64,000 nucleotides of DNA. Origin: Spirochaetaceae bacterium (lineage in GTDB: Bacteria > Spirochaetota > Spirochaetia > DSM-2461). Both the position numbers and the translations under genes were made by a program. Below the pieces are notes generated by a model, which was not told the origin of the DNA, did no database searches, and saw only the letters and a program-made list of their open reading frames with translations. The stretch lies in NCBI GenBank assembly GCA_051531975.1, contig JAOPTT010000002.1, positions 441,968 to 505,967 of the forward strand, read 5' to 3'. Below, piece after piece: positions 1-64,000 of the stretch (within the stretch, counting starts at the first letter, position 1; each line of letters opens with the position of its first letter).

Positions 1-75
1 CCTAGCCAGTGCGTTCATCTTCCTAATTTCCGATATACCTATACCGTGAAAACTACTCTTTGGGTTTAAACTCAT
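1..75 (-). CDS. 5' part of a CDS running off the left edge; probable PLP-dependent class I aminotransferase (possibly DapC/DapX-like)
   Basis: ATG at 75, 1 nt after the dapD stop; reads MSLNPKSSFHGIGISEIRKMNALAR. The 'ISxIRK' start is typical of class I aminotransferases; only 25 codons visible. Confidence 0.45.
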   Translation of the reverse strand, partial: MSLNPKSSFHGIGISEIRKMNALAR

Positions 76-76
76 T

Positions 77-1294
77 TTATCCTCTTAGTGCTTCTTCTAA
101 TGCGTAAGCTCTATCAGCGGTAGAATTTATATATTTTGCAATAAGTGGTGTTAACTTTAAAGTTCCTAAACTTGAAACAGACATTGATGGTATAACCAAT
201 GCTCCTACAGGAATTTCTGGACCATAACTTGGATCTTTTTCTGTAATAACTTTACCAACACTATAGGTTTTAATCTCACCACCCATTTCGTGGGTAATTA
301 ACTCGCATACACCCTTTGATGTATAAGCTACATTATTGATTGGATCTAAAACAGGTGTTGCTTTTGAGATATGAACACCAGGTGCTAATGTAACTAAGTC
401 ACCTAATCTGGCACCTTGTGTTACCCCAGTACCTTCTCCAAGTAGAACGTGGTCTCCAATAATTACTGGTGTTGCTTCAACTGGATCTAATACACCACCA
501 ATAATTGCTCCAGCACTAATATGACAATCTCTACCAATTTGTGCACAACTTCCCGCTAAGTTTTCAACCATAGTACCAGCACCTACATGGGCACCTACAT
601 TAGCATAAGCTGGAGGCATAAAAACACAACCTTCCCCTGCATAGGCTCCACGTCTTAAACCTGCAGCTGGAGGAACAACTCTAAAGCCCTCTTTACCAGT
701 TAACTTTCGTACAGGAAATGTATCTTTATCGGTAAAACCGATATCGGAACTACCATTATAGACAGTAATATTACCCAGGGGGAAACCTAACATTATACCA
801 TTTTTTACCCACTGATTAGCCTGCCACTTACCATCAATAATCTGGGAAGTTCTTAGATAACCCGCTTCCAATAAGTCCATAACCTTATTAAAAGTTTCTA
901 ATGCACCATCTCTGTCACTATTTAATTCACCAGCTTTTTTAAGAACTGTGTACTTTTCAACTTTTGCTTCTAAATAAGCAGGTACTTTATAATGAACTAC
1001 TGCTTTTACCCAGCTACCTTCTTTTATATTAAGTAGAAGATCTATATTGGGATGGGCGCCTGGGTTTGTTTTAGCATCTGCAGTATGTTCTGCAAACATC
1101 TCTAAACCTTTATCTGCTAATTTTTTATCAATATTTCCATTATCAAAACCAACTAAATTTGCATACACCTGTAAAGAACCTTTTTTACCATCAACATTTA
1201 GTATTGTTGTAAGAACTTTATCACCTGATACAATATCTATCTTTTCTAAACTATCCACTGGTTTCAGTGTTTCTAATATTTCCTTGAATTTCAT
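77..1294 (-). CDS. dapD: tetrahydrodipicolinate N-acyltransferase (DapD-like) with an N-terminal DUF2322-like domain
   Basis: WQANQWVKNGI, FTDK, GFRVVPPA, GSCAQIG, HISAGAIIGGVLDPVEATPVII and hexapeptide repeats; the first ~100 aa carry GKKGSLQVY...FAEHTADAKTNPGAHPNIDLL (DUF2322-like). Confidence 0.8.
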   Translation of the reverse strand: MKFKEILETLKPVDSLEKIDIVSGDKVLTTILNVDGKKGSLQVYANLVGFDNGNIDKKLADKGLEMFAEHTADAKTNPGAHPNIDLLLNIKEGSWVKAVVHYKVPAYLEAKVEKYTVLKKAGELNSDRDGALETFNKVMDLLEAGYLRTSQIIDGKWQANQWVKNGIMLGFPLGNITVYNGSSDIGFTDKDTFPVRKLTGKEGFRVVPPAAGLRRGAYAGEGCVFMPPAYANVGAHVGAGTMVENLAGSCAQIGRDCHISAGAIIGGVLDPVEATPVIIGDHVLLGEGTGVTQGARLGDLVTLAPGVHISKATPVLDPINNVAYTSKGVCELITHEMGGEIKTYSVGKVITEKDPSYGPEIPVGALVIPSMSVSSLGTLKLTPLIAKYINSTADRAYALEEALRG

Positions 1295-1377
1295 ATTTTA
1301 CCCTTTAAACTAATATAATAAAGTAATACTACATAAAAATGAGATTTAAATAAATATAATACAGGTTAATAGAATGT

Positions 1378-4300
1378 TTAATTATTAAAATAACCTTCCA
1401 ATAACTCTACAGCATCCTTCATTTTATATCGCCCAACAAGTTTCTGGGCATCTTTAATCAGAGAAATTTGGGATTCATTAATCTCTGAACCTAAGAGATC
1501 TACCATAAGATCCTTGGCTGGCTTTGGCTTTCGTGAATTTAGATGACCAATAATACTCCTAATTTTACCATTTATCTGGTCTTCACTTATTTTATTAAGT
1601 GGTACATTTGGTTTTTCTTCTTGGACTAATACGCCAGATTTATTAATATCATCGATTAACTCTAAAAGAATACCATCAACTGTTTTTAGATCCGATTCTA
1701 TTTCTAAATCATCCTTTAATAGCTGTTCTACATCTTTAAATTTCTCCTGTAGAATTGCCGACCCTATGTTTCCCGATATCCCTTTTACAGTGTGGGCAAG
1801 CCGGATAGCTTCCTCTTTTTTATCGTCTAGAAGTAGTTTTTTAAGATCTGCCGAGACACTACTATAGTTTTCTATAAATTGTTGTAAAATAGATTTATAG
1901 AGTTTTATATTACCAGCTACTCTAGTTACACCACCTTCGACATTTAGTCCGTCAATATTTGGTAGAATACCAACCTGGTGATTAACATCCATATTTGTAT
2001 ATTTAGTGGGTAACTCTCTATCTTCTTTTTTAATCCATCTGGCTAACGAGTGCCAGAGTTTATCTGTTTCTATAGGTTTTGTAATATAGTCGTTCATTCC
2101 TGTATCCATAACCTTGTGTCTAACCCCAGTCATAGCATCCGCAGTCATGGCAACAATAGGTAACTCTTTTGAGTCAAAAGTTTCACGAATCTTTAAGGTA
2201 GCGTCATAACCATCTAATACTGGCATCTGTAGATCCATTAAAATAATGTCATATTTCTTCTTTTCGCACATGTCTACAGATTCTTGGCCATTATTAGCAA
2301 TATCTACATAAAAACCTTCACCTTCTAGGAGCTCAATCGCTACTTGTTGGTTAATTTCGTTATCTTCAGTTAGAAGTATTAAAGCACCTCTAACCTGTTC
2401 AAAGCCCTCAGGATACTGGCTTTTATGCCGTCTTGCCCTTGTTACACCTTTAAAACCATAACAATCTAGAATAGAGTTTAGTAGCAGGGACTGATTAATA
2501 GGTTTTACAATTGAACCATCAAAGTTATTCTTTTTTATCTCTTTATCAATCTCTTCGCTATTAAAACCAGAAACTAATATAAATTTAGGATATTTTTTGA
2601 TTCCTAACACTTCTTTGATCTTTTTTGCAGTTTCAAATCCATTCATTCCAGGCATTTTATAGTCTATTAAAACGATATCAAATGTTTTACCACTCTTAAA
2701 TAGTTCTAGTGCTTCATAACCATCTTTAGCTGAGTCAATAATCATAGAAAAATCTGTTATATATTCCACTAATACGTCCCGGCTATTTTCATTATCGTCT
2801 ATAACCAAAATTTTAAGTTCTGTGATTTCAGGAGGTACAATCTCTTTTCTCTGATTTTTTGCAATATCTAATTCTGAAGTGAAGTAAAAATTTGATCCCT
2901 CACCTTCTATGCTTTCAACTCCAATTTGTCCATGCATTAATTCAACTAATCTTTTACTAATAGAGAGTCCTAAACCTGTTCCCCCATATTTTCTTGTTGT
3001 GGAGGTATCAGCCTGAGAAAATGCTTGAAACAGTTTGTTTTGCTGCTTATTACTTAGACCAATTCCAGTATCTTTTACATTATATTTAATAATTACAGTT
3101 TTATCATTTATTGATTCTAATACTGCCTGAACCATAATTTCACCACTTTCTGTGAATTTAATAGCATTATTAGTTAAGTTAAGAAGTATCTGACCAAGTC
3201 GTAATGGATCCCCAATTAAATTAATCGGTAGTTTTGTATCAACGTGGAATATAAGTTCTAGGCCCTTATCTTTAGCTTTTTCGCTAACTATACTTCCTAG
3301 GTCTTCAAAAACATTGTGTAGGTTTAGAGGAATTGATTCTATATTAAGTTTCCCAGCTTCAATTTTAGAGAAGTCTAAGATATCATTTATTATACCTAAT
3401 AAATTATTGGAAGAGTTATTAATTTTCCCAATATAGTCACTCTGCTTTTCTGTTAAATCTGTTTTAAGTATCAGATGAGACAGGCCAATTATTGCGTTCA
3501 TAGGTGTTCTGATTTCGTGGCTCATATTTGCAAGAAAATCACTTTTAGCTTTTGCAGCTTCAATTGCGTTCTCCTTAGCATCTATAAGTTCTGTCATATC
3601 TGTTGCAATACCAGCTATGGCAGTAAGTTCTCCAGAAACATTGTAAATAGGGAACTTTATAGATAAAAATGCTAACTCTTTTCCATTTTTTATATTTTTC
3701 TCTTCAGTTCGTACAGTATGCCTACCCTCTATTATCTCTAAATCAACTTTTCTATATCTTTTTCCAGCTTCTCCATATAACTCTTCATCTGTTTTTCCAA
3801 TAGTAGAACCAGGTTCAAAATCGTTTAACAGTTCCCAGTTTTTATTAGCTAACATATATTTACCATCTAAATCTTTAGCATAGATTAGGTTTCCACTGTT
3901 GTTAATTATAGATTCTAAGAATTTCTTATTCTCTTCTAAAGCTATATCAGCTCGTCTTTGCTCATCTATATCCCAAAAGTTCCCAGCGATTCTAACAATT
4001 TTACCATTTTCATATATAGGGTCCCCAGTAGTTCTTGCCCAAAATTCTCGGCCACTCCAGGATTTAAAAGATACAGTAAGGTCATATGGTATTCCCTCAG
4101 ATATGGCCAAATTAAATGCATCGGATACTTTCTGCTTATATTCACCTACGTAACAATCGATACTCTCTCCAACCCAATCTCGATCTGGCTCAGCAATCAT
4201 CATACTTTTTTCTATATCATGTAAACTATACAACTCGTCGGTCCAGAAAATTTTTGAAGATACTATATCAAACTCCCAACCACCCATTTTAGCAAGACGT

Positions 4301-7300
4301 AGAGATCGATTTAAGAAATCCTCACTCTTTCGTAGCTCACTGTCTTTTTTCTTCTGATCTGTAATATTCTGGTGTATTCCTACACAGTTACTGGCCGTTC
4401 CATTAGTACCGATATTAACAAGATATCGAACAAAAACATTATCTATTTCACCCTCTCCGTTCTTGACTCTATACTCAAATTCATCAAAATAACTTTCTGA
4501 ACTCTCCATCGCCTTAGTTATTCTAGAATTAAGAATGTGAACATCATCTTCCAATACAAATGTATTTAAAAAAGTTTCTGATGATAATATGTACCCATCA
4601 AAGTCCTCTTTATCTACTTTTAATATACGGTAAAACATATCGTTTAATGTAAACTGGAGAGTAGTTAAGTCTAAGGTCCAATGGGCAAGTTTTGCAGTCT
4701 CTGATGCAAAAACCATCTGCTGATTATAACCCAACAACTCTTTAGTTCTTTTATCTACACTCTCTTCTAGCTCTTCGTTCGATCTTTTAAGATATCTTGT
4801 TGCTTTTTCCCCAATAAAAATACCAAAAAGAGTTGTTGCAATACTTAATAACAGTACAATAGTAAGAATTAGAATCAGTATGTTCCGAAGATTATAATAC
4901 GTAGACATAGCTTCTTTTAAATCTATTTTTGTTGTTATTCCAAACTCATAGATTTCCGACCAATACCAGGTACCATAAACTTCACTGTTTCTATAATCAG
5001 GATACTCTGTAAGTTTAGAATCTAGAGCTGTAGTGAAACTCTTCTTAAGTGAATATTCATCTATATATTCATTGTTTTCGAATCTTGTAGGCGTAATTAT
5101 TTCCCCTACATCATTAAATGCATAGGTTTCTCCAGTAGAGCCAAAATGACCAAGAGAGAATAACCTAGAGAAATTAATATCACTTCTCTCTTCGAAAACT
5201 AATAGGCCAATAATTTTATTACCATCTTTTATTGGTGAGACATAATGAATATCTGAATCGTTTTCAATTGTCCTAGGTGGTATAAATGTTGTATCAAGAT
5301 ATTTATTTGGATTTAGTGTATATCTTTTTCCAACAATAGAACTATCTGATGAGTAGATAGTAGTAGCTCTGGAGTTAATTATATGAAAGTTCTCCCACTT
5401 GGATCTATTTATCTGCATTTTTAGGAAGCTATCAAGGTCACTATATTCACTACTGCTTAACCTATGGTTTAATGAAACTTTTTGTAGATCTTTAACCAGT
5501 TTAATAAGCCTAGAGTTCTCACTATTAATCTCTACTTCAGATAAATTATTGCTAATTATTATATCTAAGGTTTCATATATCGTTTTTAGTTGTAGCTCTA
5601 TTTTTTCTTTTGTTTCTGATAGTGATTTAAAATATATAGAGTTTAATGATGTATAAGTTAATAAAACAACAATTGTAATACTAACCCCTAGAGATATAGC
5701 ACTAAAAACTTTCATTCTGGTAACATTTAGCTTTTCATTATTGAAGTTTTTCTTTTTTACAAAAATTAAGATATTTAATAAAAAGACAATAAATATAATT
5801 ATAGATATTACTAATAGGATTGATCCTAAAGAGTTTTGTCTTGTTACCTCTAATTTGTCTTTTAAAGTTTTATCTTCTAACCATTTTTTATTTAATTTTG
5901 ATAATTCTAAATCTGTAACAACACTCATACTCTTATTTAATAGTGATAAAAGTTCTGGCCAATCCTTTCTAAGACCTAAACTTAAACTAAGTTCGCTATT
6001 ATCAAGTTCAGGCAGAGTCCCACCTTTTTTAAGATTAGATATAGAGTGTTTATTAATATAATAATTAACTACTGGCGAGAGTTCTTGGAGAATATCGGCA
6101 TCACCTTTAGATACGGCTAATATTAATTCTTCGGTATTGGTTATTCCAAGAGATTTTACCCCAGGTAGGTTTTTAATTATCTCTTCACTATATGTCCCTT
6201 TTTGATAAACAAATGTTTTACCTTTAATATCTTCTAAACTTCCAACTATTTGTTCTGTATTCCTTATATATAGAGTGGGATAAAACCCCATATATGGATT
6301 TGTAAAGTTCAAATGTTCTTTTCTAACTTCAGTTTCTAATATATTAAGTATTAAATCGACTTTGTTTTCTAAAATAGCACCTTTAGTTTCATTCCATCGG
6401 TGTTCAGTAGAAAACTGAACCTTAATACCAATAATATTAGCAAGCAGTTTAATATAATCTACAGAGTACCCTTGAGGTCTTCCACTTTTATTAAAATCAA
6501 ACGGGACCCATGTTTTATCATTATGGACAGTTATTACAGGGTTGTTTTCTATCCACCTTTTTTCATCCTGGGATATTTGAATTCTGCTTTCTTCAATTTC
6601 GTTATCAACAAATCCCCATTTTTCACCAATGGAGTTAACTTCATCTTTTGTTAAGCTGTTAATAGCCTTATTTAAAATATCTTCAAATCCTACCCAATCG
6701 GATCTTACACCAACATGGAGTTTTCCAGCATCTAAAGTATCATCCCCTGTTAGGCTCGCAAATTCTATATCACTTATATTATTCTCTTTTAGTAGATAAT
6801 TAATCACAGGTAATCTATCAAGAAAAACATCGGCTTTATCATATAAAACAAAAGTTAAAGCCTCTAGTGCCCCTTGGGCTATTACTAATTCTATTTCAGG
6901 ATAATTCTCCATTAGATAAGTATGTATAGTATATCCCTCTATAACTGCAATAGAACGGCCATTCATATCGGAAAGATCTTTTATTGGTGGTGTTCCCTTT
7001 TTTTTAAAAAGTGCTCTAGGAGTCTTTAAGATGTTATCTGAAAAGTTTAAATAGACTTTTCTATCTTCTGTAATAGCTACACTATGGACAAGGTCTATCT
7101 CTCTATTTTTTACCATTTGTAAAAGTTCAGCCCATGTATAACCATTTACCCACTCTACAGTGATCCCAAGTTTTTTTGCTAAAAGTTCAACATATTCTAT
7201 TGAGTAACCTGTAGGAACTCCATCTCTTACAAAATCAAAAGGAGGCCAATCCATTTCGTTAGAAACTTTAACTACATTGTGATCTTTAAGGAATTGTCTT

Positions 7301-7383
7301 TCCTGAGGAGTTAGCTGTATATCTGAGGCATAAATATTAAAATAGGATAATAAGAAAATTAAACAAAGTAGAACTTTTTTCAC
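1378..7383 (-). CDS. hybrid sensor histidine kinase (2x periplasmic binding domain, Cache-like, PAS domains, HisKA/HATPase, 2x REC, Hpt)
   Basis: DWPPFDF PBP motifs; [17 protein letters not shown]-box; GGTGLGLSI G-box; LIDYKMP and LMDLQMP receivers; AHTVKG Hpt. Confidence 0.95.
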   Translation of the reverse strand: MKKVLLCLIFLLSYFNIYASDIQLTPQERQFLKDHNVVKVSNEMDWPPFDFVRDGVPTGYSIEYVELLAKKLGITVEWVNGYTWAELLQMVKNREIDLVHSVAITEDRKVYLNFSDNILKTPRALFKKKGTPPIKDLSDMNGRSIAVIEGYTIHTYLMENYPEIELVIAQGALEALTFVLYDKADVFLDRLPVINYLLKENNISDIEFASLTGDDTLDAGKLHVGVRSDWVGFEDILNKAINSLTKDEVNSIGEKWGFVDNEIEESRIQISQDEKRWIENNPVITVHNDKTWVPFDFNKSGRPQGYSVDYIKLLANIIGIKVQFSTEHRWNETKGAILENKVDLILNILETEVRKEHLNFTNPYMGFYPTLYIRNTEQIVGSLEDIKGKTFVYQKGTYSEEIIKNLPGVKSLGITNTEELILAVSKGDADILQELSPVVNYYINKHSISNLKKGGTLPELDNSELSLSLGLRKDWPELLSLLNKSMSVVTDLELSKLNKKWLEDKTLKDKLEVTRQNSLGSILLVISIIIFIVFLLNILIFVKKKNFNNEKLNVTRMKVFSAISLGVSITIVVLLTYTSLNSIYFKSLSETKEKIELQLKTIYETLDIIISNNLSEVEINSENSRLIKLVKDLQKVSLNHRLSSSEYSDLDSFLKMQINRSKWENFHIINSRATTIYSSDSSIVGKRYTLNPNKYLDTTFIPPRTIENDSDIHYVSPIKDGNKIIGLLVFEERSDINFSRLFSLGHFGSTGETYAFNDVGEIITPTRFENNEYIDEYSLKKSFTTALDSKLTEYPDYRNSEVYGTWYWSEIYEFGITTKIDLKEAMSTYYNLRNILILILTIVLLLSIATTLFGIFIGEKATRYLKRSNEELEESVDKRTKELLGYNQQMVFASETAKLAHWTLDLTTLQFTLNDMFYRILKVDKEDFDGYILSSETFLNTFVLEDDVHILNSRITKAMESSESYFDEFEYRVKNGEGEIDNVFVRYLVNIGTNGTASNCVGIHQNITDQKKKDSELRKSEDFLNRSLRLAKMGGWEFDIVSSKIFWTDELYSLHDIEKSMMIAEPDRDWVGESIDCYVGEYKQKVSDAFNLAISEGIPYDLTVSFKSWSGREFWARTTGDPIYENGKIVRIAGNFWDIDEQRRADIALEENKKFLESIINNSGNLIYAKDLDGKYMLANKNWELLNDFEPGSTIGKTDEELYGEAGKRYRKVDLEIIEGRHTVRTEEKNIKNGKELAFLSIKFPIYNVSGELTAIAGIATDMTELIDAKENAIEAAKAKSDFLANMSHEIRTPMNAIIGLSHLILKTDLTEKQSDYIGKINNSSNNLLGIINDILDFSKIEAGKLNIESIPLNLHNVFEDLGSIVSEKAKDKGLELIFHVDTKLPINLIGDPLRLGQILLNLTNNAIKFTESGEIMVQAVLESINDKTVIIKYNVKDTGIGLSNKQQNKLFQAFSQADTSTTRKYGGTGLGLSISKRLVELMHGQIGVESIEGEGSNFYFTSELDIAKNQRKEIVPPEITELKILVIDDNENSRDVLVEYITDFSMIIDSAKDGYEALELFKSGKTFDIVLIDYKMPGMNGFETAKKIKEVLGIKKYPKFILVSGFNSEEIDKEIKKNNFDGSIVKPINQSLLLNSILDCYGFKGVTRARRHKSQYPEGFEQVRGALILLTEDNEINQQVAIELLEGEGFYVDIANNGQESVDMCEKKKYDIILMDLQMPVLDGYDATLKIRETFDSKELPIVAMTADAMTGVRHKVMDTGMNDYITKPIETDKLWHSLARWIKKEDRELPTKYTNMDVNHQVGILPNIDGLNVEGGVTRVAGNIKLYKSILQQFIENYSSVSADLKKLLLDDKKEEAIRLAHTVKGISGNIGSAILQEKFKDVEQLLKDDLEIESDLKTVDGILLELIDDINKSGVLVQEEKPNVPLNKISEDQINGKIRSIIGHLNSRKPKPAKDLMVDLLGSEINESQISLIKDAQKLVGRYKMKDAVELLEGYFNN

Positions 7384-7455
7384 AGGGAGATCTCCTGTTT
7401 AAAATTATATGATATATAAACAACAATGAACAACATTTTTACTTTTTTTATTAAA

Positions 7456-7481
7456 GATGCCACCGCTTATGCAGTGACACC
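7456..7481 (-). terminator. probable intrinsic terminator after the GH3 gene
   Basis: minus strand GGTGTCACTGC-ATAA-GCGGTGGCATC, 11-bp stem with G-U pairs followed by TTT, just after the stop. Confidence 0.55.
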
Positions 7482-7494
7482 AAAATAGGATATT

Positions 7495-9093
7495 TTATAT
7501 TTTTTTTGCAGGATTAGAATCAAATTCACCATGACAAAAAATAGAATCAACTAAGGCATCTAAACTCACCTGAGAAAGACCACCTGTAACAATAACTGCA
7601 TCACAATATGGAGCTAATAGTTCAGCATCTTTAGGTCCTCTAGTAGCAACACCAATAATAATTTTATCTGGGCAAATTTTCCTTGTGTATTTTAACGTCT
7701 CAATTTGAGCTTCGTTACAATAGGCATTAACAGTTGTAAAAATACATATATCAGTAATAAATGCTATATCACCAACTGAAACCTGCTCCATATGAGTTGG
7801 TCTCCATGGCATAAATGCCTCTTTTACTATTTTATGACCTAACCTCTTAGTAATTGTCTCTCTAATTGATAGAGGGTCGTATAAATTTATAGCGTCACTC
7901 ATTACAAGCCTTGCAGGGTTTGCAAAAATTACACCAACCTGAGTATCATCTTTTAGCTTAATAGGGAACAGAGAATCATCCCCTTTATATTTGATTAGGG
8001 ACTTTTTAGCTATATCATAAGCTAGTTCATCACCCTCTTTTTTATTAAATTCTTTAGTCTCTGGGGAAGCTGTACAAAACTTAGCCTTATACTCTAAAAC
8101 CCTAGTTGCAGCTTCTGTTACTCTTTCCACAGTAACTCTACCATCGGCAACAGCTTTTTCAATTACATCAACATAAGTTGCACTAAGTGCTGTATGCATT
8201 AAAAGATCCGCACCAGCTGCTAACGCTATAATAACTGCTTCTTCGTCTCCATATAGTTCTCTAACTGCACCCATAATAAGGTCGTCTGTAACTGTTAAAC
8301 CTTTAAAGTTCATGTCGTTTCGTAGGTAGTCATACCATTTTTTAGACATTGAAGCTGGATATTCTGTGTCTAGAGCTGAAAATATACCGTGATGAGTCAT
8401 TACAACCTCTAAACCCTCATCTATTGCTTTATTATATGGAGCTAGTTCAACATCTAGTAGTCTCTGCATATCTCCAGGGTGAGTATCACATTTAAAGTGG
8501 GTATCTTCTTGTGTTAGTCTCATACCAGGAAAGTGTTTACCACATGCGGCGACACCTTCAGCCTGAAGACCTTTTATATAAGCAGTACCCATATCTGCAA
8601 CAACCCTTGGATTACTTGAGTACATTCTATTATCTATTATTGGTGTCTCTTTACTGTCGTAACTTACATCTAGTACAGGAGCATAACAGATATTTATTCC
8701 AGCATATTTTAACTCTTTCCCACAGTGATGCCCCTGTTTAGAAGTTAGTTCCTGATCGTTTGCAAAACCTAATGCCATATTACCAGGAAACATTGTTGTT
8801 CCTCGATGTATTGCCGTTAGCTGTCCACCCTCTTGGTCTATTGTTAATAAAAAAGGGATATTATATTTGTTTTCACTTGCATGGGATTGAATATTTTTAC
8901 TCATTGTATGTAGTTGGTCTAAATTTCTAACATTTGCACCAGAGAAAAACAGGATATTACCTAATTCGTTTTTTTTATTAAGTTCTAATAAATTTTCTGG
9001 TAAGTCTTCATACCCCTGGTAATATTGTAAAAATGTCTGAGCAATCTTCTCCCTTAAAGTCATTTGGGAAATAATTTTTTTTGGATCTATCAT
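7495..9093 (-). CDS. glycoside hydrolase family 3 (NagZ-like beta-N-acetylhexosaminidase), cytoplasmic
   Basis: IDQEGG, KHFPG, DTH and VTDDLIMGAV motifs; GH3 C-terminal domain; no signal peptide. Confidence 0.88.
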   Translation of the reverse strand: MIDPKKIISQMTLREKIAQTFLQYYQGYEDLPENLLELNKKNELGNILFFSGANVRNLDQLHTMSKNIQSHASENKYNIPFLLTIDQEGGQLTAIHRGTTMFPGNMALGFANDQELTSKQGHHCGKELKYAGINICYAPVLDVSYDSKETPIIDNRMYSSNPRVVADMGTAYIKGLQAEGVAACGKHFPGMRLTQEDTHFKCDTHPGDMQRLLDVELAPYNKAIDEGLEVVMTHHGIFSALDTEYPASMSKKWYDYLRNDMNFKGLTVTDDLIMGAVRELYGDEEAVIIALAAGADLLMHTALSATYVDVIEKAVADGRVTVERVTEAATRVLEYKAKFCTASPETKEFNKKEGDELAYDIAKKSLIKYKGDDSLFPIKLKDDTQVGVIFANPARLVMSDAINLYDPLSIRETITKRLGHKIVKEAFMPWRPTHMEQVSVGDIAFITDICIFTTVNAYCNEAQIETLKYTRKICPDKIIIGVATRGPKDAELLAPYCDAVIVTGGLSQVSLDALVDSIFCHGEFDSNPAKKI

Positions 9094-9201
9094 TATAGCT
9101 CTCCTAATAGGTATAAACCTTTATTTTATGTTAGTATGGTAAACCAAACAAAGCCTATTGTAAAGATTTAATTACTATTTTAGCTAAACTTTATAACAAT
9201 A

Positions 9202-10227
9202 TCATTCAATTAACAAATTTTCAGTAAACGATCTAAGCCCTTTAATAGCCAAACTGTAGGGCTTACTACTTACCCTAAAAAACGAATGTATAAATTCACG
9301 GTTATCTGGAAAGTAGTCCCATAATCTGAAATAGACTATATCGTTTAAATATATATATGTTTCCTTCTGGGAAGCTTGTAATAGATAGGCCATAAATTCG
9401 TTTTGAACTAATTTTTCATCAGTGGAGTCATAATCTAGAACTTCCATATACATTGTCCAGATCTCTTTAGATTGATCATCTAGAGCGTCCCATATTTTGG
9501 ATATATGATTCCTAAAACCTAGGGATGTAAAATATAGACCATGAAGTGATTCGTGTCTTAGAATAGTGTATCTGTGATTATAATAACTACTTCTAGAACA
9601 GGATATAATTGCTCCACCAAGTCCAATATAACCTCGGGAAGTTTTTCCAATTATACTATTTTTTAATATAACATCTAAAAGAACTTCTTCCCCAGCTGTT
9701 AAAGGGTACCCTTCTAATTTTGCTTTGCTAAAAAAAGATGCAAGATCTTTAGCACTATAATCATGACCATTCCATCCACGTTCATCAGATAACTCTTCTA
9801 GTGTATATATCTCTCCAATATAGTCCTTCTTTTCTAAAAAGAATGCTAACCGTTTAAACATTAAGGCTTGAAATGAATAATTTATAGTATCAAAAATTAG
9901 TACGTCTGGTTTTTTATCCCATTTATATAGTTCTAATGTAGGATTTCTCCAATTAGAGATCCTTTTATTAAGAATCCCAACAAGGTTACTAGTAATAGGT
10001 TCAAAATATGAATATGAGACAGGAATCTCTAGCTCTTGACCGATCAATAGAAATGTTGATGTATCTAAATCATTTGTTGTTATTATAATGTCTTCTTCAA
10101 CTTTAAATTTATTTGAGAGACTTTTAATTGTGTCGTATCGTTTTACTTCATATTTAAATGCAGTTCCCCCAAAAAGAACTACTGTTAATTGAATAAAGAA
10201 TAGAAATGTAAATATTTTTAACTTCAT
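9202..10227 (-). CDS. exported LysM-domain protein with an HExxH motif
   Basis: signal peptide; YEVKRYDTIKSLSNKF...LLIGQELEIP LysM; HESLH in the C-terminal region. Confidence 0.75.
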   Translation of the reverse strand: MKLKIFTFLFFIQLTVVLFGGTAFKYEVKRYDTIKSLSNKFKVEEDIIITTNDLDTSTFLLIGQELEIPVSYSYFEPITSNLVGILNKRISNWRNPTLELYKWDKKPDVLIFDTINYSFQALMFKRLAFFLEKKDYIGEIYTLEELSDERGWNGHDYSAKDLASFFSKAKLEGYPLTAGEEVLLDVILKNSIIGKTSRGYIGLGGAIISCSRSSYYNHRYTILRHESLHGLYFTSLGFRNHISKIWDALDDQSKEIWTMYMEVLDYDSTDEKLVQNEFMAYLLQASQKETYIYLNDIVYFRLWDYFPDNREFIHSFFRVSSKPYSLAIKGLRSFTENLLIE

Positions 10228-10230
10228 ATA

Positions 10231-10662
10231 TTAAATATAAAACATATTAGTTTTATTTTCATGTTCATGTACTATATATTCTAAAGTTTTATCTGCAAAG
10301 TAGTCTCGGATAACTTCAGATAGTCCACACCAAATACTAGAGGTTGAACATAGCTCAATTCTTTCACAATCTCCACTATCTACACAGTCTATAACACTGT
10401 AGCCACCTTCTAATGTCTGATATATATCTAATAAAGAGATTTTTCTACTCTCCCTAGATAATCTATATCCACCTTTAGGTCCACGTTTAACACTAACTAA
10501 TCCATCTTTTTTTAATAGTTGTACTATTTTCTCAAGATATTTTAATGATATATCCTCTTTTTTTGCAATTTCACCTAACTGAATTGAGCTTTCACTTGAT
10601 TCATTTAAGCCTAGATATATCATCAATCTAAAACCATATCGAGTTTTTGTAGATATTGTCAT
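10231..10662 (-). CDS. Rrf2-family transcriptional regulator
   Basis: ISTKTRYG, YLEKI, RGPKGGY; three C-terminal Cys (possible Fe-S ligands). Confidence 0.92.
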   Translation of the reverse strand: MTISTKTRYGFRLMIYLGLNESSESSIQLGEIAKKEDISLKYLEKIVQLLKKDGLVSVKRGPKGGYRLSRESRKISLLDIYQTLEGGYSVIDCVDSGDCERIELCSTSSIWCGLSEVIRDYFADKTLEYIVHEHENKTNMFYI

Positions 10663-10713
10663 AAATATAACCTCTTTAATTTAATATAACAAAATTGAAC
10701 TCGATATCGCAAG

Positions 10714-11850
10714 TTATTGTGCGAAAATAATTTCCTTTAAAACTTCTTTTGCTGGGGAATATTGTAAATTCAAGTCATTTGCCACAGGTTTACATGTTAC
10801 TTTACCTTTAAAAACATTTAATCCTTTTAATAAAGCTTCATTTTCAAGTAGTGCTTTTTGATATCCTTTATTTGCAATTTCAAGAGCATATCTAAGAGTC
10901 ACATTTGTTAATGCAAATGTAGATGTTCTTGATACTGCACCAGGCATATTTGCAACAGCATAATGTAGTACTCCGTGGGTTACATATACTGGAGCATCAT
11001 GTGTTGTAATTCTGTCGATAGTCTCTATTGATCCACCTTGATCAATTGCTACATCTACAATAACAGAACCTTTTGTCATTGTTTTAATCATATCTTCTGA
11101 AACTAACTGAGGAGCTTTAGCACCTGCTACTAAAACAGCACCGATAACAAGGTCAGCTTTTTTAACAGCCTTAGCTATATTAAACTCATTGGACATTAAA
11201 GTATTAATTCTTCCACCGTATATATCATCTAGATAAGCTAGTCGTCTTGGATTATTATCTAATATTGTAACCTGAGCACCTAATCCCATTGCCATTTTTG
11301 CAGCATTAGTTCCAACAACTCCACCACCAATAATTACAACTTCTCCAGCTTCAACTCCCGGAACTCCACCTAAAAGTATACCTTTTCCACCTTCGTGTCT
11401 TTCAAGGAATTGTGCTCCAATCTGTGTAGCCATTCTTCCTGCTACTTCACTCATTGGAACTAGTAGAGGTAATGAACCATCGGCTAATGCTATTGTTTCG
11501 TATGCAATACCAATAACTTTTTTATCTAGAAGGGCTTTAGTTAGTTCTGGTGCTGGTGCTAAATGCAGATAAGTAAAAAGAATCTGACCTTCTTTAAAAA
11601 GATCGTATTCTGCTGGTAGAGGCTCTTTAACTTTCATGATCATATCAGAGATGTCAAATACTTCTTTTGCAGTTTCTTTTATTGAAGCTCCGGCTTTTAT
11701 ATACTCTAAATCCAAAAAACCACTTCCGATTCCAGCATCTTTTTCAATGTAAACCTGATGATTTGATTTAACTAATCCAGAAACACCTGCTGGTGTTATA
11801 GCCACTCTATTTTCGTTGTTTTTGATCTCTTTTGGTACACCAATAATCAT
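10714..11850 (-). CDS. ald: alanine dehydrogenase
   Basis: [46 protein letters not shown]. Confidence 0.97.
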
Positions 11851-11875
11851 TGTAATTCTCCTTAGGTTCTTCTCT

Positions 11876-12319
11876 TTATATTAAATATGTTTGATTGTCT
11901 TTTTCCGAGTTAAGTATCACCATGGTATTTGTTTTATCTACACCATCAACACTCTTAATTCTATTTAATACTTTTGTTAGGGTATCTGTGTTTTTTGTAA
12001 TTATTTTAATCATGTAATCAAATTCACCAGAGATATAAGAACATGATAAAACATCATCTTCATCATCGATGAAATCTAGAAATGTATGACTTGTCTGAGG
12101 ATTTTTTAAACTTATTAACATAAATGCTGATAACTCTTTTTCTAATTTTACAGGGTCTAATATAGCAGTATATTTTTGTATTACTTTAGAGGTTTCTAAT
12201 TTACGTAACCTTTCTGATACTGCCGAAACCGATAGGTTAACCTCTTTTGCAATATCAGAAGCGGAGATCCTAGCATTAGATTGTAGTAGTCTTAATATGT
12301 TTTTATCAACTTTATCCAT
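11876..12319 (-). CDS. Lrp/AsnC-family regulator (probable ald regulator)
   Basis: [19 protein letters not shown]...ERLRKLE HTH and SGEFDY; start taken at ATG 12319 rather than the longer track start 12355. Confidence 0.9.
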
Positions 12320-12531
12320 AACTAAATTATGCAGCATAAAGCGTGAAGTACGCAACTAATTTAGGCCAAAATAGAGTATTATCCTGTTTATTAAGGCATG
12401 ATAGTAATTTGACAAGAAAAATTACTGTTCAGAACTAAAAAGTATGATGAAACAGAAATTATTAGCTTTTATTTAGCTTAATTCCACTTAAAAGTTAGAC
12501 ATTTTCCCATACTTTTTAGTGGTTATTTCAA

Positions 12532-13002
12532 TTAGTGCTTACCACCAGCAATCATAGAGACAGCATGGGGAAGAATATCTAATAATATATTAGTGCATAA
12601 TGTTACAGCTTTAACTGAGCCGGGGAAATTAATAACCAAAGTACTACCTTTTATTCCTGCATAACCCCGGGATAAAATAGCATTCTTAGTCTCTTTTATA
12701 GATTCTGTTCTAATATACTCAGAGATTCCTGGAGCCTCTTTATCCGCCCAACTTTGACAAACATCCGGGGTAAAATCCCTAGGTCCTAATCCTGTTCCAC
12801 CGGTGGTTAATATTATATCGTAACCGTTGCCATGGTTTAAACTATCCATTAACAAAATTTTACTATCCGGTATTAGTTTTCTAGTAATTTTAACATCTTC
12901 TTTATAGTGTTTTTGTAGTATATTTTCAATTTTTGGCCCTGAAAGGTCTTCATATTCACCTTTAGAGGCCCTATCCGATAGTGTTATTATCAATATATTC
13001 AT
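12532..13002 (-). CDS. mogA: molybdopterin adenylyltransferase, MogA/MoaB family
   Basis: TLSDRAS...DLSGP, TTGGTGLGPRDFTP, LSRG, NFPGS. Confidence 0.88.
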   Translation of the reverse strand: MNILIITLSDRASKGEYEDLSGPKIENILQKHYKEDVKITRKLIPDSKILLMDSLNHGNGYDIILTTGGTGLGPRDFTPDVCQSWADKEAPGISEYIRTESIKETKNAILSRGYAGIKGSTLVINFPGSVKAVTLCTNILLDILPHAVSMIAGGKH

Positions 13003-13043
13003 TATAAATCCTTTCTAAATTAAAAATGTACTAATAGTGTGAT

Positions 13044-13697
13044 TTATACAGTTAGTGCATTTTGTATAAATTTCATAATCTCTTTTATCTGATCATGATA
13101 GTCTTCTGCGAATGTGGAACCTAGGAAGATTTGCATTCTGCCCTTATAATATTCTGATGTAAATGAGAATTGATAGACAACAATTAAGTTATCTAGTAAA
13201 AAACTTAATATTCTGTCATCAATATCTAGATTTATTTGTCCACTATCTCGAGCATTTTTAATAACTTCAAGATACAAATCTCTAGTGACTGTTTCTAAAG
13301 TTCCTGATATTTTTTTAGATATATTTGTTAAACTCTGAGTAGACATATCTAGATATATTTGGTTCAACAGTGGGTATTTTGTAGCATAGTCATGGGCACT
13401 ATAAAACATCTGCTCTACTATACTAAAAAAATCTTTAGAAGTATCTATAGTATCTAAAATAGAGCTTAAAGCGTTAAACATTTTTTCTACTATAGTTAAA
13501 AACAGGTCATCTTTTGAGTCGAAATAACTATATAGAGCACCTATACTTATATTTGCATGTTTTGCAACTTTATTAATACTTGTACCATTAAATCCATTTT
13601 TAGCAAATTCTTCTACTGCGGCAGTTAAAATACCCTCCTGCTTTTCAAGAGGAATATTCTTAAATCTATCTTTATAAAACTTCTGTTCTGTGTCCAT
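13044..13697 (-). CDS. TetR/AcrR-family regulator
   Basis: AAVEEFAKNGFNGTSINKVAKHANISIGALYSYFDSKDDL. Confidence 0.93.
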   Translation of the reverse strand: MDTEQKFYKDRFKNIPLEKQEGILTAAVEEFAKNGFNGTSINKVAKHANISIGALYSYFDSKDDLFLTIVEKMFNALSSILDTIDTSKDFFSIVEQMFYSAHDYATKYPLLNQIYLDMSTQSLTNISKKISGTLETVTRDLYLEVIKNARDSGQINLDIDDRILSFLLDNLIVVYQFSFTSEYYKGRMQIFLGSTFAEDYHDQIKEIMKFIQNALTV

Positions 13698-13706
13698 ACG
13701 TCCTAC

Positions 13707-15959
13707 TTAAATTGTATTTCCAAGAGCATAACCAGCTTTAACAGCCTCTAAAACTCTACCTGGTGTAAATGAATCACCAATGTTAAAAATTTCTTTAGAT
13801 ATTCTCTCTTTTGTTAGCTTATAATATAGATCATCATTAGGTTTTGCTCCAGTAGCTAATATAATTAGATCAGATTTTAATTCTTGGTCGGAATAGTTCT
13901 GTTTTACCTTTTTTGCAAATGGATTTATAATATTTTCAGGAATTAAAGGAGTCCAAGTATTAATAGGACTTGGTACTGTTTTAGACATATTACGACTAAC
14001 AATAATAGACCCATCTTTTACCTCTTTTAAAGTTGTACAATTAAAGAGATTTACACCTTTTTTATTAAGGTAATATATTAAACTATGCCTATTAGAAGTA
14101 CAGGTTTTTGGCATTAAATGATCACCCATTTCTACAATAGTTACTTTTTTACCATACTCATAACTTAACATATGGGCAACTTCACATCCTACATCTGCTC
14201 CACCAATAACTGTGTAATTATTAAACTTTGAATATTTATCTGGGTTATTAAGATATTCCATTGCTGGAATAACATTTTTATTATTAATTCCTTTAACAGG
14301 AGGAACTAGCGCTGTGGTCCCGGAACATGTAACAAGAACATCAGGTTTTAGTTCTTTTAACATATTTGAATCTGCAATGGTATTAAACATAGTTTTAATA
14401 TTATTTACCTTTATCTCGTTATTTAAGTAGGTTACATAGTTTTTTATCTCGTATTTTATTTTAGGTACACTACCACCTAGGAGGCTTCCACCGGCGATAT
14501 CATTTGAGTCTATAATTGTAACATCATGTCCCCGTTTATCCAGTGTTAGGGCTAAAATAACTCCAGCAGGACCAGCTCCAACTACTACTATTTTCTTTCT
14601 GTTTTCTGTTAGTTTTAAGTCGTTTTGATATACATCTTCAAAGGCAGTTCGTGGGTTTACTGCACAATGTGGGTGCCCACCTGAATCTAACTGGCCTAAA
14701 CAACCCTCGTGGTCTCCAATACATGGAATAATTCTATCAACTTCACCTTTATAAACTTTATTTGGCCAAAATGGGTCTGCTAATAGAGGTCTAGCTAACA
14801 TTACTAAATCGCATTTATTTTTCCGTAGTGCATCTTCTGCAACATCTGGAAATCCTAGTTTCCCCACACCAACTATTGGTACATTTTGTCCTTTATTTGT
14901 TGTAATACCTTCATCTGCAAAATGTTTTTTTACTAAATTTGCAACTTCTAGATAGAGACCTGGAGGCATTGTATTTGGTGGATGTGGGAACCACCAGTTA
15001 TCGTATCCACCTAAGTCTACATCAAACATATCAACACCAGCTTTTACTAGGTTTTTCATGTAGTCTAGGGTCATTTCAACAGTTCTCTCTTTTGCAAACT
15101 TTTTAAGAACTGGCTCTGTTTTCATTAATTCGCCATAGGTCGCTTGTAGAATTAAAGAGAGGTCGATTCTATAATAGATAGGAAAGTGAACTCCTACTCT
15201 TTTTCTGATCTCTTTTATCATATCAATACCGAAGTTCTGATAATAACTGTAACGGCCTAATTTACGTCTATTGTAAGCAGGGTCTGTCATCTGTTCAATT
15301 AGATATCCAGAGTGACCATGAAGATAGACTCCATCAATTTGTAACTCTTTAGCATCTATAGCAGCCTGCCCTGTTTTTTTAATAATTTTTTTGCACTCAA
15401 AGTCTGTTATTGGTCTACAAGGAATTTGAGGTATGTAAAAGTTAGGATTCCAGGATGATGATATAGGCATCTTAAATTTCTTAGTTAGACACTCTGGGTT
15501 TCCAACTCTCCCCATTCCTGGGGCTAACTGGATGAAAAACTTAGCTCCATGGGCATGACAGCCCTCTGCTATAGTTCTCCAACCAGAATATGTTGATCTA
15601 TGGGTATCAATTCTAGGAAAGATTCCTGTGGCATCAACATCCCCGTAGGATGGGTCGTCGTTTACACTAACAGGGATCATACCTGTAGTAATTAGACCTG
15701 CACCACCCTTTGCCCGTTCAACAAAATAAGAGATAAGTTTATTACCTGGTTTACCCATTTCGTCAGCCATATTAACATTACCCATAGGCCCCATAACTAT
15801 TCTATTTTTTAACTTAACACTATTTATTGTGATAGGTTCAAACATAGAGGTATATGGTTTAAGGTTATCTGACATTAATCCCTGTTTCATTTTAGAATCG
15901 TCATCAAACCATGTGTTATAACTATCTACTAACGTGCTTATCTCTTTTGCAAAACTCAT
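13707..15959 (-). CDS. Fe-S flavoenzyme, NADH:flavin oxidoreductase (Old Yellow Enzyme barrel + Fe-S + FAD domain; enoate reductase/BaiCD-like family)
   Basis: LKNRIVMGPM, ERAKGGAGLI, HGHSGYL, LARPLLADP, CIGDHEGC...CAVNP, VVGAGPAG. Confidence 0.9.
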   Translation of the reverse strand: MSFAKEISTLVDSYNTWFDDDSKMKQGLMSDNLKPYTSMFEPITINSVKLKNRIVMGPMGNVNMADEMGKPGNKLISYFVERAKGGAGLITTGMIPVSVNDDPSYGDVDATGIFPRIDTHRSTYSGWRTIAEGCHAHGAKFFIQLAPGMGRVGNPECLTKKFKMPISSSWNPNFYIPQIPCRPITDFECKKIIKKTGQAAIDAKELQIDGVYLHGHSGYLIEQMTDPAYNRRKLGRYSYYQNFGIDMIKEIRKRVGVHFPIYYRIDLSLILQATYGELMKTEPVLKKFAKERTVEMTLDYMKNLVKAGVDMFDVDLGGYDNWWFPHPPNTMPPGLYLEVANLVKKHFADEGITTNKGQNVPIVGVGKLGFPDVAEDALRKNKCDLVMLARPLLADPFWPNKVYKGEVDRIIPCIGDHEGCLGQLDSGGHPHCAVNPRTAFEDVYQNDLKLTENRKKIVVVGAGPAGVILALTLDKRGHDVTIIDSNDIAGGSLLGGSVPKIKYEIKNYVTYLNNEIKVNNIKTMFNTIADSNMLKELKPDVLVTCSGTTALVPPVKGINNKNVIPAMEYLNNPDKYSKFNNYTVIGGADVGCEVAHMLSYEYGKKVTIVEMGDHLMPKTCTSNRHSLIYYLNKKGVNLFNCTTLKEVKDGSIIVSRNMSKTVPSPINTWTPLIPENIINPFAKKVKQNYSDQELKSDLIILATGAKPNDDLYYKLTKERISKEIFNIGDSFTPGRVLEAVKAGYALGNTI

Positions 15960-15960
15960 T

Positions 15961-16479
15961 CTATTTAATATCCTTGTAATATTCTTTAAACTTTGTGGCT
16001 TTCATAACTTTACCAGCTATTCCACCTAACCACATAATTATAAAGTAGTTTAATTTTAGATCCATTAATTCAACAAGATTACCATCAGGGTCTTTTAGAA
16101 AGATCCATTGGCTACCGGCAGTCTCCTGGGGTTCTATTAAGAAGTTTAACTCATCTTTATAAGTATTAAACCATTTTGGTACATTTCTAACATCTAATGT
16201 AAAATGGGTAGGTCCTGGTTTGTGCCAAAGTGGATGACTAGATTCTAATTGATTTTTAAACTCAAAGATCTCAATTACTTGACCTTTTGGAGCTCGCAAA
16301 AAACCTAATCTTACACTGTTATCTTCTAACTCATAGAGAGGAAACAGACTTTTTACAGTTTCTGAATCTAAAGTTTGCTCATCTATTAATAAAAAACCAA
16401 AATATTTATGATACCAGCTTACAGATTTTTCGAAATTTGAAACTGTTAAACCTATATGACTAACTGAACGTATTTTCAT
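15961..16479 (-). CDS. VOC/glyoxalase-family protein
   Basis: HIGLTVSN, IEIFE, HFTLDV, FLKDPDGNLVEL. Confidence 0.9.
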   Translation of the reverse strand: MKIRSVSHIGLTVSNFEKSVSWYHKYFGFLLIDEQTLDSETVKSLFPLYELEDNSVRLGFLRAPKGQVIEIFEFKNQLESSHPLWHKPGPTHFTLDVRNVPKWFNTYKDELNFLIEPQETAGSQWIFLKDPDGNLVELMDLKLNYFIIMWLGGIAGKVMKATKFKEYYKDIK

Positions 16480-16487
16480 GTTTCCTC

Positions 16488-17270
16488 CTATTTTGCTAAA
16501 CTTCCAACTAGAACCATATACTCACCTAGTTGTGCCCCGTATTCTGGAGCTCCTTCCATAACTAACTTCTGCTTAATTGTAGCTTCTATCATGTCATCGA
16601 TTTCCATTAAAATCCCTAAAGCACTATCTGTAGAGTCAAATCTCATAGTAAAAAATGGCTTAGATCGTTTGTATATTCCTCTAGAAGCTTTAGATTTTCC
16701 AGCTTTTAATCTAATAAATGCTGATAGATCTTCATCCCCTTCAACTCTCCAGGAATAAACTCTATCTGGACTCTTTTTTATCCAGTTAGAAATAGCAGGG
16801 TGTCCAGCTTTGTTAAGTGAACTAATACCAGAAGATAGAAGGTAGAACATTAACTTAACTAAAAGACGTTTTGTCTCTTCATCTTCTGGTGGTTTCTCCA
16901 TACCTAATAGCTTCGCCATCTTCATTAACGCGCCTAAAGATGATATTAATAACCCTACATTTTTAAGCCCTATAATCTTAGGTAGTTTACTACTAGTTCC
17001 TTTAAAAAAGCCGTTAAAAAGAGCAATTGTTTTAAACTCTAACTCTAATGTTGGCTCATCTATAACACCTTTTACAACAGTCCATTCCCCCTCTTCTATT
17101 ACAAAGTGGGTTCCATGTTTAATACCTTCATCTAGGGCACTAATCTGCACTGTAGCAGTAGTTTTTGCAAACTTTTTAGTTAGTTTTTCATCGTTATTTA
17201 CAACTACTTTAACTAAGGGAAGTACTGCATTTAAAAATATAGTATTGGCATATTTTTCCTGTTCAGTCAT
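16488..17270 (-). CDS. hypothetical protein, probable tandem SCP2 (sterol/lipid carrier)-like fold
   Basis: paralogous in layout to 20440..21192; THFVIEEGEWTVVKG...LELEF and FTMRF...DMIEATIKQKLVMEG resemble SCP2 repeats. Confidence 0.55.
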   Translation of the reverse strand: MTEQEKYANTIFLNAVLPLVKVVVNNDEKLTKKFAKTTATVQISALDEGIKHGTHFVIEEGEWTVVKGVIDEPTLELEFKTIALFNGFFKGTSSKLPKIIGLKNVGLLISSLGALMKMAKLLGMEKPPEDEETKRLLVKLMFYLLSSGISSLNKAGHPAISNWIKKSPDRVYSWRVEGDEDLSAFIRLKAGKSKASRGIYKRSKPFFTMRFDSTDSALGILMEIDDMIEATIKQKLVMEGAPEYGAQLGEYMVLVGSLAK

Positions 17271-17272
17271 TT

Positions 17273-18280
17273 TTATACCTCATCTTCCCAGTCGTCGTCC
17301 TCTTCAAAATCTTTACCCATTATCTCTCTAACAGAGTCAACAATTCCATTAGTATCATAACCGTAATGATTCATCAGATCCTCGTGTAGTCCAATAATTG
17401 AGAATGTATCTGGAACACCTAACCTCTTAAATCCACAAGCTTTACCACTCTCAGCTAGTACTTCTGCGACAGCACTACCTAAACCACCAATAACATTGTG
17501 GTCTTCTACTGTAATTATTCGTCTAGTCTCCTGAACTGCTTTTAAAATTGCATCTTTATCTATTGGTTTAATAGTATGCATATTAATTACTCTGATTTTA
17601 AGTCCATCTACACTGTCTAATATTTTAGCTGCTTCTGCTGCCTGATATACTCCAGAACCACAAGCTATTATAGTTAGATCGGTACCATCGTTAATTTCAA
17701 TTGCTTTACCAATTTCAAATTCGTAGTCACCATTGTCGTATAGCCTATTATCAAAACCTCTGTTAATTCTTAAATACATAGGGCCTTTTGTATGGTAAGC
17801 AGCATGTACAGCTTTAGCAGTTTCTGTTCCGTCTGCAGGAACTATAACAGTTAAGTTTGCCATAGTTCTCATAATACCAATATCCTCGGTACAGTGGTGG
17901 GTTGAACCAGCCTGGCCAAAAGAGAGACCAGCGTGGGTTGCGATCATTTTAACATTTAAATTTTGGTAACATATATCTGTATGAACCTGATCCAATGCTC
18001 TCATAGAGGTAAATACTGCAAAAGTAGATACAAATGGAACTAGACCTGCGCTGGCCATACCAGCTGCTACACCAAACATATTCTGTTCAGCTATTCCGAG
18101 ATTAAAAAATCGATCTGGGAATTTTTCACCTAAAACACCTATCTTAGTAGATTTACCTAAGTCAGCTGTTAAACCAACTAAATCGTCGTGGTCAGTTGCT
18201 AAGTCTACTAATGTTTTTCCATAAACTTCTGCTGTTGATAAGTCTTTTGTATCAAAGACTGTATAAGTTAATCCTGCCAT
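17273..18280 (-). CDS. split transketolase, C-terminal (pyrimidine-binding + C-terminal) subunit
   Basis: GIAEQNM, RALDQV, GSTHHCTED, TIKPID, EDHNVIGGLGSAV. Confidence 0.95.
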   Translation of the reverse strand: MAGLTYTVFDTKDLSTAEVYGKTLVDLATDHDDLVGLTADLGKSTKIGVLGEKFPDRFFNLGIAEQNMFGVAAGMASAGLVPFVSTFAVFTSMRALDQVHTDICYQNLNVKMIATHAGLSFGQAGSTHHCTEDIGIMRTMANLTVIVPADGTETAKAVHAAYHTKGPMYLRINRGFDNRLYDNGDYEFEIGKAIEINDGTDLTIIACGSGVYQAAEAAKILDSVDGLKIRVINMHTIKPIDKDAILKAVQETRRIITVEDHNVIGGLGSAVAEVLAESGKACGFKRLGVPDTFSIIGLHEDLMNHYGYDTNGIVDSVREIMGKDFEEDDDWEDEV

Positions 18281-19167
18281 TATTTTACACCCTCCATTCT
18301 TTTAGCGTGGAAAGTATCTAAACTGTCCTGAGCTTCTTTTAATTTATCTGAATCAAGGCCACCATAATGCCATAAATAACTATCTTCCATAAAATTAACA
18401 CCACAACCTTTAATAGTATGTGCAATAATTACAACAGGTTTTTCAGTTGCAACTTTTGCATACTCTATCGCTTCGTTAATCTCTTCTATATTGTTTCCAT
18501 TTATCTCTTTAACATCGAATCCAAAGGCTGCCCATTTATCTGCAAACGGTTCAAGTTTCATAATATCCTCTGTTTTACCGTCCATCATGCATTTGTTTCT
18601 ATCAACAATAGTAATAACATTGGTGGTATTAAAGTTAGAAATTGCCATTGCAGCTTCCCAAATAACACCTTCGTCACACTCTCCGTCCCCTACTAAACAG
18701 TATGTTTTATAATCTTTTTTTAAGTTTCTAGCTGCTAAACCAAGGCCTAAGGATATTGGAAGCCCATGACCTAAAGACCCAGTTGATGCGTCTACTCCAG
18801 GTACTTTCGTAGAGTCTAAATGCATACCTAATTTTGAACCTGTGTGGTTATACTCTTTTAATAGTTCTTTATCAAAATATCCTTTATCTGCTAAAACTGG
18901 TGCATAACCTACACCACAATGTCCTTTACTTAATATAAACCGATCCCGGTCTTCCCATTTAGGATTATTAGGATCAATATTCATATGTTTATGATAAAGT
19001 ACTGTCATAATATCCATTGCACTTAATGAACCACCTACATGACCACTTCCGGCCCATACAATTGTTTTTAAACAGAGGTGTCGTAGTTCGTGTGCTTTCT
19101 CATTAAGTCGTATTAATTCCTGCGCTTTTTCTGTAATTTTAATTTCTTCCTGTTTTTCTAATACCAT
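18280..19167 (-). CDS. split transketolase, N-terminal (TPP-binding) subunit
   Basis: GHVGGSLS, DRFILSKGH, STGSLGHG, GDGECDEG...N. Confidence 0.95.
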   Translation of the reverse strand: MVLEKQEEIKITEKAQELIRLNEKAHELRHLCLKTIVWAGSGHVGGSLSAMDIMTVLYHKHMNIDPNNPKWEDRDRFILSKGHCGVGYAPVLADKGYFDKELLKEYNHTGSKLGMHLDSTKVPGVDASTGSLGHGLPISLGLGLAARNLKKDYKTYCLVGDGECDEGVIWEAAMAISNFNTTNVITIVDRNKCMMDGKTEDIMKLEPFADKWAAFGFDVKEINGNNIEEINEAIEYAKVATEKPVVIIAHTIKGCGVNFMEDSYLWHYGGLDSDKLKEAQDSLDTFHAKRMEGVK

Positions 19168-19182
19168 TATTTCCTCCTAAAA

Positions 19183-20430
19183 CTATGAATGTCTGGCTTT
19201 TACTACTTTAAATGCCTCGTCGGCTACTTCTATAGTGAATTTAACATCTTCATCTGAAATTGCAGTGTTCATAAATTGGTTATGGTGATTTGTAAAATAA
19301 ACCCCACGTTTAACACACTCTGCTACCCACTCCTGGTGTAACATCAGAGAGTCGTCGTTTGTAATTCTCATGAACCACATTGATGGATGTCCAGATATTT
19401 TTAAGTCGAAGCCGTACTTTTTACCAGCTGCAACCAATCCATCAGTAATTTTTGTACCTGTTTTATACATTAAAGCTGGTGCATCTAGATCCTTTAGTTT
19501 TTTCATAGTTGCAAGACCAGCAGCAAAAGGTACAGCTGACATCCAGTAACTACCTGTGTACATAATTCCAGCAGCAGTATCTTTTAACTCGTCTGTTCCA
19601 CAAAGGGCACTAAAGTTCCACCCGTTACCAAGTGCTTTACAAAAACACATTAAGTCCGCTTTAAAACCAAAGTAGTGGTCAGAACCTTTAAGATCCAGTC
19701 TAAATCCACACCGTACATCATCAATTGCTAATACTATTCCATTATCTGTGCAAAGTTTTCTTACCTGATTCCAGAAGTCCTCTGCTGGCATTTGGTTATC
19801 GTCAAATATTGGGTGGTAATAGGGAGTAGACATTAAACAAGCAATTTCACCTTTGTTATCTTTTATTACTTGTTTTAATTGTTCGATATTATTCCACTCA
19901 ACCATTATATTATTAGTAATATCCTCTTCTATAATCCCTGGGTGTCCTAGTTTTTGTGTCCAAGGTGCAACTCCGTGGTATCCACCTTTAAATAAAATTG
20001 TTTTTTTCCGACCTGTATGAGCCTTAGCTATCATTACTGCAAAACTTGTTACGTCTCCACCGTTTTTAGCAAAAAATGCCCAGTCCGCCATAGCAACTGT
20101 ATCTACTAAAGTTTCAGCCATTTCAACTAATTTAAAAGATGGGGAAGTTGTACAGTTACCTATATCCATCTGAACCTTTACAGCATTGTCTACATCTGGG
20201 TCGTTATACCCTAGAACGTTTGGCCCATAGGCACACATGTAGTCTAAAAATTTATTTCCATCAACATCCCAAAAGTATGCACCCTCTGCACGGCTTGAGA
20301 AAAATGGAAATGCATCTACTGGGATAAAACAACTCTCAGCAGGTCCTAAGTGACCATAAACCCCTGTAGGGATTACCTTTAAAGCTCTATTAAATAGCTC
20401 GCTACTTTTATTATATTTATATGTCTGCAT
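19183..20430 (-). CDS. class III PLP aminotransferase (GSA-aminomutase-like family)
   Basis: WDVDGNKFLDY, YHG, IDDVRCGFR, FCKALGNG (PLP lysine); context is not haem biosynthesis. Confidence 0.9.
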   Translation of the reverse strand: MQTYKYNKSSELFNRALKVIPTGVYGHLGPAESCFIPVDAFPFFSSRAEGAYFWDVDGNKFLDYMCAYGPNVLGYNDPDVDNAVKVQMDIGNCTTSPSFKLVEMAETLVDTVAMADWAFFAKNGGDVTSFAVMIAKAHTGRKKTILFKGGYHGVAPWTQKLGHPGIIEEDITNNIMVEWNNIEQLKQVIKDNKGEIACLMSTPYYHPIFDDNQMPAEDFWNQVRKLCTDNGIVLAIDDVRCGFRLDLKGSDHYFGFKADLMCFCKALGNGWNFSALCGTDELKDTAAGIMYTGSYWMSAVPFAAGLATMKKLKDLDAPALMYKTGTKITDGLVAAGKKYGFDLKISGHPSMWFMRITNDDSLMLHQEWVAECVKRGVYFTNHHNQFMNTAISDEDVKFTIEVADEAFKVVKARHS

Positions 20431-20439
20431 TAGTTCCTC

Positions 20440-21192
20440 CTATAGGTATGCTGGCACTTGGCCCAGTATTTTATTCATATTGTCTAACATTGGGAGAAAC
20501 CCCTTAAGTTTTAATGTTTTAGTAGCTACACAGGTATAAGAATCAATATTCCCATTTAACAGGTCACCTGCTGTTTTCATGTCTTCGAAAGTCATAGCTG
20601 CTCTTACATTCTGTGGAATACCTTTTGTTGCTGTTAAAAAACCAGCTTTGGCATTTAGACAGACTGCAGGCCCCTCTTTTATAGTTACCGATATGTTTCC
20701 ATCAGGTATTCGACCACCATTTAATTTACCCATAGGATCAGTATTACCAATTTCAGCTAAAGCAAAAAATGCTGTATAAGCTGTTAGTGTTGTATTTATT
20801 TTTGCATAGTGTTTGTCTTTTAAAAGTTCTGGAGTTGGTTTTAAATAATAACTAAGTTTATCAGTTAAAACTGTGAAGTCTTTTAACAAGAAGTTAAGTT
20901 TTGTAAAACCTTTAACTGGGATTGGATTTGCTTCCCCGTCTACCATCTTATTAAAGTGTTCAGGGGAAGTTAGAATTAACTTAACATTATTAGGATGTTT
21001 ACCTTTCTCAAATGTACATTTCCCATCTTTGAACCTTAAAATACCTTTTGGCCCATTTTTAACAGATATCTGCATTCTAATATTTTTATCTTTTATTAGA
21101 TCCTTCATCTCCAAATCCATTTCACACAAATCTTCAAGATTTCTAAGAACTGCATATAAATTAATATTAGCTAATGTTAATTTATCCTTCAC
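20440..21192 (-). CDS. hypothetical protein, probable tandem SCP2-like lipid-binding fold
   Basis: two internal repeats: ILRFKDGKCTFEKG...FNKMVDGEANP and AAMTF...LLNGNIDSYTCVATKTLKLKG; GTG start with GGAGG RBS. Confidence 0.6.
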   Translation of the reverse strand: MKDKLTLANINLYAVLRNLEDLCEMDLEMKDLIKDKNIRMQISVKNGPKGILRFKDGKCTFEKGKHPNNVKLILTSPEHFNKMVDGEANPIPVKGFTKLNFLLKDFTVLTDKLSYYLKPTPELLKDKHYAKINTTLTAYTAFFALAEIGNTDPMGKLNGGRIPDGNISVTIKEGPAVCLNAKAGFLTATKGIPQNVRAAMTFEDMKTAGDLLNGNIDSYTCVATKTLKLKGFLPMLDNMNKILGQVPAYL

Positions 21193-21224
21193 CTTTTTCC
21201 TCCATAATTTACTTTATACATGTA

Positions 21225-21280
21225 GCGAGCATTTGCTCACCTTCAGGAAATAGTTTAACACCTGTTTGCTTATTTGGCAA
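21225..21280 (-). promoter_or_regulatory. sigma70-type promoter plus candidate TetR operator for the 21192->13044 operon
   Basis: minus strand TTGCCA(21280-21275)-N17-TAAACT(21257-21252); dyad GAGCA-TT-TGCTC at 21227-21238 just downstream. Confidence 0.55.
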
Positions 21281-21368
21281 TTTTTATTTAATACGTGGTA
21301 CGTTAATTAGTAAAGAAATCATTTGTATTGAATAAAGTCATATATTAAACTGTTAAATAGAGGGCTAA

Positions 21369-22121
21369 ATGGAATGGGATGATAAATACTCTATTGGTAT
21401 AAAAGAGATTGACGATCAACACAAACAACTATTCAAGTTTATTAAGAAATATAAAGAGAGAGAGAAATTACTAAAACTGCTACTAAACTATGCCAGATAT
21501 CATTTTCATTCTGAAGAACTATTTATGGAAAAAATTAAATATCCTGAATTGCAGTCTCATAAAGAAAAACATAGTGTTTTAATACATGAACTAGAAAGTA
21601 TCTTATTAAATCCGGAAGATACTATTATATACAACCCAAAGGACTTTCATCCCTTTTTAATTTCATGGATTATAGACCATATAATAGAAGATGATGTTCT
21701 AATTGGAAAATTCTACGATCCTAAAAGTCAAAAACATCAGACCACTCAAGATATCTTAGAATACAACATTAAAAAATTAAAACTACTAAATAAATATGAA
21801 GTATTGCCATTAAATGAAATAGAGATTAAAAGGGATAATTTTATACAAAAGGTATTTGCAAGCAAAAAGATAGATGACTTAAAATCCCTTCTGGAGAACT
21901 TAGAAGTTATTGATAAGATAGCTAACAAAGGTAAACTTTACCCTCATGAAATATTAAGAACAAAAATGCAGATAATAAAAATAATAGACCTTGAAAATAT
22001 AATAGAGACAGAACCAGATATGGAGAAAAAACTAGAAGCTCTTAATATGTTTGAAGATCAGGGTTTAATTACTAAAGAGTATTTTGATAATGTTAAAACT
22101 AGTTTACTAAACTTCATGTAA
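21369..22121 (+). CDS. bacteriohemerythrin with C-terminal SHOCT-like repeats
   Basis: EWDDKYSIGIKEIDDQH, HFHSEE, HKEKH, DHIIEDD; tail LEALNMFEDQGLITKEYFDNVKTSLL. Confidence 0.85.
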   Translation: MEWDDKYSIGIKEIDDQHKQLFKFIKKYKEREKLLKLLLNYARYHFHSEELFMEKIKYPELQSHKEKHSVLIHELESILLNPEDTIIYNPKDFHPFLISWIIDHIIEDDVLIGKFYDPKSQKHQTTQDILEYNIKKLKLLNKYEVLPLNEIEIKRDNFIQKVFASKKIDDLKSLLENLEVIDKIANKGKLYPHEILRTKMQIIKIIDLENIIETEPDMEKKLEALNMFEDQGLITKEYFDNVKTSLLNFM

Positions 22122-22179
22122 TATCTGTTGTTCTATAATGTGCAATAGTCTAAAATTAGGTTAAATACAGGAGAGACTA

Positions 22180-22506
22180 ATGGATAATGTAACAGATAAA
22201 ACAGGTTTTGATAATAAATTAAAACAGGATAAAATAGTAATAGCAACTTTTATAGTAGATTGGTGCCCGGATTGCCACTTTATAGACCCATTTATAGATA
22301 ATATAATAAAAAAGTTTGAGTCAGACATTTATGCTTTTAGTGTAAATGTTGACCAAGTTCCAGAAGTAAAACAGGAACATAATGTTTCTGGTATTCCTAG
22401 CTTTATTGCATTTAAAGATGGAAAAGAGATCCATAGATTTGTAAGTAGACAGAGGAAAACTGAGCAGGAGATAACTACATTTTTTAGTGAATCTTTAAAT
22501 AAATAA
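22180..22506 (+). CDS. thioredoxin-family protein
   Basis: WCPDC, GIPSF. Confidence 0.92.
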   Translation: MDNVTDKTGFDNKLKQDKIVIATFIVDWCPDCHFIDPFIDNIIKKFESDIYAFSVNVDQVPEVKQEHNVSGIPSFIAFKDGKEIHRFVSRQRKTEQEITTFFSESLNK

Positions 22507-22547
22507 TAACAATATCCTTTGATAATTAATCTGATGTTAAGTACCGA

Positions 22548-24581
22548 TTAATTATCTAGGATTTTACTTTCTAGGTTTTTAAATTCTGTGATATCTTGCC
22601 CTGCACCATAAACATATAAAGCTATACCTTTTTTATCTCTTAAGATCTCTATTTTAGATGTAATGCATATAATTTTTTTATCAAGCTCTCTAAGATATAA
22701 CCAGGTTGAATTATAGGAAAGATCAGTACTGTTTATAGCTTCATCAAATAATTTAACTAATTTTTTCCCTAACTCTTTATTTGTAGAAATTATATTATCC
22801 TTCCACCTACCAACCTCTATGTAGGTAACATTATTTGCTAGGGATATTCCTAAAAGATCAAACCACTGCTTACTTCCATAAATTCTATCTGGGTATTTAT
22901 CATAATCAATATACCAGGTACCTGATTTAGATAACCTATGTGCCAAATCAGAACTTATTTTCTCTCTTCTTAATAGTTCCTTTCTTTTATATACATCTGA
23001 AACATCTCTAAAATTAAGAATTGCTCCCTGGATATTACCGTTATCATCTAATATAGGTGCTGCGGAATCAGCTATATGATATCGATCTGCATTTTTGCTA
23101 ATTAGTACTGTATGATTCTCCAGAGTCTGTATTTCCCCTGTTTTAAATACAAGAGTAAGAGGATTAGGTTGTTTCTTTCCGGTATTACAATCAATTATGT
23201 TAAATATGTCTTGTATACTTTTCCCATTTGCTTTTTCAATGGTCCAACCGGTTAATTTCTGGGCTACTGGATTCATCCTGGCTACATAACCAAATTTATC
23301 AACTACTATTATACCATCACCAATGGAGTTTAATGTAACTTCTAATTTTTTTTCATTATCTAAAACTCTTTGAAGAAGTAACCCTCTTTCAGCTTCCATA
23401 GATTCTTTTTTTTGTAGAGATTGAACCAAAGAATTAAAATTTTCACTTAATATACCGATCTCATCATTTCTTTTAACATCCAAAAGTTTAATTTTAGATA
23501 CTCCAGAAACCGCTAACATATCAAGGTTCCTACTTATATTAGATATTGGATTAATTGATTGAAATATAATTACGTAAAAAAGAGTTAATAAAACTATTAT
23601 TATTATGATTAAAAAACCTAACAACCGGCTAAGGTACTCTTTAATATGTTCGTCTATAATTTGTATAGGTATAGTAACCCTAAGATACCAAATATTATCA
23701 ATAGATTTAGGTTTCACTGGAATAAAAAAGTCAAAAACATCGCTGTTTAAGTATTCAGAATAATGCTCAATTTCTATTCTTTTACCTTTTTTAAAATCAT
23801 CAAATACCCATGGTTCATAATCTTTAAATGATAACTTTTGACCTTCGTATGCCCCGTCTGGATGGTATACAAATAACTGATTTGAAGCGATAAAACTTAT
23901 AGAGCTACCATCGAATATAGAGATTCTTGACATTGAATCACTTAGAAATTTCCAATTAATCTCAGTCCCTGTATACCCAATAGTTTTATTTTGGATAGTT
24001 ATAGGCACCGAAAAACTAGATAAAAAGATATCTTCTCCATCGTTCATTGTATAAGTATATGGATCTAATAAAATAGGTCCATCATGACTATCAACATCAA
24101 TATACCACTGCTCTTCCAAAAAATTCCCTAAGGATTCCCTAACAAGTCCTTTACCAGTCATATCATGCCACCATGTACTAAAGTTTCCTGTTTTACCGTG
24201 CCATTTTTGTCCTATATACTCTTGGTTTTTATTATCAAAACTATCATCTTTAAAAACTGCCCAAACGCTGTATCTCATAGGGTCTTTTAAAGCAATATTT
24301 TTAATAATTAAATTAACCTGTTCCCGAGTTGGAGTTCCTTCAGAAATAATATAATTAAGTAATAATGCCTGGGAATTTACCTTTTCAAGATATATATCTA
24401 ACATGTGAGCTAATTGTACCGATTCAACTTTTGCTAATAGTTCAATCTCATTTCGGATCTGTTTTAAATATATGTCTGATTCGTTTTTTACGATTATTGG
24501 AATGGAAATAGATAAAATGATTATTATGACAACTGTAAATAACAGTACTAATTTATTTGAGAAAGTTAATATACTTTTCAC
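22548..24581 (-). CDS. membrane sensor protein (dCache-HAMP-PAS-PAS) with no recognisable output domain
   Basis: two TM helices, LDPY dCache, RNDEIGIL HAMP, SIGDGIIVVD...MNPVAQKLTGW PAS; ends just after QDITE. Confidence 0.8.
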   Translation of the reverse strand: MKSILTFSNKLVLLFTVVIIIILSISIPIIVKNESDIYLKQIRNEIELLAKVESVQLAHMLDIYLEKVNSQALLLNYIISEGTPTREQVNLIIKNIALKDPMRYSVWAVFKDDSFDNKNQEYIGQKWHGKTGNFSTWWHDMTGKGLVRESLGNFLEEQWYIDVDSHDGPILLDPYTYTMNDGEDIFLSSFSVPITIQNKTIGYTGTEINWKFLSDSMSRISIFDGSSISFIASNQLFVYHPDGAYEGQKLSFKDYEPWVFDDFKKGKRIEIEHYSEYLNSDVFDFFIPVKPKSIDNIWYLRVTIPIQIIDEHIKEYLSRLLGFLIIIIIVLLTLFYVIIFQSINPISNISRNLDMLAVSGVSKIKLLDVKRNDEIGILSENFNSLVQSLQKKESMEAERGLLLQRVLDNEKKLEVTLNSIGDGIIVVDKFGYVARMNPVAQKLTGWTIEKANGKSIQDIFNIIDCNTGKKQPNPLTLVFKTGEIQTLENHTVLISKNADRYHIADSAAPILDDNGNIQGAILNFRDVSDVYKRKELLRREKISSDLAHRLSKSGTWYIDYDKYPDRIYGSKQWFDLLGISLANNVTYIEVGRWKDNIISTNKELGKKLVKLFDEAINSTDLSYNSTWLYLRELDKKIICITSKIEILRDKKGIALYVYGAGQDITEFKNLESKILDN

Positions 24582-24623
24582 ATTATGTTCCTTTTATCCA
24601 TTACTTAAATGATAGGAACTGAG

Positions 24624-24637
24624 TTGACCTAGGTCAA
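24624..24637. promoter_or_regulatory. perfect 14-bp palindrome TTGACCTAGGTCAA, candidate Crp/Fnr-family binding site
   Basis: TTGA-N6-TCAA geometry, about 45 bp upstream of the 24581 start. Confidence 0.45.
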
Positions 24638-24679
24638 GGAATTTTAAATATAATTCCCGCCTAGGTATATAGAAAAAAG

Positions 24680-24919
24680 TTAATAGTTTTTACCAGCTGG
24701 TTTAACGTTTGCAGCATTAGATGCTGAACATGGAGTTACTCCATAAACTGCACCACATTCACATTTACCTTCAAATGTTTTCATGATAAAAGATTCACCA
24801 CACTCTGTACACTCTATGATTAGTGGTGCAGGCATATTCTCTCCTGCAAACCCCATCATTCTAATTTTATCAACTACTTGTTGTCCACTACCAAATGAAC
24901 CTGAACATCCGTCATGCAT
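24680..24919 (-). CDS. small Cys-rich putative metal-binding protein
   Basis: MHDGCSGSF, CTEC, CECG, TPC; GGAG RBS; last gene of the GTPase/ABC operon. Confidence 0.75.
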   Translation of the reverse strand: MHDGCSGSFGSGQQVVDKIRMMGFAGENMPAPLIIECTECGESFIMKTFEGKCECGAVYGVTPCSASNAANVKPAGKNY

Positions 24920-24939
24920 ATCTTATTACTCCTATAAGT

Positions 24940-25932
24940 TTAGTTTAATTTTTCACCATGCCGTAGGGCATTTCGTAATACTGCTTGTCTATTATCTAAA
25001 ACTTCTAGTTCTGCTAAGATCTCTCTCTCTTTCTCAGAAGTCTCGATTATTTTATCAATTCCACCATTTTTAATAACTATTCTTCTGTTACCTAATAGTG
25101 CTAATGTAGGATCGTGGGTAGCCAGTAGAACAATTTTATCCTCTGATAATAGTAGGTCTAAAGCTCTTTTTCTATCGATACCTGCATTCTCAATTTCATC
25201 AATTAAAATAACAGGAGATTTACTAAGTGTTGCAGTATCAGCGATCATTAAAGCTCTAGATTGCCCACCACTTAAACTAGTAATTGGAGTATTTGGTGCA
25301 AATCTCTCTCCTGCTAAATCGTTGGCATTATGAATAATAGTTTTAACAACATTCTCAACATCTTCTATCATTCGACTCTCTGCATGCATTGTTACAAACT
25401 CTTCTACACTTAAGTCCATAACAAAGTTCATGTTTTGAGATAACTGAGCAACTAACTTATCCGAGATTGAAAATCTCCATTTAGAATCTGGCTGCTCGTT
25501 ATTAACTAAAACTCTTCGATTTGTTGGTGTATCGCACTGGGCAACCCACTCAATATCACCTAATAGTCTACTTTTCCCGGAACCTGTAGGCCCAACTATA
25601 CAAACTATTTCACCTTGTTTTAATTCAAGTTTCTCATACTTCTCTGGTGCTCCAGATTTATCTGTTCCTGGGAATATTGTAATAGATGTAACTTCATCTG
25701 ACCCATCTGATAAAAATTCTGCCATCTGCTCAATAAAAGATTCAAGGTTCTCTTCTAACTGATTTATGTTAATAGCTAGTTCTTCCTGTTCGTCTTTATC
25801 TAAAAGATTAATAATCTCTCTTAATGTTTTATCTTCATTACCTTTAAACTGGATATCGTTATCATCTAAAAATGATGATAAAAAAGGGTAAGCCGTTAAT
25901 AACTGGCTTATAGTTTTTTTATTTGGGCTCAC
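24940..25932 (-). CDS. ABC-type ATPase with an N-terminal DUF1858-like extension
   Basis: GPTGSGKS, LSGGQ, ILIDE, ATHD. Confidence 0.9.
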   Translation of the reverse strand: MSPNKKTISQLLTAYPFLSSFLDDNDIQFKGNEDKTLREIINLLDKDEQEELAININQLEENLESFIEQMAEFLSDGSDEVTSITIFPGTDKSGAPEKYEKLELKQGEIVCIVGPTGSGKSRLLGDIEWVAQCDTPTNRRVLVNNEQPDSKWRFSISDKLVAQLSQNMNFVMDLSVEEFVTMHAESRMIEDVENVVKTIIHNANDLAGERFAPNTPITSLSGGQSRALMIADTATLSKSPVILIDEIENAGIDRKRALDLLLSEDKIVLLATHDPTLALLGNRRIVIKNGGIDKIIETSEKEREILAELEVLDNRQAVLRNALRHGEKLN

Positions 25933-26635
25933 TGTTTTCCCCTTTCTCTAAATCTATTTTTCTAACGTTACCCATCTGATAACTTTCACCTATTCTAGTT
26001 TCACCTAAACAGTATGAACATAGAGCAGAAGGCATACTAAATCGTAGTTTTTTACCTTTAAGGCTTACAACTTCTTCCATATCATCTGCTGTTAACAGAG
26101 TACTTAACTCAAAACATCCCTGTCCTGTTAATCCGTTAACATTTAATATAATAGCTTTAGGGTTTACAGCCTGAACACGAGACGCAAATACTTCTCTCTC
26201 AGCCTGGGATACAATGTCCCCTTTAGTAATTACAATAATATCCGCAGTTTTTAACATTGGACCAATTTTTTTAGGTGTATTAATTCCACTTAAATTATCA
26301 ATGACACAGATAGCTTTAATGTCCTTAATATATGGTGAACATCTGTTACAAAGTCCAGCTGACTCACTTATTAGTAGGTCAAAATTGTTTTCTATACCCC
26401 AATCGGCAACTGCTTCAATGTTTGAAACAAAGTAGTGGTCTGGACAGAGACTACCTGATAATCCTTTCTTAACTGGAACTCCAGCTTTTCTATAAAGTAC
26501 ATCGTCGTCTGTATATAGACAGTCAAACTTTACAACTGCTGGGGTAATATCTCTTTTTCTAACAGCATCAATAGTTTTTAATATTACCGATGTTTTACCT
26601 GATGATGGTGGTCCTGAAAATGTAACTAGATTCAT
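25919..26635 (-). CDS. G3E-family (HypB/UreG-like) metallochaperone GTPase
   Basis: GPPSSGKT, LCPDH, ESAGLCNRC, TKGD, CSYC. Confidence 0.88.
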   Translation of the reverse strand: MNLVTFSGPPSSGKTSVILKTIDAVRKRDITPAVVKFDCLYTDDDVLYRKAGVPVKKGLSGSLCPDHYFVSNIEAVADWGIENNFDLLISESAGLCNRCSPYIKDIKAICVIDNLSGINTPKKIGPMLKTADIIVITKGDIVSQAEREVFASRVQAVNPKAIILNVNGLTGQGCFELSTLLTADDMEEVVSLKGKKLRFSMPSALCSYCLGETRIGESYQMGNVRKIDLEKGENSEPK

Positions 26636-26640
26636 ATCTA

Positions 26641-27867
26641 CTACTCCTCAACTGCACTATTAAATAGGTCCATGCAGATGTTTATAATTTCAGTTATATC
26701 ATTATTGTATATAAAATCCCAACCTAAAAATCTAAATGTATTCTCTTCCGGTATTTTATTATCAATATTTGGGTTAACAGATGGAAAATATCCTTTATCT
26801 CTTAATAACTCCCCTACACCATCTGATTCAAAGTACTCAACAATATCTTTTAAGTCAGCTACCTTCTCTTTTTTAGAAGCTATAAATACTGGGCTTAAAA
26901 TTGCACCATCTTTTGGCCATACTACTTCTAATGGAGTTCCTGGGAATACCATTTTAGTAAAAAACCAAGGTAGTACTGTAACTGCTGGTTTATCTTCTCC
27001 GGCTGTTGTTTTATTTTTAACCATTTGTGCTGGGTGCATTGAACTTAATAGGTTTCGACCCAGGGCTTTAATTGACTCTGGTCCCTTCTCTTTATACAGA
27101 GTTAAAATAACTGCATTAAAAAGGTCTAAGTCTTCTACTGGTAAGGATAACGAGTTTTCAAACTCAGGTGATAATAACTCATCCCATGTTTCTGGTTTTT
27201 TACGTCCATTTAACTCGTCGTTATTAACTAAAAATATTGCAGGTACACCGGCTAATATTGAGTAGTTACCTTTAGGGTCTTTAAGATCTAACCCATCGTA
27301 ACACTTATTAAAACTATCTAGTCCTGACATGTCACTAAATACACCGTTATCTCTATATTTACCAATTAGGTCGTTATCGAAGAACAACTCAAAACCAGCT
27401 GATATAAATAGGTCTGGAATGTCGTTAACATCTGCAGCTTCACGAACTTCGTCTTCTAACCAACCAATTCCACCTGATGCTGACTTTAACCTGTAATTAA
27501 CTCCAACATCGTGTTTTTTGTAATATCCTTTAGAGAACTCTTTAAATCCGTCTAGTAGTGGTATCTTAACAGGACAAGGTAATACTCCTGCAATATCGAC
27601 AGTGTTATCACTCTCAGATAAACCTTCACCTTCGTCTGTCATTTCTGCTTTTTGTCTAATAACTTCACTGAGCATTTCTAAAAATATCTTTGCATTCTTT
27701 TTCTTTGATTTCATTGCCATATCGAAGGTAATAGCACTACCCATGACTTTTCTTTTTGATGGTATCTGTAATTGTGGAAAACCATTTGCAACAAAAACGT
27801 CTACCGTTTCAGGGTATCGCTCTGTTATATCAAAAAGTGTATCTGTAATCTTTATTTCTTCTTTCAT
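26641..27867 (-). CDS. DUF1858 domain fused to a substrate-binding-protein fold, no signal peptide
   Basis: ITERYPETVDVFVANGF DUF1858-like; LPCPVK; PETWDELLSPEF; VVWPKDGA; start taken at ATG 27867. Confidence 0.75.
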   Translation of the reverse strand: MKEEIKITDTLFDITERYPETVDVFVANGFPQLQIPSKRKVMGSAITFDMAMKSKKKNAKIFLEMLSEVIRQKAEMTDEGEGLSESDNTVDIAGVLPCPVKIPLLDGFKEFSKGYYKKHDVGVNYRLKSASGGIGWLEDEVREAADVNDIPDLFISAGFELFFDNDLIGKYRDNGVFSDMSGLDSFNKCYDGLDLKDPKGNYSILAGVPAIFLVNNDELNGRKKPETWDELLSPEFENSLSLPVEDLDLFNAVILTLYKEKGPESIKALGRNLLSSMHPAQMVKNKTTAGEDKPAVTVLPWFFTKMVFPGTPLEVVWPKDGAILSPVFIASKKEKVADLKDIVEYFESDGVGELLRDKGYFPSVNPNIDNKIPEENTFRFLGWDFIYNNDITEIINICMDLFNSAVEE

Positions 27868-27900
27868 GCTTTTACTATAATACCTAATAGGAAATGATAT

Positions 27901-27918
27901 CAGTAACAAATGATACAG
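27901..27918. promoter_or_regulatory. imperfect palindrome CAGTAACAAATGATACAG, candidate HcpR-like (Crp/Fnr) site
   Basis: resembles CTGTAAC-N4-GTTACAG type dyads; about 35 bp upstream of the operon start. Confidence 0.35.
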
Positions 27919-27966
27919 GTTATGTAGATTTATAATATTTATTTGAAATGGTTTGATAATGAAGTT

Positions 27967-27998
27967 GGGTGTTACCCTGTAAACAGGGTCGGGCTATC
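27967..27998. repeat. REP-like GC-rich hairpin element
   Basis: GGGTGTT-ACCCTG-TAAA-CAGGGT-CGGGCTATC; related ends at 34255-34356 and 45652-45686. Confidence 0.4.
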
Positions 27999-28024
27999 TG
28001 TTTTTGGTAATATTTATATAAGCC

Positions 28025-28059
28025 AATACTCCGTCCTATAAAAAATAGGAAGGAGTATT
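28025..28059 (-). terminator. hairpin after the MCP gene, probable terminator
   Basis: AATACTCCGTCCTAT...ATAGGAAGGAGTATT, 15-bp stem with one mismatch, about 10 nt after the stop. Confidence 0.55.
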
Positions 28060-28069
28060 AAAAGTGTTC

Positions 28070-30178
28070 TTACTCAGTTTTAAAAGCATCAAACTTATTT
28101 TGTAATTCATCGACTATAACTTCTAAATTTTTAGCATAGTTAATCATTAACTGCATTGAAGTTACAATCTCCTTTGCCCCAGTTTGACTTTCTGCCATAC
28201 CTTGAGTTACCTGCTCAGACACTTCTTGTATTTTACTTGAAGTAACCATCATGGATTTAGTTCCATCTTTAATCTCATTACTACCAGATTTAATACTAAT
28301 GGTGACGTCATTTATATGACTTGAAGCTTCTAATACTTGCTGTCCTCCAATATTTAACTCTTCAACCGATGATTCAATTTCTATAAAAGCATCTATGGTA
28401 TCAGATATTTCATGTAATATTGAATCAAAAGCTAATGAGGTAGTATCAACATTTTTATCAGCTACACTAACAGAGGTTGTTATGTTTTTTATCATATTTG
28501 TTATATTTTCAGATGATCCAGCACTTGTTTCAGCAAGCTTTCTAATCTCATCGGCAACTACGGCAAAACCTTTTCCTGCATCCCCTGCATGGGCAGCTTC
28601 TATAGCGGCATTCATGGATAACAGATTAGTCTGAGATGCAATATCATTTATAGTAGTAGCCATCTCCTGGATAGACTGAATTTGGTCAACAACTTGTTTA
28701 AACGCAGAAGAAGTCTCATCTATTTTATTTTTTCCCTCATTAGCCATTTTAGAAAGAGATTTTGTTGTCTCTTTTTTACTAAGGGTTATTTGAGCAACAT
28801 TTTTTAAGGATGCAATCATCTCTGTAATAGAAGCTGTAGACTCTTCTACCATTGCAGCTTGGTCATTTATCTGATTATCAATTGAGTTTACATTAGATAA
28901 TATTTGTTCAATTGCAGTAGCATTCTCATTAATATTTTCATCTAGAGTGTTAATCTGCCCACCTATGCTATTAAGATTTGAACTAATTTCTTCAACTGCG
29001 GTTGTGGATTCGACTGTAGATCCAACAATACTCTCTTTAACAGCATTGGAATCAACTACTGCGCTTTTAACATCAATAATAAGATATTTAAGTTTACTTA
29101 CAAACTTATTAACACTAATAGCTAATTCTCCAACTTCATCGTTACTTTGAACTATGATTTCATTGGTAAGATCCCCTTCTCCCTCTGCTAGTATCATCAT
29201 CTTTTTATTTAATTCATTTAGAGGATTACCAACTAATACTCTTAATAATAGAATAATTACTATTGCCAATAAAACACCTACAATTAAAGAAGCCATTGTT
29301 AATATTTTATCCAATTGTTTTACTGGTTCTATATAGGGGGCTACAAATACAGATGCACAAAAAATACTATCACCAACTTTTTTATATGACATAAACTTTT
29401 TAGTATCTTCTAATGTATAATAAAAAGAACCAAATTCTTTACCTATTAAATACTTACCCCAATCATAATTATCTACTACATTGTCGCCAATTAATTTTCG
29501 ATTTTTATGTTTTTCTACTATACCTTTAGAATCAATTACAAATACAGAACCACCAAAGTCATCTACTTTAAAAGAGTCCACTATATTTTGAAGATCAACT
29601 CTTTTTGTAACTTCCTGTAAAACACTTGCGTTCATACCTATCTGAACAATACCAGGTTTATCTAATCTAGAAACACTAATATATTGAAAGAGAACATTAT
29701 CGACTGCTCTTAATTGTGGTTCTTGAGCCAATGAATAACTAGAATCATCTAATATCTTTAAAAAGGGTTTAGTTTGCTCAGAGGTATTAAAATCAAAACC
29801 AAAAAAGCCTTCTACAGATCCCCACCTAAGTACACCTTTATCATCTGTTACATGGATTTCATCTACACCAATGTTTTTAGCTAATTCGATATAATCATTG
29901 CTAGATAAATCTTCAGAACGGTCTCCTAAATATATTGATAAGATTTTAGCAACCTGAGTAAAATTATGTGACATTATTTTAGTAATTGTGCCAACCTGGC
30001 CACGACTCTCTATAGCTCGATCTACCATAATATCTAATGAGAATTCTGTACTGTTAATCAAATTATCATTTAGTAACGATTTTGTTGTATTATGGGCTAT
30101 ATATGAAACAGATATCAAACCGATAAACAAAACTAAAAGAGATGGTAATAAGACCTTAATTGATATTTTTAATTTCAT
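28070..30178 (-). CDS. methyl-accepting chemotaxis protein
   Basis: two TM helices, Cache-like region, [42 protein letters not shown]. Confidence 0.96.
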
Positions 30179-30273
30179 TTTATTCTCCTATAAAAAGTAT
30201 AGTATAATAAACATTAAATACAACTTTTTGTATATGTTTATATATTTATTTACAGTTAAAGATATAAAAATAG

Positions 30274-30415
30274 TTAAACATTAACATTTAAAGGAAAACT
30301 AGTTACCTCTTCTGGTCTAAAATCAACGTTACACTCAAACTTGTCAAAGTGTAAAAATGCAGTATTAATCTTAACATGCACATAACACATTTAGGATCTG
30401 ATTCATCATTATGTA
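30274..30415 (-). pseudogene. degenerate 3' fragment of a pyridoxamine-5'-phosphate-oxidase-family gene
   Basis: colinear with 42502-42642 (AAAGGAAAACTA...TCTAAAATCAACGTTA...GTATTAATCTTAAC...TTTAGGATCTGATTCATCATTATGT). Confidence 0.75.
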
Positions 30416-30481
30416 AAAAACATTAAAATTTAGAGTGGAAATTAAAACGTTTGTTCATTATCATTAAACAGAGGTACTATC

Positions 30482-33400
30482 TTGAAATTATCATTAAAAA
30501 TCATCCTGCTTTCTTTCATAATATCTATATTTGTTTCAAGTATTTCAATCAATCAGATCAGAAAATCACTATATGAAGTCAGGCTTAATACAAAAATAGA
30601 AAAACTTGAAAAAGAGTTATTTCATATGAATTATTTTATGGAAAATTTAACTAACCAGATAACCCAGGATCTCAATCTAGTATTAGCAAATCCAGTTTTT
30701 TCAAGAAAACATGCAATACCTTTTACATCATATATAAATGCAACTACAGATAAGTTTGTCTACTCACCAGGTGGGGTTGAAAAAAATATTGTAAATACCT
30801 TTTCACGGTTTAAGAAGAATAAAAAAGAGATAGAGTTTATCTATATGGGACTTGAAGACAGCTCTTATATCATGAATACGGTTATTATGAATATTGATGG
30901 ACCTCCAGAGAGTCGATTTGATTTTGACCCAAGGACGAGGCCATGGTATATAAAGGCCAAAGAGAAACCTGGAAAGCTGATTATGACAGAACCATACGTG
31001 GCTCCATCTGGGGATATATTCTTTCTATCAGCCGCTTTAGCAATAATTAAAAATAACCAATTTGTAGGGGTTTTAGGAATTGATATAAATATTGAAGGTC
31101 TAGCCAATTATCTTAAAGGAATTGGAACTGATCAAAATGGAACCTTTGGTATATTACAAGAGAATACCGGAATTATTGTAAATACTGAAAATGAGATAGT
31201 TATACAGGAGTCAGGAACTAATAATACAGTATGGCTGAAAGATATTTCATATGAGGGGAACCACGGTTTTGGTAATGTTGAAATTGATAATACTCCTTAC
31301 TATGCAGCAACATTGAAGTCAGAGAGTCTGCCATGGTTATTTTTCTTCTTAGTGCCTAAAATTGAGATTAATAATAGTATAAATGCGATTATCAATACAT
31401 TTCTAATTTCGATTATTTTAACAATTATAATAATAAGCATTTTATATATAGTCTCAGTCAATATTATGGTTACAAAACCTATTTTGTCCCTGACACGTGA
31501 AACTAGAAATTTTACCAGTAAAGGAAATATAGATGTCGATAAACTTTCAAAATCAAAAGACGAGATAGGTGTGCTTTCAAGGGACTTCTGTAATATGTTT
31601 AATGAGATCGCTAAATATAGAGATAGCATGGAAAAACTTGTACTTGAAAGGACTGCAGATCTGGAGAAACTTAATCAGGCCGTTGAGCAGAGTCCATCAT
31701 CTATCATAATAACAGATACTAATGGTGTTATTGAGTATGTAAATCCTAGCTTTACAGAACTTACTGGTTATAGTTTTGATGAGTCTATAGGTCAAAAACC
31801 TAATATTTTAAACTCTGGAACACACGATAATAAACTTTTTACAGAGCTATGGGATACTATATTATCTGGAAAGATCTGGAAGGGTGAATTATTAAATAAC
31901 AAGAAAGATGGACAGCAATATTGGGAGCAGGTTTCTATCGCTCCTGTAAAGGATGAAAATGGACTAATACTTCATTTCGTCGCTGTTAAAAATGATATAT
32001 CACTTAATAAAAAAATTCAGAAAGAGTTAGCAAGTGCTAAAACTGCTGCTGAAGAGGCGACTAAAGCAAAAAGTGATTTCCTGGCAAATATGTCCCATGA
32101 AATAAGAACACCTATGAATGCTATTATTGGACTAGATTCCCTTCTTGAAAAGACTAAAATGAGTTCTAAACAGTCCGATTATGTAAAGAAAATTGGATTA
32201 TCAGCTAAAAACCTGCTAGGTATAATTAATGATATTCTCGATTTTTCTAAGATCGAAGCAGGCAAACTAGACATAGAAAATATAGAATTTATAATTAACG
32301 ATGTTATGGGAAACCTAACTAATATGATAGGGGAAAAATCAAAAGACCGAGGAATTGAGTTGATTTATACTCAGGATATGAATATCCCTCGAAATCTGAT
32401 TGGTGATCCTCTACGGCTTGGACAAATATTACTGAATCTTACAAACAATGCAATCAAGTTTACTGAAAAGGGAGAGATTGAAGTTTCAACTAAACTAATA
32501 TCTAGAACAGATAAAAAAATTATTGTGCAGTTTGATGTTAGAGATACTGGAATTGGTCTTACAGATAAACAACAAAAGAAGCTATTTAAATCATTCAGTC
32601 AGGCTGATAGCTCTACAACAAGGAAGTATGGTGGTACAGGTCTTGGGCTTACAATAAGCAAAAAGCTTTCTCAGCTTATGGGTGGAGATATCGATGTTAA
32701 AAGTATATCTGGCCAGGGAAGTACTTTCTATTTTACTGTACAGTTTACTGTTGGAGATCAGGAAGATATTTATTGTATCCCAGATGACCTTAAGGGGCTT
32801 GATATTCTAATAATCGATGAAAACAGATCTGCTAAGTTAGCACTTACTAAATATCTGGAGTATCTAAAGTTTAATGTTACATCGGTATCTCCAAATGAAC
32901 TCCGTAACAATGAAAGTAGTTATGCTTTAATGTTTATTGATAATGGTATTTCTGATACAAGTTTAGTAAATAAGATAAAAGATCGAGGAAATTCAAAGGT
33001 AATTATTACTAGTAATTCAAATAGGCCAAATACCCAGGCAGATGAGAGTTCGACTGAAGGCTTTTTAATAAAACCTATCGATCCCATGGTTCTATTAAAC
33101 AGTATATTGGAACTGTTTGGTAAAAAAACAGATACTAAAAATATAGTACAAACCTATGATTCAAAACCTGAGGATTTTGAAAAGATTATAGGTGCAAAAA
33201 TTCTTCTAGTCGAGGATAACGAAATTAATCAGCAGGTAGCAGTTGAGACACTAGAGCATGAAGGATTTTTTGTTGATATTGCAGATAATGGTAAAATTGC
33301 AGTAGATATGGTTGGTAATGGTTATGACCTTATACTAATGGATCTTCAGATGCCTATTATGGATGGTTATGAAGCAACTAGTGAAATTCGTAATCTACAA

Positions 33401-34222
33401 GATTATAAAGATCTTCCAATTATAGCAATGACAGCGGATGCAATGTCAGGTGTAAGGGAAGAGGTTATAAACTCAGGAATGAACGACTACGTTACAAAAC
33501 CAATTGATGCAGCGGCATTGTGGTCTGCACTGACTTTATGGATAAAACCGGGTAGTAGAAAAGCCAATACTTCAAATAAAGATGTTACTAATACAGAAGA
33601 GATTTACATTCCCCAGATTCAGGGTATCGATGTAAACGATGGCCTTAAACGTGTAGGAAATAATCGTACTTTATACAGAAAATTAATAGTTGGATTCAAA
33701 GATAATTTCTATGATTCATATAATAAGTTTACACAATTATTAAATAATGGTGATAACACAGAAGCAATTAGACTTGCCCATACAATTAAGGGTGTAGCTG
33801 GTAATATTGGAGCTGTAGGAATATTAAAAGATGCCGAATATTTAGAATCGGTATTAAAAGATGGGAAGGAAGATGAATACGATTCAGCCCTTTTGCAATA
33901 TAGTAAAAACCTGGAAGTAATTATTAAATCGATAACTGATTCTGGTCTATTAAACAGCATAGATTCAACAGCCACAAATAGTGATGTATCTAAGCCTATC
34001 TCAAGCATCGAATTGAAAAAACTATTAACACTGTTAGAAGAGGGATTAAAAAGTCGTAAACCCAAAGTATGCAATAAAAGTATAGAAGAGATAATGGGGT
34101 TCTCTACTTCTAAGGATTTACAGACTAAACTCTTAGGAATAAAAGAGCTGATAGGTAAATACAATTTTAAAGCTGCAAATGTACTTTTTAATGAAATTGA
34201 TTTAGACACTTCTGTAAAATAA
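30482..34222 (+). CDS. hybrid sensor histidine kinase (dCache-HAMP-PAS-HisKA/HATPase-degenerate REC-REC-Hpt)
   Basis: [48 protein letters not shown]. Confidence 0.95.
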
Positions 34223-34254
34223 CTGTCATAAATAATTAATAGTAATAAAGAGAT

Positions 34255-34356
34255 GGGCGTTGTCTGTTCAAAAGAACAGACCTGGTCGTAACTTACACAA
34301 TCTTCCTGATCGTCGATTATGTCTGCTCGGTCAAGCAACCCGGTCGGACTATACAG
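34255..34356. repeat. GC-rich structured intergenic element between convergent genes (REP-like or terminator)
   Basis: perfect hairpin GTCTGTTC-AAAA-GAACAGAC (34262-34281); ends GGGCGTT...GGTCGGACTATAC resemble 27967-27998. Confidence 0.4.
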
Positions 34357-34417
34357 CTAAACTTCTTCTGTTCTAAAATAAGCATTGTACCTAAATTAGC
34401 TTTTGCTAGGGATCGAC

Positions 34418-35164
34418 CTAATATCCTGATCTCTCATCTAAGGCTTTTTGTATTAGATCATTTTCCTCGATTGCTGTTATTGATGCACCATAGTTTGGGA
34501 ATACCTGTAGTATAAATCCCTGAAACTTACGGTCTAAACCAAAACCAATTGATAGCCCTACAACGATCATAAGAATACCAAAAAACCTTTGTATCTTTTG
34601 TGTATTACCCATTAATTTAGGGAACTTATTAAGAAGTTTTCTCCCTCCTATCATTATTCCTAACATAGGAAGTGAAGTTCCTAGGGCATATGCAATAATT
34701 ATAACAACTGCACCACCATCTACGTTCTGGCTTATAGCTAAACCTATAACTGATGCCATTATTGGCCCGACGCATGGTGTCCAGATTAAACCCAGGCTTG
34801 TTCCAACCATAAAACCACCAAAAAACCCACTTTTTTGTTTTGTTGGTCTCTGTTTAATAAATCTAGAAACCAGGATTTCAAAATAGAGTTGTAGTTTAGG
34901 TATAACAAGAGTCAAACCAAATGCAATTATAATTATTATTGCTACAATTCGCATTGAATTTGGTGATATGTTAAAGGCTTTAACTATTGCAGATAATGTT
35001 AATGTAAATATACTAAAGCTCAGAATAAAACCGGATATAACTCCTAGTGGCTTACTTTTTCCGCCTATACTACCAGAGAGAACTATAGGTAATACCGGTA
35101 AAATACATGGTGATAAAATAGTAATAACCCCTGATAAAAAGGCAAAAAAAGTAATAATAACCAT
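34418..35164 (-). CDS. CcdA/DsbD-family cytochrome c biogenesis / thiol-disulfide membrane protein
   Basis: LSPCILPVLP, WTPCVGPI, multiple TM helices. Confidence 0.92.
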   Translation of the reverse strand: MVIITFFAFLSGVITILSPCILPVLPIVLSGSIGGKSKPLGVISGFILSFSIFTLTLSAIVKAFNISPNSMRIVAIIIIIAFGLTLVIPKLQLYFEILVSRFIKQRPTKQKSGFFGGFMVGTSLGLIWTPCVGPIMASVIGLAISQNVDGGAVVIIIAYALGTSLPMLGIMIGGRKLLNKFPKLMGNTQKIQRFFGILMIVVGLSIGFGLDRKFQGFILQVFPNYGASITAIEENDLIQKALDERSGY

Positions 35165-35166
35165 AA

Positions 35167-35562
35167 CTACATATCTCCCTGAACCACGTTAGCGAGTAGT
35201 TCTTTTGTAGCTCCACCACTCCATTCAGCTATTGAATTGCCATTAGAATCTACCTGGATAAATGTATGCTGATATGTAACTCCATATTTAGTTTTAAGTT
35301 TTTTAGAAGTATCATAGTTAACCACAACTAGGTTTATATCTTTAAATTGATCTTTTGTAGCGCTAAACTTTTTAGCAGCAGATAAACAAGAAGAACACCA
35401 ATTTGCTTTAAAAAAGAGTACTGTTGGTTTAGTCTCTGCAAGTTCCATAACCTGTTCCATACTCTTATAGTCAATTATTGGGCCGTTATCTTTCTTATTC
35501 TCACCAAATATTGGAAGAACTGTCATAAATATTAAAACTGATATAATTGTAAACACTTTCAT
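35167..35562 (-). CDS. exported thioredoxin-like protein (CcdA partner)
   Basis: signal peptide, FFKANWCSSC, YGVTYQHTF. Confidence 0.85.
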   Translation of the reverse strand: MKVFTIISVLIFMTVLPIFGENKKDNGPIIDYKSMEQVMELAETKPTVLFFKANWCSSCLSAAKKFSATKDQFKDINLVVVNYDTSKKLKTKYGVTYQHTFIQVDSNGNSIAEWSGGATKELLANVVQGDM

Positions 35563-35654
35563 CTGTCTACCTCCATTTATAATTATATATTTAAGTATAA
35601 TACCAATTGATAATTATTACTATTAGTGTTTATTGTAAATGTTTATATTTTTTA

Positions 35655-35773
35655 ATATTGATGTAAATTTAATCGATATGTTAAAAACAATAGACCCTGA
35701 TGTCGATGGACTTCCAACTGAAGCAATTAAAAAATATACTGGGTTAACAGACGAAGAGATTAAAAAGTTATAA
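35655..35773 (+). pseudogene. partial 63-bp repeat fused to an Rpn-family C-terminal relic
   Basis: ATATTGATGTAAATT, then MLKTIDPDVDGLPTEAIKKYTGLTDEEIKKL* (35678-35773). Confidence 0.7.
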
Positions 35774-35861
35774 CTAAATAACTTACTTTTATTAAACTTT
35801 GTAAAGAATCACCTTACGTATATTCAAAGATACTTTTTTCTTAGAATGAATAGTAACAATA

Positions 35862-36677
35862 TTAAATTTTTAACCAAAAAAATGGACTCTTTTTCATAAA
35901 TTCAAATCCAGATTTTAGTGCTGTTTTTTTTGATGCATTATTTGAATCAACACAATTCCACTGAGGCATAAGCTGCTTATCAATACAATTATTAACCAAA
36001 CATGTGGTTAGTATAGATGCCAAACCTCGATTTCTATGCTGTTTCTCGGTTTCTATATCAATAGGAATAATATTGTTAAATGTTGCAGTTCCAACAATAA
36101 CAGCTACAATTCTCTTTTTATATAATGCAACATATGCAATACTTTCATTTAAAAAATCTTCGTAGGATCCCCATGATTCTAGCAGACGTTCTTCCAGGAA
36201 GACTCTGTTTTGATATTCATGATGTTCTAGTTCATCAATAAACTTTGAATCTACTTTTAAAATAGAATATTCCACAGGAACTTCAAATGAAGATTTAGTT
36301 TTATCGGTTTTAATATAGAAGTATTCATCTTCACTTTCAATAATTTTGTCAGAAAACAACTCTAAAATACACTTCTGAGATTCTAAAGATTCCACTGAAA
36401 ACTCAAAAAATTCCTCACCTCTCTTTTTAAGTTTTGGAAATAGTTCTTTTATTAAGAAATTATGAAGCTGTTCATATACTGAATCTTGCCCAGGATTGCC
36501 TAAAATACAGTACCCACCAACAGCAAATGAGTATGTTAAGGCAATGGTAGGATTTTCAATGTTATTAACCCACATGCTTCCTTTGCACTTCCCTGTTACT
36601 ATTCCAGAAAAACTCGGATTATCATTAGAGACAATATTTAGACTTCTATTTTTATCAATTTTTTTGACTTTAATCAT
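35862..36677 (-). CDS. GNAT-family acetyltransferase
   Basis: IDIETEKQHRNRGLA, WNCVDSNNASKKTALKSGF. Confidence 0.9.
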   Translation of the reverse strand: MIKVKKIDKNRSLNIVSNDNPSFSGIVTGKCKGSMWVNNIENPTIALTYSFAVGGYCILGNPGQDSVYEQLHNFLIKELFPKLKKRGEEFFEFSVESLESQKCILELFSDKIIESEDEYFYIKTDKTKSSFEVPVEYSILKVDSKFIDELEHHEYQNRVFLEERLLESWGSYEDFLNESIAYVALYKKRIVAVIVGTATFNNIIPIDIETEKQHRNRGLASILTTCLVNNCIDKQLMPQWNCVDSNNASKKTALKSGFEFMKKSPFFWLKI

Positions 36678-36679
36678 TT

Positions 36680-37531
36680 TTAATCCTTAAGTTTTAAAGA
36701 GGAGACTGGTAATATATTCTGCATCACGAACTGGTTTTTAAGCCAACTTCTTGTAATATCATTAAAAAAACCGGGTTTTTCTATCTGCAAATTATGCCCA
36801 GCTCCATCTACTAATATATAAGTTGCTTTTGGGTAGTGTTTTAAAATATTAACAGCATCACTATATCCAACTACAGAGTCCTGTTTACCAACGATAATCA
36901 ATGTTGGTTTATCAAATAAAATATCGGAGTCAACATTGAAAGAAAATGAATAATTCTTAAATATTCTCCTAAGAAATCCCTTATCTGCAAGGTTTATACC
37001 AGTTACAATCTCAGCCATATATCTTAAATATACTTCTTTAGTCAAAACAACATTATCTCTATAAAATTTATCTTTTATATCCTCTACTAAAGTTCTGGTA
37101 AAGTCTCTATCACTCTCTACAATTATGTGTTCTGGTAGAGTCCTACTCTCTCTATCTGCATAAATTACAGGACATATTAAAAGAAGTCCTTTAACCATTT
37201 CTGGTGTTTTATTTATAATTCCTCTAGAGATATAACCACCATAGGACTGACCTACTAATAAAAACTGCTGGTTGGGTATAATGGCATCTATAAACTCACA
37301 TACTATTTCTAAAATATCATCAGAACTATTAACCATATCGTTACACTCAGACTTACCCATTCCAGGAAGATCTATATAGATCCTCTTATAATTATTTAGT
37401 TCACTAAATATAGGTTCCATACACCCAGTCATTATTCTATGGTCCACAGAAAAACCATGTATAAGAACTACTGGTTCACCCTCGCCTACTACTATGTAAT
37501 TTATTTTAAGATCTCTTATTATACATTCCAC
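36680..37531 (-). CDS. alpha/beta hydrolase
   Basis: IHGF, DLPGMG, GQSYG nucleophile, GKQD, AGHNL. Confidence 0.93.
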   Translation of the reverse strand: MECIIRDLKINYIVVGEGEPVVLIHGFSVDHRIMTGCMEPIFSELNNYKRIYIDLPGMGKSECNDMVNSSDDILEIVCEFIDAIIPNQQFLLVGQSYGGYISRGIINKTPEMVKGLLLICPVIYADRESRTLPEHIIVESDRDFTRTLVEDIKDKFYRDNVVLTKEVYLRYMAEIVTGINLADKGFLRRIFKNYSFSFNVDSDILFDKPTLIIVGKQDSVVGYSDAVNILKHYPKATYILVDGAGHNLQIEKPGFFNDITRSWLKNQFVMQNILPVSSLKLKD

Positions 37532-37643
37532 TATTTTACCTACAATATTATTTTTAAAACATTCTATATATATTTACAACAAAAAGGATTAACAACTTTT
37601 ATGTAAAATATTAAATAATAAAGAGATGATTATAAAATTATTC

Positions 37644-37706
37644 TATATTGATGTAAATTACATATTTTGTAACTGTGGCAGCCAGCCTCTAAGTTGTTGT
37701 TTAATA
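37644..37706. repeat. 63-bp dispersed repeat, copy 1
   Basis: TATATTGATGTAAATTACATATTTTGTAACTGTGGCAGCCAGCCTCTAAGTTGTTGTTTAATA. Confidence 0.9.
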
Positions 37707-37829
37707 GTTCATGTGTAAAAAATCATAATCCAAAAGTGTATCTGTAATCATTATTTTAGTATTTATTATTTCATGGTTATACTAAAATACTTAATGAGAA
37801 AAGAAATCAGTAGTAAATGAACAGGTTCT

Positions 37830-38387
37830 TTACTTATATAATTTTATATTATTTCGGTTTTGTCGTTGTTTAATACTTTGTAAATATAGTTTCATATTCT
37901 TAAATGGTAATTTACTTTTTTTATCTAAAACCTTTGTGATAAATAAATCACAATCTTTTAAAGTCATAATGTTATTGTTGTAAGCTTGGTTTATTATATC
38001 CATGGTTGTTATATATGTGATTCTATTAGTTTCACAATATCTTCTTATGTCCCTAAGATTACTGCTAGCAATAATATTAGAGTTAAATTTTGCATAAGCC
38101 ATACACGCACTCTCCCCAGCACCAAAGTCTTCATTTAATACTATAAACTCATTTAAGATATCTTTGTCGTCTGTTGGAAAATCAATTTCTTTAATCCCTG
38201 CCTGCTTTATCATCATATCAAAGAGATGAGGATGTTTTCCAATTTTTGTAAACTCATCTTTTATTATATCTAAAAGAATTATTCGATCTTTATATAAGTC
38301 AGATAGGAGAGATAATTTATCTCCTATCTGTAGATGAATTAAAACATCGCAGTCAACTAAGATTTTTTTGTCACTATTAGAAGTCAA
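37830..38387 (-). CDS. PIN-like domain protein (putative RNase toxin)
   Basis: ILVDCDVLIH, FGAGESACMAYA, IASSN; overlaps the upstream peptidase gene. Confidence 0.7.
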   Translation of the reverse strand: MTSNSDKKILVDCDVLIHLQIGDKLSLLSDLYKDRIILLDIIKDEFTKIGKHPHLFDMMIKQAGIKEIDFPTDDKDILNEFIVLNEDFGAGESACMAYAKFNSNIIASSNLRDIRRYCETNRITYITTMDIINQAYNNNIMTLKDCDLFITKVLDKKSKLPFKNMKLYLQSIKQRQNRNNIKLYK

Positions 38388-39090
38388 CTAAATCACCCAT
38401 ACCTATATCTGAAAGCAGTGTTTTGTAATGGGTTTCTGATATTTTTTCATTGTTATAAAGCTTATTCGTTAATGGAATATAGTCTCCAATAATTAAATTT
38501 TCATTTCCTGGTATATATACCTCGGTAGAAAACCCATTTTTTATAGCATTCTCTTCGATTAACTGTTTATGTTGTTCTGCAAAATCTTTATCAATAAGTT
38601 TTAAATCTTTAAGTCTATGCAGCAGTGCAGATCTAGAGCATTTATATGAGCTCTCTATTTTTAACAGAGTATCAATTCCAATAGAGTTCTTTGATATTTC
38701 CTTATCTGGTATTAGTTCTAAAATCCCCTCTTCGGGCATAAGTATTAATGCTGCAAATAGATCAGCTTTTTTCTCTTCTGTTCCATTTAAGTTTTTCTCT
38801 AGTAGTATGTTTTCAAAAGTTTTATCAAAATAAAGATGATAGAGTTCGTGGGCAATTGTAAAATGTTGTCGTCCAATAGATTTATTAGAGTTTATTAACA
38901 TGTACTGAGTATTATCATCCTGTCTACAAACTATCCCTGAAATAGAATCACTTAATGGTCTAAAAAGTGTTAAAATATTTAATTTTCTTAATAATGAATA
39001 TAAGTCCACAGGTTCTTTGCTGCTTAACCCATTTATGGATCTAAAATCAGAAACATTTTTTTTTACACTTAACATATCATTAAACTGCAT
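38377..39090 (-). CDS. ImmA/IrrE-family Zn metallopeptidase
   Basis: GRQHFTIAHELYH, EKKADLFAALILMP. Confidence 0.92.
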   Translation of the reverse strand: MQFNDMLSVKKNVSDFRSINGLSSKEPVDLYSLLRKLNILTLFRPLSDSISGIVCRQDDNTQYMLINSNKSIGRQHFTIAHELYHLYFDKTFENILLEKNLNGTEEKKADLFAALILMPEEGILELIPDKEISKNSIGIDTLLKIESSYKCSRSALLHRLKDLKLIDKDFAEQHKQLIEENAIKNGFSTEVYIPGNENLIIGDYIPLTNKLYNNEKISETHYKTLLSDIGMGDLVDF

Positions 39091-39415
39091 TAGTTAGCCT
39101 TTGAATCTTGCTATAATTTTTAACAACTTTTACAAACTGGGATATAACATTAAAATCTTCTGTTGAATAACCATCTTTTCTAAAAGTAAGAGCCATTAGT
39201 GATTTATGTTTGTTCCTATCTACTTCATTAAAGTTACCAACAGAAACACCATAAAGATCTGAAAGTTTTAATAATATTTTTAAAGGAACAGATCTTTTCC
39301 CATTCTCATAATAACTAACTTCTTCCCTTGTAATAGATAAGAACTTAGCTATTTCTTCCTGAGTATAATTTAGTTTATTTCTATATTCTTTAATATTTTT
39401 TCCTATTAATCCCAT
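39080..39415 (-). CDS. XRE-family HTH regulator
   Basis: IGKNIKEYRNKLNYTQEEIA...VSYYENGKR. Confidence 0.93.
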   Translation of the reverse strand: MGLIGKNIKEYRNKLNYTQEEIAKFLSITREEVSYYENGKRSVPLKILLKLSDLYGVSVGNFNEVDRNKHKSLMALTFRKDGYSTEDFNVISQFVKVVKNYSKIQRLTNAV

Positions 39416-39619
39416 GACTTGCCCCTAATTTAATTATCGGTTTATATGTTACATTTTACAACCAATAATAATTAATTCCATTCAAACGTAACATATATTT
39501 ACTATATAAATTATAATATGTATAGTCTTATTTTCCTTAATATGCTTTATGAATTGTATCTATTTAAATCATATAAAAGATATATCTATATTATCTTATG
39601 TATCTGAGTGGCTGTTTTT

Positions 39620-40149
39620 TTAGATTAAAAGTTCTGGGTTTTCTAAAAAGCAATTTCCATACTCATAAGTTCTTCCTGCTTTTTATCTAATAAGCTTTTT
39701 AAATTCGGAATGTTTACGCCTAGATATAATACCGTTATGTACAAGTTGATAAGCTAAAGCTTGTATTGATATACCAAAAACTTCTTTTATGGTTATTAAC
39801 TCATCTAAAAACAGAGAGTCCCGTCTGTTGCCTATATGTTTCTTTAGTTCATCTGGTGGTATTAAAAATGCTCCAGCAAAAGCGTGGCATAACTCTTCCT
39901 TATTTTTATCATCTATATCATCAAATAACAGAACAAGGTGGCCTAATTCTTGGGCGAGAGTAAATCTTTTCCTAACATTGTCACAGTTCTTATTTACTGC
40001 AATCGCAGCGACATTATTACCACTTAAACAGACACCGATAAAGTTTTTAACCTCAGAGATTTCTGTTACAACAATAGAAGTTTCCTATAGGAAAGCCCTT
40101 CCTTACTTCTAGCCATTTTAAGCCTTTTACCAAATATTAAATTATCCAT
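39620..40149 (-). pseudogene. XRE-ImmA/IrrE fusion pseudogene (internal deletion, frameshift, HExxH changed to QELGH)
   Basis: MDNLIFGKRLKMARSKEGLSYRKL from ATG 40149, then out-of-frame ...RKRFTLAQELGH...ELCHAFAGAFLIP...FGISIQALAY to stop at 39683; not called by the ORF track. Confidence 0.8.
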
Positions 40150-40182
40150 AGCAGTCCAATCCTATGTTTACAATTCTAAACT

Positions 40183-40509
40183 TTATATATTCAGCTGCAA
40201 ACACAAGTAATTACTTATTTTAAAATTTAATAGTAATATAAAATATATGTGTATAAGGTTGGTTCGCCGATTCCGTAATTTTTTATTAATATGTGGATTA
40301 TTAATTGTCTTTAAAGTTTCTCTATATTTCTCTACAAACTTTATTAGATCTCTTTTTAGTCTTGGTTTTTCAAAATTTGATAGGGGAAATTCATCTGCTT
40401 CCTCTATCTGATATTCTCCATCACGATAGGTGTTCTCTGGATAACGCTTAACATTAAACACCTTTGAAGAAAAAGGTTTTGCATTCACTGTGGGGTACCA
40501 TTCCCACAA
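40183..40509 (-). other. hypothetical ORF or gene fragment
   Basis: 108-codon ORF with a TTG start just after an in-frame stop; no family recognised. Confidence 0.3.
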
Positions 40510-40592
40510 TTCCTAACATCAAACTTTTCGATGAGGAAATGTTTGACTATTTTAGTTTAAATCTTAGCTTTATCGTTTGTTTTTATAAATTA

Positions 40593-41015
40593 CTATAAAC
40601 TTATTCCTTTAGCATTAACATAATCAGCAAACTCCCTATCTTCTTTGCTTATATGGGTAAGCCACCAATTCCGTAAAAATTCCAAAGCTGTTTGAGGGTC
40701 TCCAGTAGCAATCACCTCTTTAACAGTTTTATGTATACCTTTCATTATTTTTTTATGCATTTCGATATGTTCATCCAGATGTGGATATTCTGAAATTTTC
40801 ATTAGATGTTCTTCGGTAACAAAATGTAATTCAGCAAAATGCTGAATAAGTATGGCTCTATTTCTATTTATAATTTTATACCCTGCACCTTTTTGCAATA
40901 GAAAATGAAAAGTATTTAATATAGCAACAAAAGCTCTGTGCTGCTCATCAATAATAGGGATGTTAAGTTTATGAACTTCACTCCATTCAATATACAAAGG
41001 CTTACTCATTTTCAA
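40593..41015 (-). CDS. single-domain bacteriohemerythrin
   Basis: IDEQH, HFVTEE, HIEMH, WWLTHISKED. Confidence 0.9.
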   Translation of the reverse strand: MKMSKPLYIEWSEVHKLNIPIIDEQHRAFVAILNTFHFLLQKGAGYKIINRNRAILIQHFAELHFVTEEHLMKISEYPHLDEHIEMHKKIMKGIHKTVKEVIATGDPQTALEFLRNWWLTHISKEDREFADYVNAKGISL

Positions 41016-41216
41016 TCTACTCCTTAAAAAATATAAAATTTACATTAACAAATTCTAATATTAAATTCCTTCCTCAATTTTAAATGAAAAAACCCCAGTT
41101 AGCCAGACAAAAATATTGTGAATATTTACCATCTTCAAATAATAGTGCCTAACTTAACTTTCCTCTACCATAAAAAAATACGACGTTTATATTTATAACT
41201 ATTGTTATTCCTTAAT

Positions 41217-41654
41217 ATGGATATATCAACAAATACAATTCAACTGGTATGTATTATAACACGGGCATCTGAAGTATTTGAAGACAGAGATATTGCTATC
41301 GAGTGGCTTAAAGAGCCTAATGAATCTTTAGATAACCACAAAGGCAGTATGCCGACTTATCGGGGAAGGTGCAAAACAATGGTTCATTACAAGAAACTCC
41401 AGCTTCTGAAGAACATAGTTCTCATGAAAATAGAGATACCGATATAGAAATCTCAACGGAGTTTGAAACATTTGATTTTGAGAGTGGTAATAAGTAAAGT
41501 CCCTTCCGTAATAATGCCGGACCCCTATAACTATATAGTAAATCCACTTCATCCAAATATGTCAAAAGTCTCTATAAAAAGTCCCAGGATTTTTGTTTTG
41601 ATAAAAGACTTTTTTTTTAAAAGCGTCCTTATTAGTAGTTCTAGTTATAAATAA
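41217..41654 (+). pseudogene. decayed Xre/MbcA antitoxin - RES toxin pair
   Basis: ASEVFEDRDIAIEWLKEPNESLD (MbcA/ParS C-terminus), then KVPSVIMPDPYNYIVNPLHPNM (RES C-terminus) in broken frames. Confidence 0.75.
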
Positions 41655-41681
41655 CTTCATGAATCCGAGTCACATGCTTGT

Positions 41682-42164
41682 TTATACCCTAGGTAACGTT
41701 AACTGGTTTTCAAGCCAACTTCTTGTAATATCCTTAAAAAATTCAGGTCTTTCAATCTGTAGGTTATGCCCAGCTCCATCTACTAGTTTATAAGTTGCTT
41801 TTGGGTAGTGTTTTAAAATATTAACAGCATCAGTATATCCAACTACAGAGTCCTGTTTTCCAACTATAATCAACGTTGGTTTATCAAACAAAATATCGGA
41901 GTCAACATTGAAAGAAAATGAATAATGACCAAATATTCTCCTAAGAAATCCCTTATCTGCAAGGTTTATACCAGTTACAATCTAAGCCATATATCGTGAA
42001 TATACTTCTTTAGTTAAAACAACATTATCTCTATAAAATTTATCTTTAATATCCTCTGCTAAAGTTCTGGTAAAGTCTCTATCACTCTCTACAACTATGT
42101 GTTCTGGCAGAGTCCTACTATCCCTGTCATAACAATTACATGGATCTCTTATTATACATTCCAC
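41682..42164 (-). pseudogene. duplicate of the 36680..37531 alpha/beta hydrolase with an ~340-bp internal deletion and a nonsense codon
   Basis: 41701-42339 is near-identical to 36729-37706 minus the catalytic-Ser segment; GAG>TAG at 41982-41984. Confidence 0.92.
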
Positions 42165-42276
42165 TATTTTACCTACAATATTATTTTTAAAACATTCTAT
42201 ATATATTTACAACAAAAAGGATTAACAACTTTTATGTAAAATAATAAATAATAAAGAGATGATTATAAAATTATTC

Positions 42277-42339
42277 TATATTGATGTAAATTACATATTT
42301 TGTAACTGTGGCAGCCAGCCTCTAAGTTGTTGTTTAATA
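42277..42339. repeat. 63-bp dispersed repeat, copy 2
   Basis: identical to 37644-37706. Confidence 0.9.
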
Positions 42340-42468
42340 ACCTATATATTAAAAACAGTAGACCCTGATGTTAATAAAACAGCCAAAAATATGAAAGCTG
42401 ATGGACTTCCAACTGAAGCAATTAAAAAATACACAGGATTAACAGACGAACAGATTAAAAAAATATAA
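42340..42468 (+). pseudogene. Rpn-family (PD-(D/E)XK nuclease/putative transposase) C-terminal relic
   Basis: TYILKTVDPDVNKTAKNMKADGLPTEAIKKYTGLTDEQIKKI*. Confidence 0.75.
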
Positions 42469-42501
42469 CTAATATATTTTATTAATTACCAACTAAAACA
42501 G

Positions 42502-42963
42502 TTAAACCTTAACATCAAAAGGAAAACTAACTACTTCTTCTGTTCTAAAATCAACGTTATACCCAACCTTGTTAAAGTGAGTGAATCCTGTATTAATCTT
42601 AACCTGGACAAAACACATTTTAGGATCTGATTCATCATTATGTGCAAAATACCAATTTGAAAATGCGACGGTTAATATATCTCGAATCTCTTTATTCTCT
42701 TCTTTTAGTGGATGCCCTATATTAAAGGCCTCACCTTGAAATTCATGTAAAGCTGCACATAGACTCACATTTCTGTTTTTTAATATCTGCTGAACCTTTT
42801 CTGACGATTCATATGTAACTATGTAGAAACTACTATTAAAGTAATATGCATCAATAATCCTTACAGTTGGTACATCATTATTACATGTAGCCAAAGCCAT
42901 ACATCTGTCTTTCCCAAATTGCCGTATTATTTTCTTATTTAATTTTTCAAATTCTTTACTCAT
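42502..42963 (-). CDS. pyridoxamine-5'-phosphate-oxidase-like FMN-binding protein
   Basis: MALATCNNDVPTVRII, SEKVQQILKNRNVSL, GHPLKEEN. Confidence 0.85.
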   Translation of the reverse strand: MSKEFEKLNKKIIRQFGKDRCMALATCNNDVPTVRIIDAYYFNSSFYIVTYESSEKVQQILKNRNVSLCAALHEFQGEAFNIGHPLKEENKEIRDILTVAFSNWYFAHNDESDPKMCFVQVKINTGFTHFNKVGYNVDFRTEEVVSFPFDVKV

Positions 42964-42992
42964 ATAAACTCCTATTTTTTACTTACTTAACA

Positions 42993-43460
42993 TTAACAAT
43001 TAGGTGTAAATTTAAAACTGTTTAACTCATCGGTTCTAAAGTCATAGTTGTATCCAATCTTATTAGCATAAGTGAAGGCTGTATTAATCTTAATTTGTAT
43101 TAAACACATTTTAGGATCAGATTCATCATGAGAACTAAAATACCAATCAGGCATAACATCAACCAATATATCTCTAATTTCTCTGTTCTTATCTTCCAAA
43201 GGATGCCCAATTAACACAGCTTCCCCCATAAATTTATGGAAACTAGCAGAAGGACATATGCTTACATGTTTATTTTTAGTTATTTGTTCTGTTATTTTAG
43301 ATGTGACCTGGGTAACTAAATAGAAGCTTCCTTTCCAGTAATATGTAGTAACAATCTTTACAAGTGGTACATCATTAGAAGACATGGCTATATACATCTT
43401 CCTCTGCTTTCCAAATTCCTTTACAAGTATCCTAAACATTCTCTCATATTCTTTATTCAT
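42993..43460 (-). CDS. pyridoxamine-5'-phosphate-oxidase-like protein (tandem paralogue)
   Basis: clear similarity to 42502..42963 (GHPL, DESDPKMC, NKIGY, DFRT). Confidence 0.82.
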   Translation of the reverse strand: MNKEYERMFRILVKEFGKQRKMYIAMSSNDVPLVKIVTTYYWKGSFYLVTQVTSKITEQITKNKHVSICPSASFHKFMGEAVLIGHPLEDKNREIRDILVDVMPDWYFSSHDESDPKMCLIQIKINTAFTYANKIGYNYDFRTDELNSFKFTPNC

Positions 43461-43579
43461 ATAGGCTTCTCCATTATATAGTTAAATAACATATTGGTAG
43501 TAAATACTATGGTATATAACTATATAGATTATAGCTTGATATTTTTTGCATTTAGATATTTTTATTAGTTTTTTAATGA

Positions 43580-43626
43580 TGATGCAAATTACATATTTTG
43601 TAACTGTGGCACCCAGCCTCTAAGTT
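43580..43626. repeat. 63-bp dispersed repeat, truncated copy 3
   Basis: TGATGCAAATTACATATTTTGTAACTGTGGCACCCAGCCTCTAAGTT, two substitutions. Confidence 0.88.
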
Positions 43627-43704
43627 AAAGGTAATCCAAATTTAGGACACTCACTACTTCTAAGTGATACCTCTTATCCGGTAAACCAGACAATTACGGA
43701 GTTA

Positions 43705-44103
43705 ATGTGGATTCCCGATCCATTCGAGGCCCCAGTCGAGGCACCAGTCGAGGCCCCAGTCGAGGCACCAGTCGAGGCACCAGTCGAGGCACCAGTCGAG
43801 GCACCAGTCGAGGCACCAGTCGAGGCACCAGTTAAAAACATTGAAAATTTAACTGAAACAGAACAAAAAATATTAGAAATACTAACAAAAGCTACATTAA
43901 GCAGTAAAGAGTTACTGGAATCTTTAGGATATAAGCAAAAAACAGGAAATTATAAAAAGTCGATGGCTAATCTAATTAAATATATATTAATTGAAAGGAC
44001 AATACCTGAAATACCAAACAGCAGGTTACAAAAATATAAATTAACAATAAAAGGGCAACAGCTTGTTTCCCAATTACTAAACAAGGCGAGAAAAAGTGAT
44101 TAA
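43705..44103 (+). pseudogene. C-terminal remnant (repeat linker + winged helix) of a Fic/ATPase-type DNA-binding protein
   Basis: (EAPV)9 then LSSKELLESLG...LIERTIPEIPNSRLQKYKLT, the wHTH tail seen on Fic and AlbA/RecG-like proteins; no N-terminal domain; begins shortly after repeat copy 3. Confidence 0.65.
43726..43833 (+). repeat. 12-bp tandem repeat x9 (GAGGCMCCAGTY), encodes EAPV
   Basis: directly visible; GC-rich against the AT-rich background. Confidence 0.97.
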
Positions 44104-44353
44104 GTTCTTCCTGGTTTTTATCTAACAACTCTGCAGCTTAAGACAGCGATATATTCAACTACTTAGGTATATATTAAATATTTATGAAAGTAGATTAAAA
44201 GAGATGCAAACAATATTTTAATGTTGTTTATTAAGCATATAAAGAATGAGAAGATGTTAATGAGCTCACTATCTGATGTTTCTTATAGCCCCTGATGTTG
44301 ATGAAACAGCAAATATACTAGAAAATATAATACATGGCGGAGGTGACCTAATT

Positions 44354-44509
44354 ATGACAGCAGCACAAAGACTTGAACTAAAAGGTGAAAAACGTGGAAT
44401 AATACAAGGGATATCTAAAACAGCAAAAAATATGAAAGCTGATGGTATATCAATTAAAACTATAAAAAAATGTACAGGTTTAACTGAAGAAGAGATTAAA
44501 AAGTTATAA
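44354..44509 (+). CDS. RpnS-like small protein (separately translatable Rpn C-terminal domain) within an Rpn relic
   Basis: GGAGGT RBS at 44339-44344, ATG 44354, MTAAQRLELKGEKRGIIQGISKTAKNMKADGISIKTIKKCTGLTEEEIKKL*. Confidence 0.6.
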   Translation: MTAAQRLELKGEKRGIIQGISKTAKNMKADGISIKTIKKCTGLTEEEIKKL

Positions 44510-44543
44510 CTAATGTATTTCACACTACACCCTGTAAAAACAC

Positions 44544-44613
44544 TTAAACCTTAATATCTATTCATAATTATGTGCAAAATACCAATTTGAAAATGCTACT
44601 ATTAATATATCTC
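44544..44613 (-). pseudogene. second deleted relic of the PNPOx-like gene
   Basis: TTAAACCTTAA then TTATGTGCAAAATACCAATTTGAAAATGC...TTAATATATCTC, matching 42502-42683 with an internal deletion. Confidence 0.7.
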
Positions 44614-44649
44614 TTTTACCAACAAAATGTCATATAATATATTTAGACT

Positions 44650-45423
44650 ATGAAAAAGATTTGTATTTGTATTTTATTGTCAGTGGCATCACTAACTTTT
44701 ACTCAGAATGTATTAACAGTTACATCGTGGAATGTTCTAGGTTATCCAGAGAAGTCTATAGCAGGTAGAGAGTGGTTCACAAAAAAATTATTAGAACTTA
44801 ATACTAATGTAATCTGTATTCAAGAAATTGGTAATGATAAAGATTGTGAGAATTTTATAAAGAATGAATCTGGTTTTTATAAAGGTCATTTTTCAAATAG
44901 TAGTGATCCACAAGATAATGCTATCTTTACCAATAATACCATAAATATAGTTGGATATAAAGATCCAGAAGGATTTAGACATCCACCCAAACTAGCCTAT
45001 ATCGACAAAGATGGGTTTAACTTCCTACTACTAACAATTCATCTGTCTTATGATGATAAACGTGTAAGAGAGAATGAAATTAAATTATTAAAAGATATAG
45101 TTGAATGGATGTCATCTATAGACCCTGACTATATGATTGTAGGTGATTTTAATATTCAAGGAGATGAAATAGTAGATTTAGCAACTTCTTTAGGGATGAT
45201 GCTACTAAAACCTGTTAACCAAAATAACCAAGGAACTACATATTCAAAAGATAATAACAGATACGACCACTTCTTAGTATCAAAAGATATTTATACTGAA
45301 GAGTATATAGATTTTAAAATAAACAATGTTATTCCAGAGGATGAGTTTATAGCTAGATCAGTATCAGATCATATATCTATAACAGCAACCTTCAGAACTG
45401 ATTTATTATTTAAAGATGATTAA
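44650..45423 (+). CDS. exported endonuclease/exonuclease/phosphatase (DNase I-like) family protein
   Basis: signal peptide, TSWNV, CIQEI, VGDFN, YDHF, SDH. Confidence 0.9.
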   Translation: MKKICICILLSVASLTFTQNVLTVTSWNVLGYPEKSIAGREWFTKKLLELNTNVICIQEIGNDKDCENFIKNESGFYKGHFSNSSDPQDNAIFTNNTINIVGYKDPEGFRHPPKLAYIDKDGFNFLLLTIHLSYDDKRVRENEIKLLKDIVEWMSSIDPDYMIVGDFNIQGDEIVDLATSLGMMLLKPVNQNNQGTTYSKDNNRYDHFLVSKDIYTEEYIDFKINNVIPEDEFIARSVSDHISITATFRTDLLFKDD

Positions 45424-45568
45424 TAACATAATAAATATAGTTTCAACTGTTTATATAAAAATAACTGTATAACAGCACAAGGGATATCTAAAACAGCTCA
45501 ACAAAGTAATTATAGTGCAGAATAAATATTTAAGATGTTTGTAATATTTTCAGATTATAGAACTAATT

Positions 45569-45631
45569 TATATTGATGTAAATTACATATTTTGTAACTG
45601 TGGCAGCCAGCTTCTAAGTTGTTGTTTAATA
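45569..45631. repeat. 63-bp dispersed repeat, copy 4
   Basis: one substitution relative to copy 1; preceded by Rpn scrap ACAGCACAAGGGATATCTAAAACAGC at 45472-45497. Confidence 0.9.
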
Positions 45632-45873
45632 GTAGATTTAATGTAAAACATGGGTGTTACACGGGTAAACACAGCTTGGGTTATACTCTAAATTCCTCAG
45701 AGTAAAAGCTCTTATTGGCTGGAGTTATAACTTCAGTGCTATCCCTAACACTAAACTACTTGATCAAAGAATGTTTAGCCCGCTTTTCGATCAAGAAATA
45801 TTTGACTATTGTAATTTGAAGCTTTGCTTTATTGTTTATGAGGTATAAAAACTCAATTCATGGATCTAAAAAG

Positions 45874-45907
45874 AACTGACTACAGTATCTATCTTCTGTA
45901 GTCAGTT
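45874..45907. repeat. hairpin, related to 53862-53897
   Basis: AACTGACTACAG-N10-CTGTAGTCAGTT, perfect 12-bp stem. Confidence 0.7.
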
Positions 45908-46116
45908 ATTATTTCTATAATATATATATTATTTTTTGTAAACTAATTACATTATATATCGTATATTTAGCTAGTTTTGTCAGAAGATAAACTTCATTAT
46001 TATTAAACAAGAAGTCTTCAAACCCAACTAAATAAATTAGAATTTAATAATTATTTTTATGTGGTAACTTCAATTATCATGATGGAGAAAATATTTTCAC
46101 ATTACAAGCTCTATAT

Positions 46117-47601
46117 CTAAATACTTTTACAGTAAAAACTTATACTATCTATATATTTATTTATACTCTCTTCACTTTTTACAATTTTATATTTTGTTTG
46201 TGGGATGTCAATTATAGTATCCACTAAAAAGCCACCGATAGTATATCCAGCAAGGAAACCTACGAATGTACCTACAGGTCCAAATACAGATAAAGCTGCA
46301 CCTAATGCAGTTCCAAATGCTGTTGAAACGCCTAATCTAATAAGACTTTTCATCAAAATCGAACTATTACCTAGTCCTTTTTTATAATCAAATATTAACT
46401 TTCCTACATCATAAACATCCATGCCAATGCTCACAGCAATACCTGCAACTCCAGCTATCCTTAAAACTTTTTTGAGAACCCTAGCCCTCCTTATTCCTTT
46501 AATTGTTTTACCTGAGAGCTTTTTTATAGTACTTTTATTTATATTCGATTTTATTATCTCATCAGCTTGAATCCTAGCACCCAATATACTATTGTGGTTA
46601 GATTTTTTAAAACTACTCAATATCTCTTCAGATTTTTTAATATCAACATGCTTTTTAATTAAAATCTCAAAATCTCTATAAAACTGGTTGACCTTAAATT
46701 GCTCTTTTATTCTTACATTTGCTTTTATTGACGTAAATAGCCCCTTTTCTTGCCTTATCCTTTTAACTTCAATTTTCCTTAAATAATCATTTGACAGTTG
46801 ATGTTCAAAATCAAGAAGATCTGCTTTGTTCTTTATTTTACCTTCTTTTAAATAACGCATCATTTTGTCAGAGTTTTCTTTGCCTAGTTTAACCTCATAA
46901 TCTTTTTTGAGACTGTCTAAAACCTTCTCCCTAATCTTATTAGTATTTTCATCAAGTTTGACTGCTTCTAATTTAGAAAAAGGGATATCAAAACTTTCGA
47001 TAGTAGTTTCAACACCTTTTAAGCTTTCTATTTTTACTTTTAATTTGCCATCAATAAAGTCACCTTTTAATATTTTTGCCTTGTATACATCATTTTGAAC
47101 AAAGTACTTTGACTCTTTATATTCTCGAATTAATTTATTATACATTTTTTCTGATATTTTATTTGATTTAAATTTCTTTTCCGTTGAAGCGATTAATTCA
47201 TCGTGTTTCAATAAAATCCAGTTTTTACTCATTTGAAGATCACCATTTTTTGTGATCCTTAAGTTATTATCTTTACCAAATTTTGATTCTGTAATGAGTA
47301 TTTCTTTGGTATATCCAGAACTATGATTCTTACTGTATAGCCCATCTATTCCATTTGATCCCACTTCTCCAATTCTTTTACCATATCTTCCTTTACCAGT
47401 AAACCTAGCATCTGAAACAGCCTCTAACATATTACCATGAGTTTTGTTCATATTAGAATAACCGATATTTTCAAGTTTAGTAGCAAGACCTTGATAATCA
47501 ATTTTCTTAGCGTTTAAGTATGTTTTTAAATCAAATTCTTTCCCGTATGAATGAATACTAAAAGAGGTTAAACAAATAATAAAAATAATTTTTTTAATCA
47601 A
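46117..47601 (-). CDS. exported protein with a PD-(D/E)XK (toxin-REase-like) nuclease domain and C-terminal glycine-rich membrane helices
   Basis: signal peptide; GNMLE...NGIDGLY...ITESKFG...QMSKNWI; AGVAGIAVSIG and GTALGAALSVFGPVGTFVGFLAGYTIGG. Confidence 0.65.
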   Translation of the reverse strand: MIKKIIFIICLTSFSIHSYGKEFDLKTYLNAKKIDYQGLATKLENIGYSNMNKTHGNMLEAVSDARFTGKGRYGKRIGEVGSNGIDGLYSKNHSSGYTKEILITESKFGKDNNLRITKNGDLQMSKNWILLKHDELIASTEKKFKSNKISEKMYNKLIREYKESKYFVQNDVYKAKILKGDFIDGKLKVKIESLKGVETTIESFDIPFSKLEAVKLDENTNKIREKVLDSLKKDYEVKLGKENSDKMMRYLKEGKIKNKADLLDFEHQLSNDYLRKIEVKRIRQEKGLFTSIKANVRIKEQFKVNQFYRDFEILIKKHVDIKKSEEILSSFKKSNHNSILGARIQADEIIKSNINKSTIKKLSGKTIKGIRRARVLKKVLRIAGVAGIAVSIGMDVYDVGKLIFDYKKGLGNSSILMKSLIRLGVSTAFGTALGAALSVFGPVGTFVGFLAGYTIGGFLVDTIIDIPQTKYKIVKSEESINKYIDSISFYCKSI

Positions 47602-49093
47602 AATAGGTTATTCCTCTCTTTGTTAAACTAACCGAAATCATAGCATATTCAAGCTGCTTATCTTTATTTATACTATTCCATACATCACTATACAAATTAT
47701 TATATAGCGAGCTTATAGGTAAATAAGCATATGCTAAGTCTACTTGATCTAAATCCTTAAGGATACTTATCTTGGATCTATTATATGTTTCTTTTTCTGC
47801 ATTAGAAGGAAACAACTTTTTATTTACATTTGCATTGTCATTATTACTAGAACCTTTTTTTATTAAGGTTAATATCCACACATTATACTTCTTAACCAGT
47901 TTGTTATTATTATCGATGATTCTCTGTTGTAGACTTTTTTCTAAGTCAGATATCTTTTCTTCTGTATCAGTAATAATCTTCACAAGAGAAGTAACATCTT
48001 GATTAAGAACAGTGGTCAATTCATATTTTAATGTTGAAATTTGAGATTTAATCATTGTTAGGGTAATTTCAAGATTATCATTAAATTCATTTGTAATCTC
48101 TTTAACTTGATGATTTAATAACTTAGCTTTCTTTGTAATATTATATAATGATTCATATTCAACTATTTCATAGTATGTATCTTGATATTCAACAGGGTCT
48201 TTCTCATATAAAACTAGTGCTAGTTCATGAATTGAGCTGTATAGTTCAATATCCCACAATCCATTTTCTTCATATGATTTTGTGAATAAATTATAATTAT
48301 CGTTAAATGATTTATCTAAACTATTAATCTCTTTCAAAGTAACGAATTCATCAAGCATACTAATTTTTTTTTGTACTCTATCATCTTCGCTATAAGCTAG
48401 TAGTAAATTTACAACTTCAGATATTTCACTTTCATCGACATTAATAGGACTCTTATTGAGTAATAAAGTTGATCTATTCAAGGCTTTAACAATTTCAGAC
48501 TCATATACATCTTCCATTTTTCTAGAATAAAGTAAATTGAAATTATTATACGACTCTTCTACCTGCGAATCTAACTCAGTATTAAAGTATGATAAGTCTG
48601 AATCTAGTAAATCTTTTAGTAGTGTTACTACTATTGCTAAGTTATCATTATCTTTTTCATAATAAGAAAGTATACTAATAAATTCAATTTCATACTTTAA
48701 AAGAAGTAATTCTTCCGTCTGATCTTCTTGTATCCAAGGAGGTGTTGTTGATAAGTATTTAGAAAAACGTTTTTCTAGCTGGCTTATTTTATCGAATGCT
48801 AGTTCTTTTCTAAAAGATTTTACTGCTTCTTGCATTGTAGAAACCTCAAGCATTGATTCCTCAGGAATTATAATTGGAAAAGATTCATTTAAGGCTTTAT
48901 ATATTAGTGCAGTTTGATTATGTATTTTTGTATCTGTTTCACCTATAAATTCCTTAGTCTTTTCTATGAAATCTTCTTGGGTTTGTATATTTTTGTCGAT
49001 TTTGTCTTCTTGAGTTTTCAAAAAAAACAATGACAAGAATACAAGAAGAACAAGAAAAAAAGTATTTATTGAAATTATTATTTTGTGATTCAT
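47594..49093 (-). CDS. N-terminally membrane-anchored helical/coiled-coil hypothetical protein
   Basis: single N-terminal TM helix; E/K/L-rich heptads; overlaps the next gene by 8 nt. Confidence 0.7.
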   Translation of the reverse strand: MNHKIIISINTFFLVLLVFLSLFFLKTQEDKIDKNIQTQEDFIEKTKEFIGETDTKIHNQTALIYKALNESFPIIIPEESMLEVSTMQEAVKSFRKELAFDKISQLEKRFSKYLSTTPPWIQEDQTEELLLLKYEIEFISILSYYEKDNDNLAIVVTLLKDLLDSDLSYFNTELDSQVEESYNNFNLLYSRKMEDVYESEIVKALNRSTLLLNKSPINVDESEISEVVNLLLAYSEDDRVQKKISMLDEFVTLKEINSLDKSFNDNYNLFTKSYEENGLWDIELYSSIHELALVLYEKDPVEYQDTYYEIVEYESLYNITKKAKLLNHQVKEITNEFNDNLEITLTMIKSQISTLKYELTTVLNQDVTSLVKIITDTEEKISDLEKSLQQRIIDNNNKLVKKYNVWILTLIKKGSSNNDNANVNKKLFPSNAEKETYNRSKISILKDLDQVDLAYAYLPISSLYNNLYSDVWNSINKDKQLEYAMISVSLTKRGITYFD

Positions 49094-49209
49094 TTATACC
49101 TACTATTTTTTTTAATTTATCATATGATATTATAAATAACCATCTATATTATCAAGCTAGTTTTCAATCTATAATAATTAAATGGTAAAAACCCTTTCCC
49201 CTTATTTAA

Positions 49210-51012
49210 TTATTGATTTATATAATTCTCAAAAGACGCGATAGCATCAATATAACCTAAAGTACTTCCCTTCATGTAATATTCCACGGCCTTTTTACTA
49301 TCCCCATTTTCCTCATAATATCTTCCAATCCGGGACATAGCATCATTATCTTCATGTTTAAGTGCTTTTTGATAAAGTTTAAACGCTTGCTCTTTATTTC
49401 CTTCTTTATATAACAAGTCACCTAGAAAACAATATGCTTCTGACTCCTCATTTTCTATCGCTAATTGATAATATTTCTTAGCACCTTCATAATCTTCATT
49501 TTCTTCAAGAAATTCTGCATATAAAATCATATCGGATTTATTTCCACATTCTATAGAATATAGATAAGTTTCTTTGATTTGTTCAATTTTTCCTTCTTTC
49601 TCGTAGAGTTCTACAAGCATCATTGTAGATAAATCATCAACACTTTTAATTCCTAATAAGTAGGTCTCTTTAGCCTTCTCTAACCATCCAAGTTTTTCAT
49701 AATAGCTACCTAGAAAGTAGTATGCATTTTCATCACCAATATCAATTGAAACTTGATAATATTTTATTGCTTTATCTATATTATTTTCTTTAGCATATAA
49801 TGTGGCTAGATTATAACTTGCAGATTTTTTATCGAACTCAAAATCTTTCAAAAAGTACTTTATGGCATTATCATAATCACCAACCTCCTCAAAAGCCCTG
49901 GCAAGAAAATACCATGAGGTTTCATTACCAAAATCTGCAGCTTGTTTATAATAAATTATAGCTTTATCATAATCCTCTTCTTCATAAAATATTTTACCAA
50001 GCCTGTATGATGAATACTCATTTCCATCTAATGAAGAAAGCTTATAATATCTTTTGGCAAATAAAATATTATCTTCCTCTTCAAATATGATACCTAGTTC
50101 CTTCATAGCTTCACCGTTAAAATCATTAGAGTACTTTAGAAAATATTCTTTTGCCTCTTGAGAATTACCTTCTTTCAGTAATAATTTACCCATAAAGTAA
50201 TAAGAACTATCACATCCTAGTTCTATTGCTTTTTTATACCATTTTTTGGCCTCTTCAAAATTATTTTCTTCTCCGTATATCTCTGCTAGTTTTTCTATTG
50301 AATTACAAAGTTCTAATTCAGCACTTCTTAAATAATAATTTTTTGCATCTTCTATTAAGTTTTCTTCAAATCCGATATTGCCCAGATAATATAAAGCAAT
50401 TGAGTCATCAGCTTTTGAAGCTTTGAGTAAAAACTCTTTTGCCTCTTGAACCCTGTCGTCGTAATAAAGATGTCTTCCCAAAAAAAGATGTGAACCTTCT
50501 ACATTCTGTGTAACAGCTTGTTTACAACTTTTAATAGCCTTTCCTTTCGCATCATTATCATAATAAAACTTAGTGAGAGTCATGATATACTTATCAAAAT
50601 CAAGTTCTGAAGCTTTTTCTAAATGCTTTTTAGCGTCATATTTAGAACCATGAGAATTATAGAGATTACTTAGTAAATAAAAGAGTTCAGCATTTTCTGG
50701 CTCTGTATCAATGCCTCTAAAGTAATATCTTTTGGCTTCTTCATAATTGTAATATTCATCTTCATATAGTTTAGCTAGTTCAACCATAGACTTTGTATGC
50801 CTTTGATCAGAAGCTTTTAAGAAAAATCTTTTAGCAGCTTCTATTTTTTCATTTTCTAAATACAAATTTCCTAAGGAGTACATAGAATCAATATCTCCAT
50901 TATTACTAGCTTTAAGAAGTGAAATAATATTTTCTTCTAATTGACGTTTGGTTTCTAACTCATTTTCTTGGTTGTTTTTTCGTTCTTCCATAATTATTAA
51001 CTTCCTTTTCAT
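49210..51012 (-). CDS. Sel1/TPR repeat protein
   Basis: many LG..Y...EAKKWYKKA type repeats over about 550 aa. Confidence 0.92.
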   Translation of the reverse strand: MKRKLIIMEERKNNQENELETKRQLEENIISLLKASNNGDIDSMYSLGNLYLENEKIEAAKRFFLKASDQRHTKSMVELAKLYEDEYYNYEEAKRYYFRGIDTEPENAELFYLLSNLYNSHGSKYDAKKHLEKASELDFDKYIMTLTKFYYDNDAKGKAIKSCKQAVTQNVEGSHLFLGRHLYYDDRVQEAKEFLLKASKADDSIALYYLGNIGFEENLIEDAKNYYLRSAELELCNSIEKLAEIYGEENNFEEAKKWYKKAIELGCDSSYYFMGKLLLKEGNSQEAKEYFLKYSNDFNGEAMKELGIIFEEEDNILFAKRYYKLSSLDGNEYSSYRLGKIFYEEEDYDKAIIYYKQAADFGNETSWYFLARAFEEVGDYDNAIKYFLKDFEFDKKSASYNLATLYAKENNIDKAIKYYQVSIDIGDENAYYFLGSYYEKLGWLEKAKETYLLGIKSVDDLSTMMLVELYEKEGKIEQIKETYLYSIECGNKSDMILYAEFLEENEDYEGAKKYYQLAIENEESEAYCFLGDLLYKEGNKEQAFKLYQKALKHEDNDAMSRIGRYYEENGDSKKAVEYYMKGSTLGYIDAIASFENYINQ

Positions 51013-51021
51013 GATGTAATT

Positions 51022-52734
51022 TTAAATTTGGCTTTTTATATATTCAATAATATCATTTTTATAATAAAAACCTGTATTTTTTATTGGACTCTTTTCATGT
51101 ATATCAATGGAATTAATATCTGCTCCTTTTTTAATTAGGAATTTAAAAACATCTATACTGTTACAAGCTGCATAATGTAATGGTTGCTTATCCAATATAG
51201 TTTCTGAATGAATATTTACATCATGATCTAGTAAATACTTTAGGACTGAATTACAACCCAAAAGTGCTGCAAAGTGAATAGGTTGTTCACCATCTGTATT
51301 AGTTGAATGTATATCTGCACCCTGCTCTACTAATAAATTGAAATTATTAGGGTCATCTGATTTAGCAGCAAAATGAATAGGTTGCTCACCTTTTAAGGTT
51401 TTAACATTTACATCAACTCCTTCCTCAATAAAATATTGTAAATTATCTAAAGATGAACTACACGCTGCCATGTGCATTGGTTGTTTTCCTTCAAAATCTA
51501 ATGATTTTATATCGGCTCCATTTTCAACTAGTAGCTTTATTGTATCAACTTCCATAAATAAGGATACGTCATGTATCAGCTGGTCCCCATCATTATTCTT
51601 TATATTAATATTTGTACCATTTTCAATTAGAAATCTTATAGCACCATCATCTTTATTAAAATCTGAAAAACGTATTGGTGTATTATTATTAATATTCAAT
51701 GAATTTATATTTGCTCCATTCTTTAATAGATACTCCAATATTTTAAGATCTCTATAATGTTGTACTGCATAATGAATAGGCTGTTTTCCTTTATCATCTT
51801 TTGACGAAATATTTCCACCATGGACTACTAGATACTTTAATATTTCCAGGTTATTAACAGCATAGTGTATTGGTAAACAACCATCGTTATCCTTAGAATG
51901 TATATCCGCACCCTGATCTATTAAATACTTAAAGTCAACGATGGAACCACTTGCTTGGTGATGAATTAATTGCATACCCTCATTATCTCTAAAATGAATA
52001 TCTGCGCCATTTTTAATAAGAATTTTAATAATCTCAAAATCGAATGTATCCATGAATGGAGCTTTACCATCAGTTCCTTTGGAATTAACATCAGCCCCTA
52101 AGTCTATTAAATACTTAAGAATATCAGTATTACTTAGGTTGTTAACAGCAAAATGGATAGGTTGTTGTTCATCAATTGATCTAGAATGAATATCAGCCCC
52201 CATACTTATGAGGTATTTTATAATTTCAATGCTTTCATTATCTGCACCATAATGAATTGGTTGATTTCTAAAGTTATCAATTGCAAAAATATTAGCACCC
52301 TTTTCTACCAAGTATTTAAATTTTTCTATATTCCCAAATGTAGCTGCAACATGTATAGGTTGTAAACCATTTTTATCTTTTGAGTCTATATTTGCACCTT
52401 GTTCAAGTAAAAATTTTAAGATGTCTAAATTATCATTTCTTGATGCATAGTGAACAGGTTGCTCATTTCTGCTATTTTGAGAATGTATATCAGCACCATT
52501 TTGTTCAAGATATTTAATGATACTAAGATCGTTATTCATTGCAGCTTCATGTATTAGGTTGTCCCAAGGATAAAAATATTCATTTGTAATGATCCTCTTG
52601 TTAATATCAAAGCCTTCTGATATCAAAAGTTTTAAATCTTCAAGTTCTATAGTATCTATCCTTTTTATTATTTTATAATCTTCTTCTGAAAACTTTTCAA
52701 TTGAGTTTATTTCTAATTCTTTTTTTTCTATCAT
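51022..52734 (-). CDS. ankyrin repeat protein
   Basis: repeated G.QPIH.AA...KYL...GADI units. Confidence 0.95.
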   Translation of the reverse strand: MIEKKELEINSIEKFSEEDYKIIKRIDTIELEDLKLLISEGFDINKRIITNEYFYPWDNLIHEAAMNNDLSIIKYLEQNGADIHSQNSRNEQPVHYASRNDNLDILKFLLEQGANIDSKDKNGLQPIHVAATFGNIEKFKYLVEKGANIFAIDNFRNQPIHYGADNESIEIIKYLISMGADIHSRSIDEQQPIHFAVNNLSNTDILKYLIDLGADVNSKGTDGKAPFMDTFDFEIIKILIKNGADIHFRDNEGMQLIHHQASGSIVDFKYLIDQGADIHSKDNDGCLPIHYAVNNLEILKYLVVHGGNISSKDDKGKQPIHYAVQHYRDLKILEYLLKNGANINSLNINNNTPIRFSDFNKDDGAIRFLIENGTNINIKNNDGDQLIHDVSLFMEVDTIKLLVENGADIKSLDFEGKQPMHMAACSSSLDNLQYFIEEGVDVNVKTLKGEQPIHFAAKSDDPNNFNLLVEQGADIHSTNTDGEQPIHFAALLGCNSVLKYLLDHDVNIHSETILDKQPLHYAACNSIDVFKFLIKKGADINSIDIHEKSPIKNTGFYYKNDIIEYIKSQI

Positions 52735-52843
52735 GTTGAATCCTTATATATATTTAAATAAATTTAGATAAATTAAACACAAAGTAGATTTGTTTGTAAC
52801 TTCTCAAGCAACTATTTTATTGTTTTAGTATAATGAAGTGTGT

Positions 52844-52858
52844 CGAAAGAATGTTTCG
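52844..52858. promoter_or_regulatory. candidate WYL-regulator operator in the divergent promoter region
   Basis: CGAAA-GAATG-TTTCG dyad between the divergent starts at 52734 and 52909. Confidence 0.35.
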
Positions 52859-52908
52859 TATTAAAATTATTTGTTGAATAATACTCTTTTGAGCTATAAG
52901 CTATATTT

Positions 52909-53817
52909 ATGTCAAAAAACTATGAAGGTGTTGCTGAAAGATTTGCAATAATCCTAAATGAATTAAATATATCAGAGAAAGTACATATAAATAGATTAGT
53001 AGAGGTTACAGGAAGTGATATTCGAAATATTCAAATGGACCTTAATCAGAGATTAAAAGACCCATTTAAAATAGAAACTGATAGAAAAGGGAATTACTGG
53101 TTAGATAAAAAATATCAGGGTTTATATACATCTGAAGAATTAAAAGAGTTTGCTAAAATTGCTGGAATATCAGAGATTTTTCCAGAATTCGATAGTAATT
53201 TCCTTAGAAGCATTATTGATAAAAATATCACCAATTCATTTTTAATTAGACCTCAGTATAAAGATAGGATATATGATAATCATAATTTCAAACTGTTAGT
53301 TGATGCAATAGATAATAGATGCAATATATATTTTAGTTACATAACTAAAAAAAGAAAAACATATGATGTTAGTCCATATAAATTAGTAAATATGTATGGG
53401 CATTGGTATCTGTGTGGAACTCATAATGGAATATTAAAAACGTATAAATTTTCAAAACTTGAGAATATCCATAAAAACAATAATAAGTTTGATTTTAAAG
53501 AATCGGTATTAAATGAGATTGAAAAGTCCGACACAATCTGGATTAGCAATAGAGATGATAGGCAAAATAAGAATATAAAAATAAGAACAAAACCGGAGTT
53601 CACACAATATTTCAAGGAAAATATAACGATACCTGGAGAAATTAATAGATCTGATGAAGAAGATGGATCATTAATTATTACTTTAGAAGCCAATGTTAGT
53701 TATGAAATATTATCTATTATCAAGTGTTGGATACCACGAATAGAAATTGTAGAACCAACTGAACTTAAAGTAGAGTTAAAAGAACAACTAACTGAGTATT
53801 TAAATGAATTAAATTAG
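52909..53817 (+). CDS. WYL-domain transcriptional regulator (wHTH-WYL-WCX)
   Basis: RNIQMDL wHTH; VSPYKLVNMYGHWYLCG; KTYKFSKL; WIPRIEIVEPTEL. Confidence 0.92.
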   Translation: MSKNYEGVAERFAIILNELNISEKVHINRLVEVTGSDIRNIQMDLNQRLKDPFKIETDRKGNYWLDKKYQGLYTSEELKEFAKIAGISEIFPEFDSNFLRSIIDKNITNSFLIRPQYKDRIYDNHNFKLLVDAIDNRCNIYFSYITKKRKTYDVSPYKLVNMYGHWYLCGTHNGILKTYKFSKLENIHKNNNKFDFKESVLNEIEKSDTIWISNRDDRQNKNIKIRTKPEFTQYFKENITIPGEINRSDEEDGSLIITLEANVSYEILSIIKCWIPRIEIVEPTELKVELKEQLTEYLNELN

Positions 53818-53861
53818 ATTAGTAAATAAGAAACAGTTCGGTTATAAATTCCTTTATAATT

Positions 53862-53897
53862 AAACTGACTGCAGTATTCATGTTCTGTAGTTAGTTT
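53862..53897. terminator. hairpin between convergent genes, diverged copy of 45874-45907
   Basis: AAACTGACTGCAG-N10-CTGTAGTTAGTTT (G-U compatible on the + strand), followed by a T run. Confidence 0.55.
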
Positions 53898-53938
53898 TTA
53901 AATATTTCTACAAATTATAATGTTGCATAATTTATTCA

Positions 53939-54673
53939 TCATATCTTTTTAATAATTATAATAAGTCTATTTATATCTTTTCTTAACTCTGTAATTTCAC
54001 CTAGATTACTTATCATATCATCAACAACAATTTCATTATTATCAGGATCACTAATGCAAAACTTATTTCCTACAGTATAAAAATTCCATTGATGTAAACC
54101 ATAATAACTAGCACATTCACCTTCTTTGTAGAAATGGTTTAAATAGAAGAAATGATCAGATTTTAATACCTTTAGACACTCTTTTATAGTGTAGATAGGA
54201 TTGTAAGTATGATCTATAGAATTCCTTGCATGTACTAAATCAAAAGAGTTTTCTTGAAATAAATCAGTTAGAGACTCTCCTAATCCATATTCAGTATAGA
54301 CCGGTGGAATCAGTTTCAAGTTATCTAGTATCCTTCTATATTTTGTAGCTTGCGGATCAATAGGAATTAATACAATTGGTTTATTCATGTAAGTTTTACC
54401 TACCTTACTAATTGGTCCTGCACCTATATCTAAGACTTGAGGAGGCGTTTCGTAATCATGATTATCTAATAGTTCGACAAGATCATTTTGAAGTGGTGAA
54501 TCTTCTTTAAAATGAACCGAAAGCTTCTTTATATTCTTTACTAAGTTTAATTCATGGAACTCAGATCCAACTAACAAAATAGCTAGCTTCCACTTAATGT
54601 ACTTGCTAAGACTTGACGGTATAAGATATGGGAAAATATATTTATATAAAATCAAATAAAGTCTATTTTTCAT
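53939..54673 (-). CDS. class I SAM-dependent methyltransferase
   Basis: VLDIGAGP, IDP, FDLVHARNSIDH, VLK. Confidence 0.85.
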   Translation of the reverse strand: MKNRLYLILYKYIFPYLIPSSLSKYIKWKLAILLVGSEFHELNLVKNIKKLSVHFKEDSPLQNDLVELLDNHDYETPPQVLDIGAGPISKVGKTYMNKPIVLIPIDPQATKYRRILDNLKLIPPVYTEYGLGESLTDLFQENSFDLVHARNSIDHTYNPIYTIKECLKVLKSDHFFYLNHFYKEGECASYYGLHQWNFYTVGNKFCISDPDNNEIVVDDMISNLGEITELRKDINRLIIIIKKI

Positions 54674-54688
54674 AAATTCTCTATCATC

Positions 54689-57676
54689 CTATTTCATAGG
54701 TTTATCTAGTTGTAGTAACCTAGAAACAATATCTTTTCTTATTCTTTTATTAGCATTACTCTTTGGATTTTTTTGATCATAAAAATATAGATAATCATCA
54801 ATTTCAACAACCTTATTAGCCATCTCTACAATTGGTAACATAGTAATCATGTCTGTTGCATAAGGAGAATAAGAATCATTAAAATAGAAATAATCTTCCG
54901 GTATTTTATCAAATAGTTTTTTAGCAAAACTAAGTAGATGTGCCCAGTTATTTCCAATATCAGGCTTTCTTAAGTCGTATAGCCTTCTTTGGTATATCTT
55001 TAGTGGTTTATCAGGTCTGTACATTCCTCCTAACACCACATCGGCTCCATTCTCAAACTCTTCAGATACCTGAGTAAGTACCTCACTATTAAAAAAAGCA
55101 TCATCAGAATCTAAAATTACAATTCTTGAGTGCGGGTTAATGCATATAGTTTTTATGGCAAAAATTAAGTTTTCTAATCTACCTTTAGCAAATGAATTTC
55201 TAATTAGTGTAATATTCTTTAGTAGCGGTTGGACCTTATATAGTAAATCCTTTTGGAATTGTAAGTTCGAAGCATCATCTATTATTACAGCTCCCCAGCT
55301 TCTATATGTCTGTGATTTTAGACTGGTAAAGAATCTTTCGAAATCTATTATATTCTGATTACCACCAATCGATATAACGATTAAATCTTCTTCTCTATGA
55401 GAATAGCTCCAATCGGTAAGAGATCCTTTCAGATTCCATTCATTAAACTGTGTAGAAGGGAAGTATCCCTGCTCTACCAAATCTTGTATTTGTAAATAAC
55501 TACTTTTGTCTACTTTATGTTTATTTTCTGGATGTATGCAGTAAGTTCTAGGATCACCACCCCTTAATGACTTCCAACCTGTTTCATTTTGAAATTTCTC
55601 GATAGACCTATGCCACATAAGTTTTAACAAATCACCATCCATACTATTTGGTAATGGTCTTATACTTTTTAATTTATCTAGATCTATTAGACAGAGAGGA
55701 ATATCAGGGGCATACTCCCCTTCTTCTGCAAAATAGGAAACAATAGGATCATCAATGTATTTAGCTGTATTAAGTCCACAACTTATAGTGTTACTCTCCT
55801 GTAAAGCTGATCTCATAGGTCCTAAATAGTCAATCCACTCTTCAGAACGGAAAACTAGCATATCTACATCCACTTGTAAAAGAAAAGATGTCCTTATATT
55901 GTCAAATGCCCATAACTGAGAAAATAGAGGTGCATTTGAACTTGTATGAGTTTTAGTTGAGTCTAAACAATACCAATTAATATATGTTTCAGCTATCTTT
56001 GTATTATCATCATTAGGTGCAATAATATATTCATCTATTATCTGCATAGATTTAAGTCTTTCTAAGGTATCTAATAAGTACGAATAATTCCCATCTCTAT
56101 ACTGTCTTAGAAAGTTGTTTTTTTTGGGATCGACCAAAACTATAATTGATTGAAAATTATGTCTTCTTCCTAATTGATTAGTTAAATGAACAATTTGATT
56201 TTCTACTAGATGACTATCCATAGCACATGTTTTTATTAAAAAAGTTGTATCAAGATAGTCATAAATGGCCTTAGTTGATGGACATTCATTCGAACTGATA
56301 TTATCCTTAAAAATTAAATCTAAAGTACTTCTATAAAAATCTTCAAAACCATAAATACATTTCAATTCTGTCTCATCATTTCTAAAAATATGAGTACGAA
56401 CCTTTAAAGTAAAATCATCATCTTCCAGGATAAACAGTTGATATAACCTTGCGCACATATCCCTAAAATATTTCATTTTGAAATTATTGATATCTAATCC
56501 TAAATCAATATAGATTAAATCCCCATTATCAGTAACTCTTATATTTTTATATGCGATATTATGGCAAACAACTCTGGCTTCATAACAATTTTTAATAAAT
56601 TCAGTAACTTTTATATTGGATATATTAGTAACTGTCTTAGTATTTATATAATCATAACTAATAGTTTGAGATCTATTATCCGCAGAAATATTAGGATAGA
56701 AGTGATCAAGTTTTTTATATAAATCTATCCTACTAGTTATGAAGTTAAATGAATCTCTTTTATATATTTTTTTTGTGACTCTTCCACACTCATAAGAAAC
56801 TATACCTTCACAACCCCATCCTAAGATGATCTTATCAGACTTAGGGATACTGCCATTAATCCAATATTTAGCAGATTTCATCAGCTTAGTTCTAATATCT
56901 TTATATAAATTATTACATCTGTTACTTGTTGTTATATCACCATTTAGGGTGTAATTAGAATAAATAACATCATCTAATAGAAGACCATATTTTTTATAGT
57001 TTATTAAAAGAAAAGCTAATAGGAAGTGATCTTCAGCACTGGCGATATCAGGATATAATAAACCTAAATCTCTATGAAGCCATAAATTGCATGAACATAA
57101 CTCAGCCTCACATTTTAGAATCCTCATATCATCTAACCTATTTAATAAATATTTATCATCTGTTAGATCTTGTATTGCCATGTTAGGAATTTCCAGAACC
57201 TTACCATTAATATTTTGCACATTCCCTGAAAGCACCCAGTAAATATTTCCTTTATTACGATTAATATGTTTGTAACAATTTTCTATTGAGTTCTCATCAT
57301 ACAAAGTATCATCTGAGTCTAATCTTGAGAACCAAATAGCATCTGGGAAAAACTCTTTAGATTTCTCTAAAAGATTATTTCTAACATTAAATACAGAATC
57401 AAAAACTCCACTTAAAATTACAACTTTAGAATTTGGTAATAGGTCAGCTATACAATCCTTCCAATTATCAGTTGAATCATCATCTGCAATAAGTAAGGCT
57501 ATATGTTTAGTGGAGATTTGATTTAATACTGACAATATTGAGTTTCGAACTGTTTTTATGGAGTTATGAACTGCCATGCATACTACGTGATCAGCATTAA
57601 AAACTCTACTATCACTCCATTCTAATAATCCTTTACAAGAAGAGTTTGAAGAAATCAAAATATCTCTACTTCTCAC
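54689..57676 (-). CDS. multidomain glycosyltransferase: GT2 - kinase-like - GT-A-like - GT2
   Basis: AVHN...DDDSTD...RLDSDD; LGWGCEGIV...HNIAYKNI...IYIDLG; LQVDVDM; IDDAS...ILDSDD. Confidence 0.75.
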   Translation of the reverse strand: MRSRDILISSNSSCKGLLEWSDSRVFNADHVVCMAVHNSIKTVRNSILSVLNQISTKHIALLIADDDSTDNWKDCIADLLPNSKVVILSGVFDSVFNVRNNLLEKSKEFFPDAIWFSRLDSDDTLYDENSIENCYKHINRNKGNIYWVLSGNVQNINGKVLEIPNMAIQDLTDDKYLLNRLDDMRILKCEAELCSCNLWLHRDLGLLYPDIASAEDHFLLAFLLINYKKYGLLLDDVIYSNYTLNGDITTSNRCNNLYKDIRTKLMKSAKYWINGSIPKSDKIILGWGCEGIVSYECGRVTKKIYKRDSFNFITSRIDLYKKLDHFYPNISADNRSQTISYDYINTKTVTNISNIKVTEFIKNCYEARVVCHNIAYKNIRVTDNGDLIYIDLGLDINNFKMKYFRDMCARLYQLFILEDDDFTLKVRTHIFRNDETELKCIYGFEDFYRSTLDLIFKDNISSNECPSTKAIYDYLDTTFLIKTCAMDSHLVENQIVHLTNQLGRRHNFQSIIVLVDPKKNNFLRQYRDGNYSYLLDTLERLKSMQIIDEYIIAPNDDNTKIAETYINWYCLDSTKTHTSSNAPLFSQLWAFDNIRTSFLLQVDVDMLVFRSEEWIDYLGPMRSALQESNTISCGLNTAKYIDDPIVSYFAEEGEYAPDIPLCLIDLDKLKSIRPLPNSMDGDLLKLMWHRSIEKFQNETGWKSLRGGDPRTYCIHPENKHKVDKSSYLQIQDLVEQGYFPSTQFNEWNLKGSLTDWSYSHREEDLIVISIGGNQNIIDFERFFTSLKSQTYRSWGAVIIDDASNLQFQKDLLYKVQPLLKNITLIRNSFAKGRLENLIFAIKTICINPHSRIVILDSDDAFFNSEVLTQVSEEFENGADVVLGGMYRPDKPLKIYQRRLYDLRKPDIGNNWAHLLSFAKKLFDKIPEDYFYFNDSYSPYATDMITMLPIVEMANKVVEIDDYLYFYDQKNPKSNANKRIRKDIVSRLLQLDKPMK

Positions 57677-59342
57677 AAACTTCTCCTTTTGAATATAGAT
57701 ACTTCCAAGTTTTTGATATAACTCTTTTATTCTTAGTTAAGCTAAGTTGTTTGGGTATATATTCTTGATTATTGAATTTTCCACAATATTTACAAAACTT
57801 ATTTAATAAATCTTCCATATTATCATCTGGTTTGGGAAGTTTTACTCTACCATAACTCCAATCAAAGAAACGATCGATACTACCTGACACAGCACAAGGA
57901 TAATACCTACCATTTGGAGACAATCCTAGACCGCAATAGTGAATATTTGAGCAACCATTTCTGTAGTTATGTAAGTGATGTGAAATTTTGTCCTTTGGAG
58001 CATCGTTAAAATTATAGAAATGATTTGTTTGCTTCATATGTTTTTTAGAATTTTCAATAAAGAAATATTTAGGAGTACTTAATAATTTCCTTTCAACATC
58101 ATTACCACTACCATTAGTAACAATGTCAATCTGAGTTGATGGGTATTTTAGCTTGTATTCTGTTAATATATCTAATACCTCAAAGTATTTTGAATGCAGA
58201 GTAGGTTCTCCCCCAAGGATACGAATTCTCTCCCAGACTCTATTATGCGTTATTGAGTCATGGACAAAATTTCTTAAAACCTGGGTATTCATCTCTATAA
58301 AAGATTTAATTTCATCACATGACCTATTACAACTAGTACAACTTAAATTGCAGTTATATGTAATATCAATTTCAATCTGTTTATGATTAACACTATATTT
58401 TCTTGGTACTAAAACATTGAGTTTAGATACTCTTATTTTAGACATAAAGTTCAGTGATCTATATTTTAAGTAATTTAATAGTTTTGATTTATTAGAGTTA
58501 TTTTTTATTGGAAAATAATCTTCTACATCAGAATTAATTGCTTCTAAAAAGAATAAAGCTCTTGGTACTAGAAACTTATCTTCAGCTCTATCCAAAAACC
58601 CCTGTTTTATCTCTTCACTCATTTTGGAGTTATGTTTTCTCCAAAATTGTAACAACCCAGCTTTCTTAGAAGGACTACCTTTTGTTGTTAATACAGTCCT
58701 ACCTGAATCAATTCTATAAAACATTGTTCTAACTCTAGTAACAGTACCTGAAAAGTTTTTATGTGAAATTGATCGTACTGCTAAGTCCCGATCATGTGTT
58801 GAAACTTGTTTCTCATCAAAACTTCCAACTTCTTTTAGAAAACTTAACTTCATGAATGTATTTGAACCCTGCCATCCAGGATTACCTTTTAAGAAATCGT
58901 TTACATCAATGTTTTGAACAATATTTTGACAACAACTAAAATTATCTTTAGTAACTTCAGTTCCACTAATAACTGTATTTATATCACTCTTTATATGACT
59001 TTCACATATGCTAATATGGTTATTGGTCCACTCATCATCATCATCTAAAATAGCAACCCAACCAGTTTCATCCATAAAATATAAAAAATCAATTCCAGTA
59101 TTCCAGTTTCCTGCCGCTCCAGGTGTATGAGAATTTTCTAAGTAAGTAATATTGAAATCAGAAAGCTCTTCTTGAAAAATCCTCTTATTAGCTGATTTAA
59201 CATCTTGATCAGTAGAATCATCTACTAAGACTACATAATCCGGTCTTCTATCTTGATTCAAAACTGATTTTAATGACCTATTTTTTAATAGTTCAGTTCT
59301 ATTAAATGTAGTTATTAAAACGTAGATCTTTTGTTTGTACAT
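57666..59342 (-). CDS. GT2 glycosyltransferase fused to a radical SAM domain with a Cys-rich C-terminus
   Basis: ITTFNR, VDDS, LDDDDEW; EIDITYNCNLSCTSC (CX3CX2C), GGEPTLH, TNG, YPC...CKYC. Confidence 0.85.
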   Translation of the reverse strand: MYKQKIYVLITTFNRTELLKNRSLKSVLNQDRRPDYVVLVDDSTDQDVKSANKRIFQEELSDFNITYLENSHTPGAAGNWNTGIDFLYFMDETGWVAILDDDDEWTNNHISICESHIKSDINTVISGTEVTKDNFSCCQNIVQNIDVNDFLKGNPGWQGSNTFMKLSFLKEVGSFDEKQVSTHDRDLAVRSISHKNFSGTVTRVRTMFYRIDSGRTVLTTKGSPSKKAGLLQFWRKHNSKMSEEIKQGFLDRAEDKFLVPRALFFLEAINSDVEDYFPIKNNSNKSKLLNYLKYRSLNFMSKIRVSKLNVLVPRKYSVNHKQIEIDITYNCNLSCTSCNRSCDEIKSFIEMNTQVLRNFVHDSITHNRVWERIRILGGEPTLHSKYFEVLDILTEYKLKYPSTQIDIVTNGSGNDVERKLLSTPKYFFIENSKKHMKQTNHFYNFNDAPKDKISHHLHNYRNGCSNIHYCGLGLSPNGRYYPCAVSGSIDRFFDWSYGRVKLPKPDDNMEDLLNKFCKYCGKFNNQEYIPKQLSLTKNKRVISKTWKYLYSKGEVCEK

Positions 59343-59351
59343 TTTTTCCTT

Positions 59352-59966
59352 TTAGCTTTCTTGTTTTATTTTTTTTAAAAATGAATATCTTATTAGATAT
59401 AAAAATGGAGTTAATAGTATTGCAAGACTAAATTTGATAATTATCTGCCCCATTATCATTGGTAATATGTTAATAGAAGAATAAAAAGCAATAAAAATAA
59501 ATAATATTGAGTCTATAATCTGTGAAATAGTAGTAGAACCTATCGATCTCAACCATAGATATTTGTTGTTAGTGAGTCTTTTAAAGAAATGAAACAACCA
59601 AACATCATTATATTGTGAAACGATGTATGCAATTACAGAAGCTATAATTATTCTACTATTAGTACCTATAAATGAATCAAAAATTTCATGATCATTCCAA
59701 AATGGTGCTGCTGGTAGTACTCTACTAACATGAGATAGTACCATACTGACAAGTAAGACAATAAATCCCATTTGTACAACAGATTTTGAAACCTTAGTCC
59801 CATATATTTCTGATATAACATCAGTTATTAAGTAAGTTATAGAGTATGCAATAATACCTGCGGGAGCATAGAAACCTGCTATATCAATTGTTTTATATGC
59901 TATAAAAGATGCTGTTATTAATGATGCTGAAAATATACCAGTCAAGTAAAGAAGTTTTCCATCCAA
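59352..59966 (-). CDS. queuosine precursor transporter (YhhQ/VUT family)
   Basis: YLITDVISEIYG, RIIIASVIAYIVSQYNDV, LWLRSIGST.ISQIIDS..F..IAF. Confidence 0.9.
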   Translation of the reverse strand: MDGKLLYLTGIFSASLITASFIAYKTIDIAGFYAPAGIIAYSITYLITDVISEIYGTKVSKSVVQMGFIVLLVSMVLSHVSRVLPAAPFWNDHEIFDSFIGTNSRIIIASVIAYIVSQYNDVWLFHFFKRLTNNKYLWLRSIGSTTISQIIDSILFIFIAFYSSINILPMIMGQIIIKFSLAILLTPFLYLIRYSFLKKIKQES

Positions 59967-60136
59967 TTTTTATATCTCCATTTTAAATAATAATTTATCG
60001 TATAATAAATGTAGAAAATCGTCAAATTGAAAGTTCACTATTTTTTTTTGAATATTGTAATAGATATCAAAGTAACAATAATTTTTTAGCTTTAAGATAT
60101 TATATTTTAAGAATATGGCTATCACAAAAATACTAA

Positions 60137-61114
60137 CTATTTCTTAGAAACATTCTGTCCCTTAATTTTTACCAAACCACGCTTTTCAGCAGCCTCAACT
60201 AACTTTTTTATCTTAGAATATCCATATGAACCTATATTAATTTTATTGTCTTTCAATTTTTGAGCTAGTAAAGAAAAATTTACACAATCTTTATTCGATT
60301 TAGCTAGAAGAGAATTCAAATGTTTAATTACTAATTTAAAAATAACAGGAATTGTTTCTACATTTTTTCCTATTTGAATAATATGACCCTTATCTTCACT
60401 AATTAATTTAATATCACTATATCTTTTCGTTAATTCAATGATTAAACTCTTCCATGTTTTATGATTAAGATCTTTCTCATTAAAATTTTCATTTAATAAT
60501 TTAACCCTTACTTTTACTGCACCCAATAAAGGTTTTTTATTTTTTTGTAACAACATTGCTACAGATTCTCGAACATTTTCAGCGGCTATATCATATGTTA
60601 ATTTTACATTATCACTATTATCTTGTCCCAGACTATCTTCTTCATTATTATTATCATAATCATCAGGGATGAGATCTCTATAATCTTTGTATGTATCTGC
60701 TAATTGTAATAAATCTTCACTTGCTGATTGAGAATCACAAATAATAACAATCTCTTTACCATGCTTTCTAAGTGTTATCAGCAGATGTCTAAAATCAACA
60801 TCTCCAGTTACTATAATAAATTTAGTTATATGAGGATACAAAAATAAAACTTCTATGGCATTTGAAACTAATTTATGATCGCTACTATTTTTTTTAGCAT
60901 TTGGAACATGAATCATTTCAAATGATTTATCAGCTAAAATTTCTGTTGTTTTTGAAACTTGTGATTTTGTCCAGTCAGCAAAAGCCGTTGCTAGTGTTAA
61001 CTTACCCATTTCACTGACATAATCTAATAAACCATGAACAAAGTCAGAATCAGTACTTGGTGTTACATTTTCAACATCCCAAAATATCGCAATGTTATCT
61101 AATTTCTCTTTCAT
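60137..61114 (-). CDS. NYN-domain (PIN-like) RNase with two LOTUS/OST-HTH-like domains
   Basis: AIFWDVENV, KNSSD, VTGDVDF, LRKHGK; FNEKDLN and YGYSKIKKLVE. Confidence 0.88.
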   Translation of the reverse strand: MKEKLDNIAIFWDVENVTPSTDSDFVHGLLDYVSEMGKLTLATAFADWTKSQVSKTTEILADKSFEMIHVPNAKKNSSDHKLVSNAIEVLFLYPHITKFIIVTGDVDFRHLLITLRKHGKEIVIICDSQSASEDLLQLADTYKDYRDLIPDDYDNNNEEDSLGQDNSDNVKLTYDIAAENVRESVAMLLQKNKKPLLGAVKVRVKLLNENFNEKDLNHKTWKSLIIELTKRYSDIKLISEDKGHIIQIGKNVETIPVIFKLVIKHLNSLLAKSNKDCVNFSLLAQKLKDNKINIGSYGYSKIKKLVEAAEKRGLVKIKGQNVSKK

Positions 61115-61150
61115 AAATACTCCAACCTCATATTGCCTAATTAGTGATAA

Positions 61151-62857
61151 TTATAGATATACTATATTGTTTTGATTTAAATAATCTATAAACTGATCGG
61201 AGGTTGTAAATGGGAGATTAATCTGAAGGGATGAACTTATTTCATCTATATTAATATTTAATTCTGTATAATCTTTCTCCATAACAGCTTTATTTATTGA
61301 ATTACTGATACTTTTATATCTAAGTTGATTTTCAGCTAATTTTTTTAATGCAGTAGTATTAAATGAAGCTGTATTACTTTGAATCTCTTTTATTCTGTTA
61401 TTGAAAATTTCTTGTATTTTATTATGTCTTTTTTCTGCTTTAACACTAAAGAAATCCATGGAATCAAAGAAATATAGAAGTAAAGCTGTAATTAATGCCG
61501 TCAAAATAGATGACAAAATAATTGATAAAGGTTCAGTAATGCCTACTTTATTTAGTAATGCTTCAACTCCAACTCCAATTAAAAGAGAAGAAGAAGCAGC
61601 AATTAACTTTAATATAGCATCACCTTTTTTAGCTTTTGATAATTGACTATTAGGTTGTTTTAGGATTTTAAAAGCCTGACTAATTATTTTAAATCCTTCT
61701 TTAATTAATCGGACAACTTGTTTGAGCATACCAACTAAACAACTAATTATTGCACTAATGATACTTTTTATTATATTTTTTATGAAGTTTAAAACTTCCC
61801 CTTTCAAGAAAACTTCAGCTTCTATTAATACAAAATCTTTTACTCTTGAGAATCTATAAACTAAAGCATCAACCTTAGATGATAACCCTACACCATATTC
61901 TAATCCATTTTTAAAGCAATCATTCACCTCATAAAATAAAGGTTTAATCATAAATAAAACGACATTACCTAATGCAGCATCTTTAGAAGCTGATTTTGCA
62001 TTTTTTAGTAATACGCTTTGAGACTCTTTATCATTTATAACATTTTTTAATACAGCTTTATTCATATTATTATTTAGTTGTTTTTGAGCATTTTTTCCAA
62101 GTTTAATCATATTATTTTTATCATTATTATTAAGGTGTGCTGCTTTATCATCATTTTTAACATAATCTTTATTAGTATCATCTCTTTTTTCATTATTAGT
62201 TTGCCTACTAGTTACAGCCAGATTATATTCAGAATTTGCTATCTCTTTAATATCGTTTTCACTTAAGAGATAATTACCTTGTGTTTGGTTGAATAAATCT
62301 TTTAGTGGAACAATATGATCACTCTCAGCAGAATTGTTCACTGAAGCATTATGTTCTCTAGATAAAACTCTTCCAATCTCATATTCATCATTTATATTAC
62401 CATCTTTAGATTTATTATTCTTATAATTATCCATTTTATGTTTATTTTCATAATCTTTTCTTATATATTCGGAACGTTCAGTTTCTGTAAATTCTTTATT
62501 AAAATCACGTTGATTAATTTCTTCAGAATAGCTATCTAGAGAAGTAGTTATATTCCCTGATTTACTGTAAGTAAAGTTTTCACATTCATTTAATATCCTC
62601 GATGCTGTTACACCACTTTTCCCTCCAAGTTTGAATGCCCTAATCACACCATCAGCTAAACCTAAGAAAGTAGGTTTAACAACTGATTCTGTTATACTAC
62701 CACCATCTTTTTCAAATTCCGCATATACTTCTTCAATTATAGTTTGTGCCTCTTTCATGTCATGTAATTCACTTTCAATTAATAAAGATCCTAACTCTAG
62801 AGGTGAAGATGTTTCTATATCATGTTTTAATTTATCTATATCTATAATATTTTCCAT
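61151..62857 (-). CDS. protein with an HNH-like nuclease motif and C-terminal membrane helices
   Basis: ESDHIVPL...NLAVTSRQTNNEK; hydrophobic segments around residues 360-460; coiled-coil tail. Confidence 0.65.
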   Translation of the reverse strand: MENIIDIDKLKHDIETSSPLELGSLLIESELHDMKEAQTIIEEVYAEFEKDGGSITESVVKPTFLGLADGVIRAFKLGGKSGVTASRILNECENFTYSKSGNITTSLDSYSEEINQRDFNKEFTETERSEYIRKDYENKHKMDNYKNNKSKDGNINDEYEIGRVLSREHNASVNNSAESDHIVPLKDLFNQTQGNYLLSENDIKEIANSEYNLAVTSRQTNNEKRDDTNKDYVKNDDKAAHLNNNDKNNMIKLGKNAQKQLNNNMNKAVLKNVINDKESQSVLLKNAKSASKDAALGNVVLFMIKPLFYEVNDCFKNGLEYGVGLSSKVDALVYRFSRVKDFVLIEAEVFLKGEVLNFIKNIIKSIISAIISCLVGMLKQVVRLIKEGFKIISQAFKILKQPNSQLSKAKKGDAILKLIAASSSLLIGVGVEALLNKVGITEPLSIILSSILTALITALLLYFFDSMDFFSVKAEKRHNKIQEIFNNRIKEIQSNTASFNTTALKKLAENQLRYKSISNSINKAVMEKDYTELNINIDEISSSLQINLPFTTSDQFIDYLNQNNIVYL

Positions 62858-62875
62858 TGATTATCCTTATCAAGT

Positions 62876-63757
62876 TTAAGCTGCAAGTAAAACTTCTATC
62901 TCTTTATACTTCTCTGTTACAATAGCGAGGTCTTTTTTTTCAATCTCTACATTGGAATTACTTAAATACCTTAGTCGAGATAATTCTCCAAGTATAATCG
63001 CTACTGAAAAAGTAGCTCTAAGTTGTTCTAAAATTTGTGTAGGAAGAAAAGACGCATCTAATTTTTTATTCTTCATTGGGAAACCAAGCATAATATGGTG
63101 AGAGAGTAAATAATTAGTCGCGAAATCACAATCATCAATTAGATTTGAGAATATACTTATTAGATCATTAAAATATTTTTCAACTTGTTCTATAGATTTA
63201 ACAGTTAGTTTTATTTTATTAACCTCTGAATCCATTTTTGCATAAATTTCTTTCGCTTTTAATTCTTCTTCTTCAACACGTAATAGGGTTTCCTTTGCCC
63301 TTTTTCTTGTCAAAAATCCTAAAGTAAAAACAGCTTGAGCATTAGTTTTAAATTTATGATTATCAAAATCAATTAGAAATAAATCACTTTTACTTTTTAA
63401 TGATTCTTTCGTTTTAATTTCATAATCGAAGATTTCGCATATTTCGGTTTCTTTAATACCAATATTGTGAAAATTTTTCATTTTATCAGTAAATAAAGGG
63501 AAATATTGGTTATGAATTAGTTTTTTATTATTATTTATTGATTTAAGAGATGTTTTTATTTTCTGGGTTTCTATATCAATATCATTTTCGAACCTATTCT
63601 TTTTTAATTCAAATTCAGCTTTTAATGCTTCATATCGACGTTTAGCTTCATCATGATCCGTTTTACCAGAAAATGAACCCCAACAATTAGATACAACACT
63701 TTTAACTTTCTTGGTAGCAGCTGATACTTTTTCTTTTATCCAACCAAACAACCCCAT
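62876..63757 (-). CDS. coiled-coil hypothetical protein
   Basis: amphipathic N-terminus MGLFGWIKEKV, long heptad regions; translationally coupled to the upstream gene. Confidence 0.7.
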   Translation of the reverse strand: MGLFGWIKEKVSAATKKVKSVVSNCWGSFSGKTDHDEAKRRYEALKAEFELKKNRFENDIDIETQKIKTSLKSINNNKKLIHNQYFPLFTDKMKNFHNIGIKETEICEIFDYEIKTKESLKSKSDLFLIDFDNHKFKTNAQAVFTLGFLTRKRAKETLLRVEEEELKAKEIYAKMDSEVNKIKLTVKSIEQVEKYFNDLISIFSNLIDDCDFATNYLLSHHIMLGFPMKNKKLDASFLPTQILEQLRATFSVAIILGELSRLRYLSNSNVEIEKKDLAIVTEKYKEIEVLLAA

Positions 63758-63999
63758 TACTTCACCTTCTCATTTGTAATCAAACTATATCCATAATTAA
63801 TAATTGTGTTAAAATTATTTACCCATTCTACTGCTTCTTCTATAAGGGCTTCTGATAGATTCCATTCTTTAGCTATAACATTCAAAAAGTCTTTTTCTTT
63901 ATCAGCAAAAATATCATCACATAAAAGTATACCCAAAAGTTCAATCAATATAATTTTTTTTTCCTTCAGAGTTATATTTTTTAAATCATTTAATACATC
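63757..63999 (-). CDS. 3' part of a TerB-like protein entering from the right edge
   Basis: frame open to the window end: ...KEKKIILIELLGILLCDDIFADKEKDFLNVIAKEWNLS (TerB-like D..F...E..FL..IA pattern). Confidence 0.6.
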   Translation of the reverse strand, partial: DVLNDLKNITLKEKKIILIELLGILLCDDIFADKEKDFLNVIAKEWNLSEALIEEAVEWVNNFNTIINYGYSLITNEKVK

Positions 64000-64000
64000 G

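Follow-up and report, generated by a model that had tools for sequence, protein, structure and literature searches.

We suggest that an eight-gene operon in the window (the whole 64,000-nucleotide stretch of DNA analysed here) encodes an inducible pathway that deaminates a long-chain, sphingoid-base-type 2-amino-1,3-diol and cleaves the product with a transketolase, a reading that we hold at roughly even chances. Sphingoid-base catabolism is the leading hypothesis because of the SCP2 folds of two operon proteins, the likeness of the aminotransferase to FumI, the residues lost from the transketolase and the recurrence of an ene-reductase slot. The broader original prediction, of an undescribed pathway for a lipophilic amino-diol or ketol, agrees with all computational tests run and is, overall, partly supported. 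Literature searches found no paper describing the operon, and a transamination plus transketolase route for a sphingosine-like amino-alcohol is absent from the literature searched. If the proposal is correct, the operon would serve to detoxify free sphingoid bases, which are antimicrobial, or to use them.

The ORF list gives eight co-oriented minus-strand genes (13044-21192) with spacings, 5' to 3', of 9, 15, -1 (an overlap), 2, 8, 1 and 9 nt, in line with the gaps of at most about 15 nt first noted. Their Pfam assignments are, in operon order, SCP2, Aminotran_3, Transketolase_N, Transket_pyr + Transketolase_C, none, Glyoxalase/VOC, Oxidored_FMN + Pyr_redox_2, and TetR_N. The features are as follows.

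21252..21280, minus strand: promoter-like hexamers TTGCCA-17 nt-TAAACT, with TG before the -10 (9/12 positions match)
21225..21240, minus strand: 16-nt palindrome GTGAGC-N4-GCTCGC lying after the -10 hexamer and ahead of the ribosome-binding site; probable TetR operator
20440..21192, minus strand: tandem-SCP2 protein 1, 250 aa (Pfam SCP2, 23.5 bits, marginal against the cutoff of 21.3)
19183..20430, minus strand: class III FumI-like aminotransferase, 415 aa (Aminotran_3)
18280..19167, minus strand: transketolase N-terminal (TPP-binding) subunit, 295 aa (Transketolase_N, E 3e-48)
17273..18280, minus strand: transketolase C-terminal (Pyr + C domain) subunit with remodelled substrate pocket, 335 aa (Transket_pyr + Transketolase_C)
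16488..17270, minus strand: tandem-SCP2 protein 2, 260 aa (paralogy to protein 1 and predicted fold)
15961..16479, minus strand: VOC (glyoxalase-fold) metalloenzyme, 172 aa (Glyoxalase, E 2.9e-13)
13707..15959, minus strand: Fe-S flavoenzyme of the FadH / enoate-reductase / BaiCD superfamily, 750 aa, accessory (Oxidored_FMN + Pyr_redox_2)
13044..13697, minus strand: TetR-family repressor, 217 aa, final operon gene (TetR_N, E 1.8e-16)
11876-12355: AsnC-type regulator adjoining the alanine dehydrogenase gene
10714..11850, minus strand: alanine dehydrogenase, outside the operon (AlaDh_PNT, E 3e-88)

As first noted, a scan of the window's ORFs of at least 100 aa found no sugar kinase, isomerase or sugar transporter.

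In the proposed pathway, the TetR protein would occupy the palindrome until released by the presence of the lipid amine. Tandem-SCP2 protein 1 would hold the lipid and dock on the aminotransferase, which would pass the C2 amino group to pyruvate, yielding a 1,3-dihydroxy-2-ketone and alanine, the latter to be recycled by alanine dehydrogenase. The metal-dependent VOC enzyme may act on the ketol via an ene-diol; epimerisation of C3 is one possibility. With tandem-SCP2 protein 2 serving it, the split transketolase, whose pocket has lost both the Asp that reads the donor 4-OH (acceptor 2-OH) and one phosphate-binding Arg, would cut between C2 and C3, freeing a fatty aldehyde and handing the C2 unit on to an acceptor aldehyde; from a substrate with a 4,5 double bond, the product would be a 2-enal, which the Fe-S ene-reductase would saturate.

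Structure prediction and fold search both support the prediction that the hypothetical proteins encoded at 16488..17270 and 20440..21192 are SCP2-like, and make each a tandem SCP2. Their AlphaFold models have a pLDDT of 92 (protein 1) and 93 (protein 2), and Foldseek searches against the PDB returned SCP2 folds only, with 30 matches at E<=0.001 for protein 1; each match spans one half of the protein only (TM by query 0.27-0.37). Protein 2 has no match in Pfam or NCBIfam, and the two proteins are full-length distant paralogues (hhalign 98.3%, E 1.4e-14, 239 columns). They had been described as flanking the core, but just one does so, the other lying between the transketolase and VOC genes. The aminotransferase gene directly follows that of protein 1 in all 22 of the 22 loci extending far enough, and protein 2 is always immediately downstream of the transketolase. 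A complex model of the aminotransferase with protein 1 reached a median score of 0.61 (runs 0.61, 0.65 and 0.01) against 0.00 for the best control, with partner pLDDT of at least 84 and contact agreement between runs of at least 0%; 116 of 157 solved complexes reach the mark for this score, as do 2 of 215 mismatched pairs. The modelling thus supports docking of protein 1 on the aminotransferase, with one of the three runs dissenting.

The closest solved relative of the aminotransferase is the aminopentol aminotransferase FumI (PDB 6hbs; E 6.2e-93, 315 bits, residues 9-410), far ahead of the best glutamate-1-semialdehyde aminomutase (155 bits). Lys265 is invariant in 24 orthologues, and its C-K-A motif aligns with G-K-C of FumI. 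In the available text of the published account, FumI removes the amino group of hydrolysed fumonisin B1, an analogue of sphinganine, preferring pyruvate as acceptor and showing a Km of 1.1 uM (PMC3136697). The sequence similarity to FumI leaves the substrate of the operon enzyme unfixed.

The N-terminal transketolase subunit keeps the SGH, SKGH, GMH, GDGE and WHYG motifs in an alignment read by eye, and the closest structure to the C-terminal subunit is the split transketolase 6yaj (E 2e-79); DXS models also score the latter subunit. Its catalytic histidines are kept, as are Ser44, His116, His128 and Arg174, while Ala17 and Ala124 stand in place of human Arg318 and Asp424. Among cluster-linked rows, the Asp that reads the acceptor 2-OH is Ala in 32/32, and the phosphate-binding Arg is Ala or Gly in 30/32, with one row retaining Arg and one having Lys; transketolase paralogues in the same genome retain both residues. 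In a quick tree of 27 rows, the 18 that are cluster-linked group together (SH-aLRT 83). Of the best 150 representatives, 55 have the canonical signature and 3 that of the operon enzyme, and altered pockets are common among other split transketolases too.

Across 14 orthologues of the VOC enzyme, the metal ligands H8, E70, H92 and E137 do not vary, and a basic-aromatic C-terminal tail, NYFxIRxLGxLAGFFMRKGxFKxYY, is conserved. Of 28 assessable loci, 15 have the VOC gene after that of tandem-SCP2 protein 2 and the other 13 lack it. The slot after VOC is filled by an Fe-S ene-reductase in five genomes, from two unrelated lineages: that of the window, whose orthologue is unlinked to the cluster elsewhere, and another (25.6% identity) found in L045, L048, L050 and L051. 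The best NCBIfam model for the window's enzyme is BaiCD, at 279 bits against a cutoff of 825, and its PDB matches are 1ps9 and 6qkg. A homologous TetR gene adjoins the cluster in 9 of 29 other loci. Both the reductase and the TetR protein, although encoded in the operon, are accessory parts outside its core. Alanine dehydrogenase, 1.2 kb away here and within the operon in L002 only, may possibly supply or drain the pyruvate/alanine pair, a role that is uncertain.

The dyad operator, originally placed at 21227-21238, proved real and larger, a 16-nt palindrome at 21225-21240 (GTGAGCAAATGCTCGC) that occurs once in the window and has 0 matches in 100 shuffles. Each of the 5 other upstream regions examined (L001, L002, L041, L042 and L045) has related GC-rich palindromes, made of GAGCGAG/CTCGCTC or GCGAGC/GCTCGC, ahead of the operon, with 2 copies in each of L041 and L042. 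The TetR protein probably binds this predicted operator. The predicted promoter has its hexamers at the expected place, but the claim is weak, with 9/12 positions matching and 37 such sites in the region against 35 +/- 6.4 in shuffles; because there is no enrichment, the candidate is backed by position alone.

The five-gene core is patchily distributed: the marker gene is present in 20 of 401 genomes of the class, and the cluster is lacking from all 3 genomes of the same genus. Rumen and animal-gut assemblies supply many of the loci, and the carriers include marine and sediment organisms. The gene order persists in loci whose two modules are inverted, each SCP2 protein keeping its partner: protein 1 the aminotransferase, protein 2 the transketolase. 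The gut and rumen lineages have, ahead of the SCP2/aminotransferase pair in 13 of 25 loci, a PTS_EIIC_2 permease together with an M28-like protein (the peptidase-like label comes from a feature search only and is a lead); this permease pair is absent from the window and its close group. A HAD phosphatase follows in 3 loci, a D-2-hydroxyacid dehydrogenase of the glycerate/hydroxypyruvate type adjoins the cluster in L003, L004, L005 and L045, and an aldehyde:ferredoxin oxidoreductase and an Fe-ADH sit next to it in L045.

Several observations weigh against a sphingoid substrate. On stereochemical reasoning, natural D-erythro sphingoid bases give a (3R)-ketol and canonical transketolase donors are (3S), so that an epimerase or an altered enzyme is needed, and yet the VOC gene is missing from nearly half of the assessable loci. 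Across the examined loci there is no consistent linkage to a ceramidase, an aldehyde dehydrogenase or any other downstream enzyme; the SCP2 Pfam match is marginal, the fold matches cover half-proteins and one complex run scored 0.01; one cluster-linked row has kept the Arg and another has Lys; and altered pockets are found in many other split transketolases. The retained phosphate-site residues Ser44, His116 and Arg174 could mean an anionic substrate, not just a phosphorylated acceptor, and the permease and M28-like pair better fits a water-soluble or peptide-like substrate. These last features, with the phosphatase and the marginal SCP2 Pfam score, speak for a water-soluble substrate, either an amine or an amino-polyol (an amino-sugar derivative, a serinol-type compound or a peptide-derived amine), the SCP2-fold proteins then being structural or regulatory subunits. 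We consider this unlikely, although the strongest of the rivals: the loss of the sugar-hydroxyl-reading Asp in all 32 cluster-linked rows argues against a polyol tail, two dedicated tandem proteins per operon match lipid-binding folds only, FumI's own substrate is a C20 chain, and the window lacks a sugar kinase or isomerase as well as the permease pair.

Somewhat less probable still is that the pathway runs in reverse, a fatty aldehyde and a C2 donor (hydroxypyruvate or a ketose phosphate) giving a ketol that is aminated by alanine to a 2-amino-1,3-diol lipid, in which case sphingoid-type bases would be made without serine palmitoyltransferase. Both reactions are reversible, in vitro amino-diol synthesis uses a transketolase and then a transaminase, and the (3S) product of a canonical transketolase requires no epimerase; the D-2-hydroxyacid dehydrogenase could make hydroxypyruvate, the L045 oxidoreductase and Fe-ADH could make the aldehyde, and alanine dehydrogenase could provide alanine. 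Against this direction, no N-acyltransferase, head-group enzyme or exporter gene is linked at the loci examined, FumI, as the closest characterised aminotransferase, is catabolic, the cluster is patchy and accessory, and inducible catabolism or detoxification is the more usual setting for a local TetR repressor whose operator lies across the promoter. The FumI-like aminotransferase and the many gut loci would also suit detoxification of 1-deoxy toxins (hydrolysed fumonisins, AAL-type aminopolyols or 1-deoxysphingoid bases), with DXS-like cleavage of a methyl ketol by the TPP enzyme, and the DXS scores are in keeping with this. Fumonisin B1 is 2S,3S, and its 2-keto product therefore has the C3 configuration accepted by transketolase-type enzymes. 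Nevertheless, the histidines that bind the donor C1-hydroxyl are kept, pointing to a 1-hydroxy ketol, no FumD-type carboxylesterase is linked at the loci examined, and fumonisins are unexpected for marine and sediment carriers, making this reading improbable. The originally proposed steroid or amino-steroid side-chain cleavage, DesAB-like and with the flavoenzyme acting on the steroid nucleus as do BaiCD/BaiH, gained no support and is the least credible of all. The split transketolase DesAB acts on a ketol that is not a sugar, SCP2 folds bind sterols and BaiCD is the reductase's top model, but its score is far below the cutoff, the reductase is accessory and of two lineages, no hydroxysteroid dehydrogenase is linked at the loci examined, the aminotransferase's nearest relative works on an open-chain amino-alcohol, and marine organisms are among the carriers; moreover, we know of no role for an aminotransferase in desmolase operons.

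FumI, from the fum cluster of Sphingopyxis sp. MTA144, matches the operon aminotransferase over its full length and, in the available text of the reports, acts in a catabolic or detoxifying role on the C2 amine of a long-chain 2-amino-3-ol mimicking sphinganine; the same text describes carboxylesterase and tricarballylate genes in the fum cluster and mentions no transketolase, no SCP2 proteins and no fate for the keto product of FumI (PMC3136697, PMC2933618). The FumI substrate lacks the C1 hydroxyl required of a transketolase donor. The Carboxydothermus hydrogenoformans split transketolase (PDB 6yaj/6yak) has the same two-subunit architecture as the operon enzyme, and full-length sugar-phosphate and canonical split transketolases share its TPP-binding and catalytic His motifs, whereas 6yaj and human transketolase keep the Arg318/Asp424 equivalents that are both Ala here. 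Split transketolases have been recruited to ketols other than ordinary sugar phosphates in the DesAB steroid-17,20-desmolase of Clostridium scindens and the SqwGH sulfo-transketolase, and neither of these operons is known to contain an aminotransferase or an SCP2 protein. UbiJ/UbiT and the SCP2 domain of the alkylsulfatase SdsA1, among the best fold matches of both tandem-SCP2 proteins, are modules that present a hydrophobic substrate to enzymes; the operon proteins differ in duplicating the fold within one chain and in being two paralogues whose places in the gene order pair them with different soluble enzymes. In known sphingoid catabolism, sphingosine kinase uses ATP and sphingosine-1-phosphate lyase then performs a PLP-dependent retro-aldol cleavage that yields a fatty aldehyde (2-hexadecenal in the case of sphingosine) together with a C2 fragment. 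The pathway proposed here would give the same kinds of product by transamination and TPP-dependent C2 transfer, with neither kinase nor lyase.

The operon comprises eight minus-strand genes (13044-21192), for which the reading we favor is an inducible deamination followed by transketolase cleavage of a long-chain 2-amino-1,3-diol of the sphingoid-base type; we hold this reading to be about evenly poised between right and wrong. In transcription order, the spacings between the genes, taken from the ORF coordinates, are 9, 15, -1, 2, 8, 1, and 9 nt, in keeping with the original prediction of gaps no longer than about 15 nt. Also as predicted, no sugar kinase, isomerase, or sugar transporter was found among the scanned ORFs of at least 100 aa across the window.

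Genes of the operon, in transcription order.
20440-21192 (-), SCP2 protein 1, 250 aa; marginal Pfam match to SCP2 (23.5 bits, cutoff 21.3)
19183-20430 (-), class III aminotransferase, 415 aa; Pfam/NCBIfam
18280-19167 (-), transketolase N-terminal subunit, 295 aa; PF00456, E 3e-48
17273-18280 (-), transketolase C-terminal subunit, 335 aa; PF02779, E 7.5e-41, and PF02780, E 1.2e-29
16488-17270 (-), SCP2 protein 2, 260 aa; no Pfam or NCBIfam family match
15961-16479 (-), VOC/glyoxalase-fold protein, 172 aa; PF00903, E 2.9e-13
13707-15959 (-), Fe-S flavoenzyme with Oxidored_FMN and Pyr_redox_2 domains, 750 aa; PF00724 and PF07992
13044-13697 (-), TetR protein with N-terminal helix-turn-helix domain, 217 aa; PF00440, E 1.8e-16

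The genome holding the window consists of 5.46 Mb in 29 contigs, with approximately 31% G+C, and the operon is present in a single sequencing run, labelled marine metagenome, no RNA run being listed for it. Divergent from the operon promoter region are genes for a protein with an N-terminal hemerythrin domain (250 aa, 21369-22121, +) and a thioredoxin (22180-22506, +), and a second hemerythrin is encoded at 40593-41015. Elsewhere in the window are a 2001-aa hybrid sensor kinase (1378-7383, -) with two SBP_bac_3 domains, PAS domains, HisKA/HATPase, and two receiver domains, and a row of four large genes (46117-52734, -). Two of these encode proteins of 494 and 499 aa without a Pfam family, and the others a TPR protein of 600 aa and an ankyrin-repeat protein of 570 aa, repeats of the latter kind being uncommon among free-living bacteria.

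The two hypothetical proteins had been predicted to be SCP2-like, and structure modeling bears this out. AlphaFold2 models of SCP2 proteins 1 and 2 (pLDDT 92.1, pTM 0.86 and pLDDT 93.3, pTM 0.90, respectively) each contain the same alpha/beta unit twice, and Foldseek searches of the PDB at E<=0.001 returned SCP2 folds exclusively (30 and 19 matches), including AF1534, the C-terminal domain of the alkylsulfatase SdsA1, UbiJ-SCP2, and human, insect, and yeast SCP2. As the chains have 250-260 residues and each match aligns over about 105-190 columns, roughly half of that length, the SCP2 fold appears to be duplicated in both, and according to the models they are tandem SCP2 proteins. Their relationship to each other is visible by profile comparison only (98.3% probability, E 1.4e-14 over 239 columns, with profiles of 42 homologues each), BLASTP detecting no similarity between them (E 0.21).

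An association of such a protein with the aminotransferase, also envisaged originally, is supported by complex modeling, in which the aminotransferase with SCP2 protein 1 gave a median score of 0.61 (runs 0.61, 0.65, and 0.01) versus 0.00 for the best of three controls. Of 157 solved complexes, 116 attain this mark, as do 2 of 215 mismatched pairs. In this model, which has a partner pLDDT of at least 84 and a contact agreement between runs of at least 0%, the predicted interface lies between the C-terminal SCP2 half (154-241) and aminotransferase residues 13-39, 160-164, 209, 360-366, and 382. No fused forms of SCP2 protein 1 were found among longer proteins, which is weak evidence.

Among NCBIfam models, the aminotransferase is nearest to the glutamate-1-semialdehyde aminomutases, yet it scores below their cutoffs (221 versus 398 bits). 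Its top match among solved structures is 6hbs (E 6.2e-93, 315 bits, residues 9-410 against 7-403), as compared with 155 bits for the best glutamate-1-semialdehyde aminomutase structure, and 24 orthologues all share its PLP lysine, Lys265. The enzyme can thus be assigned by sequence to the FumI type, within the HemL-like branch of class III. The 6hbs entry is described as 'aminopentol aminotransferase', the FumI of Sphingopyxis sp. MTA144 (PMC9858248). FumI is reported to take the C2 amino group off hydrolysed fumonisin B1, a C20 2-amino-3-ol mimicking sphinganine, with pyruvate as the preferred acceptor and a Km for the lipid of 1.1 uM (PMC3136697).

The split transketolase carries its N-terminal TPP-binding, Pyr, and C-terminal domains on two chains, the C-terminal subunit being closest to that of Carboxydothermus hydrogenoformans (6yaj, E 2e-79). 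The N-terminal subunit retains the motifs SGH, SKGH, GMH, GDGE, and WHYG, as read by eye from the alignment; if, as we assume, the catalytic and cofactor residues play the roles that they have in the E. coli, yeast, and human enzymes, the transketolase should be active. Alignments of the C-terminal subunit to 6yaj and human transketolase show that Ala17 stands in place of the Arg of 'IATR' (human Arg318) and Ala124 in place of the Asp of 'GEDG' (human Asp424). Ser44, His116, His128, and Arg174 are retained, and of these Ser44, His116, and Arg174 correspond to the human phosphate-site residues Ser345, His416, and Arg474. By analogy with the enzymes of E. coli, yeast, and human, we take the first of the lost residues to help bind the substrate phosphate and the second to hydrogen-bond the acceptor 2-OH, which is equivalent to the donor 4-OH. 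Judged by these residues, the enzyme would not be a canonical sugar-phosphate transketolase, as it lacks both the acceptor-2-OH Asp and the full set of phosphate residues.

The same replacements recur in the 32 transketolase sequences that lie beside a homologue of the 260-aa protein, a set in which the window and one twice-fetched record are counted. All 32 have Ala in place of the Asp. Where the Arg would be, 23 have Ala and 7 have Gly, with Lys and Arg found once each, and both His116 and His128 are retained throughout. Four paralogues from the window's own genome, L027 and L030-L032 (the latter full-length), have both Arg and Asp. A quick tree of 27 transketolase sequences places the 18 cluster-linked ones in one group (SH-aLRT 83). 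Among the best 150 representatives of the C-terminal subunit (P0243-P0392) out of 1.84 billion proteins, the canonical pocket signature occurs in 55 (43 RSHDHR and 12 RAHDHR), the cluster signature in 3, and dozens of further altered signatures in others. The remodelled pocket thus appears to be clade-specific, though altered pockets as such are common in split transketolases, and this diversity suggests many uncharacterised substrate specificities in the family. A second split-transketolase class with the signature R-C-D-N-H-R (His to Asp, Asp to Asn) lies beside inverted modules in several gut or rumen loci (L013:15736-17501, L014:8685-10498, L017:15734-17535, and L019:7355-9108) and is also found in the window's own genome (L028).

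At E<=0.001, homologues of the 250-aa protein number 325 of 644 candidates and those of the 260-aa protein 1094 of 1751, from records labelled Vallitalea, Oceanirhabdus, Brassicibacter, Chengkuizengella, Tissierellia, Negativicutes, Spirochaeta, and others. An aminotransferase gene follows the 250-aa gene in all 22 sufficiently long loci of the 25 found with that protein. Of the 22, 13 also have a cluster-type transketolase and 9 show none within the fetched flank; in 7 of the 13 the transketolase and the 260-aa gene are inverted as a block. The gene order, including the inversions, pairs the aminotransferase with SCP2 protein 1 and the transketolase with SCP2 protein 2. The cassette is accessory, and its distribution is patchy. 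Counting the own genome, 5 of 41 relatives have a homologue of the 260-aa protein, and none of three same-genus genomes does; across the class, such homologues are found in 20 genomes out of 401 and 13 genera out of 155.

Among 29 distinct other loci holding the 260-aa gene, a homologous TetR gene adjoins the cluster in 9, and an alanine dehydrogenase gene lies inside the operon in one (L002). In the window, the alanine dehydrogenase gene is 1.2 kb from the operon, next to that of an AsnC-type regulator; the best matches of its product (71% identity) are spread over several phyla. A PTS_EIIC_2 (PF13303) permease and an unannotated protein of approximately 430 aa, called M28-peptidase-like from a feature search only, adjoin the SCP2/aminotransferase pair in 13 of 25 loci, from gut and rumen lineages. 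The two lie upstream of the SCP2 gene in L007, L011, L013, L014, L016, L017, L020, L022, L023, and L025 and downstream in L015, with the permease alone in L004 and L005; they are absent from the window. In one family (f28), all six sampled genomes carry the cassette, and its neighbour is a GH20 hexosaminidase in L053 (6333-8204) or a sulfatase in L054 (11502-13073), which could relate to glycosphingolipid head groups or be due to chance.

The VOC gene follows the 260-aa gene in 15 of 28 assessable loci and is missing in 13. Its product has the paired beta-alpha-beta-beta-beta modules and His/Glu metal site of the VOC (glyoxalase I/methylmalonyl-CoA epimerase) superfamily, with H8, E70, H92, and E137 invariant in 14 of 14 sequences, and reaches no NCBIfam equivalog cutoff. 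Its C-terminal 30 residues form a basic-aromatic tail, NYFxIRxLGxLAGFFMRKGxFKxYY, conserved in 14 of 14 orthologues (VOC alignment A4), that has the look of an amphipathic helix for binding a membrane or a partner.

The 750-aa reductase, of the FadH/2-enoate reductase/BaiCD superfamily, consists of an OYE-like FMN domain, an Fe-S linker, and an FAD/NAD(P) domain, with 1ps9 and 6qkg as solved relatives. Its scores against the NCBIfam equivalogs for BaiCD (279 versus a cutoff of 825 bits) and bilirubin reductase (251 versus 750) are too low to assign it to either. It was also rejected as a core part of the cassette, as its only orthologue among 40 relatives (54% identity, in the related genome G021) lies away from the cluster. 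In L045, L048, L050, and L051, the gene right after that of the VOC protein encodes another member of the superfamily, with a length of 693 aa and 25.6% identity. Reductases have thus come to occupy this slot on at least two independent occasions, which speaks for a genuine functional link. Where the Fe-S flavoenzyme superfamily usually has a Cys at the second ligand position, the linker of the window reductase (residues 413-434; C-I-G-D-H-E-G-C...C) has an Asp, as does its L043 orthologue (7471-9738), and may hold an Asp-ligated or 3Fe cluster. The other lineage has the linker C-x2-C-C-x-C...C.

A promoter and a dyad operator had been predicted for the operon, and these fared differently. The promoter-like site matches at 9 of 12 positions, with 37 such sites in the region versus 35 +/- 6.4 in shuffles, and is no better than chance. 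Just downstream of it, the palindrome GTGAGCAAATGCTCGC (21225-21240) occurs once in the window and in none of 100 shuffles, and all five of the orthologous upstream regions examined, otherwise AT-rich, contain related palindromes rich in GC (L001, L002, and L045, with two each in L041 and L042). The dyad itself is thus upheld, and we infer that TetR binds it, making it the likely TetR operator.

Each step of the mechanism that we propose is one that we infer. A lipid amine would free the TetR protein from its operator, and SCP2 protein 1 would present the amine to the aminotransferase, which would pass the amino group to pyruvate. The resulting 1,3-dihydroxy-2-ketone would be a transketolase donor with an alkyl tail from C4 onward, and such a donor would suit the loss of the Asp and one phosphate-binding Arg. 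The transketolase, supplied by SCP2 protein 2, would then move the C2 unit to an acceptor and release a fatty aldehyde, and a 4-ene substrate would yield a 2-enal for the ene-reductase. By our own reasoning this entails a stereochemical difficulty, as D-erythro sphingoid bases would give the (3R)-ketol and transketolase donors are (3S). The metal-dependent VOC enzyme, which has relatives working via ene-diol(ate) intermediates, could epimerise C3 of the ketol, but its gene is missing from 13 of 28 loci. Also weighing against sphingoid-base cleavage are the Ser, His, and Arg that the phosphate site has kept, which may point to a phosphorylated acceptor or an anionic substrate, and the permease and M28-like genes found, in gut and rumen lineages, by the SCP2/aminotransferase pair in 13 of 25 loci. 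Nor is any aldehyde-disposing enzyme or ceramidase consistently linked across the examined loci; those for aldehydes are scattered (AOR and Fe-ADH in L045, an aldehyde dehydrogenase in L048, and an aldo-keto reductase in L055).

The same enzymes might run in the synthetic direction: the transketolase would extend a fatty aldehyde by a C2 unit, and amination of the ketol would fall to the FumI-like aminotransferase. Anaerobes would then have a route to 2-amino-1,3-diol lipids of the sphingoid type, probably threo-configured, that needs no serine palmitoyltransferase and proceeds on enzyme-docking SCP2 scaffolds. The D-2-hydroxyacid dehydrogenases that recur at L003, L004, L005, and L045, together with the AOR and Fe-ADH of L045, speak for this direction, which we nonetheless judge improbable. 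Steroid side-chain metabolism was considered and set aside; no hydroxysteroid dehydrogenase was found in the window.

Free sphingoid bases are plentiful in guts, skin, and sediments, where they derive from host cells, diet, fungi, and Bacteroidota, and are lethal to many Gram-positive bacteria. To our knowledge, how bacteria dispose of them is largely unknown. We found no description in the literature of a gene cluster combining a split transketolase, an aminotransferase, and SCP2 proteins, and the matches listed for bacterial sphingoid-base catabolism include no transketolase- or transaminase-based route. If deamination and cleavage of a sphingoid-type base is the correct reading, the operon would represent a sphingoid-base pathway independent of kinase and lyase, a naturally occurring transketolase that takes non-phosphorylated aliphatic substrates, a property otherwise pursued via enzyme engineering, and a new class of tandem SCP2 subunits handing lipids to soluble enzymes, and its ligand-responsive TetR/operator pair would be usable as a sensor. 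It would also account for what follows FumI-type deamination. The first proposed step resembles the deamination by FumI in fumonisin catabolism, and the second would resemble the action of non-sugar split transketolases such as the steroid-17,20-desmolase DesAB.

What the first reader, a model, noticed from the sequence alone, without database searches (positions are those of the whole stretch)
53939..59966. Queuosine-precursor transporter heading a GT2-radical SAM / multi-GT-kinase / methyltransferase operon: candidate 7-deazapurine hypermodification system
Seen: four co-oriented genes with gaps of 9, -11 and 15 nt, inside a defence-like island. No flippase, polymerase or nucleotide-sugar genes are present as would be expected for a surface polysaccharide locus, and there is no tgt/dpdA/que gene in the window. 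Knowledge: YhhQ imports preQ0/preQ1/queuine; eukaryotic tRNA queuosine is glycosylated by dedicated glycosyltransferases; 7-deazaguanines are used in phage-host DNA modification conflicts. Inference: the operon imports a deazapurine and glycosylates, radical-modifies and methylates it, on tRNA or DNA or as a free nucleoside (antibiotic or anti-phage metabolite). The yhhQ adjacency could also be incidental.
Basis: partly seen in the sequence, partly recalled or inferred. Interest (0 to 1): 0.8.

Follow-up and report, generated by a model that had tools for sequence, protein, structure and literature searches.

The report
Deazaguanine-linked glycosylation operon in defence island
A four-gene operon joins an extra importer for queuosine-precursor bases to a widely scattered, uncharacterised set of sugar-adding enzymes that sits among anti-phage genes, and relatives elsewhere are repeatedly wired to genes that supply the same base.

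Summary
Four tightly packed minus-strand genes encode YhhQ, a GT2-radical SAM fusion, a 995-aa protein (GT-A / kinase-like / GT-A / GT-A) and a methyltransferase. McrBC, a type I R-M system and a Gabija-like pair lie within 20 kb.

The GT2, radical SAM and 995-aa parts form a conserved, patchily distributed cellular module. The big protein lies beside GT2/rSAM in 67 of 80 genome loci. It was found in 2 of 401 genomes of the phylum and in 0 viral contigs. It often sits inside R-M operons or on mobile elements.

- The window's yhhQ is an extra paralogue, not found in the three same-genus genomes searched.
- One other locus (L080) has yhhQ in the same position, and the two YhhQs are sisters in a tree.
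- QueC is the overlapping last gene of the operon in 8 of 150 other loci, in two lineages.
- A full preQ0 operon abuts the module in one more locus.
- The host has no queC or queF.

YhhQ and QueC both deliver cytoplasmic preQ0. I read the module as building a glycosylated, methylated, radical-SAM-tailored 7-deazaguanine conjugate, probably from the free base and probably for phage defence. Substrate and product are inferred, not shown. No tgt lies nearby.

The parts
59352..59966 (-). yhhQ: queuosine-precursor (preQ0/preQ1/queuine family) transporter. First gene of the operon, TTG start. An extra, island-borne paralogue.
   Evidence: Vut_1 at 2.1e-47. TIGR00697 at 153.9 bits against cut-off 50.95. 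Hydrophobic segments present. A second copy lies at G000:C16. The three same-genus genomes hold only the C16 type. Sister to the yhhQ of L080 in a tree, SH-aLRT 90, on long branches.
57666..59342 (-). GT2-radical SAM fusion. The GT-A glycosyltransferase covers about aa 1-270 (nt 58533-59342). The rSAM covers about aa 310-558 (nt 57666-58415), with CX3CX2C and five further conserved Cys.
   Evidence: PF00535 at 49.8 bits; PF04055 at 25-27 bits, under its cut-off. C331/C335/C338 invariant in 38 sequences. C464, C470, C483, C517 and C520 conserved. Model pLDDT 85.8. Top structural hits are AvpGT Z 22.7, WrtF 22.4 and SpsA 22.1, which are tied. No TM-like segment.
54689..57676 (-). 995-aa four-domain protein. 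D1 is GT2 (nt 56852-57589). D2 is protein-kinase-like with Asn at the catalytic-Asp position (nt 56297-56830). D3 is a GT-A-like domain with invariant Q601/D603/D605 (nt 55397-56263). D4 is GT2 (nt 54692-55384).
   Evidence: Pfam on segments. Alignment of 33 sequences. Model pLDDT 86.4. Structural hits: D1/D4 resemble GT2 enzymes, and D3 resembles POMGnT1 (Z 14.0) and MGAT2 (Z 12.6). D2 gives weak kinase matches, E 0.064, and RIO1/APH/Kdo-kinase clusters at 0.96. It lies beside GT2/rSAM in 67 of 80 loci.
53939..54673 (-). Class I SAM-dependent methyltransferase. Last gene of the operon.
   Evidence: Methyltransf_31/11. A 50%-identical homologue lies beside the module in L016. Other methyltransferases are beside or fused into the module: the c18 family in L025, L042, L051 and L076, and fused in the two 1750-1761-aa forms scanned.
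60137..61114 (-). NYN-domain (predicted RNase) protein upstream of the operon, 170 nt away on the same strand. A possible accessory gene.
   Evidence: PF01936 at 3.7e-24. NYN genes head the homologous archaeal operons L003, L004 and L007. tblastn of the window's NYN matches the L007 gene at 31% identity.
52909..53817 (+). WYL/WCX-domain regulator, convergent with the operon's 3' end. A possible regulator.
   Evidence: WYL at 1e-08 and WCX at 1.6e-07. PADLOC WYL at 4.6e-24. WYL genes lie beside the module in L029, L041, L047 and L201, but they do not match the window's WYL by tblastn.
60099..60127 (-). Sigma-70-like promoter match between the NYN gene and yhhQ.
   Evidence: TTGTGA-17-TATAAT, 10 of 12. 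The scan as a whole was not above its shuffles (42 found against a mean of 53), so this is only a pointer.

Best explanation
This is a horizontally acquired operon in a defence island. It couples an extra YhhQ importer of 7-deazaguanine bases to a conserved, soluble, cytoplasmic glycosylation module. The module comprises a GT2-radical SAM fusion, a 995-aa protein with three GT-A domains and an atypical kinase-like domain, and a methyltransferase.

Proposed mechanism (inferred):
1. The host cannot make preQ0, so YhhQ brings in preQ0 or preQ1.
2. The GT2 domain of the fusion glycosylates the base or a close derivative.
3. The radical SAM domain, which is of SPASM/twitch type, tailors the sugar.
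4. The three further GT-A domains extend the glycan.
5. The kinase-like domain binds nucleotide, or phosphorylates the glycan.
6. The methyltransferase caps the product.

The product would be a decorated 7-deazaguanine glycoside, that is, a non-ribosyl nucleoside. Its genomic company points to a role in phage defence.

Shown here: gene order, domain content, conservation of the module, its mobility and defence context, and its recurrent operonic linkage to preQ0-supply genes.

Inferred only: the acceptor, the order of steps, the product and the biological role.
For: **Conserved module.**
- The big protein is adjacent to GT2/rSAM in 67 of 80 genome loci.
- GT2/rSAM is present in 62 of 70 metagenome loci that were found with the big protein.

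**Recurrent linkage to preQ0 supply.**
- yhhQ heads the operon here and in L080, 2 nt before the fused gene. The two modules group together (95*) and so do the two YhhQs (90) in their trees, both on long branches.
- QueC directly follows the big protein, with ORFs overlapping or abutting, in 2 of 80 genome loci and 6 of 70 metagenome loci. On the tree this needs two changes. The two QueC groups are only about 32% identical to each other.
- The QueCs of L020, L072 and L015 pass the QueC equivalog cut-off, and L218's matches Pfam QueC at 8.5e-61.
- In L218 and L220 the GT2-rSAM-big-QueC operon is followed by a TrwC relaxase gene. In L218 it also lies between a type I R-M system and an integrase gene. 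QueC is therefore cargo of a mobile element.
- L015 has folE2-queD-queE-queC directly abutting the module.

**Host logic.**
- The window's genome (98.5% complete) has tgt and queA but no queC and no queF.
- Of 56 module-bearing genomes checked for QueC, it is one of three without any QueC-like match, and it carries yhhQ in the operon.
- Neither the module nor this yhhQ type was found in the 3 same-genus genomes. The module was not found in any of 30 relatives.

**A common theme of free-base supply around this GT2 subfamily.**
- SLOG (LOG-like) genes lie beside the 1200-1780-aa fused forms in 12 of 80 loci.
- GTP cyclohydrolase II plus NADAR lie beside, or are fused to, the 760-930-aa forms in L012, L019 and L063.

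**Precedents.**
- GT2 enzymes that glycosylate 7-deazapurine nucleosides exist: AvpGT is the (tied) top hit by profile, Foldseek and VIA (PMC11959488, passages read).
- preQ0 is O-methylated and then glycosylated in huimycin biosynthesis (bioRxiv 10.64898/2026.04.15.718813, passages read).
- A proven preQ0-using system, Dpd, carries YhhQ in only about 9% of its islands (PMC12235509, passage read). A linkage of about 7% (10 of 150 loci) is therefore not too low.

**Cytoplasmic and defence-associated.**
- The three enzymes have no TM-like segments.
- The module sits between McrB and McrC (L036), inside type I R-M operons (L016, L017, L077), and next to BREX, GmrSD, Cas3, AbiE, Wadjet, reverse transcriptases and integrases.
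Against: - 140 of 150 other loci show no deazapurine gene beside the module.
- yhhQ recurs only once, and that case may share one origin with the window's.
- In G429, G430 and G431 the adjacent QueC is the genome's only QueC. It could therefore be the housekeeping gene next to which the module landed.
- L020 and L072 belong to one lineage (big proteins 64% identical).
- L015 and L012 could reflect clustering of unrelated defence systems.
- QueC is common anyway (9-12 of 14 control genomes), so its near-universal presence in module-bearing genomes is weak evidence.
- The AvpGT match is tied with ordinary glycan GT2s.
- No preQ1 riboswitch lies upstream.
- Four GT-A domains suggest an oligosaccharide, which is more typical of glycans on proteins, lipids or polymers than of nucleoside metabolites.
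- The kinase-like domain lacks the catalytic Asp.
- No experiment bears on any step.
Confidence: 0.45

Rival explanations
1. The module glycosylates a 7-deazaguanine that is already in nucleic acid. This would be queuosine in tRNA (as eukaryotic galactosyl- and mannosyl-queuosine), preQ0/archaeosine-type bases in tRNA, or 7-deazaguanine in DNA. The host's own Tgt would do the insertion, and YhhQ or QueC would only secure the precursor.
For: - The same linkage to yhhQ and queC as above.
- The host has tgt and queA.
- NYN (RNase-like) genes accompany the module here and in 3 archaeal loci.
- A paralogous GT2 cassette lies next to DpdA-DpdB, DpdB and FolE2 in L012.
- The module is embedded in R-M operons, as a DNA-modification module would be.
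- Recalled, not tested here: the eukaryotic galactosyl-queuosine transferase is a GT2-family enzyme.
Against: - No tgt, queA or dpdA lies beside the full module in 150 loci.
- The module occurs in both bacteria and marine group II archaea. From general knowledge, these share free preQ0 but not the same modified tRNA base.
- No nucleic-acid-binding domain was detected in the three enzymes.
- There are 0 relatives of the big protein in 2.9 million viral contigs, unlike typical DNA-hypermodification genes.
- The neighbouring restriction systems differ from locus to locus, so no fixed R partner exists.
Confidence: 0.2
2. The module has nothing to do with deazapurines. It is a mobile cytoplasmic glycosylation or defence module with another acceptor: a host or phage protein, a nucleotide, or a cell-envelope precursor. 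On this reading yhhQ and queC are neighbours by chance, by a preferred insertion site, or because defence genes cluster.
For: - 140 of 150 other loci lack any que or yhhQ neighbour.
- The adjacent QueC is the only QueC of its genome in three cases.
- The structural neighbours are polymerising or glycan GT2s: K4CP, heparosan synthase, LARGE1, TarP/TarS, WrtF and SunS.
- UDP-glucose dehydrogenase and epimerase genes are the commonest accessory enzymes.
- A sialyltransferase-like family (c2) accompanies the module in 23 of 80 and 20 of 70 loci.
Against: - A QueC ORF overlapping or abutting the end of the big gene arose in two lineages whose QueCs are only about 32% identical.
- In one of these lineages QueC rides on a mobile element with the module.
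- The yhhQ here is an extra copy that is present only together with the module. It pairs with the yhhQ of the only other yhhQ-linked module.
- Rough arithmetic of my own: QueC immediately downstream of a given gene is expected in about 1 of 3000-4000 loci, so two independent cases among some tens of lineages is unlikely by chance.
- No conserved precursor peptide or target gene travels with the module.
Confidence: 0.28
3. It is an ordinary surface polysaccharide, LPS or teichoic-acid-type glycosylation locus.
For: There are GT2 domains with weak NCBIfam similarity to WcaA, PglI, TuaG and EpsE. TarP, TarS and RmlT are among the fold hits.
Against: - All NCBIfam matches are far below their cut-offs, for example WcaA at 53.8 bits against 382.
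- No TM-like segment is present in the enzymes.
- No flippase, polymerase, priming transferase or exporter was seen in the window or among the representatives scanned for 383 neighbour families of the 80 loci.
- The context is R-M, McrBC, CRISPR and mobile elements, not envelope genes.
- The distribution is patchy: 2 of 401 genomes of the phylum.
Confidence: 0.05

Closest known systems
Huimycin / dapiramicin-type 7-deazapurine glycoside biosynthesis (Kutzneria, Micromonospora). preQ0 is O-methylated by HuiC and then glycosylated by HuiG. Source: bioRxiv 10.64898/2026.04.15.718813, passages read.
   Same: A preQ0 supply, a SAM methyltransferase and glycosyltransferase(s) acting on the free base. 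No transglycosylase is involved.
   Different: - The known clusters use a GT of family PF13439, according to the paper, not GT2.
- They have no radical SAM and no multi-GT or kinase-like protein.
- They carry the whole preQ0 pathway and lie in actinomycete secondary-metabolite clusters, not in defence islands of diverse bacteria and archaea.
- Homology to HuiC and HuiG was not tested here, because no sequences were in hand.
Nucleoside-specific GT2 glycosyltransferases AvpGT, NucGT and ScaGT. AvpGT is the 3'-O-glucosyltransferase of tubercidin, a 7-deazaadenosine. Source: PMC11959488, passages read; PDB 9jma and 9jn3.
   Same: GT2 fold. AvpGT is the top hit of the fusion's GT2 domain by profile (E 4.8e-5), by Foldseek (9.8e-12) and by VIA (Z 22.7, rmsd 2.7 over 239 residues). 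Its acceptor is a 7-deazapurine nucleoside.
   Different: - The match is tied with WrtF and SpsA, and identity is about 17%.
- AvpGT is a stand-alone enzyme acting on the ribose 3'-OH.
- Here the domain is fused to a radical SAM enzyme, and the acceptor is unknown.
Dpd 7-deazaguanine DNA modification/restriction system (dpdA-K).
   Same: Located in defence islands and dependent on preQ0. Only a minority of islands carry their own preQ0 genes or YhhQ: about 9% carry YhhQ according to PMC12235509 (passage read).
   Different: The defining DpdA transglycosylase and DpdB are absent from the window and from all 150 full-module loci. They appear only beside a paralogous GT2 cassette in L012.
Hexopyranosyl-nucleoside antibiotic pathways (blasticidin S). 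A free base is made, coupled to UDP-glucuronate, and then tailored by the radical SAM enzyme BlsE. The pathway is recalled; PDB 7vob is 'cytosylglucuronate decarboxylase'.
   Same: The logic of free base plus NDP-sugar, then GT, then radical SAM tailoring. UDP-glucose dehydrogenase genes accompany the module in 11 of 150 loci. SLOG/LOG-like genes, which could release bases, accompany related forms.
   Different: Sequence similarity to BlsE is not significant (E 0.031). No CGA-synthase homology was tested. The base and the context differ.
Prokaryotic viperins (pVip): radical SAM enzymes that make antiviral nucleotide analogues.
   Same: A radical SAM enzyme in a defence context. There is a weak N-terminal match (PADLOC pVip at 8.9e-10).
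   Different: The NCBIfam viperin model scores 29.7 bits against a cut-off of 180, so this is not a viperin. The nearest solved relatives by profile are SPASM/twitch-type enzymes: GDGT-MAS at 3e-7, YydG at 4e-6 and CteB at 8e-5.
Type IV CBASS Cap9/Cap10 'deazaguanylation' (bioRxiv 10.1101/2025.04.06.647259; only the search listing and the start of the abstract were seen).
   Same: A defence system that draws on the 7-deazapurine pool through QueC-like and TGT-like proteins.
   Different: Here the linked QueCs are true QueC by the equivalog cut-off. No TGT-like protein and no CBASS genes are present.

Membership tests
YhhQ / COG1738 queuosine-precursor transporter (TIGR00697) | Sequence model above the curated cut-off | tested here: met
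   153.9 bits against 50.95. Pfam Vut_1 at 161.8 bits against 27.2.
YhhQ / COG1738 queuosine-precursor transporter (TIGR00697) | Polytopic membrane protein | tested here: met
   Several hydrophobic 19-residue windows above 1.6 on the Kyte-Doolittle scale. This is a crude test.
YhhQ / COG1738 queuosine-precursor transporter (TIGR00697) | Transports preQ0, preQ1 or queuine | not testable with these tools
   Needs uptake or complementation assays.
Radical SAM superfamily | CX3CX2C cluster-binding motif | tested here: met
   C331, C335 and C338 are invariant in 38 sequences and in 30 stand-alone homologues.
Radical SAM superfamily | Pfam PF04055 above its gathering score | tested here: not met
   25.1-27.4 bits against 29.5. 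Homologues in other loci do pass, for example the rSAM part of L080 at 34.1 bits.
SPASM/twitch radical SAM enzymes | C-terminal Cys set for an auxiliary Fe-S cluster | tested here: inconclusive
   Five conserved Cys: C464, C470, C483, C517 and C520. The nearest solved relatives are SPASM/twitch enzymes. No SPASM Pfam match was found.
Glycosyltransferase family 2 (PF00535) | Model above cut-off, GT-A fold and an acidic DXD-type motif | tested here: met
   49.8, 42.7 and 36.7 bits against 23.3 for the three GT2 domains. D100-D103 are invariant in the fusion. Structural Z scores are 17-23 to GT2 structures.
Protein-kinase-like fold, active kinase (APH / RIO / Kdo-WaaP type) | Gly-rich loop, VxK lysine and a Mg-binding Asp (DFG-like) | tested here: met
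   Invariant G286, G288, E290, G291, K302, N378 and D391. The atlas gives RIO1/APH/Kdo clusters at 0.96. The PDB profile match is weak, E 0.064.
Protein-kinase-like fold, active kinase (APH / RIO / Kdo-WaaP type) | Catalytic Asp of the HxD...N loop | tested here: not met
   This position is Asn (N373; family consensus 'NIKRxNL') in at least 90% of 33 sequences. The register rests on a weak alignment.
Prokaryotic viperin (NF038283) | Model above the curated cut-off | tested here: not met
   29.7 bits against 180.
Dpd 7-deazaguanine DNA modification system | DpdA (TGT-like DNA transglycosylase) and DpdB in the locus | tested here: not met
   Neither appears in the Pfam/NCBIfam scans of the window's ORFs of at least 100 aa. 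The genome's only tgt match is on contig C6. tblastn with the DpdA-DpdB of L012 hits only L012 among 150 loci.
7-deazapurine glycoside (huimycin-like) biosynthetic cluster | preQ0 source, methyltransferase and glycosyltransferase together | tested here: met
   YhhQ, the methyltransferase and four GT-A domains lie in one operon.
7-deazapurine glycoside (huimycin-like) biosynthetic cluster | Homology to HuiC and HuiG, and a 7-deazapurine glycoside product | not tested
   No HuiC or HuiG sequence was in hand. The product needs chemistry.
Surface polysaccharide locus | Flippase, polymerase or exporter, and a priming transferase | tested here: not met
   None in the window, and none among the neighbour families of 80 loci.

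The most novel reading that the evidence does not exclude
The GT2-radical SAM / multi-GT module is a new kind of anti-phage system that works through the 7-deazaguanine pool. It would turn preQ0 into a bulky glycosylated base or non-ribosyl nucleoside.

That product could act in one of three ways:
- as an antiviral antimetabolite;
- as a signal for neighbouring effectors or regulators (NYN, WYL);
- by sabotaging the preQ0-based DNA modification that many phages use to escape restriction.

The third option would explain why the module is so often embedded inside type I R-M and McrBC operons.
Probability: 0.15. Interest if true: 0.9.

Novelty: new variant of a known kind. Interest (0 to 1): 0.72.

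Why it matters
If the reading is right, this is a widespread gene set, found in bacteria and marine archaea, that diverts the queuosine precursor preQ0 into a glycoconjugate. The family has about 423 representatives at 50% identity with E ≤ 1e-30.

It would be a third fate for 7-deazaguanines, besides tRNA/DNA insertion and actinomycete antibiotics. It sits in the middle of defence islands.

It gives a concrete, cheap test. Feed the base, express four genes and look for the adduct. The test bears on three open questions: what non-tRNA uses the deazaguanine pool has, what the many orphan glycosyltransferase/radical SAM genes in defence islands do, and how hosts might counter phages that hide their DNA with deazaguanines.

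Four literature searches found no description of the module. PADLOC 2.0 has no model for it.

Tried and rejected
- **Riboswitch.** Rfam found nothing in window 52500-61500 at E ≤ 1 except a chance miRNA match. It found nothing at gathering score in L080, L184, L218, L020, L072 and L015.
- **Known defence system.** PADLOC gave no system for the three enzymes or for YhhQ.
- **Phage origin.** There are 0 relatives of the big protein in viral contigs. The GT2-rSAM profile found only generic GT2 at 25-37% identity.
- **Earlier notes of this scan.** Nothing by place, by sequence or by words.
- **Expression.** No RNA holder was listed.
- **Fold searches on the whole models.** The lists were filled by GT-A domains.
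- **c2 family.** No Pfam, PADLOC or PDB sequence match. The only leads are sialyltransferase-like atlas hits at 0.82-0.85.
- **Promoter and terminator scan.** Not above shuffles, and no terminator found.
- **tRNA genes as island borders.** None in window 36000-64000 or in the next 20 kb.
- **QueC presence in module-bearing genomes as a dependency test.** 42 of 50 are over the cut-off, and 6 more have near-cut-off or partial matches. I judged this too close to the background rate to count for much.
- **An apparent queA hit near L057 and L067.** It was the neighbouring ruvB ORF of the query locus, not queA.

Full report
**1. Observation**

- The first gene is a YhhQ-family transporter: Vut_1 at 2.1e-47, and TIGR00697 at 153.9 bits against a cut-off of 50.95.
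- The second is a fusion of a GT2 glycosyltransferase and a radical SAM domain. The rSAM Pfam score lies just under its cut-off. However, its CX3CX2C motif (C331/C335/C338) is invariant in 38 homologues, and five further Cys are conserved.
- The third, of 995 aa, gave a confident model (pLDDT 86.4) with four domains.
  - D1 and D4 are GT2 domains.
  - D3 is a third GT-A-like domain with invariant Q601, D603 and D605. Its best hits are POMGnT1 at Z 14.0 and MGAT2 at Z 12.6.
  - D2 is a protein-kinase-like domain.
- The fourth is a class I methyltransferase.

D2 has the Gly-rich loop, the lysine and the DFG-like Asp. It has Asn where the catalytic Asp should be, in at least 90% of 33 sequences. 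The protein atlas places it with RIO1, APH and Kdo-kinase clusters at 0.96. It should be called kinase-like, not kinase.

None of the three enzymes has a TM-like segment.

The surroundings are a true defence island. Inside the window are a WYL regulator, an NYN protein and a homologue of the PADLOC candidate PDC-M40B. In the next 20 kb are IS21, McrBC, a type I R-M system and an OLD/UvrD pair.

**2. What the enzymes belong to**

Full-length relatives of the GT2-rSAM fusion are about 40% identical and nearly all unnamed.

A scan of one genome per species with the fusion profile gave 174 matching stretches, of which 80 loci were kept. They come from marine group II archaea, Planctomycetota, Myxococcota, Fibrobacterota and many Pseudomonadota, including cultured Myxococcus, Corallococcus, Vibrio, Photobacterium, Shewanella, Marinobacter and Comamonas. 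In 67 of the 80 the 995-aa protein lies next to the GT2/rSAM genes.

The parts can be fused or split:
- a GT2-rSAM fusion;
- GT2 and rSAM as separate genes;
- everything fused into one 1580-aa protein, as in L080;
- the big protein split into two genes.

Related forms of 1200-1780 aa occur in 12 of the 80 loci. The two I scanned (1750 and 1761 aa) join the same GT2 to a methyltransferase and, in the one checked by tblastn, to D3-D4. These forms lie next to a SLOG/LOG-like gene.

A profile of the big protein finds 423 representatives at E ≤ 1e-30 among 1.84 billion. It finds no relative in 2.9 million viral contigs.

Within the window's own phylum the module was found in 2 of 401 genomes. It was found in none of 30 closer relatives. 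So it is rare, mobile and cellular.

**3. Context of the module elsewhere**

I clustered the ORFs of the 80 loci and scanned a representative of each of 383 neighbour families (ORFs of at least 100 aa within four genes of the module) against Pfam. No polysaccharide export or priming genes appeared.

What recurs falls into three groups.
- **Defence and mobility genes.**
  - The module lies between McrB and McrC in L036.
  - It lies between hsdR and hsdM/S in L016, L017 and L077.
  - It lies next to BREX PglZ/BrxL (L032), GmrSD (L055, L056), Cas3/Cse1/Cse2 (L052), AbiE (L043), Wadjet (L036) and a BsuBI/PstI R-M pair (L080).
  - Also nearby are reverse transcriptases, HipA, PIN, integrases and transposases.
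- **Sugar-nucleotide genes.** UDP-glucose dehydrogenase occurs in 8 of 80 loci and epimerase/dehydratase in 11 of 80.
- **A 250-300-aa family with no Pfam match (c2).** It occurs in 23 of 80 loci and has GNGP / PSxG / HNWxGERR motifs. Its atlas hits are weak and sialyltransferase-like.

**4. The deazapurine question**

*yhhQ.* The genome has two Vut_1 genes. The three same-genus genomes have only the type found on contig C16. The window's copy has no match above 39% identity in 30 relatives. The same relatives lack the module, so the two probably arrived together.

Among 150 other loci, yhhQ appears once, in L080 (a Bacteroidales MAG). There it is again the gene directly upstream, 2 nt before the fused enzyme. 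In trees the two modules group together (95*, with the archaeal ones) and the two YhhQs are sisters (90). Both placements rest on long branches. This looks like one old linkage kept through deep divergence: the YhhQs are 38% identical and the big proteins 29%.

*queC.* In L020 and L072 a QueC ORF overlaps the stop of the big gene by 4 nt. These two loci are one lineage: the big proteins are 64% identical and the QueCs 69%.

An independent scan of metagenome contigs with the big-protein profile kept 70 loci. In six of them (L184, L218, L219, L220, L224, L230; L218 and L219 are identical) QueC is again the fourth gene of a GT2-rSAM-big-QueC operon, with overlapping or abutting ORFs. These QueCs are 51-57% identical to that of L015 and about 32% identical to those of L020/L072.

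I built a tree of 79 big proteins. L219 was left out as a duplicate. L015 was left out because its big protein is split. Twelve rows could not be scored because the contig ends within 700 nt. On this tree the trait needs two changes.

In L218 and L220 the operon is followed by a TrwC relaxase gene. In L218 it also lies between a type I R-M system and an integrase gene. QueC is therefore cargo of a mobile element.

In L015 a folE2-queD-queE-queC operon abuts the module convergently.

The QueCs of L020, L072 and L015 pass the QueC equivalog cut-off.

*Against.*
- In three genomes the adjacent QueC is the only one, so it may simply be the housekeeping gene.
- 140 of 150 loci show nothing of the kind.
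- tgt and queA are never adjacent.
- dpdA and dpdB appear only beside a paralogous GT2 cassette in L012.
- No riboswitch was found.

*Calibration.* In the Dpd system, which is known to consume preQ0, YhhQ is present in only about 9% of islands (PMC12235509, passage read). A linkage in 10 of 150 loci is in the range of a true preQ0-dependent system.

*Host logic.* The window's genome (98.5% complete) has tgt and queA but neither queC nor queF. It must salvage its deazaguanine.

I checked 56 module-bearing genomes for QueC. Forty-seven are over the cut-off, and six more have near-cut-off or partial matches. The three with none are the window's genome, a 0.9-Mb MAG and one genome with the long fused form. 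The window's genome is the one that carries a transporter in the operon.

**5. Mechanism**

YhhQ and QueC are unrelated proteins with one thing in common: both deliver preQ0 to the cytoplasm. That is the simplest reason for both to be wired to the same module.

Three further points favour the free base over a base already in nucleic acid:
- no transglycosylase travels with the module;
- the module occurs in both bacteria and archaea;
- related GT2 forms sit beside other enzymes that could release free bases, namely SLOG/LOG-like proteins, or GTP cyclohydrolase II with NADAR.

There are chemical precedents.
- preQ0 is O-methylated and then glycosylated in huimycin biosynthesis, and a disaccharide is attached in dapiramicin (bioRxiv 10.64898/2026.04.15.718813, passages read).
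- GT2 enzymes glycosylate 7-deazapurine nucleosides: AvpGT, PMC11959488, passages read.
- AvpGT is the top hit of the fusion's GT2 domain in three searches, but it is tied with ordinary GT2s. That counts as plausibility, not proof.
- The rSAM domain is nearest to SPASM/twitch enzymes. It could tailor the sugar, as BlsE or BtrN do (recalled; their matches here are not significant).

I therefore propose this sequence: import, first glycosylation, radical tailoring, extension by up to three more GT-A domains, and methylation. The kinase-like domain would be a nucleotide-binding or atypical transferase module. Every step after import is inference.

**6. Role**

The company the module keeps argues for phage defence or an adjunct to restriction. 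I could not test this. The boldest consistent idea is that it spoils or weaponises the preQ0 pool that many phages use to mask their DNA. I give that about 15%.

**7. Verdict**

The deazapurine link is real enough to act on, but the target and the product are open.
- The system is not in PADLOC 2.0, and I found no paper describing it.
- I file it as a new variant of a known kind, namely 7-deazapurine glycoside pathways. It has a real chance of being something more.

Noticed in passing
window 61151-62857 and 62876-63757 (minus strand): A 568-aa protein matching the PADLOC candidate defence family PDC-M40B (5.6e-23), followed by a 293-aa protein with no family match. Both lie directly upstream of the NYN gene.
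   Followed up: no
L231 = G000:C2:505000-524999, just beyond the window's right end: IS21 (IstA/IstB), McrC plus a McrB-like AAA_5 protein, type I R-M (HsdS, HsdM, HsdR), and an OLD-family AAA_15/TOPRIM protein with a UvrD helicase (Gabija-like). The operon lies at the edge of a large defence island.
   Followed up: partly
window 49210-52734 (minus strand): A 570-aa ankyrin-repeat protein and a 600-aa TPR protein lie next to the operon. Ankyrin proteins also flank the module in L021 and L069.
   Followed up: no
L012 4318-18620; also L019 and L063: A separate cassette built on the same GT2 subfamily. It holds GT2 (760-930 aa, fused to GTP cyclohydrolase II in L012), NADAR, an asparagine-synthase-like amidotransferase and an arylamine N-acetyltransferase. 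In L012 it lies beside a DpdA-DpdB fusion, DpdB and FolE2. It looks like glycosylation of a GTP-derived pyrimidine base.
   Followed up: partly
L037, L038, L049, L059, L060, L061, L070, L071, L073, L074, L076, L081: Long fused proteins (about 1200-1780 aa), next to a SLOG cluster-4 (LOG-like) gene in 12 of 80 loci. The two scanned (1750 and 1761 aa) combine GT2, a methyltransferase and a second GT2, and have no radical SAM.
   Followed up: partly
L013, L016, L017, L024, L025 and others (23 of 80 genome loci, 20 of 70 metagenome loci): A 250-300-aa family (c2) with GNGP / PSxG / HNWxGERR motifs and no Pfam, PADLOC or PDB sequence match. It is always next to the module in Pseudomonadota. Atlas leads point to sialyltransferases (GT29, CST-I) at 0.82-0.85.
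   Followed up: partly
L003, L004, L007 (marine group II archaea): A tight operon of NYN, UDP-glucose dehydrogenase, GT2-rSAM, a roughly 1200-aa big protein and an epimerase. L007 adds a dual-specificity phosphatase. A divergent 255-aa gene of no known family (c9) lies alongside.
   Followed up: no
L036 6750-16008: The GT2, rSAM and big-protein genes lie co-directionally between a McrB-like AAA_5 gene and a McrC gene, with Wadjet JetD/JetC next door.
   Followed up: no
G000 whole genome: The genome has tgt and queA but no queC or queF match at 98.5% completeness, and it has two YhhQ paralogues. The organism appears to depend on salvaged preQ1 or queuine for tRNA queuosine.
   Followed up: partly
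window 38377-39415 (minus strand): An ImmA/IrrE-type M78 peptidase with an overlapping HTH_3 repressor gene, a pair typical of mobile elements. A Fic-like C-terminal domain protein lies at 43705-44103.
   Followed up: no
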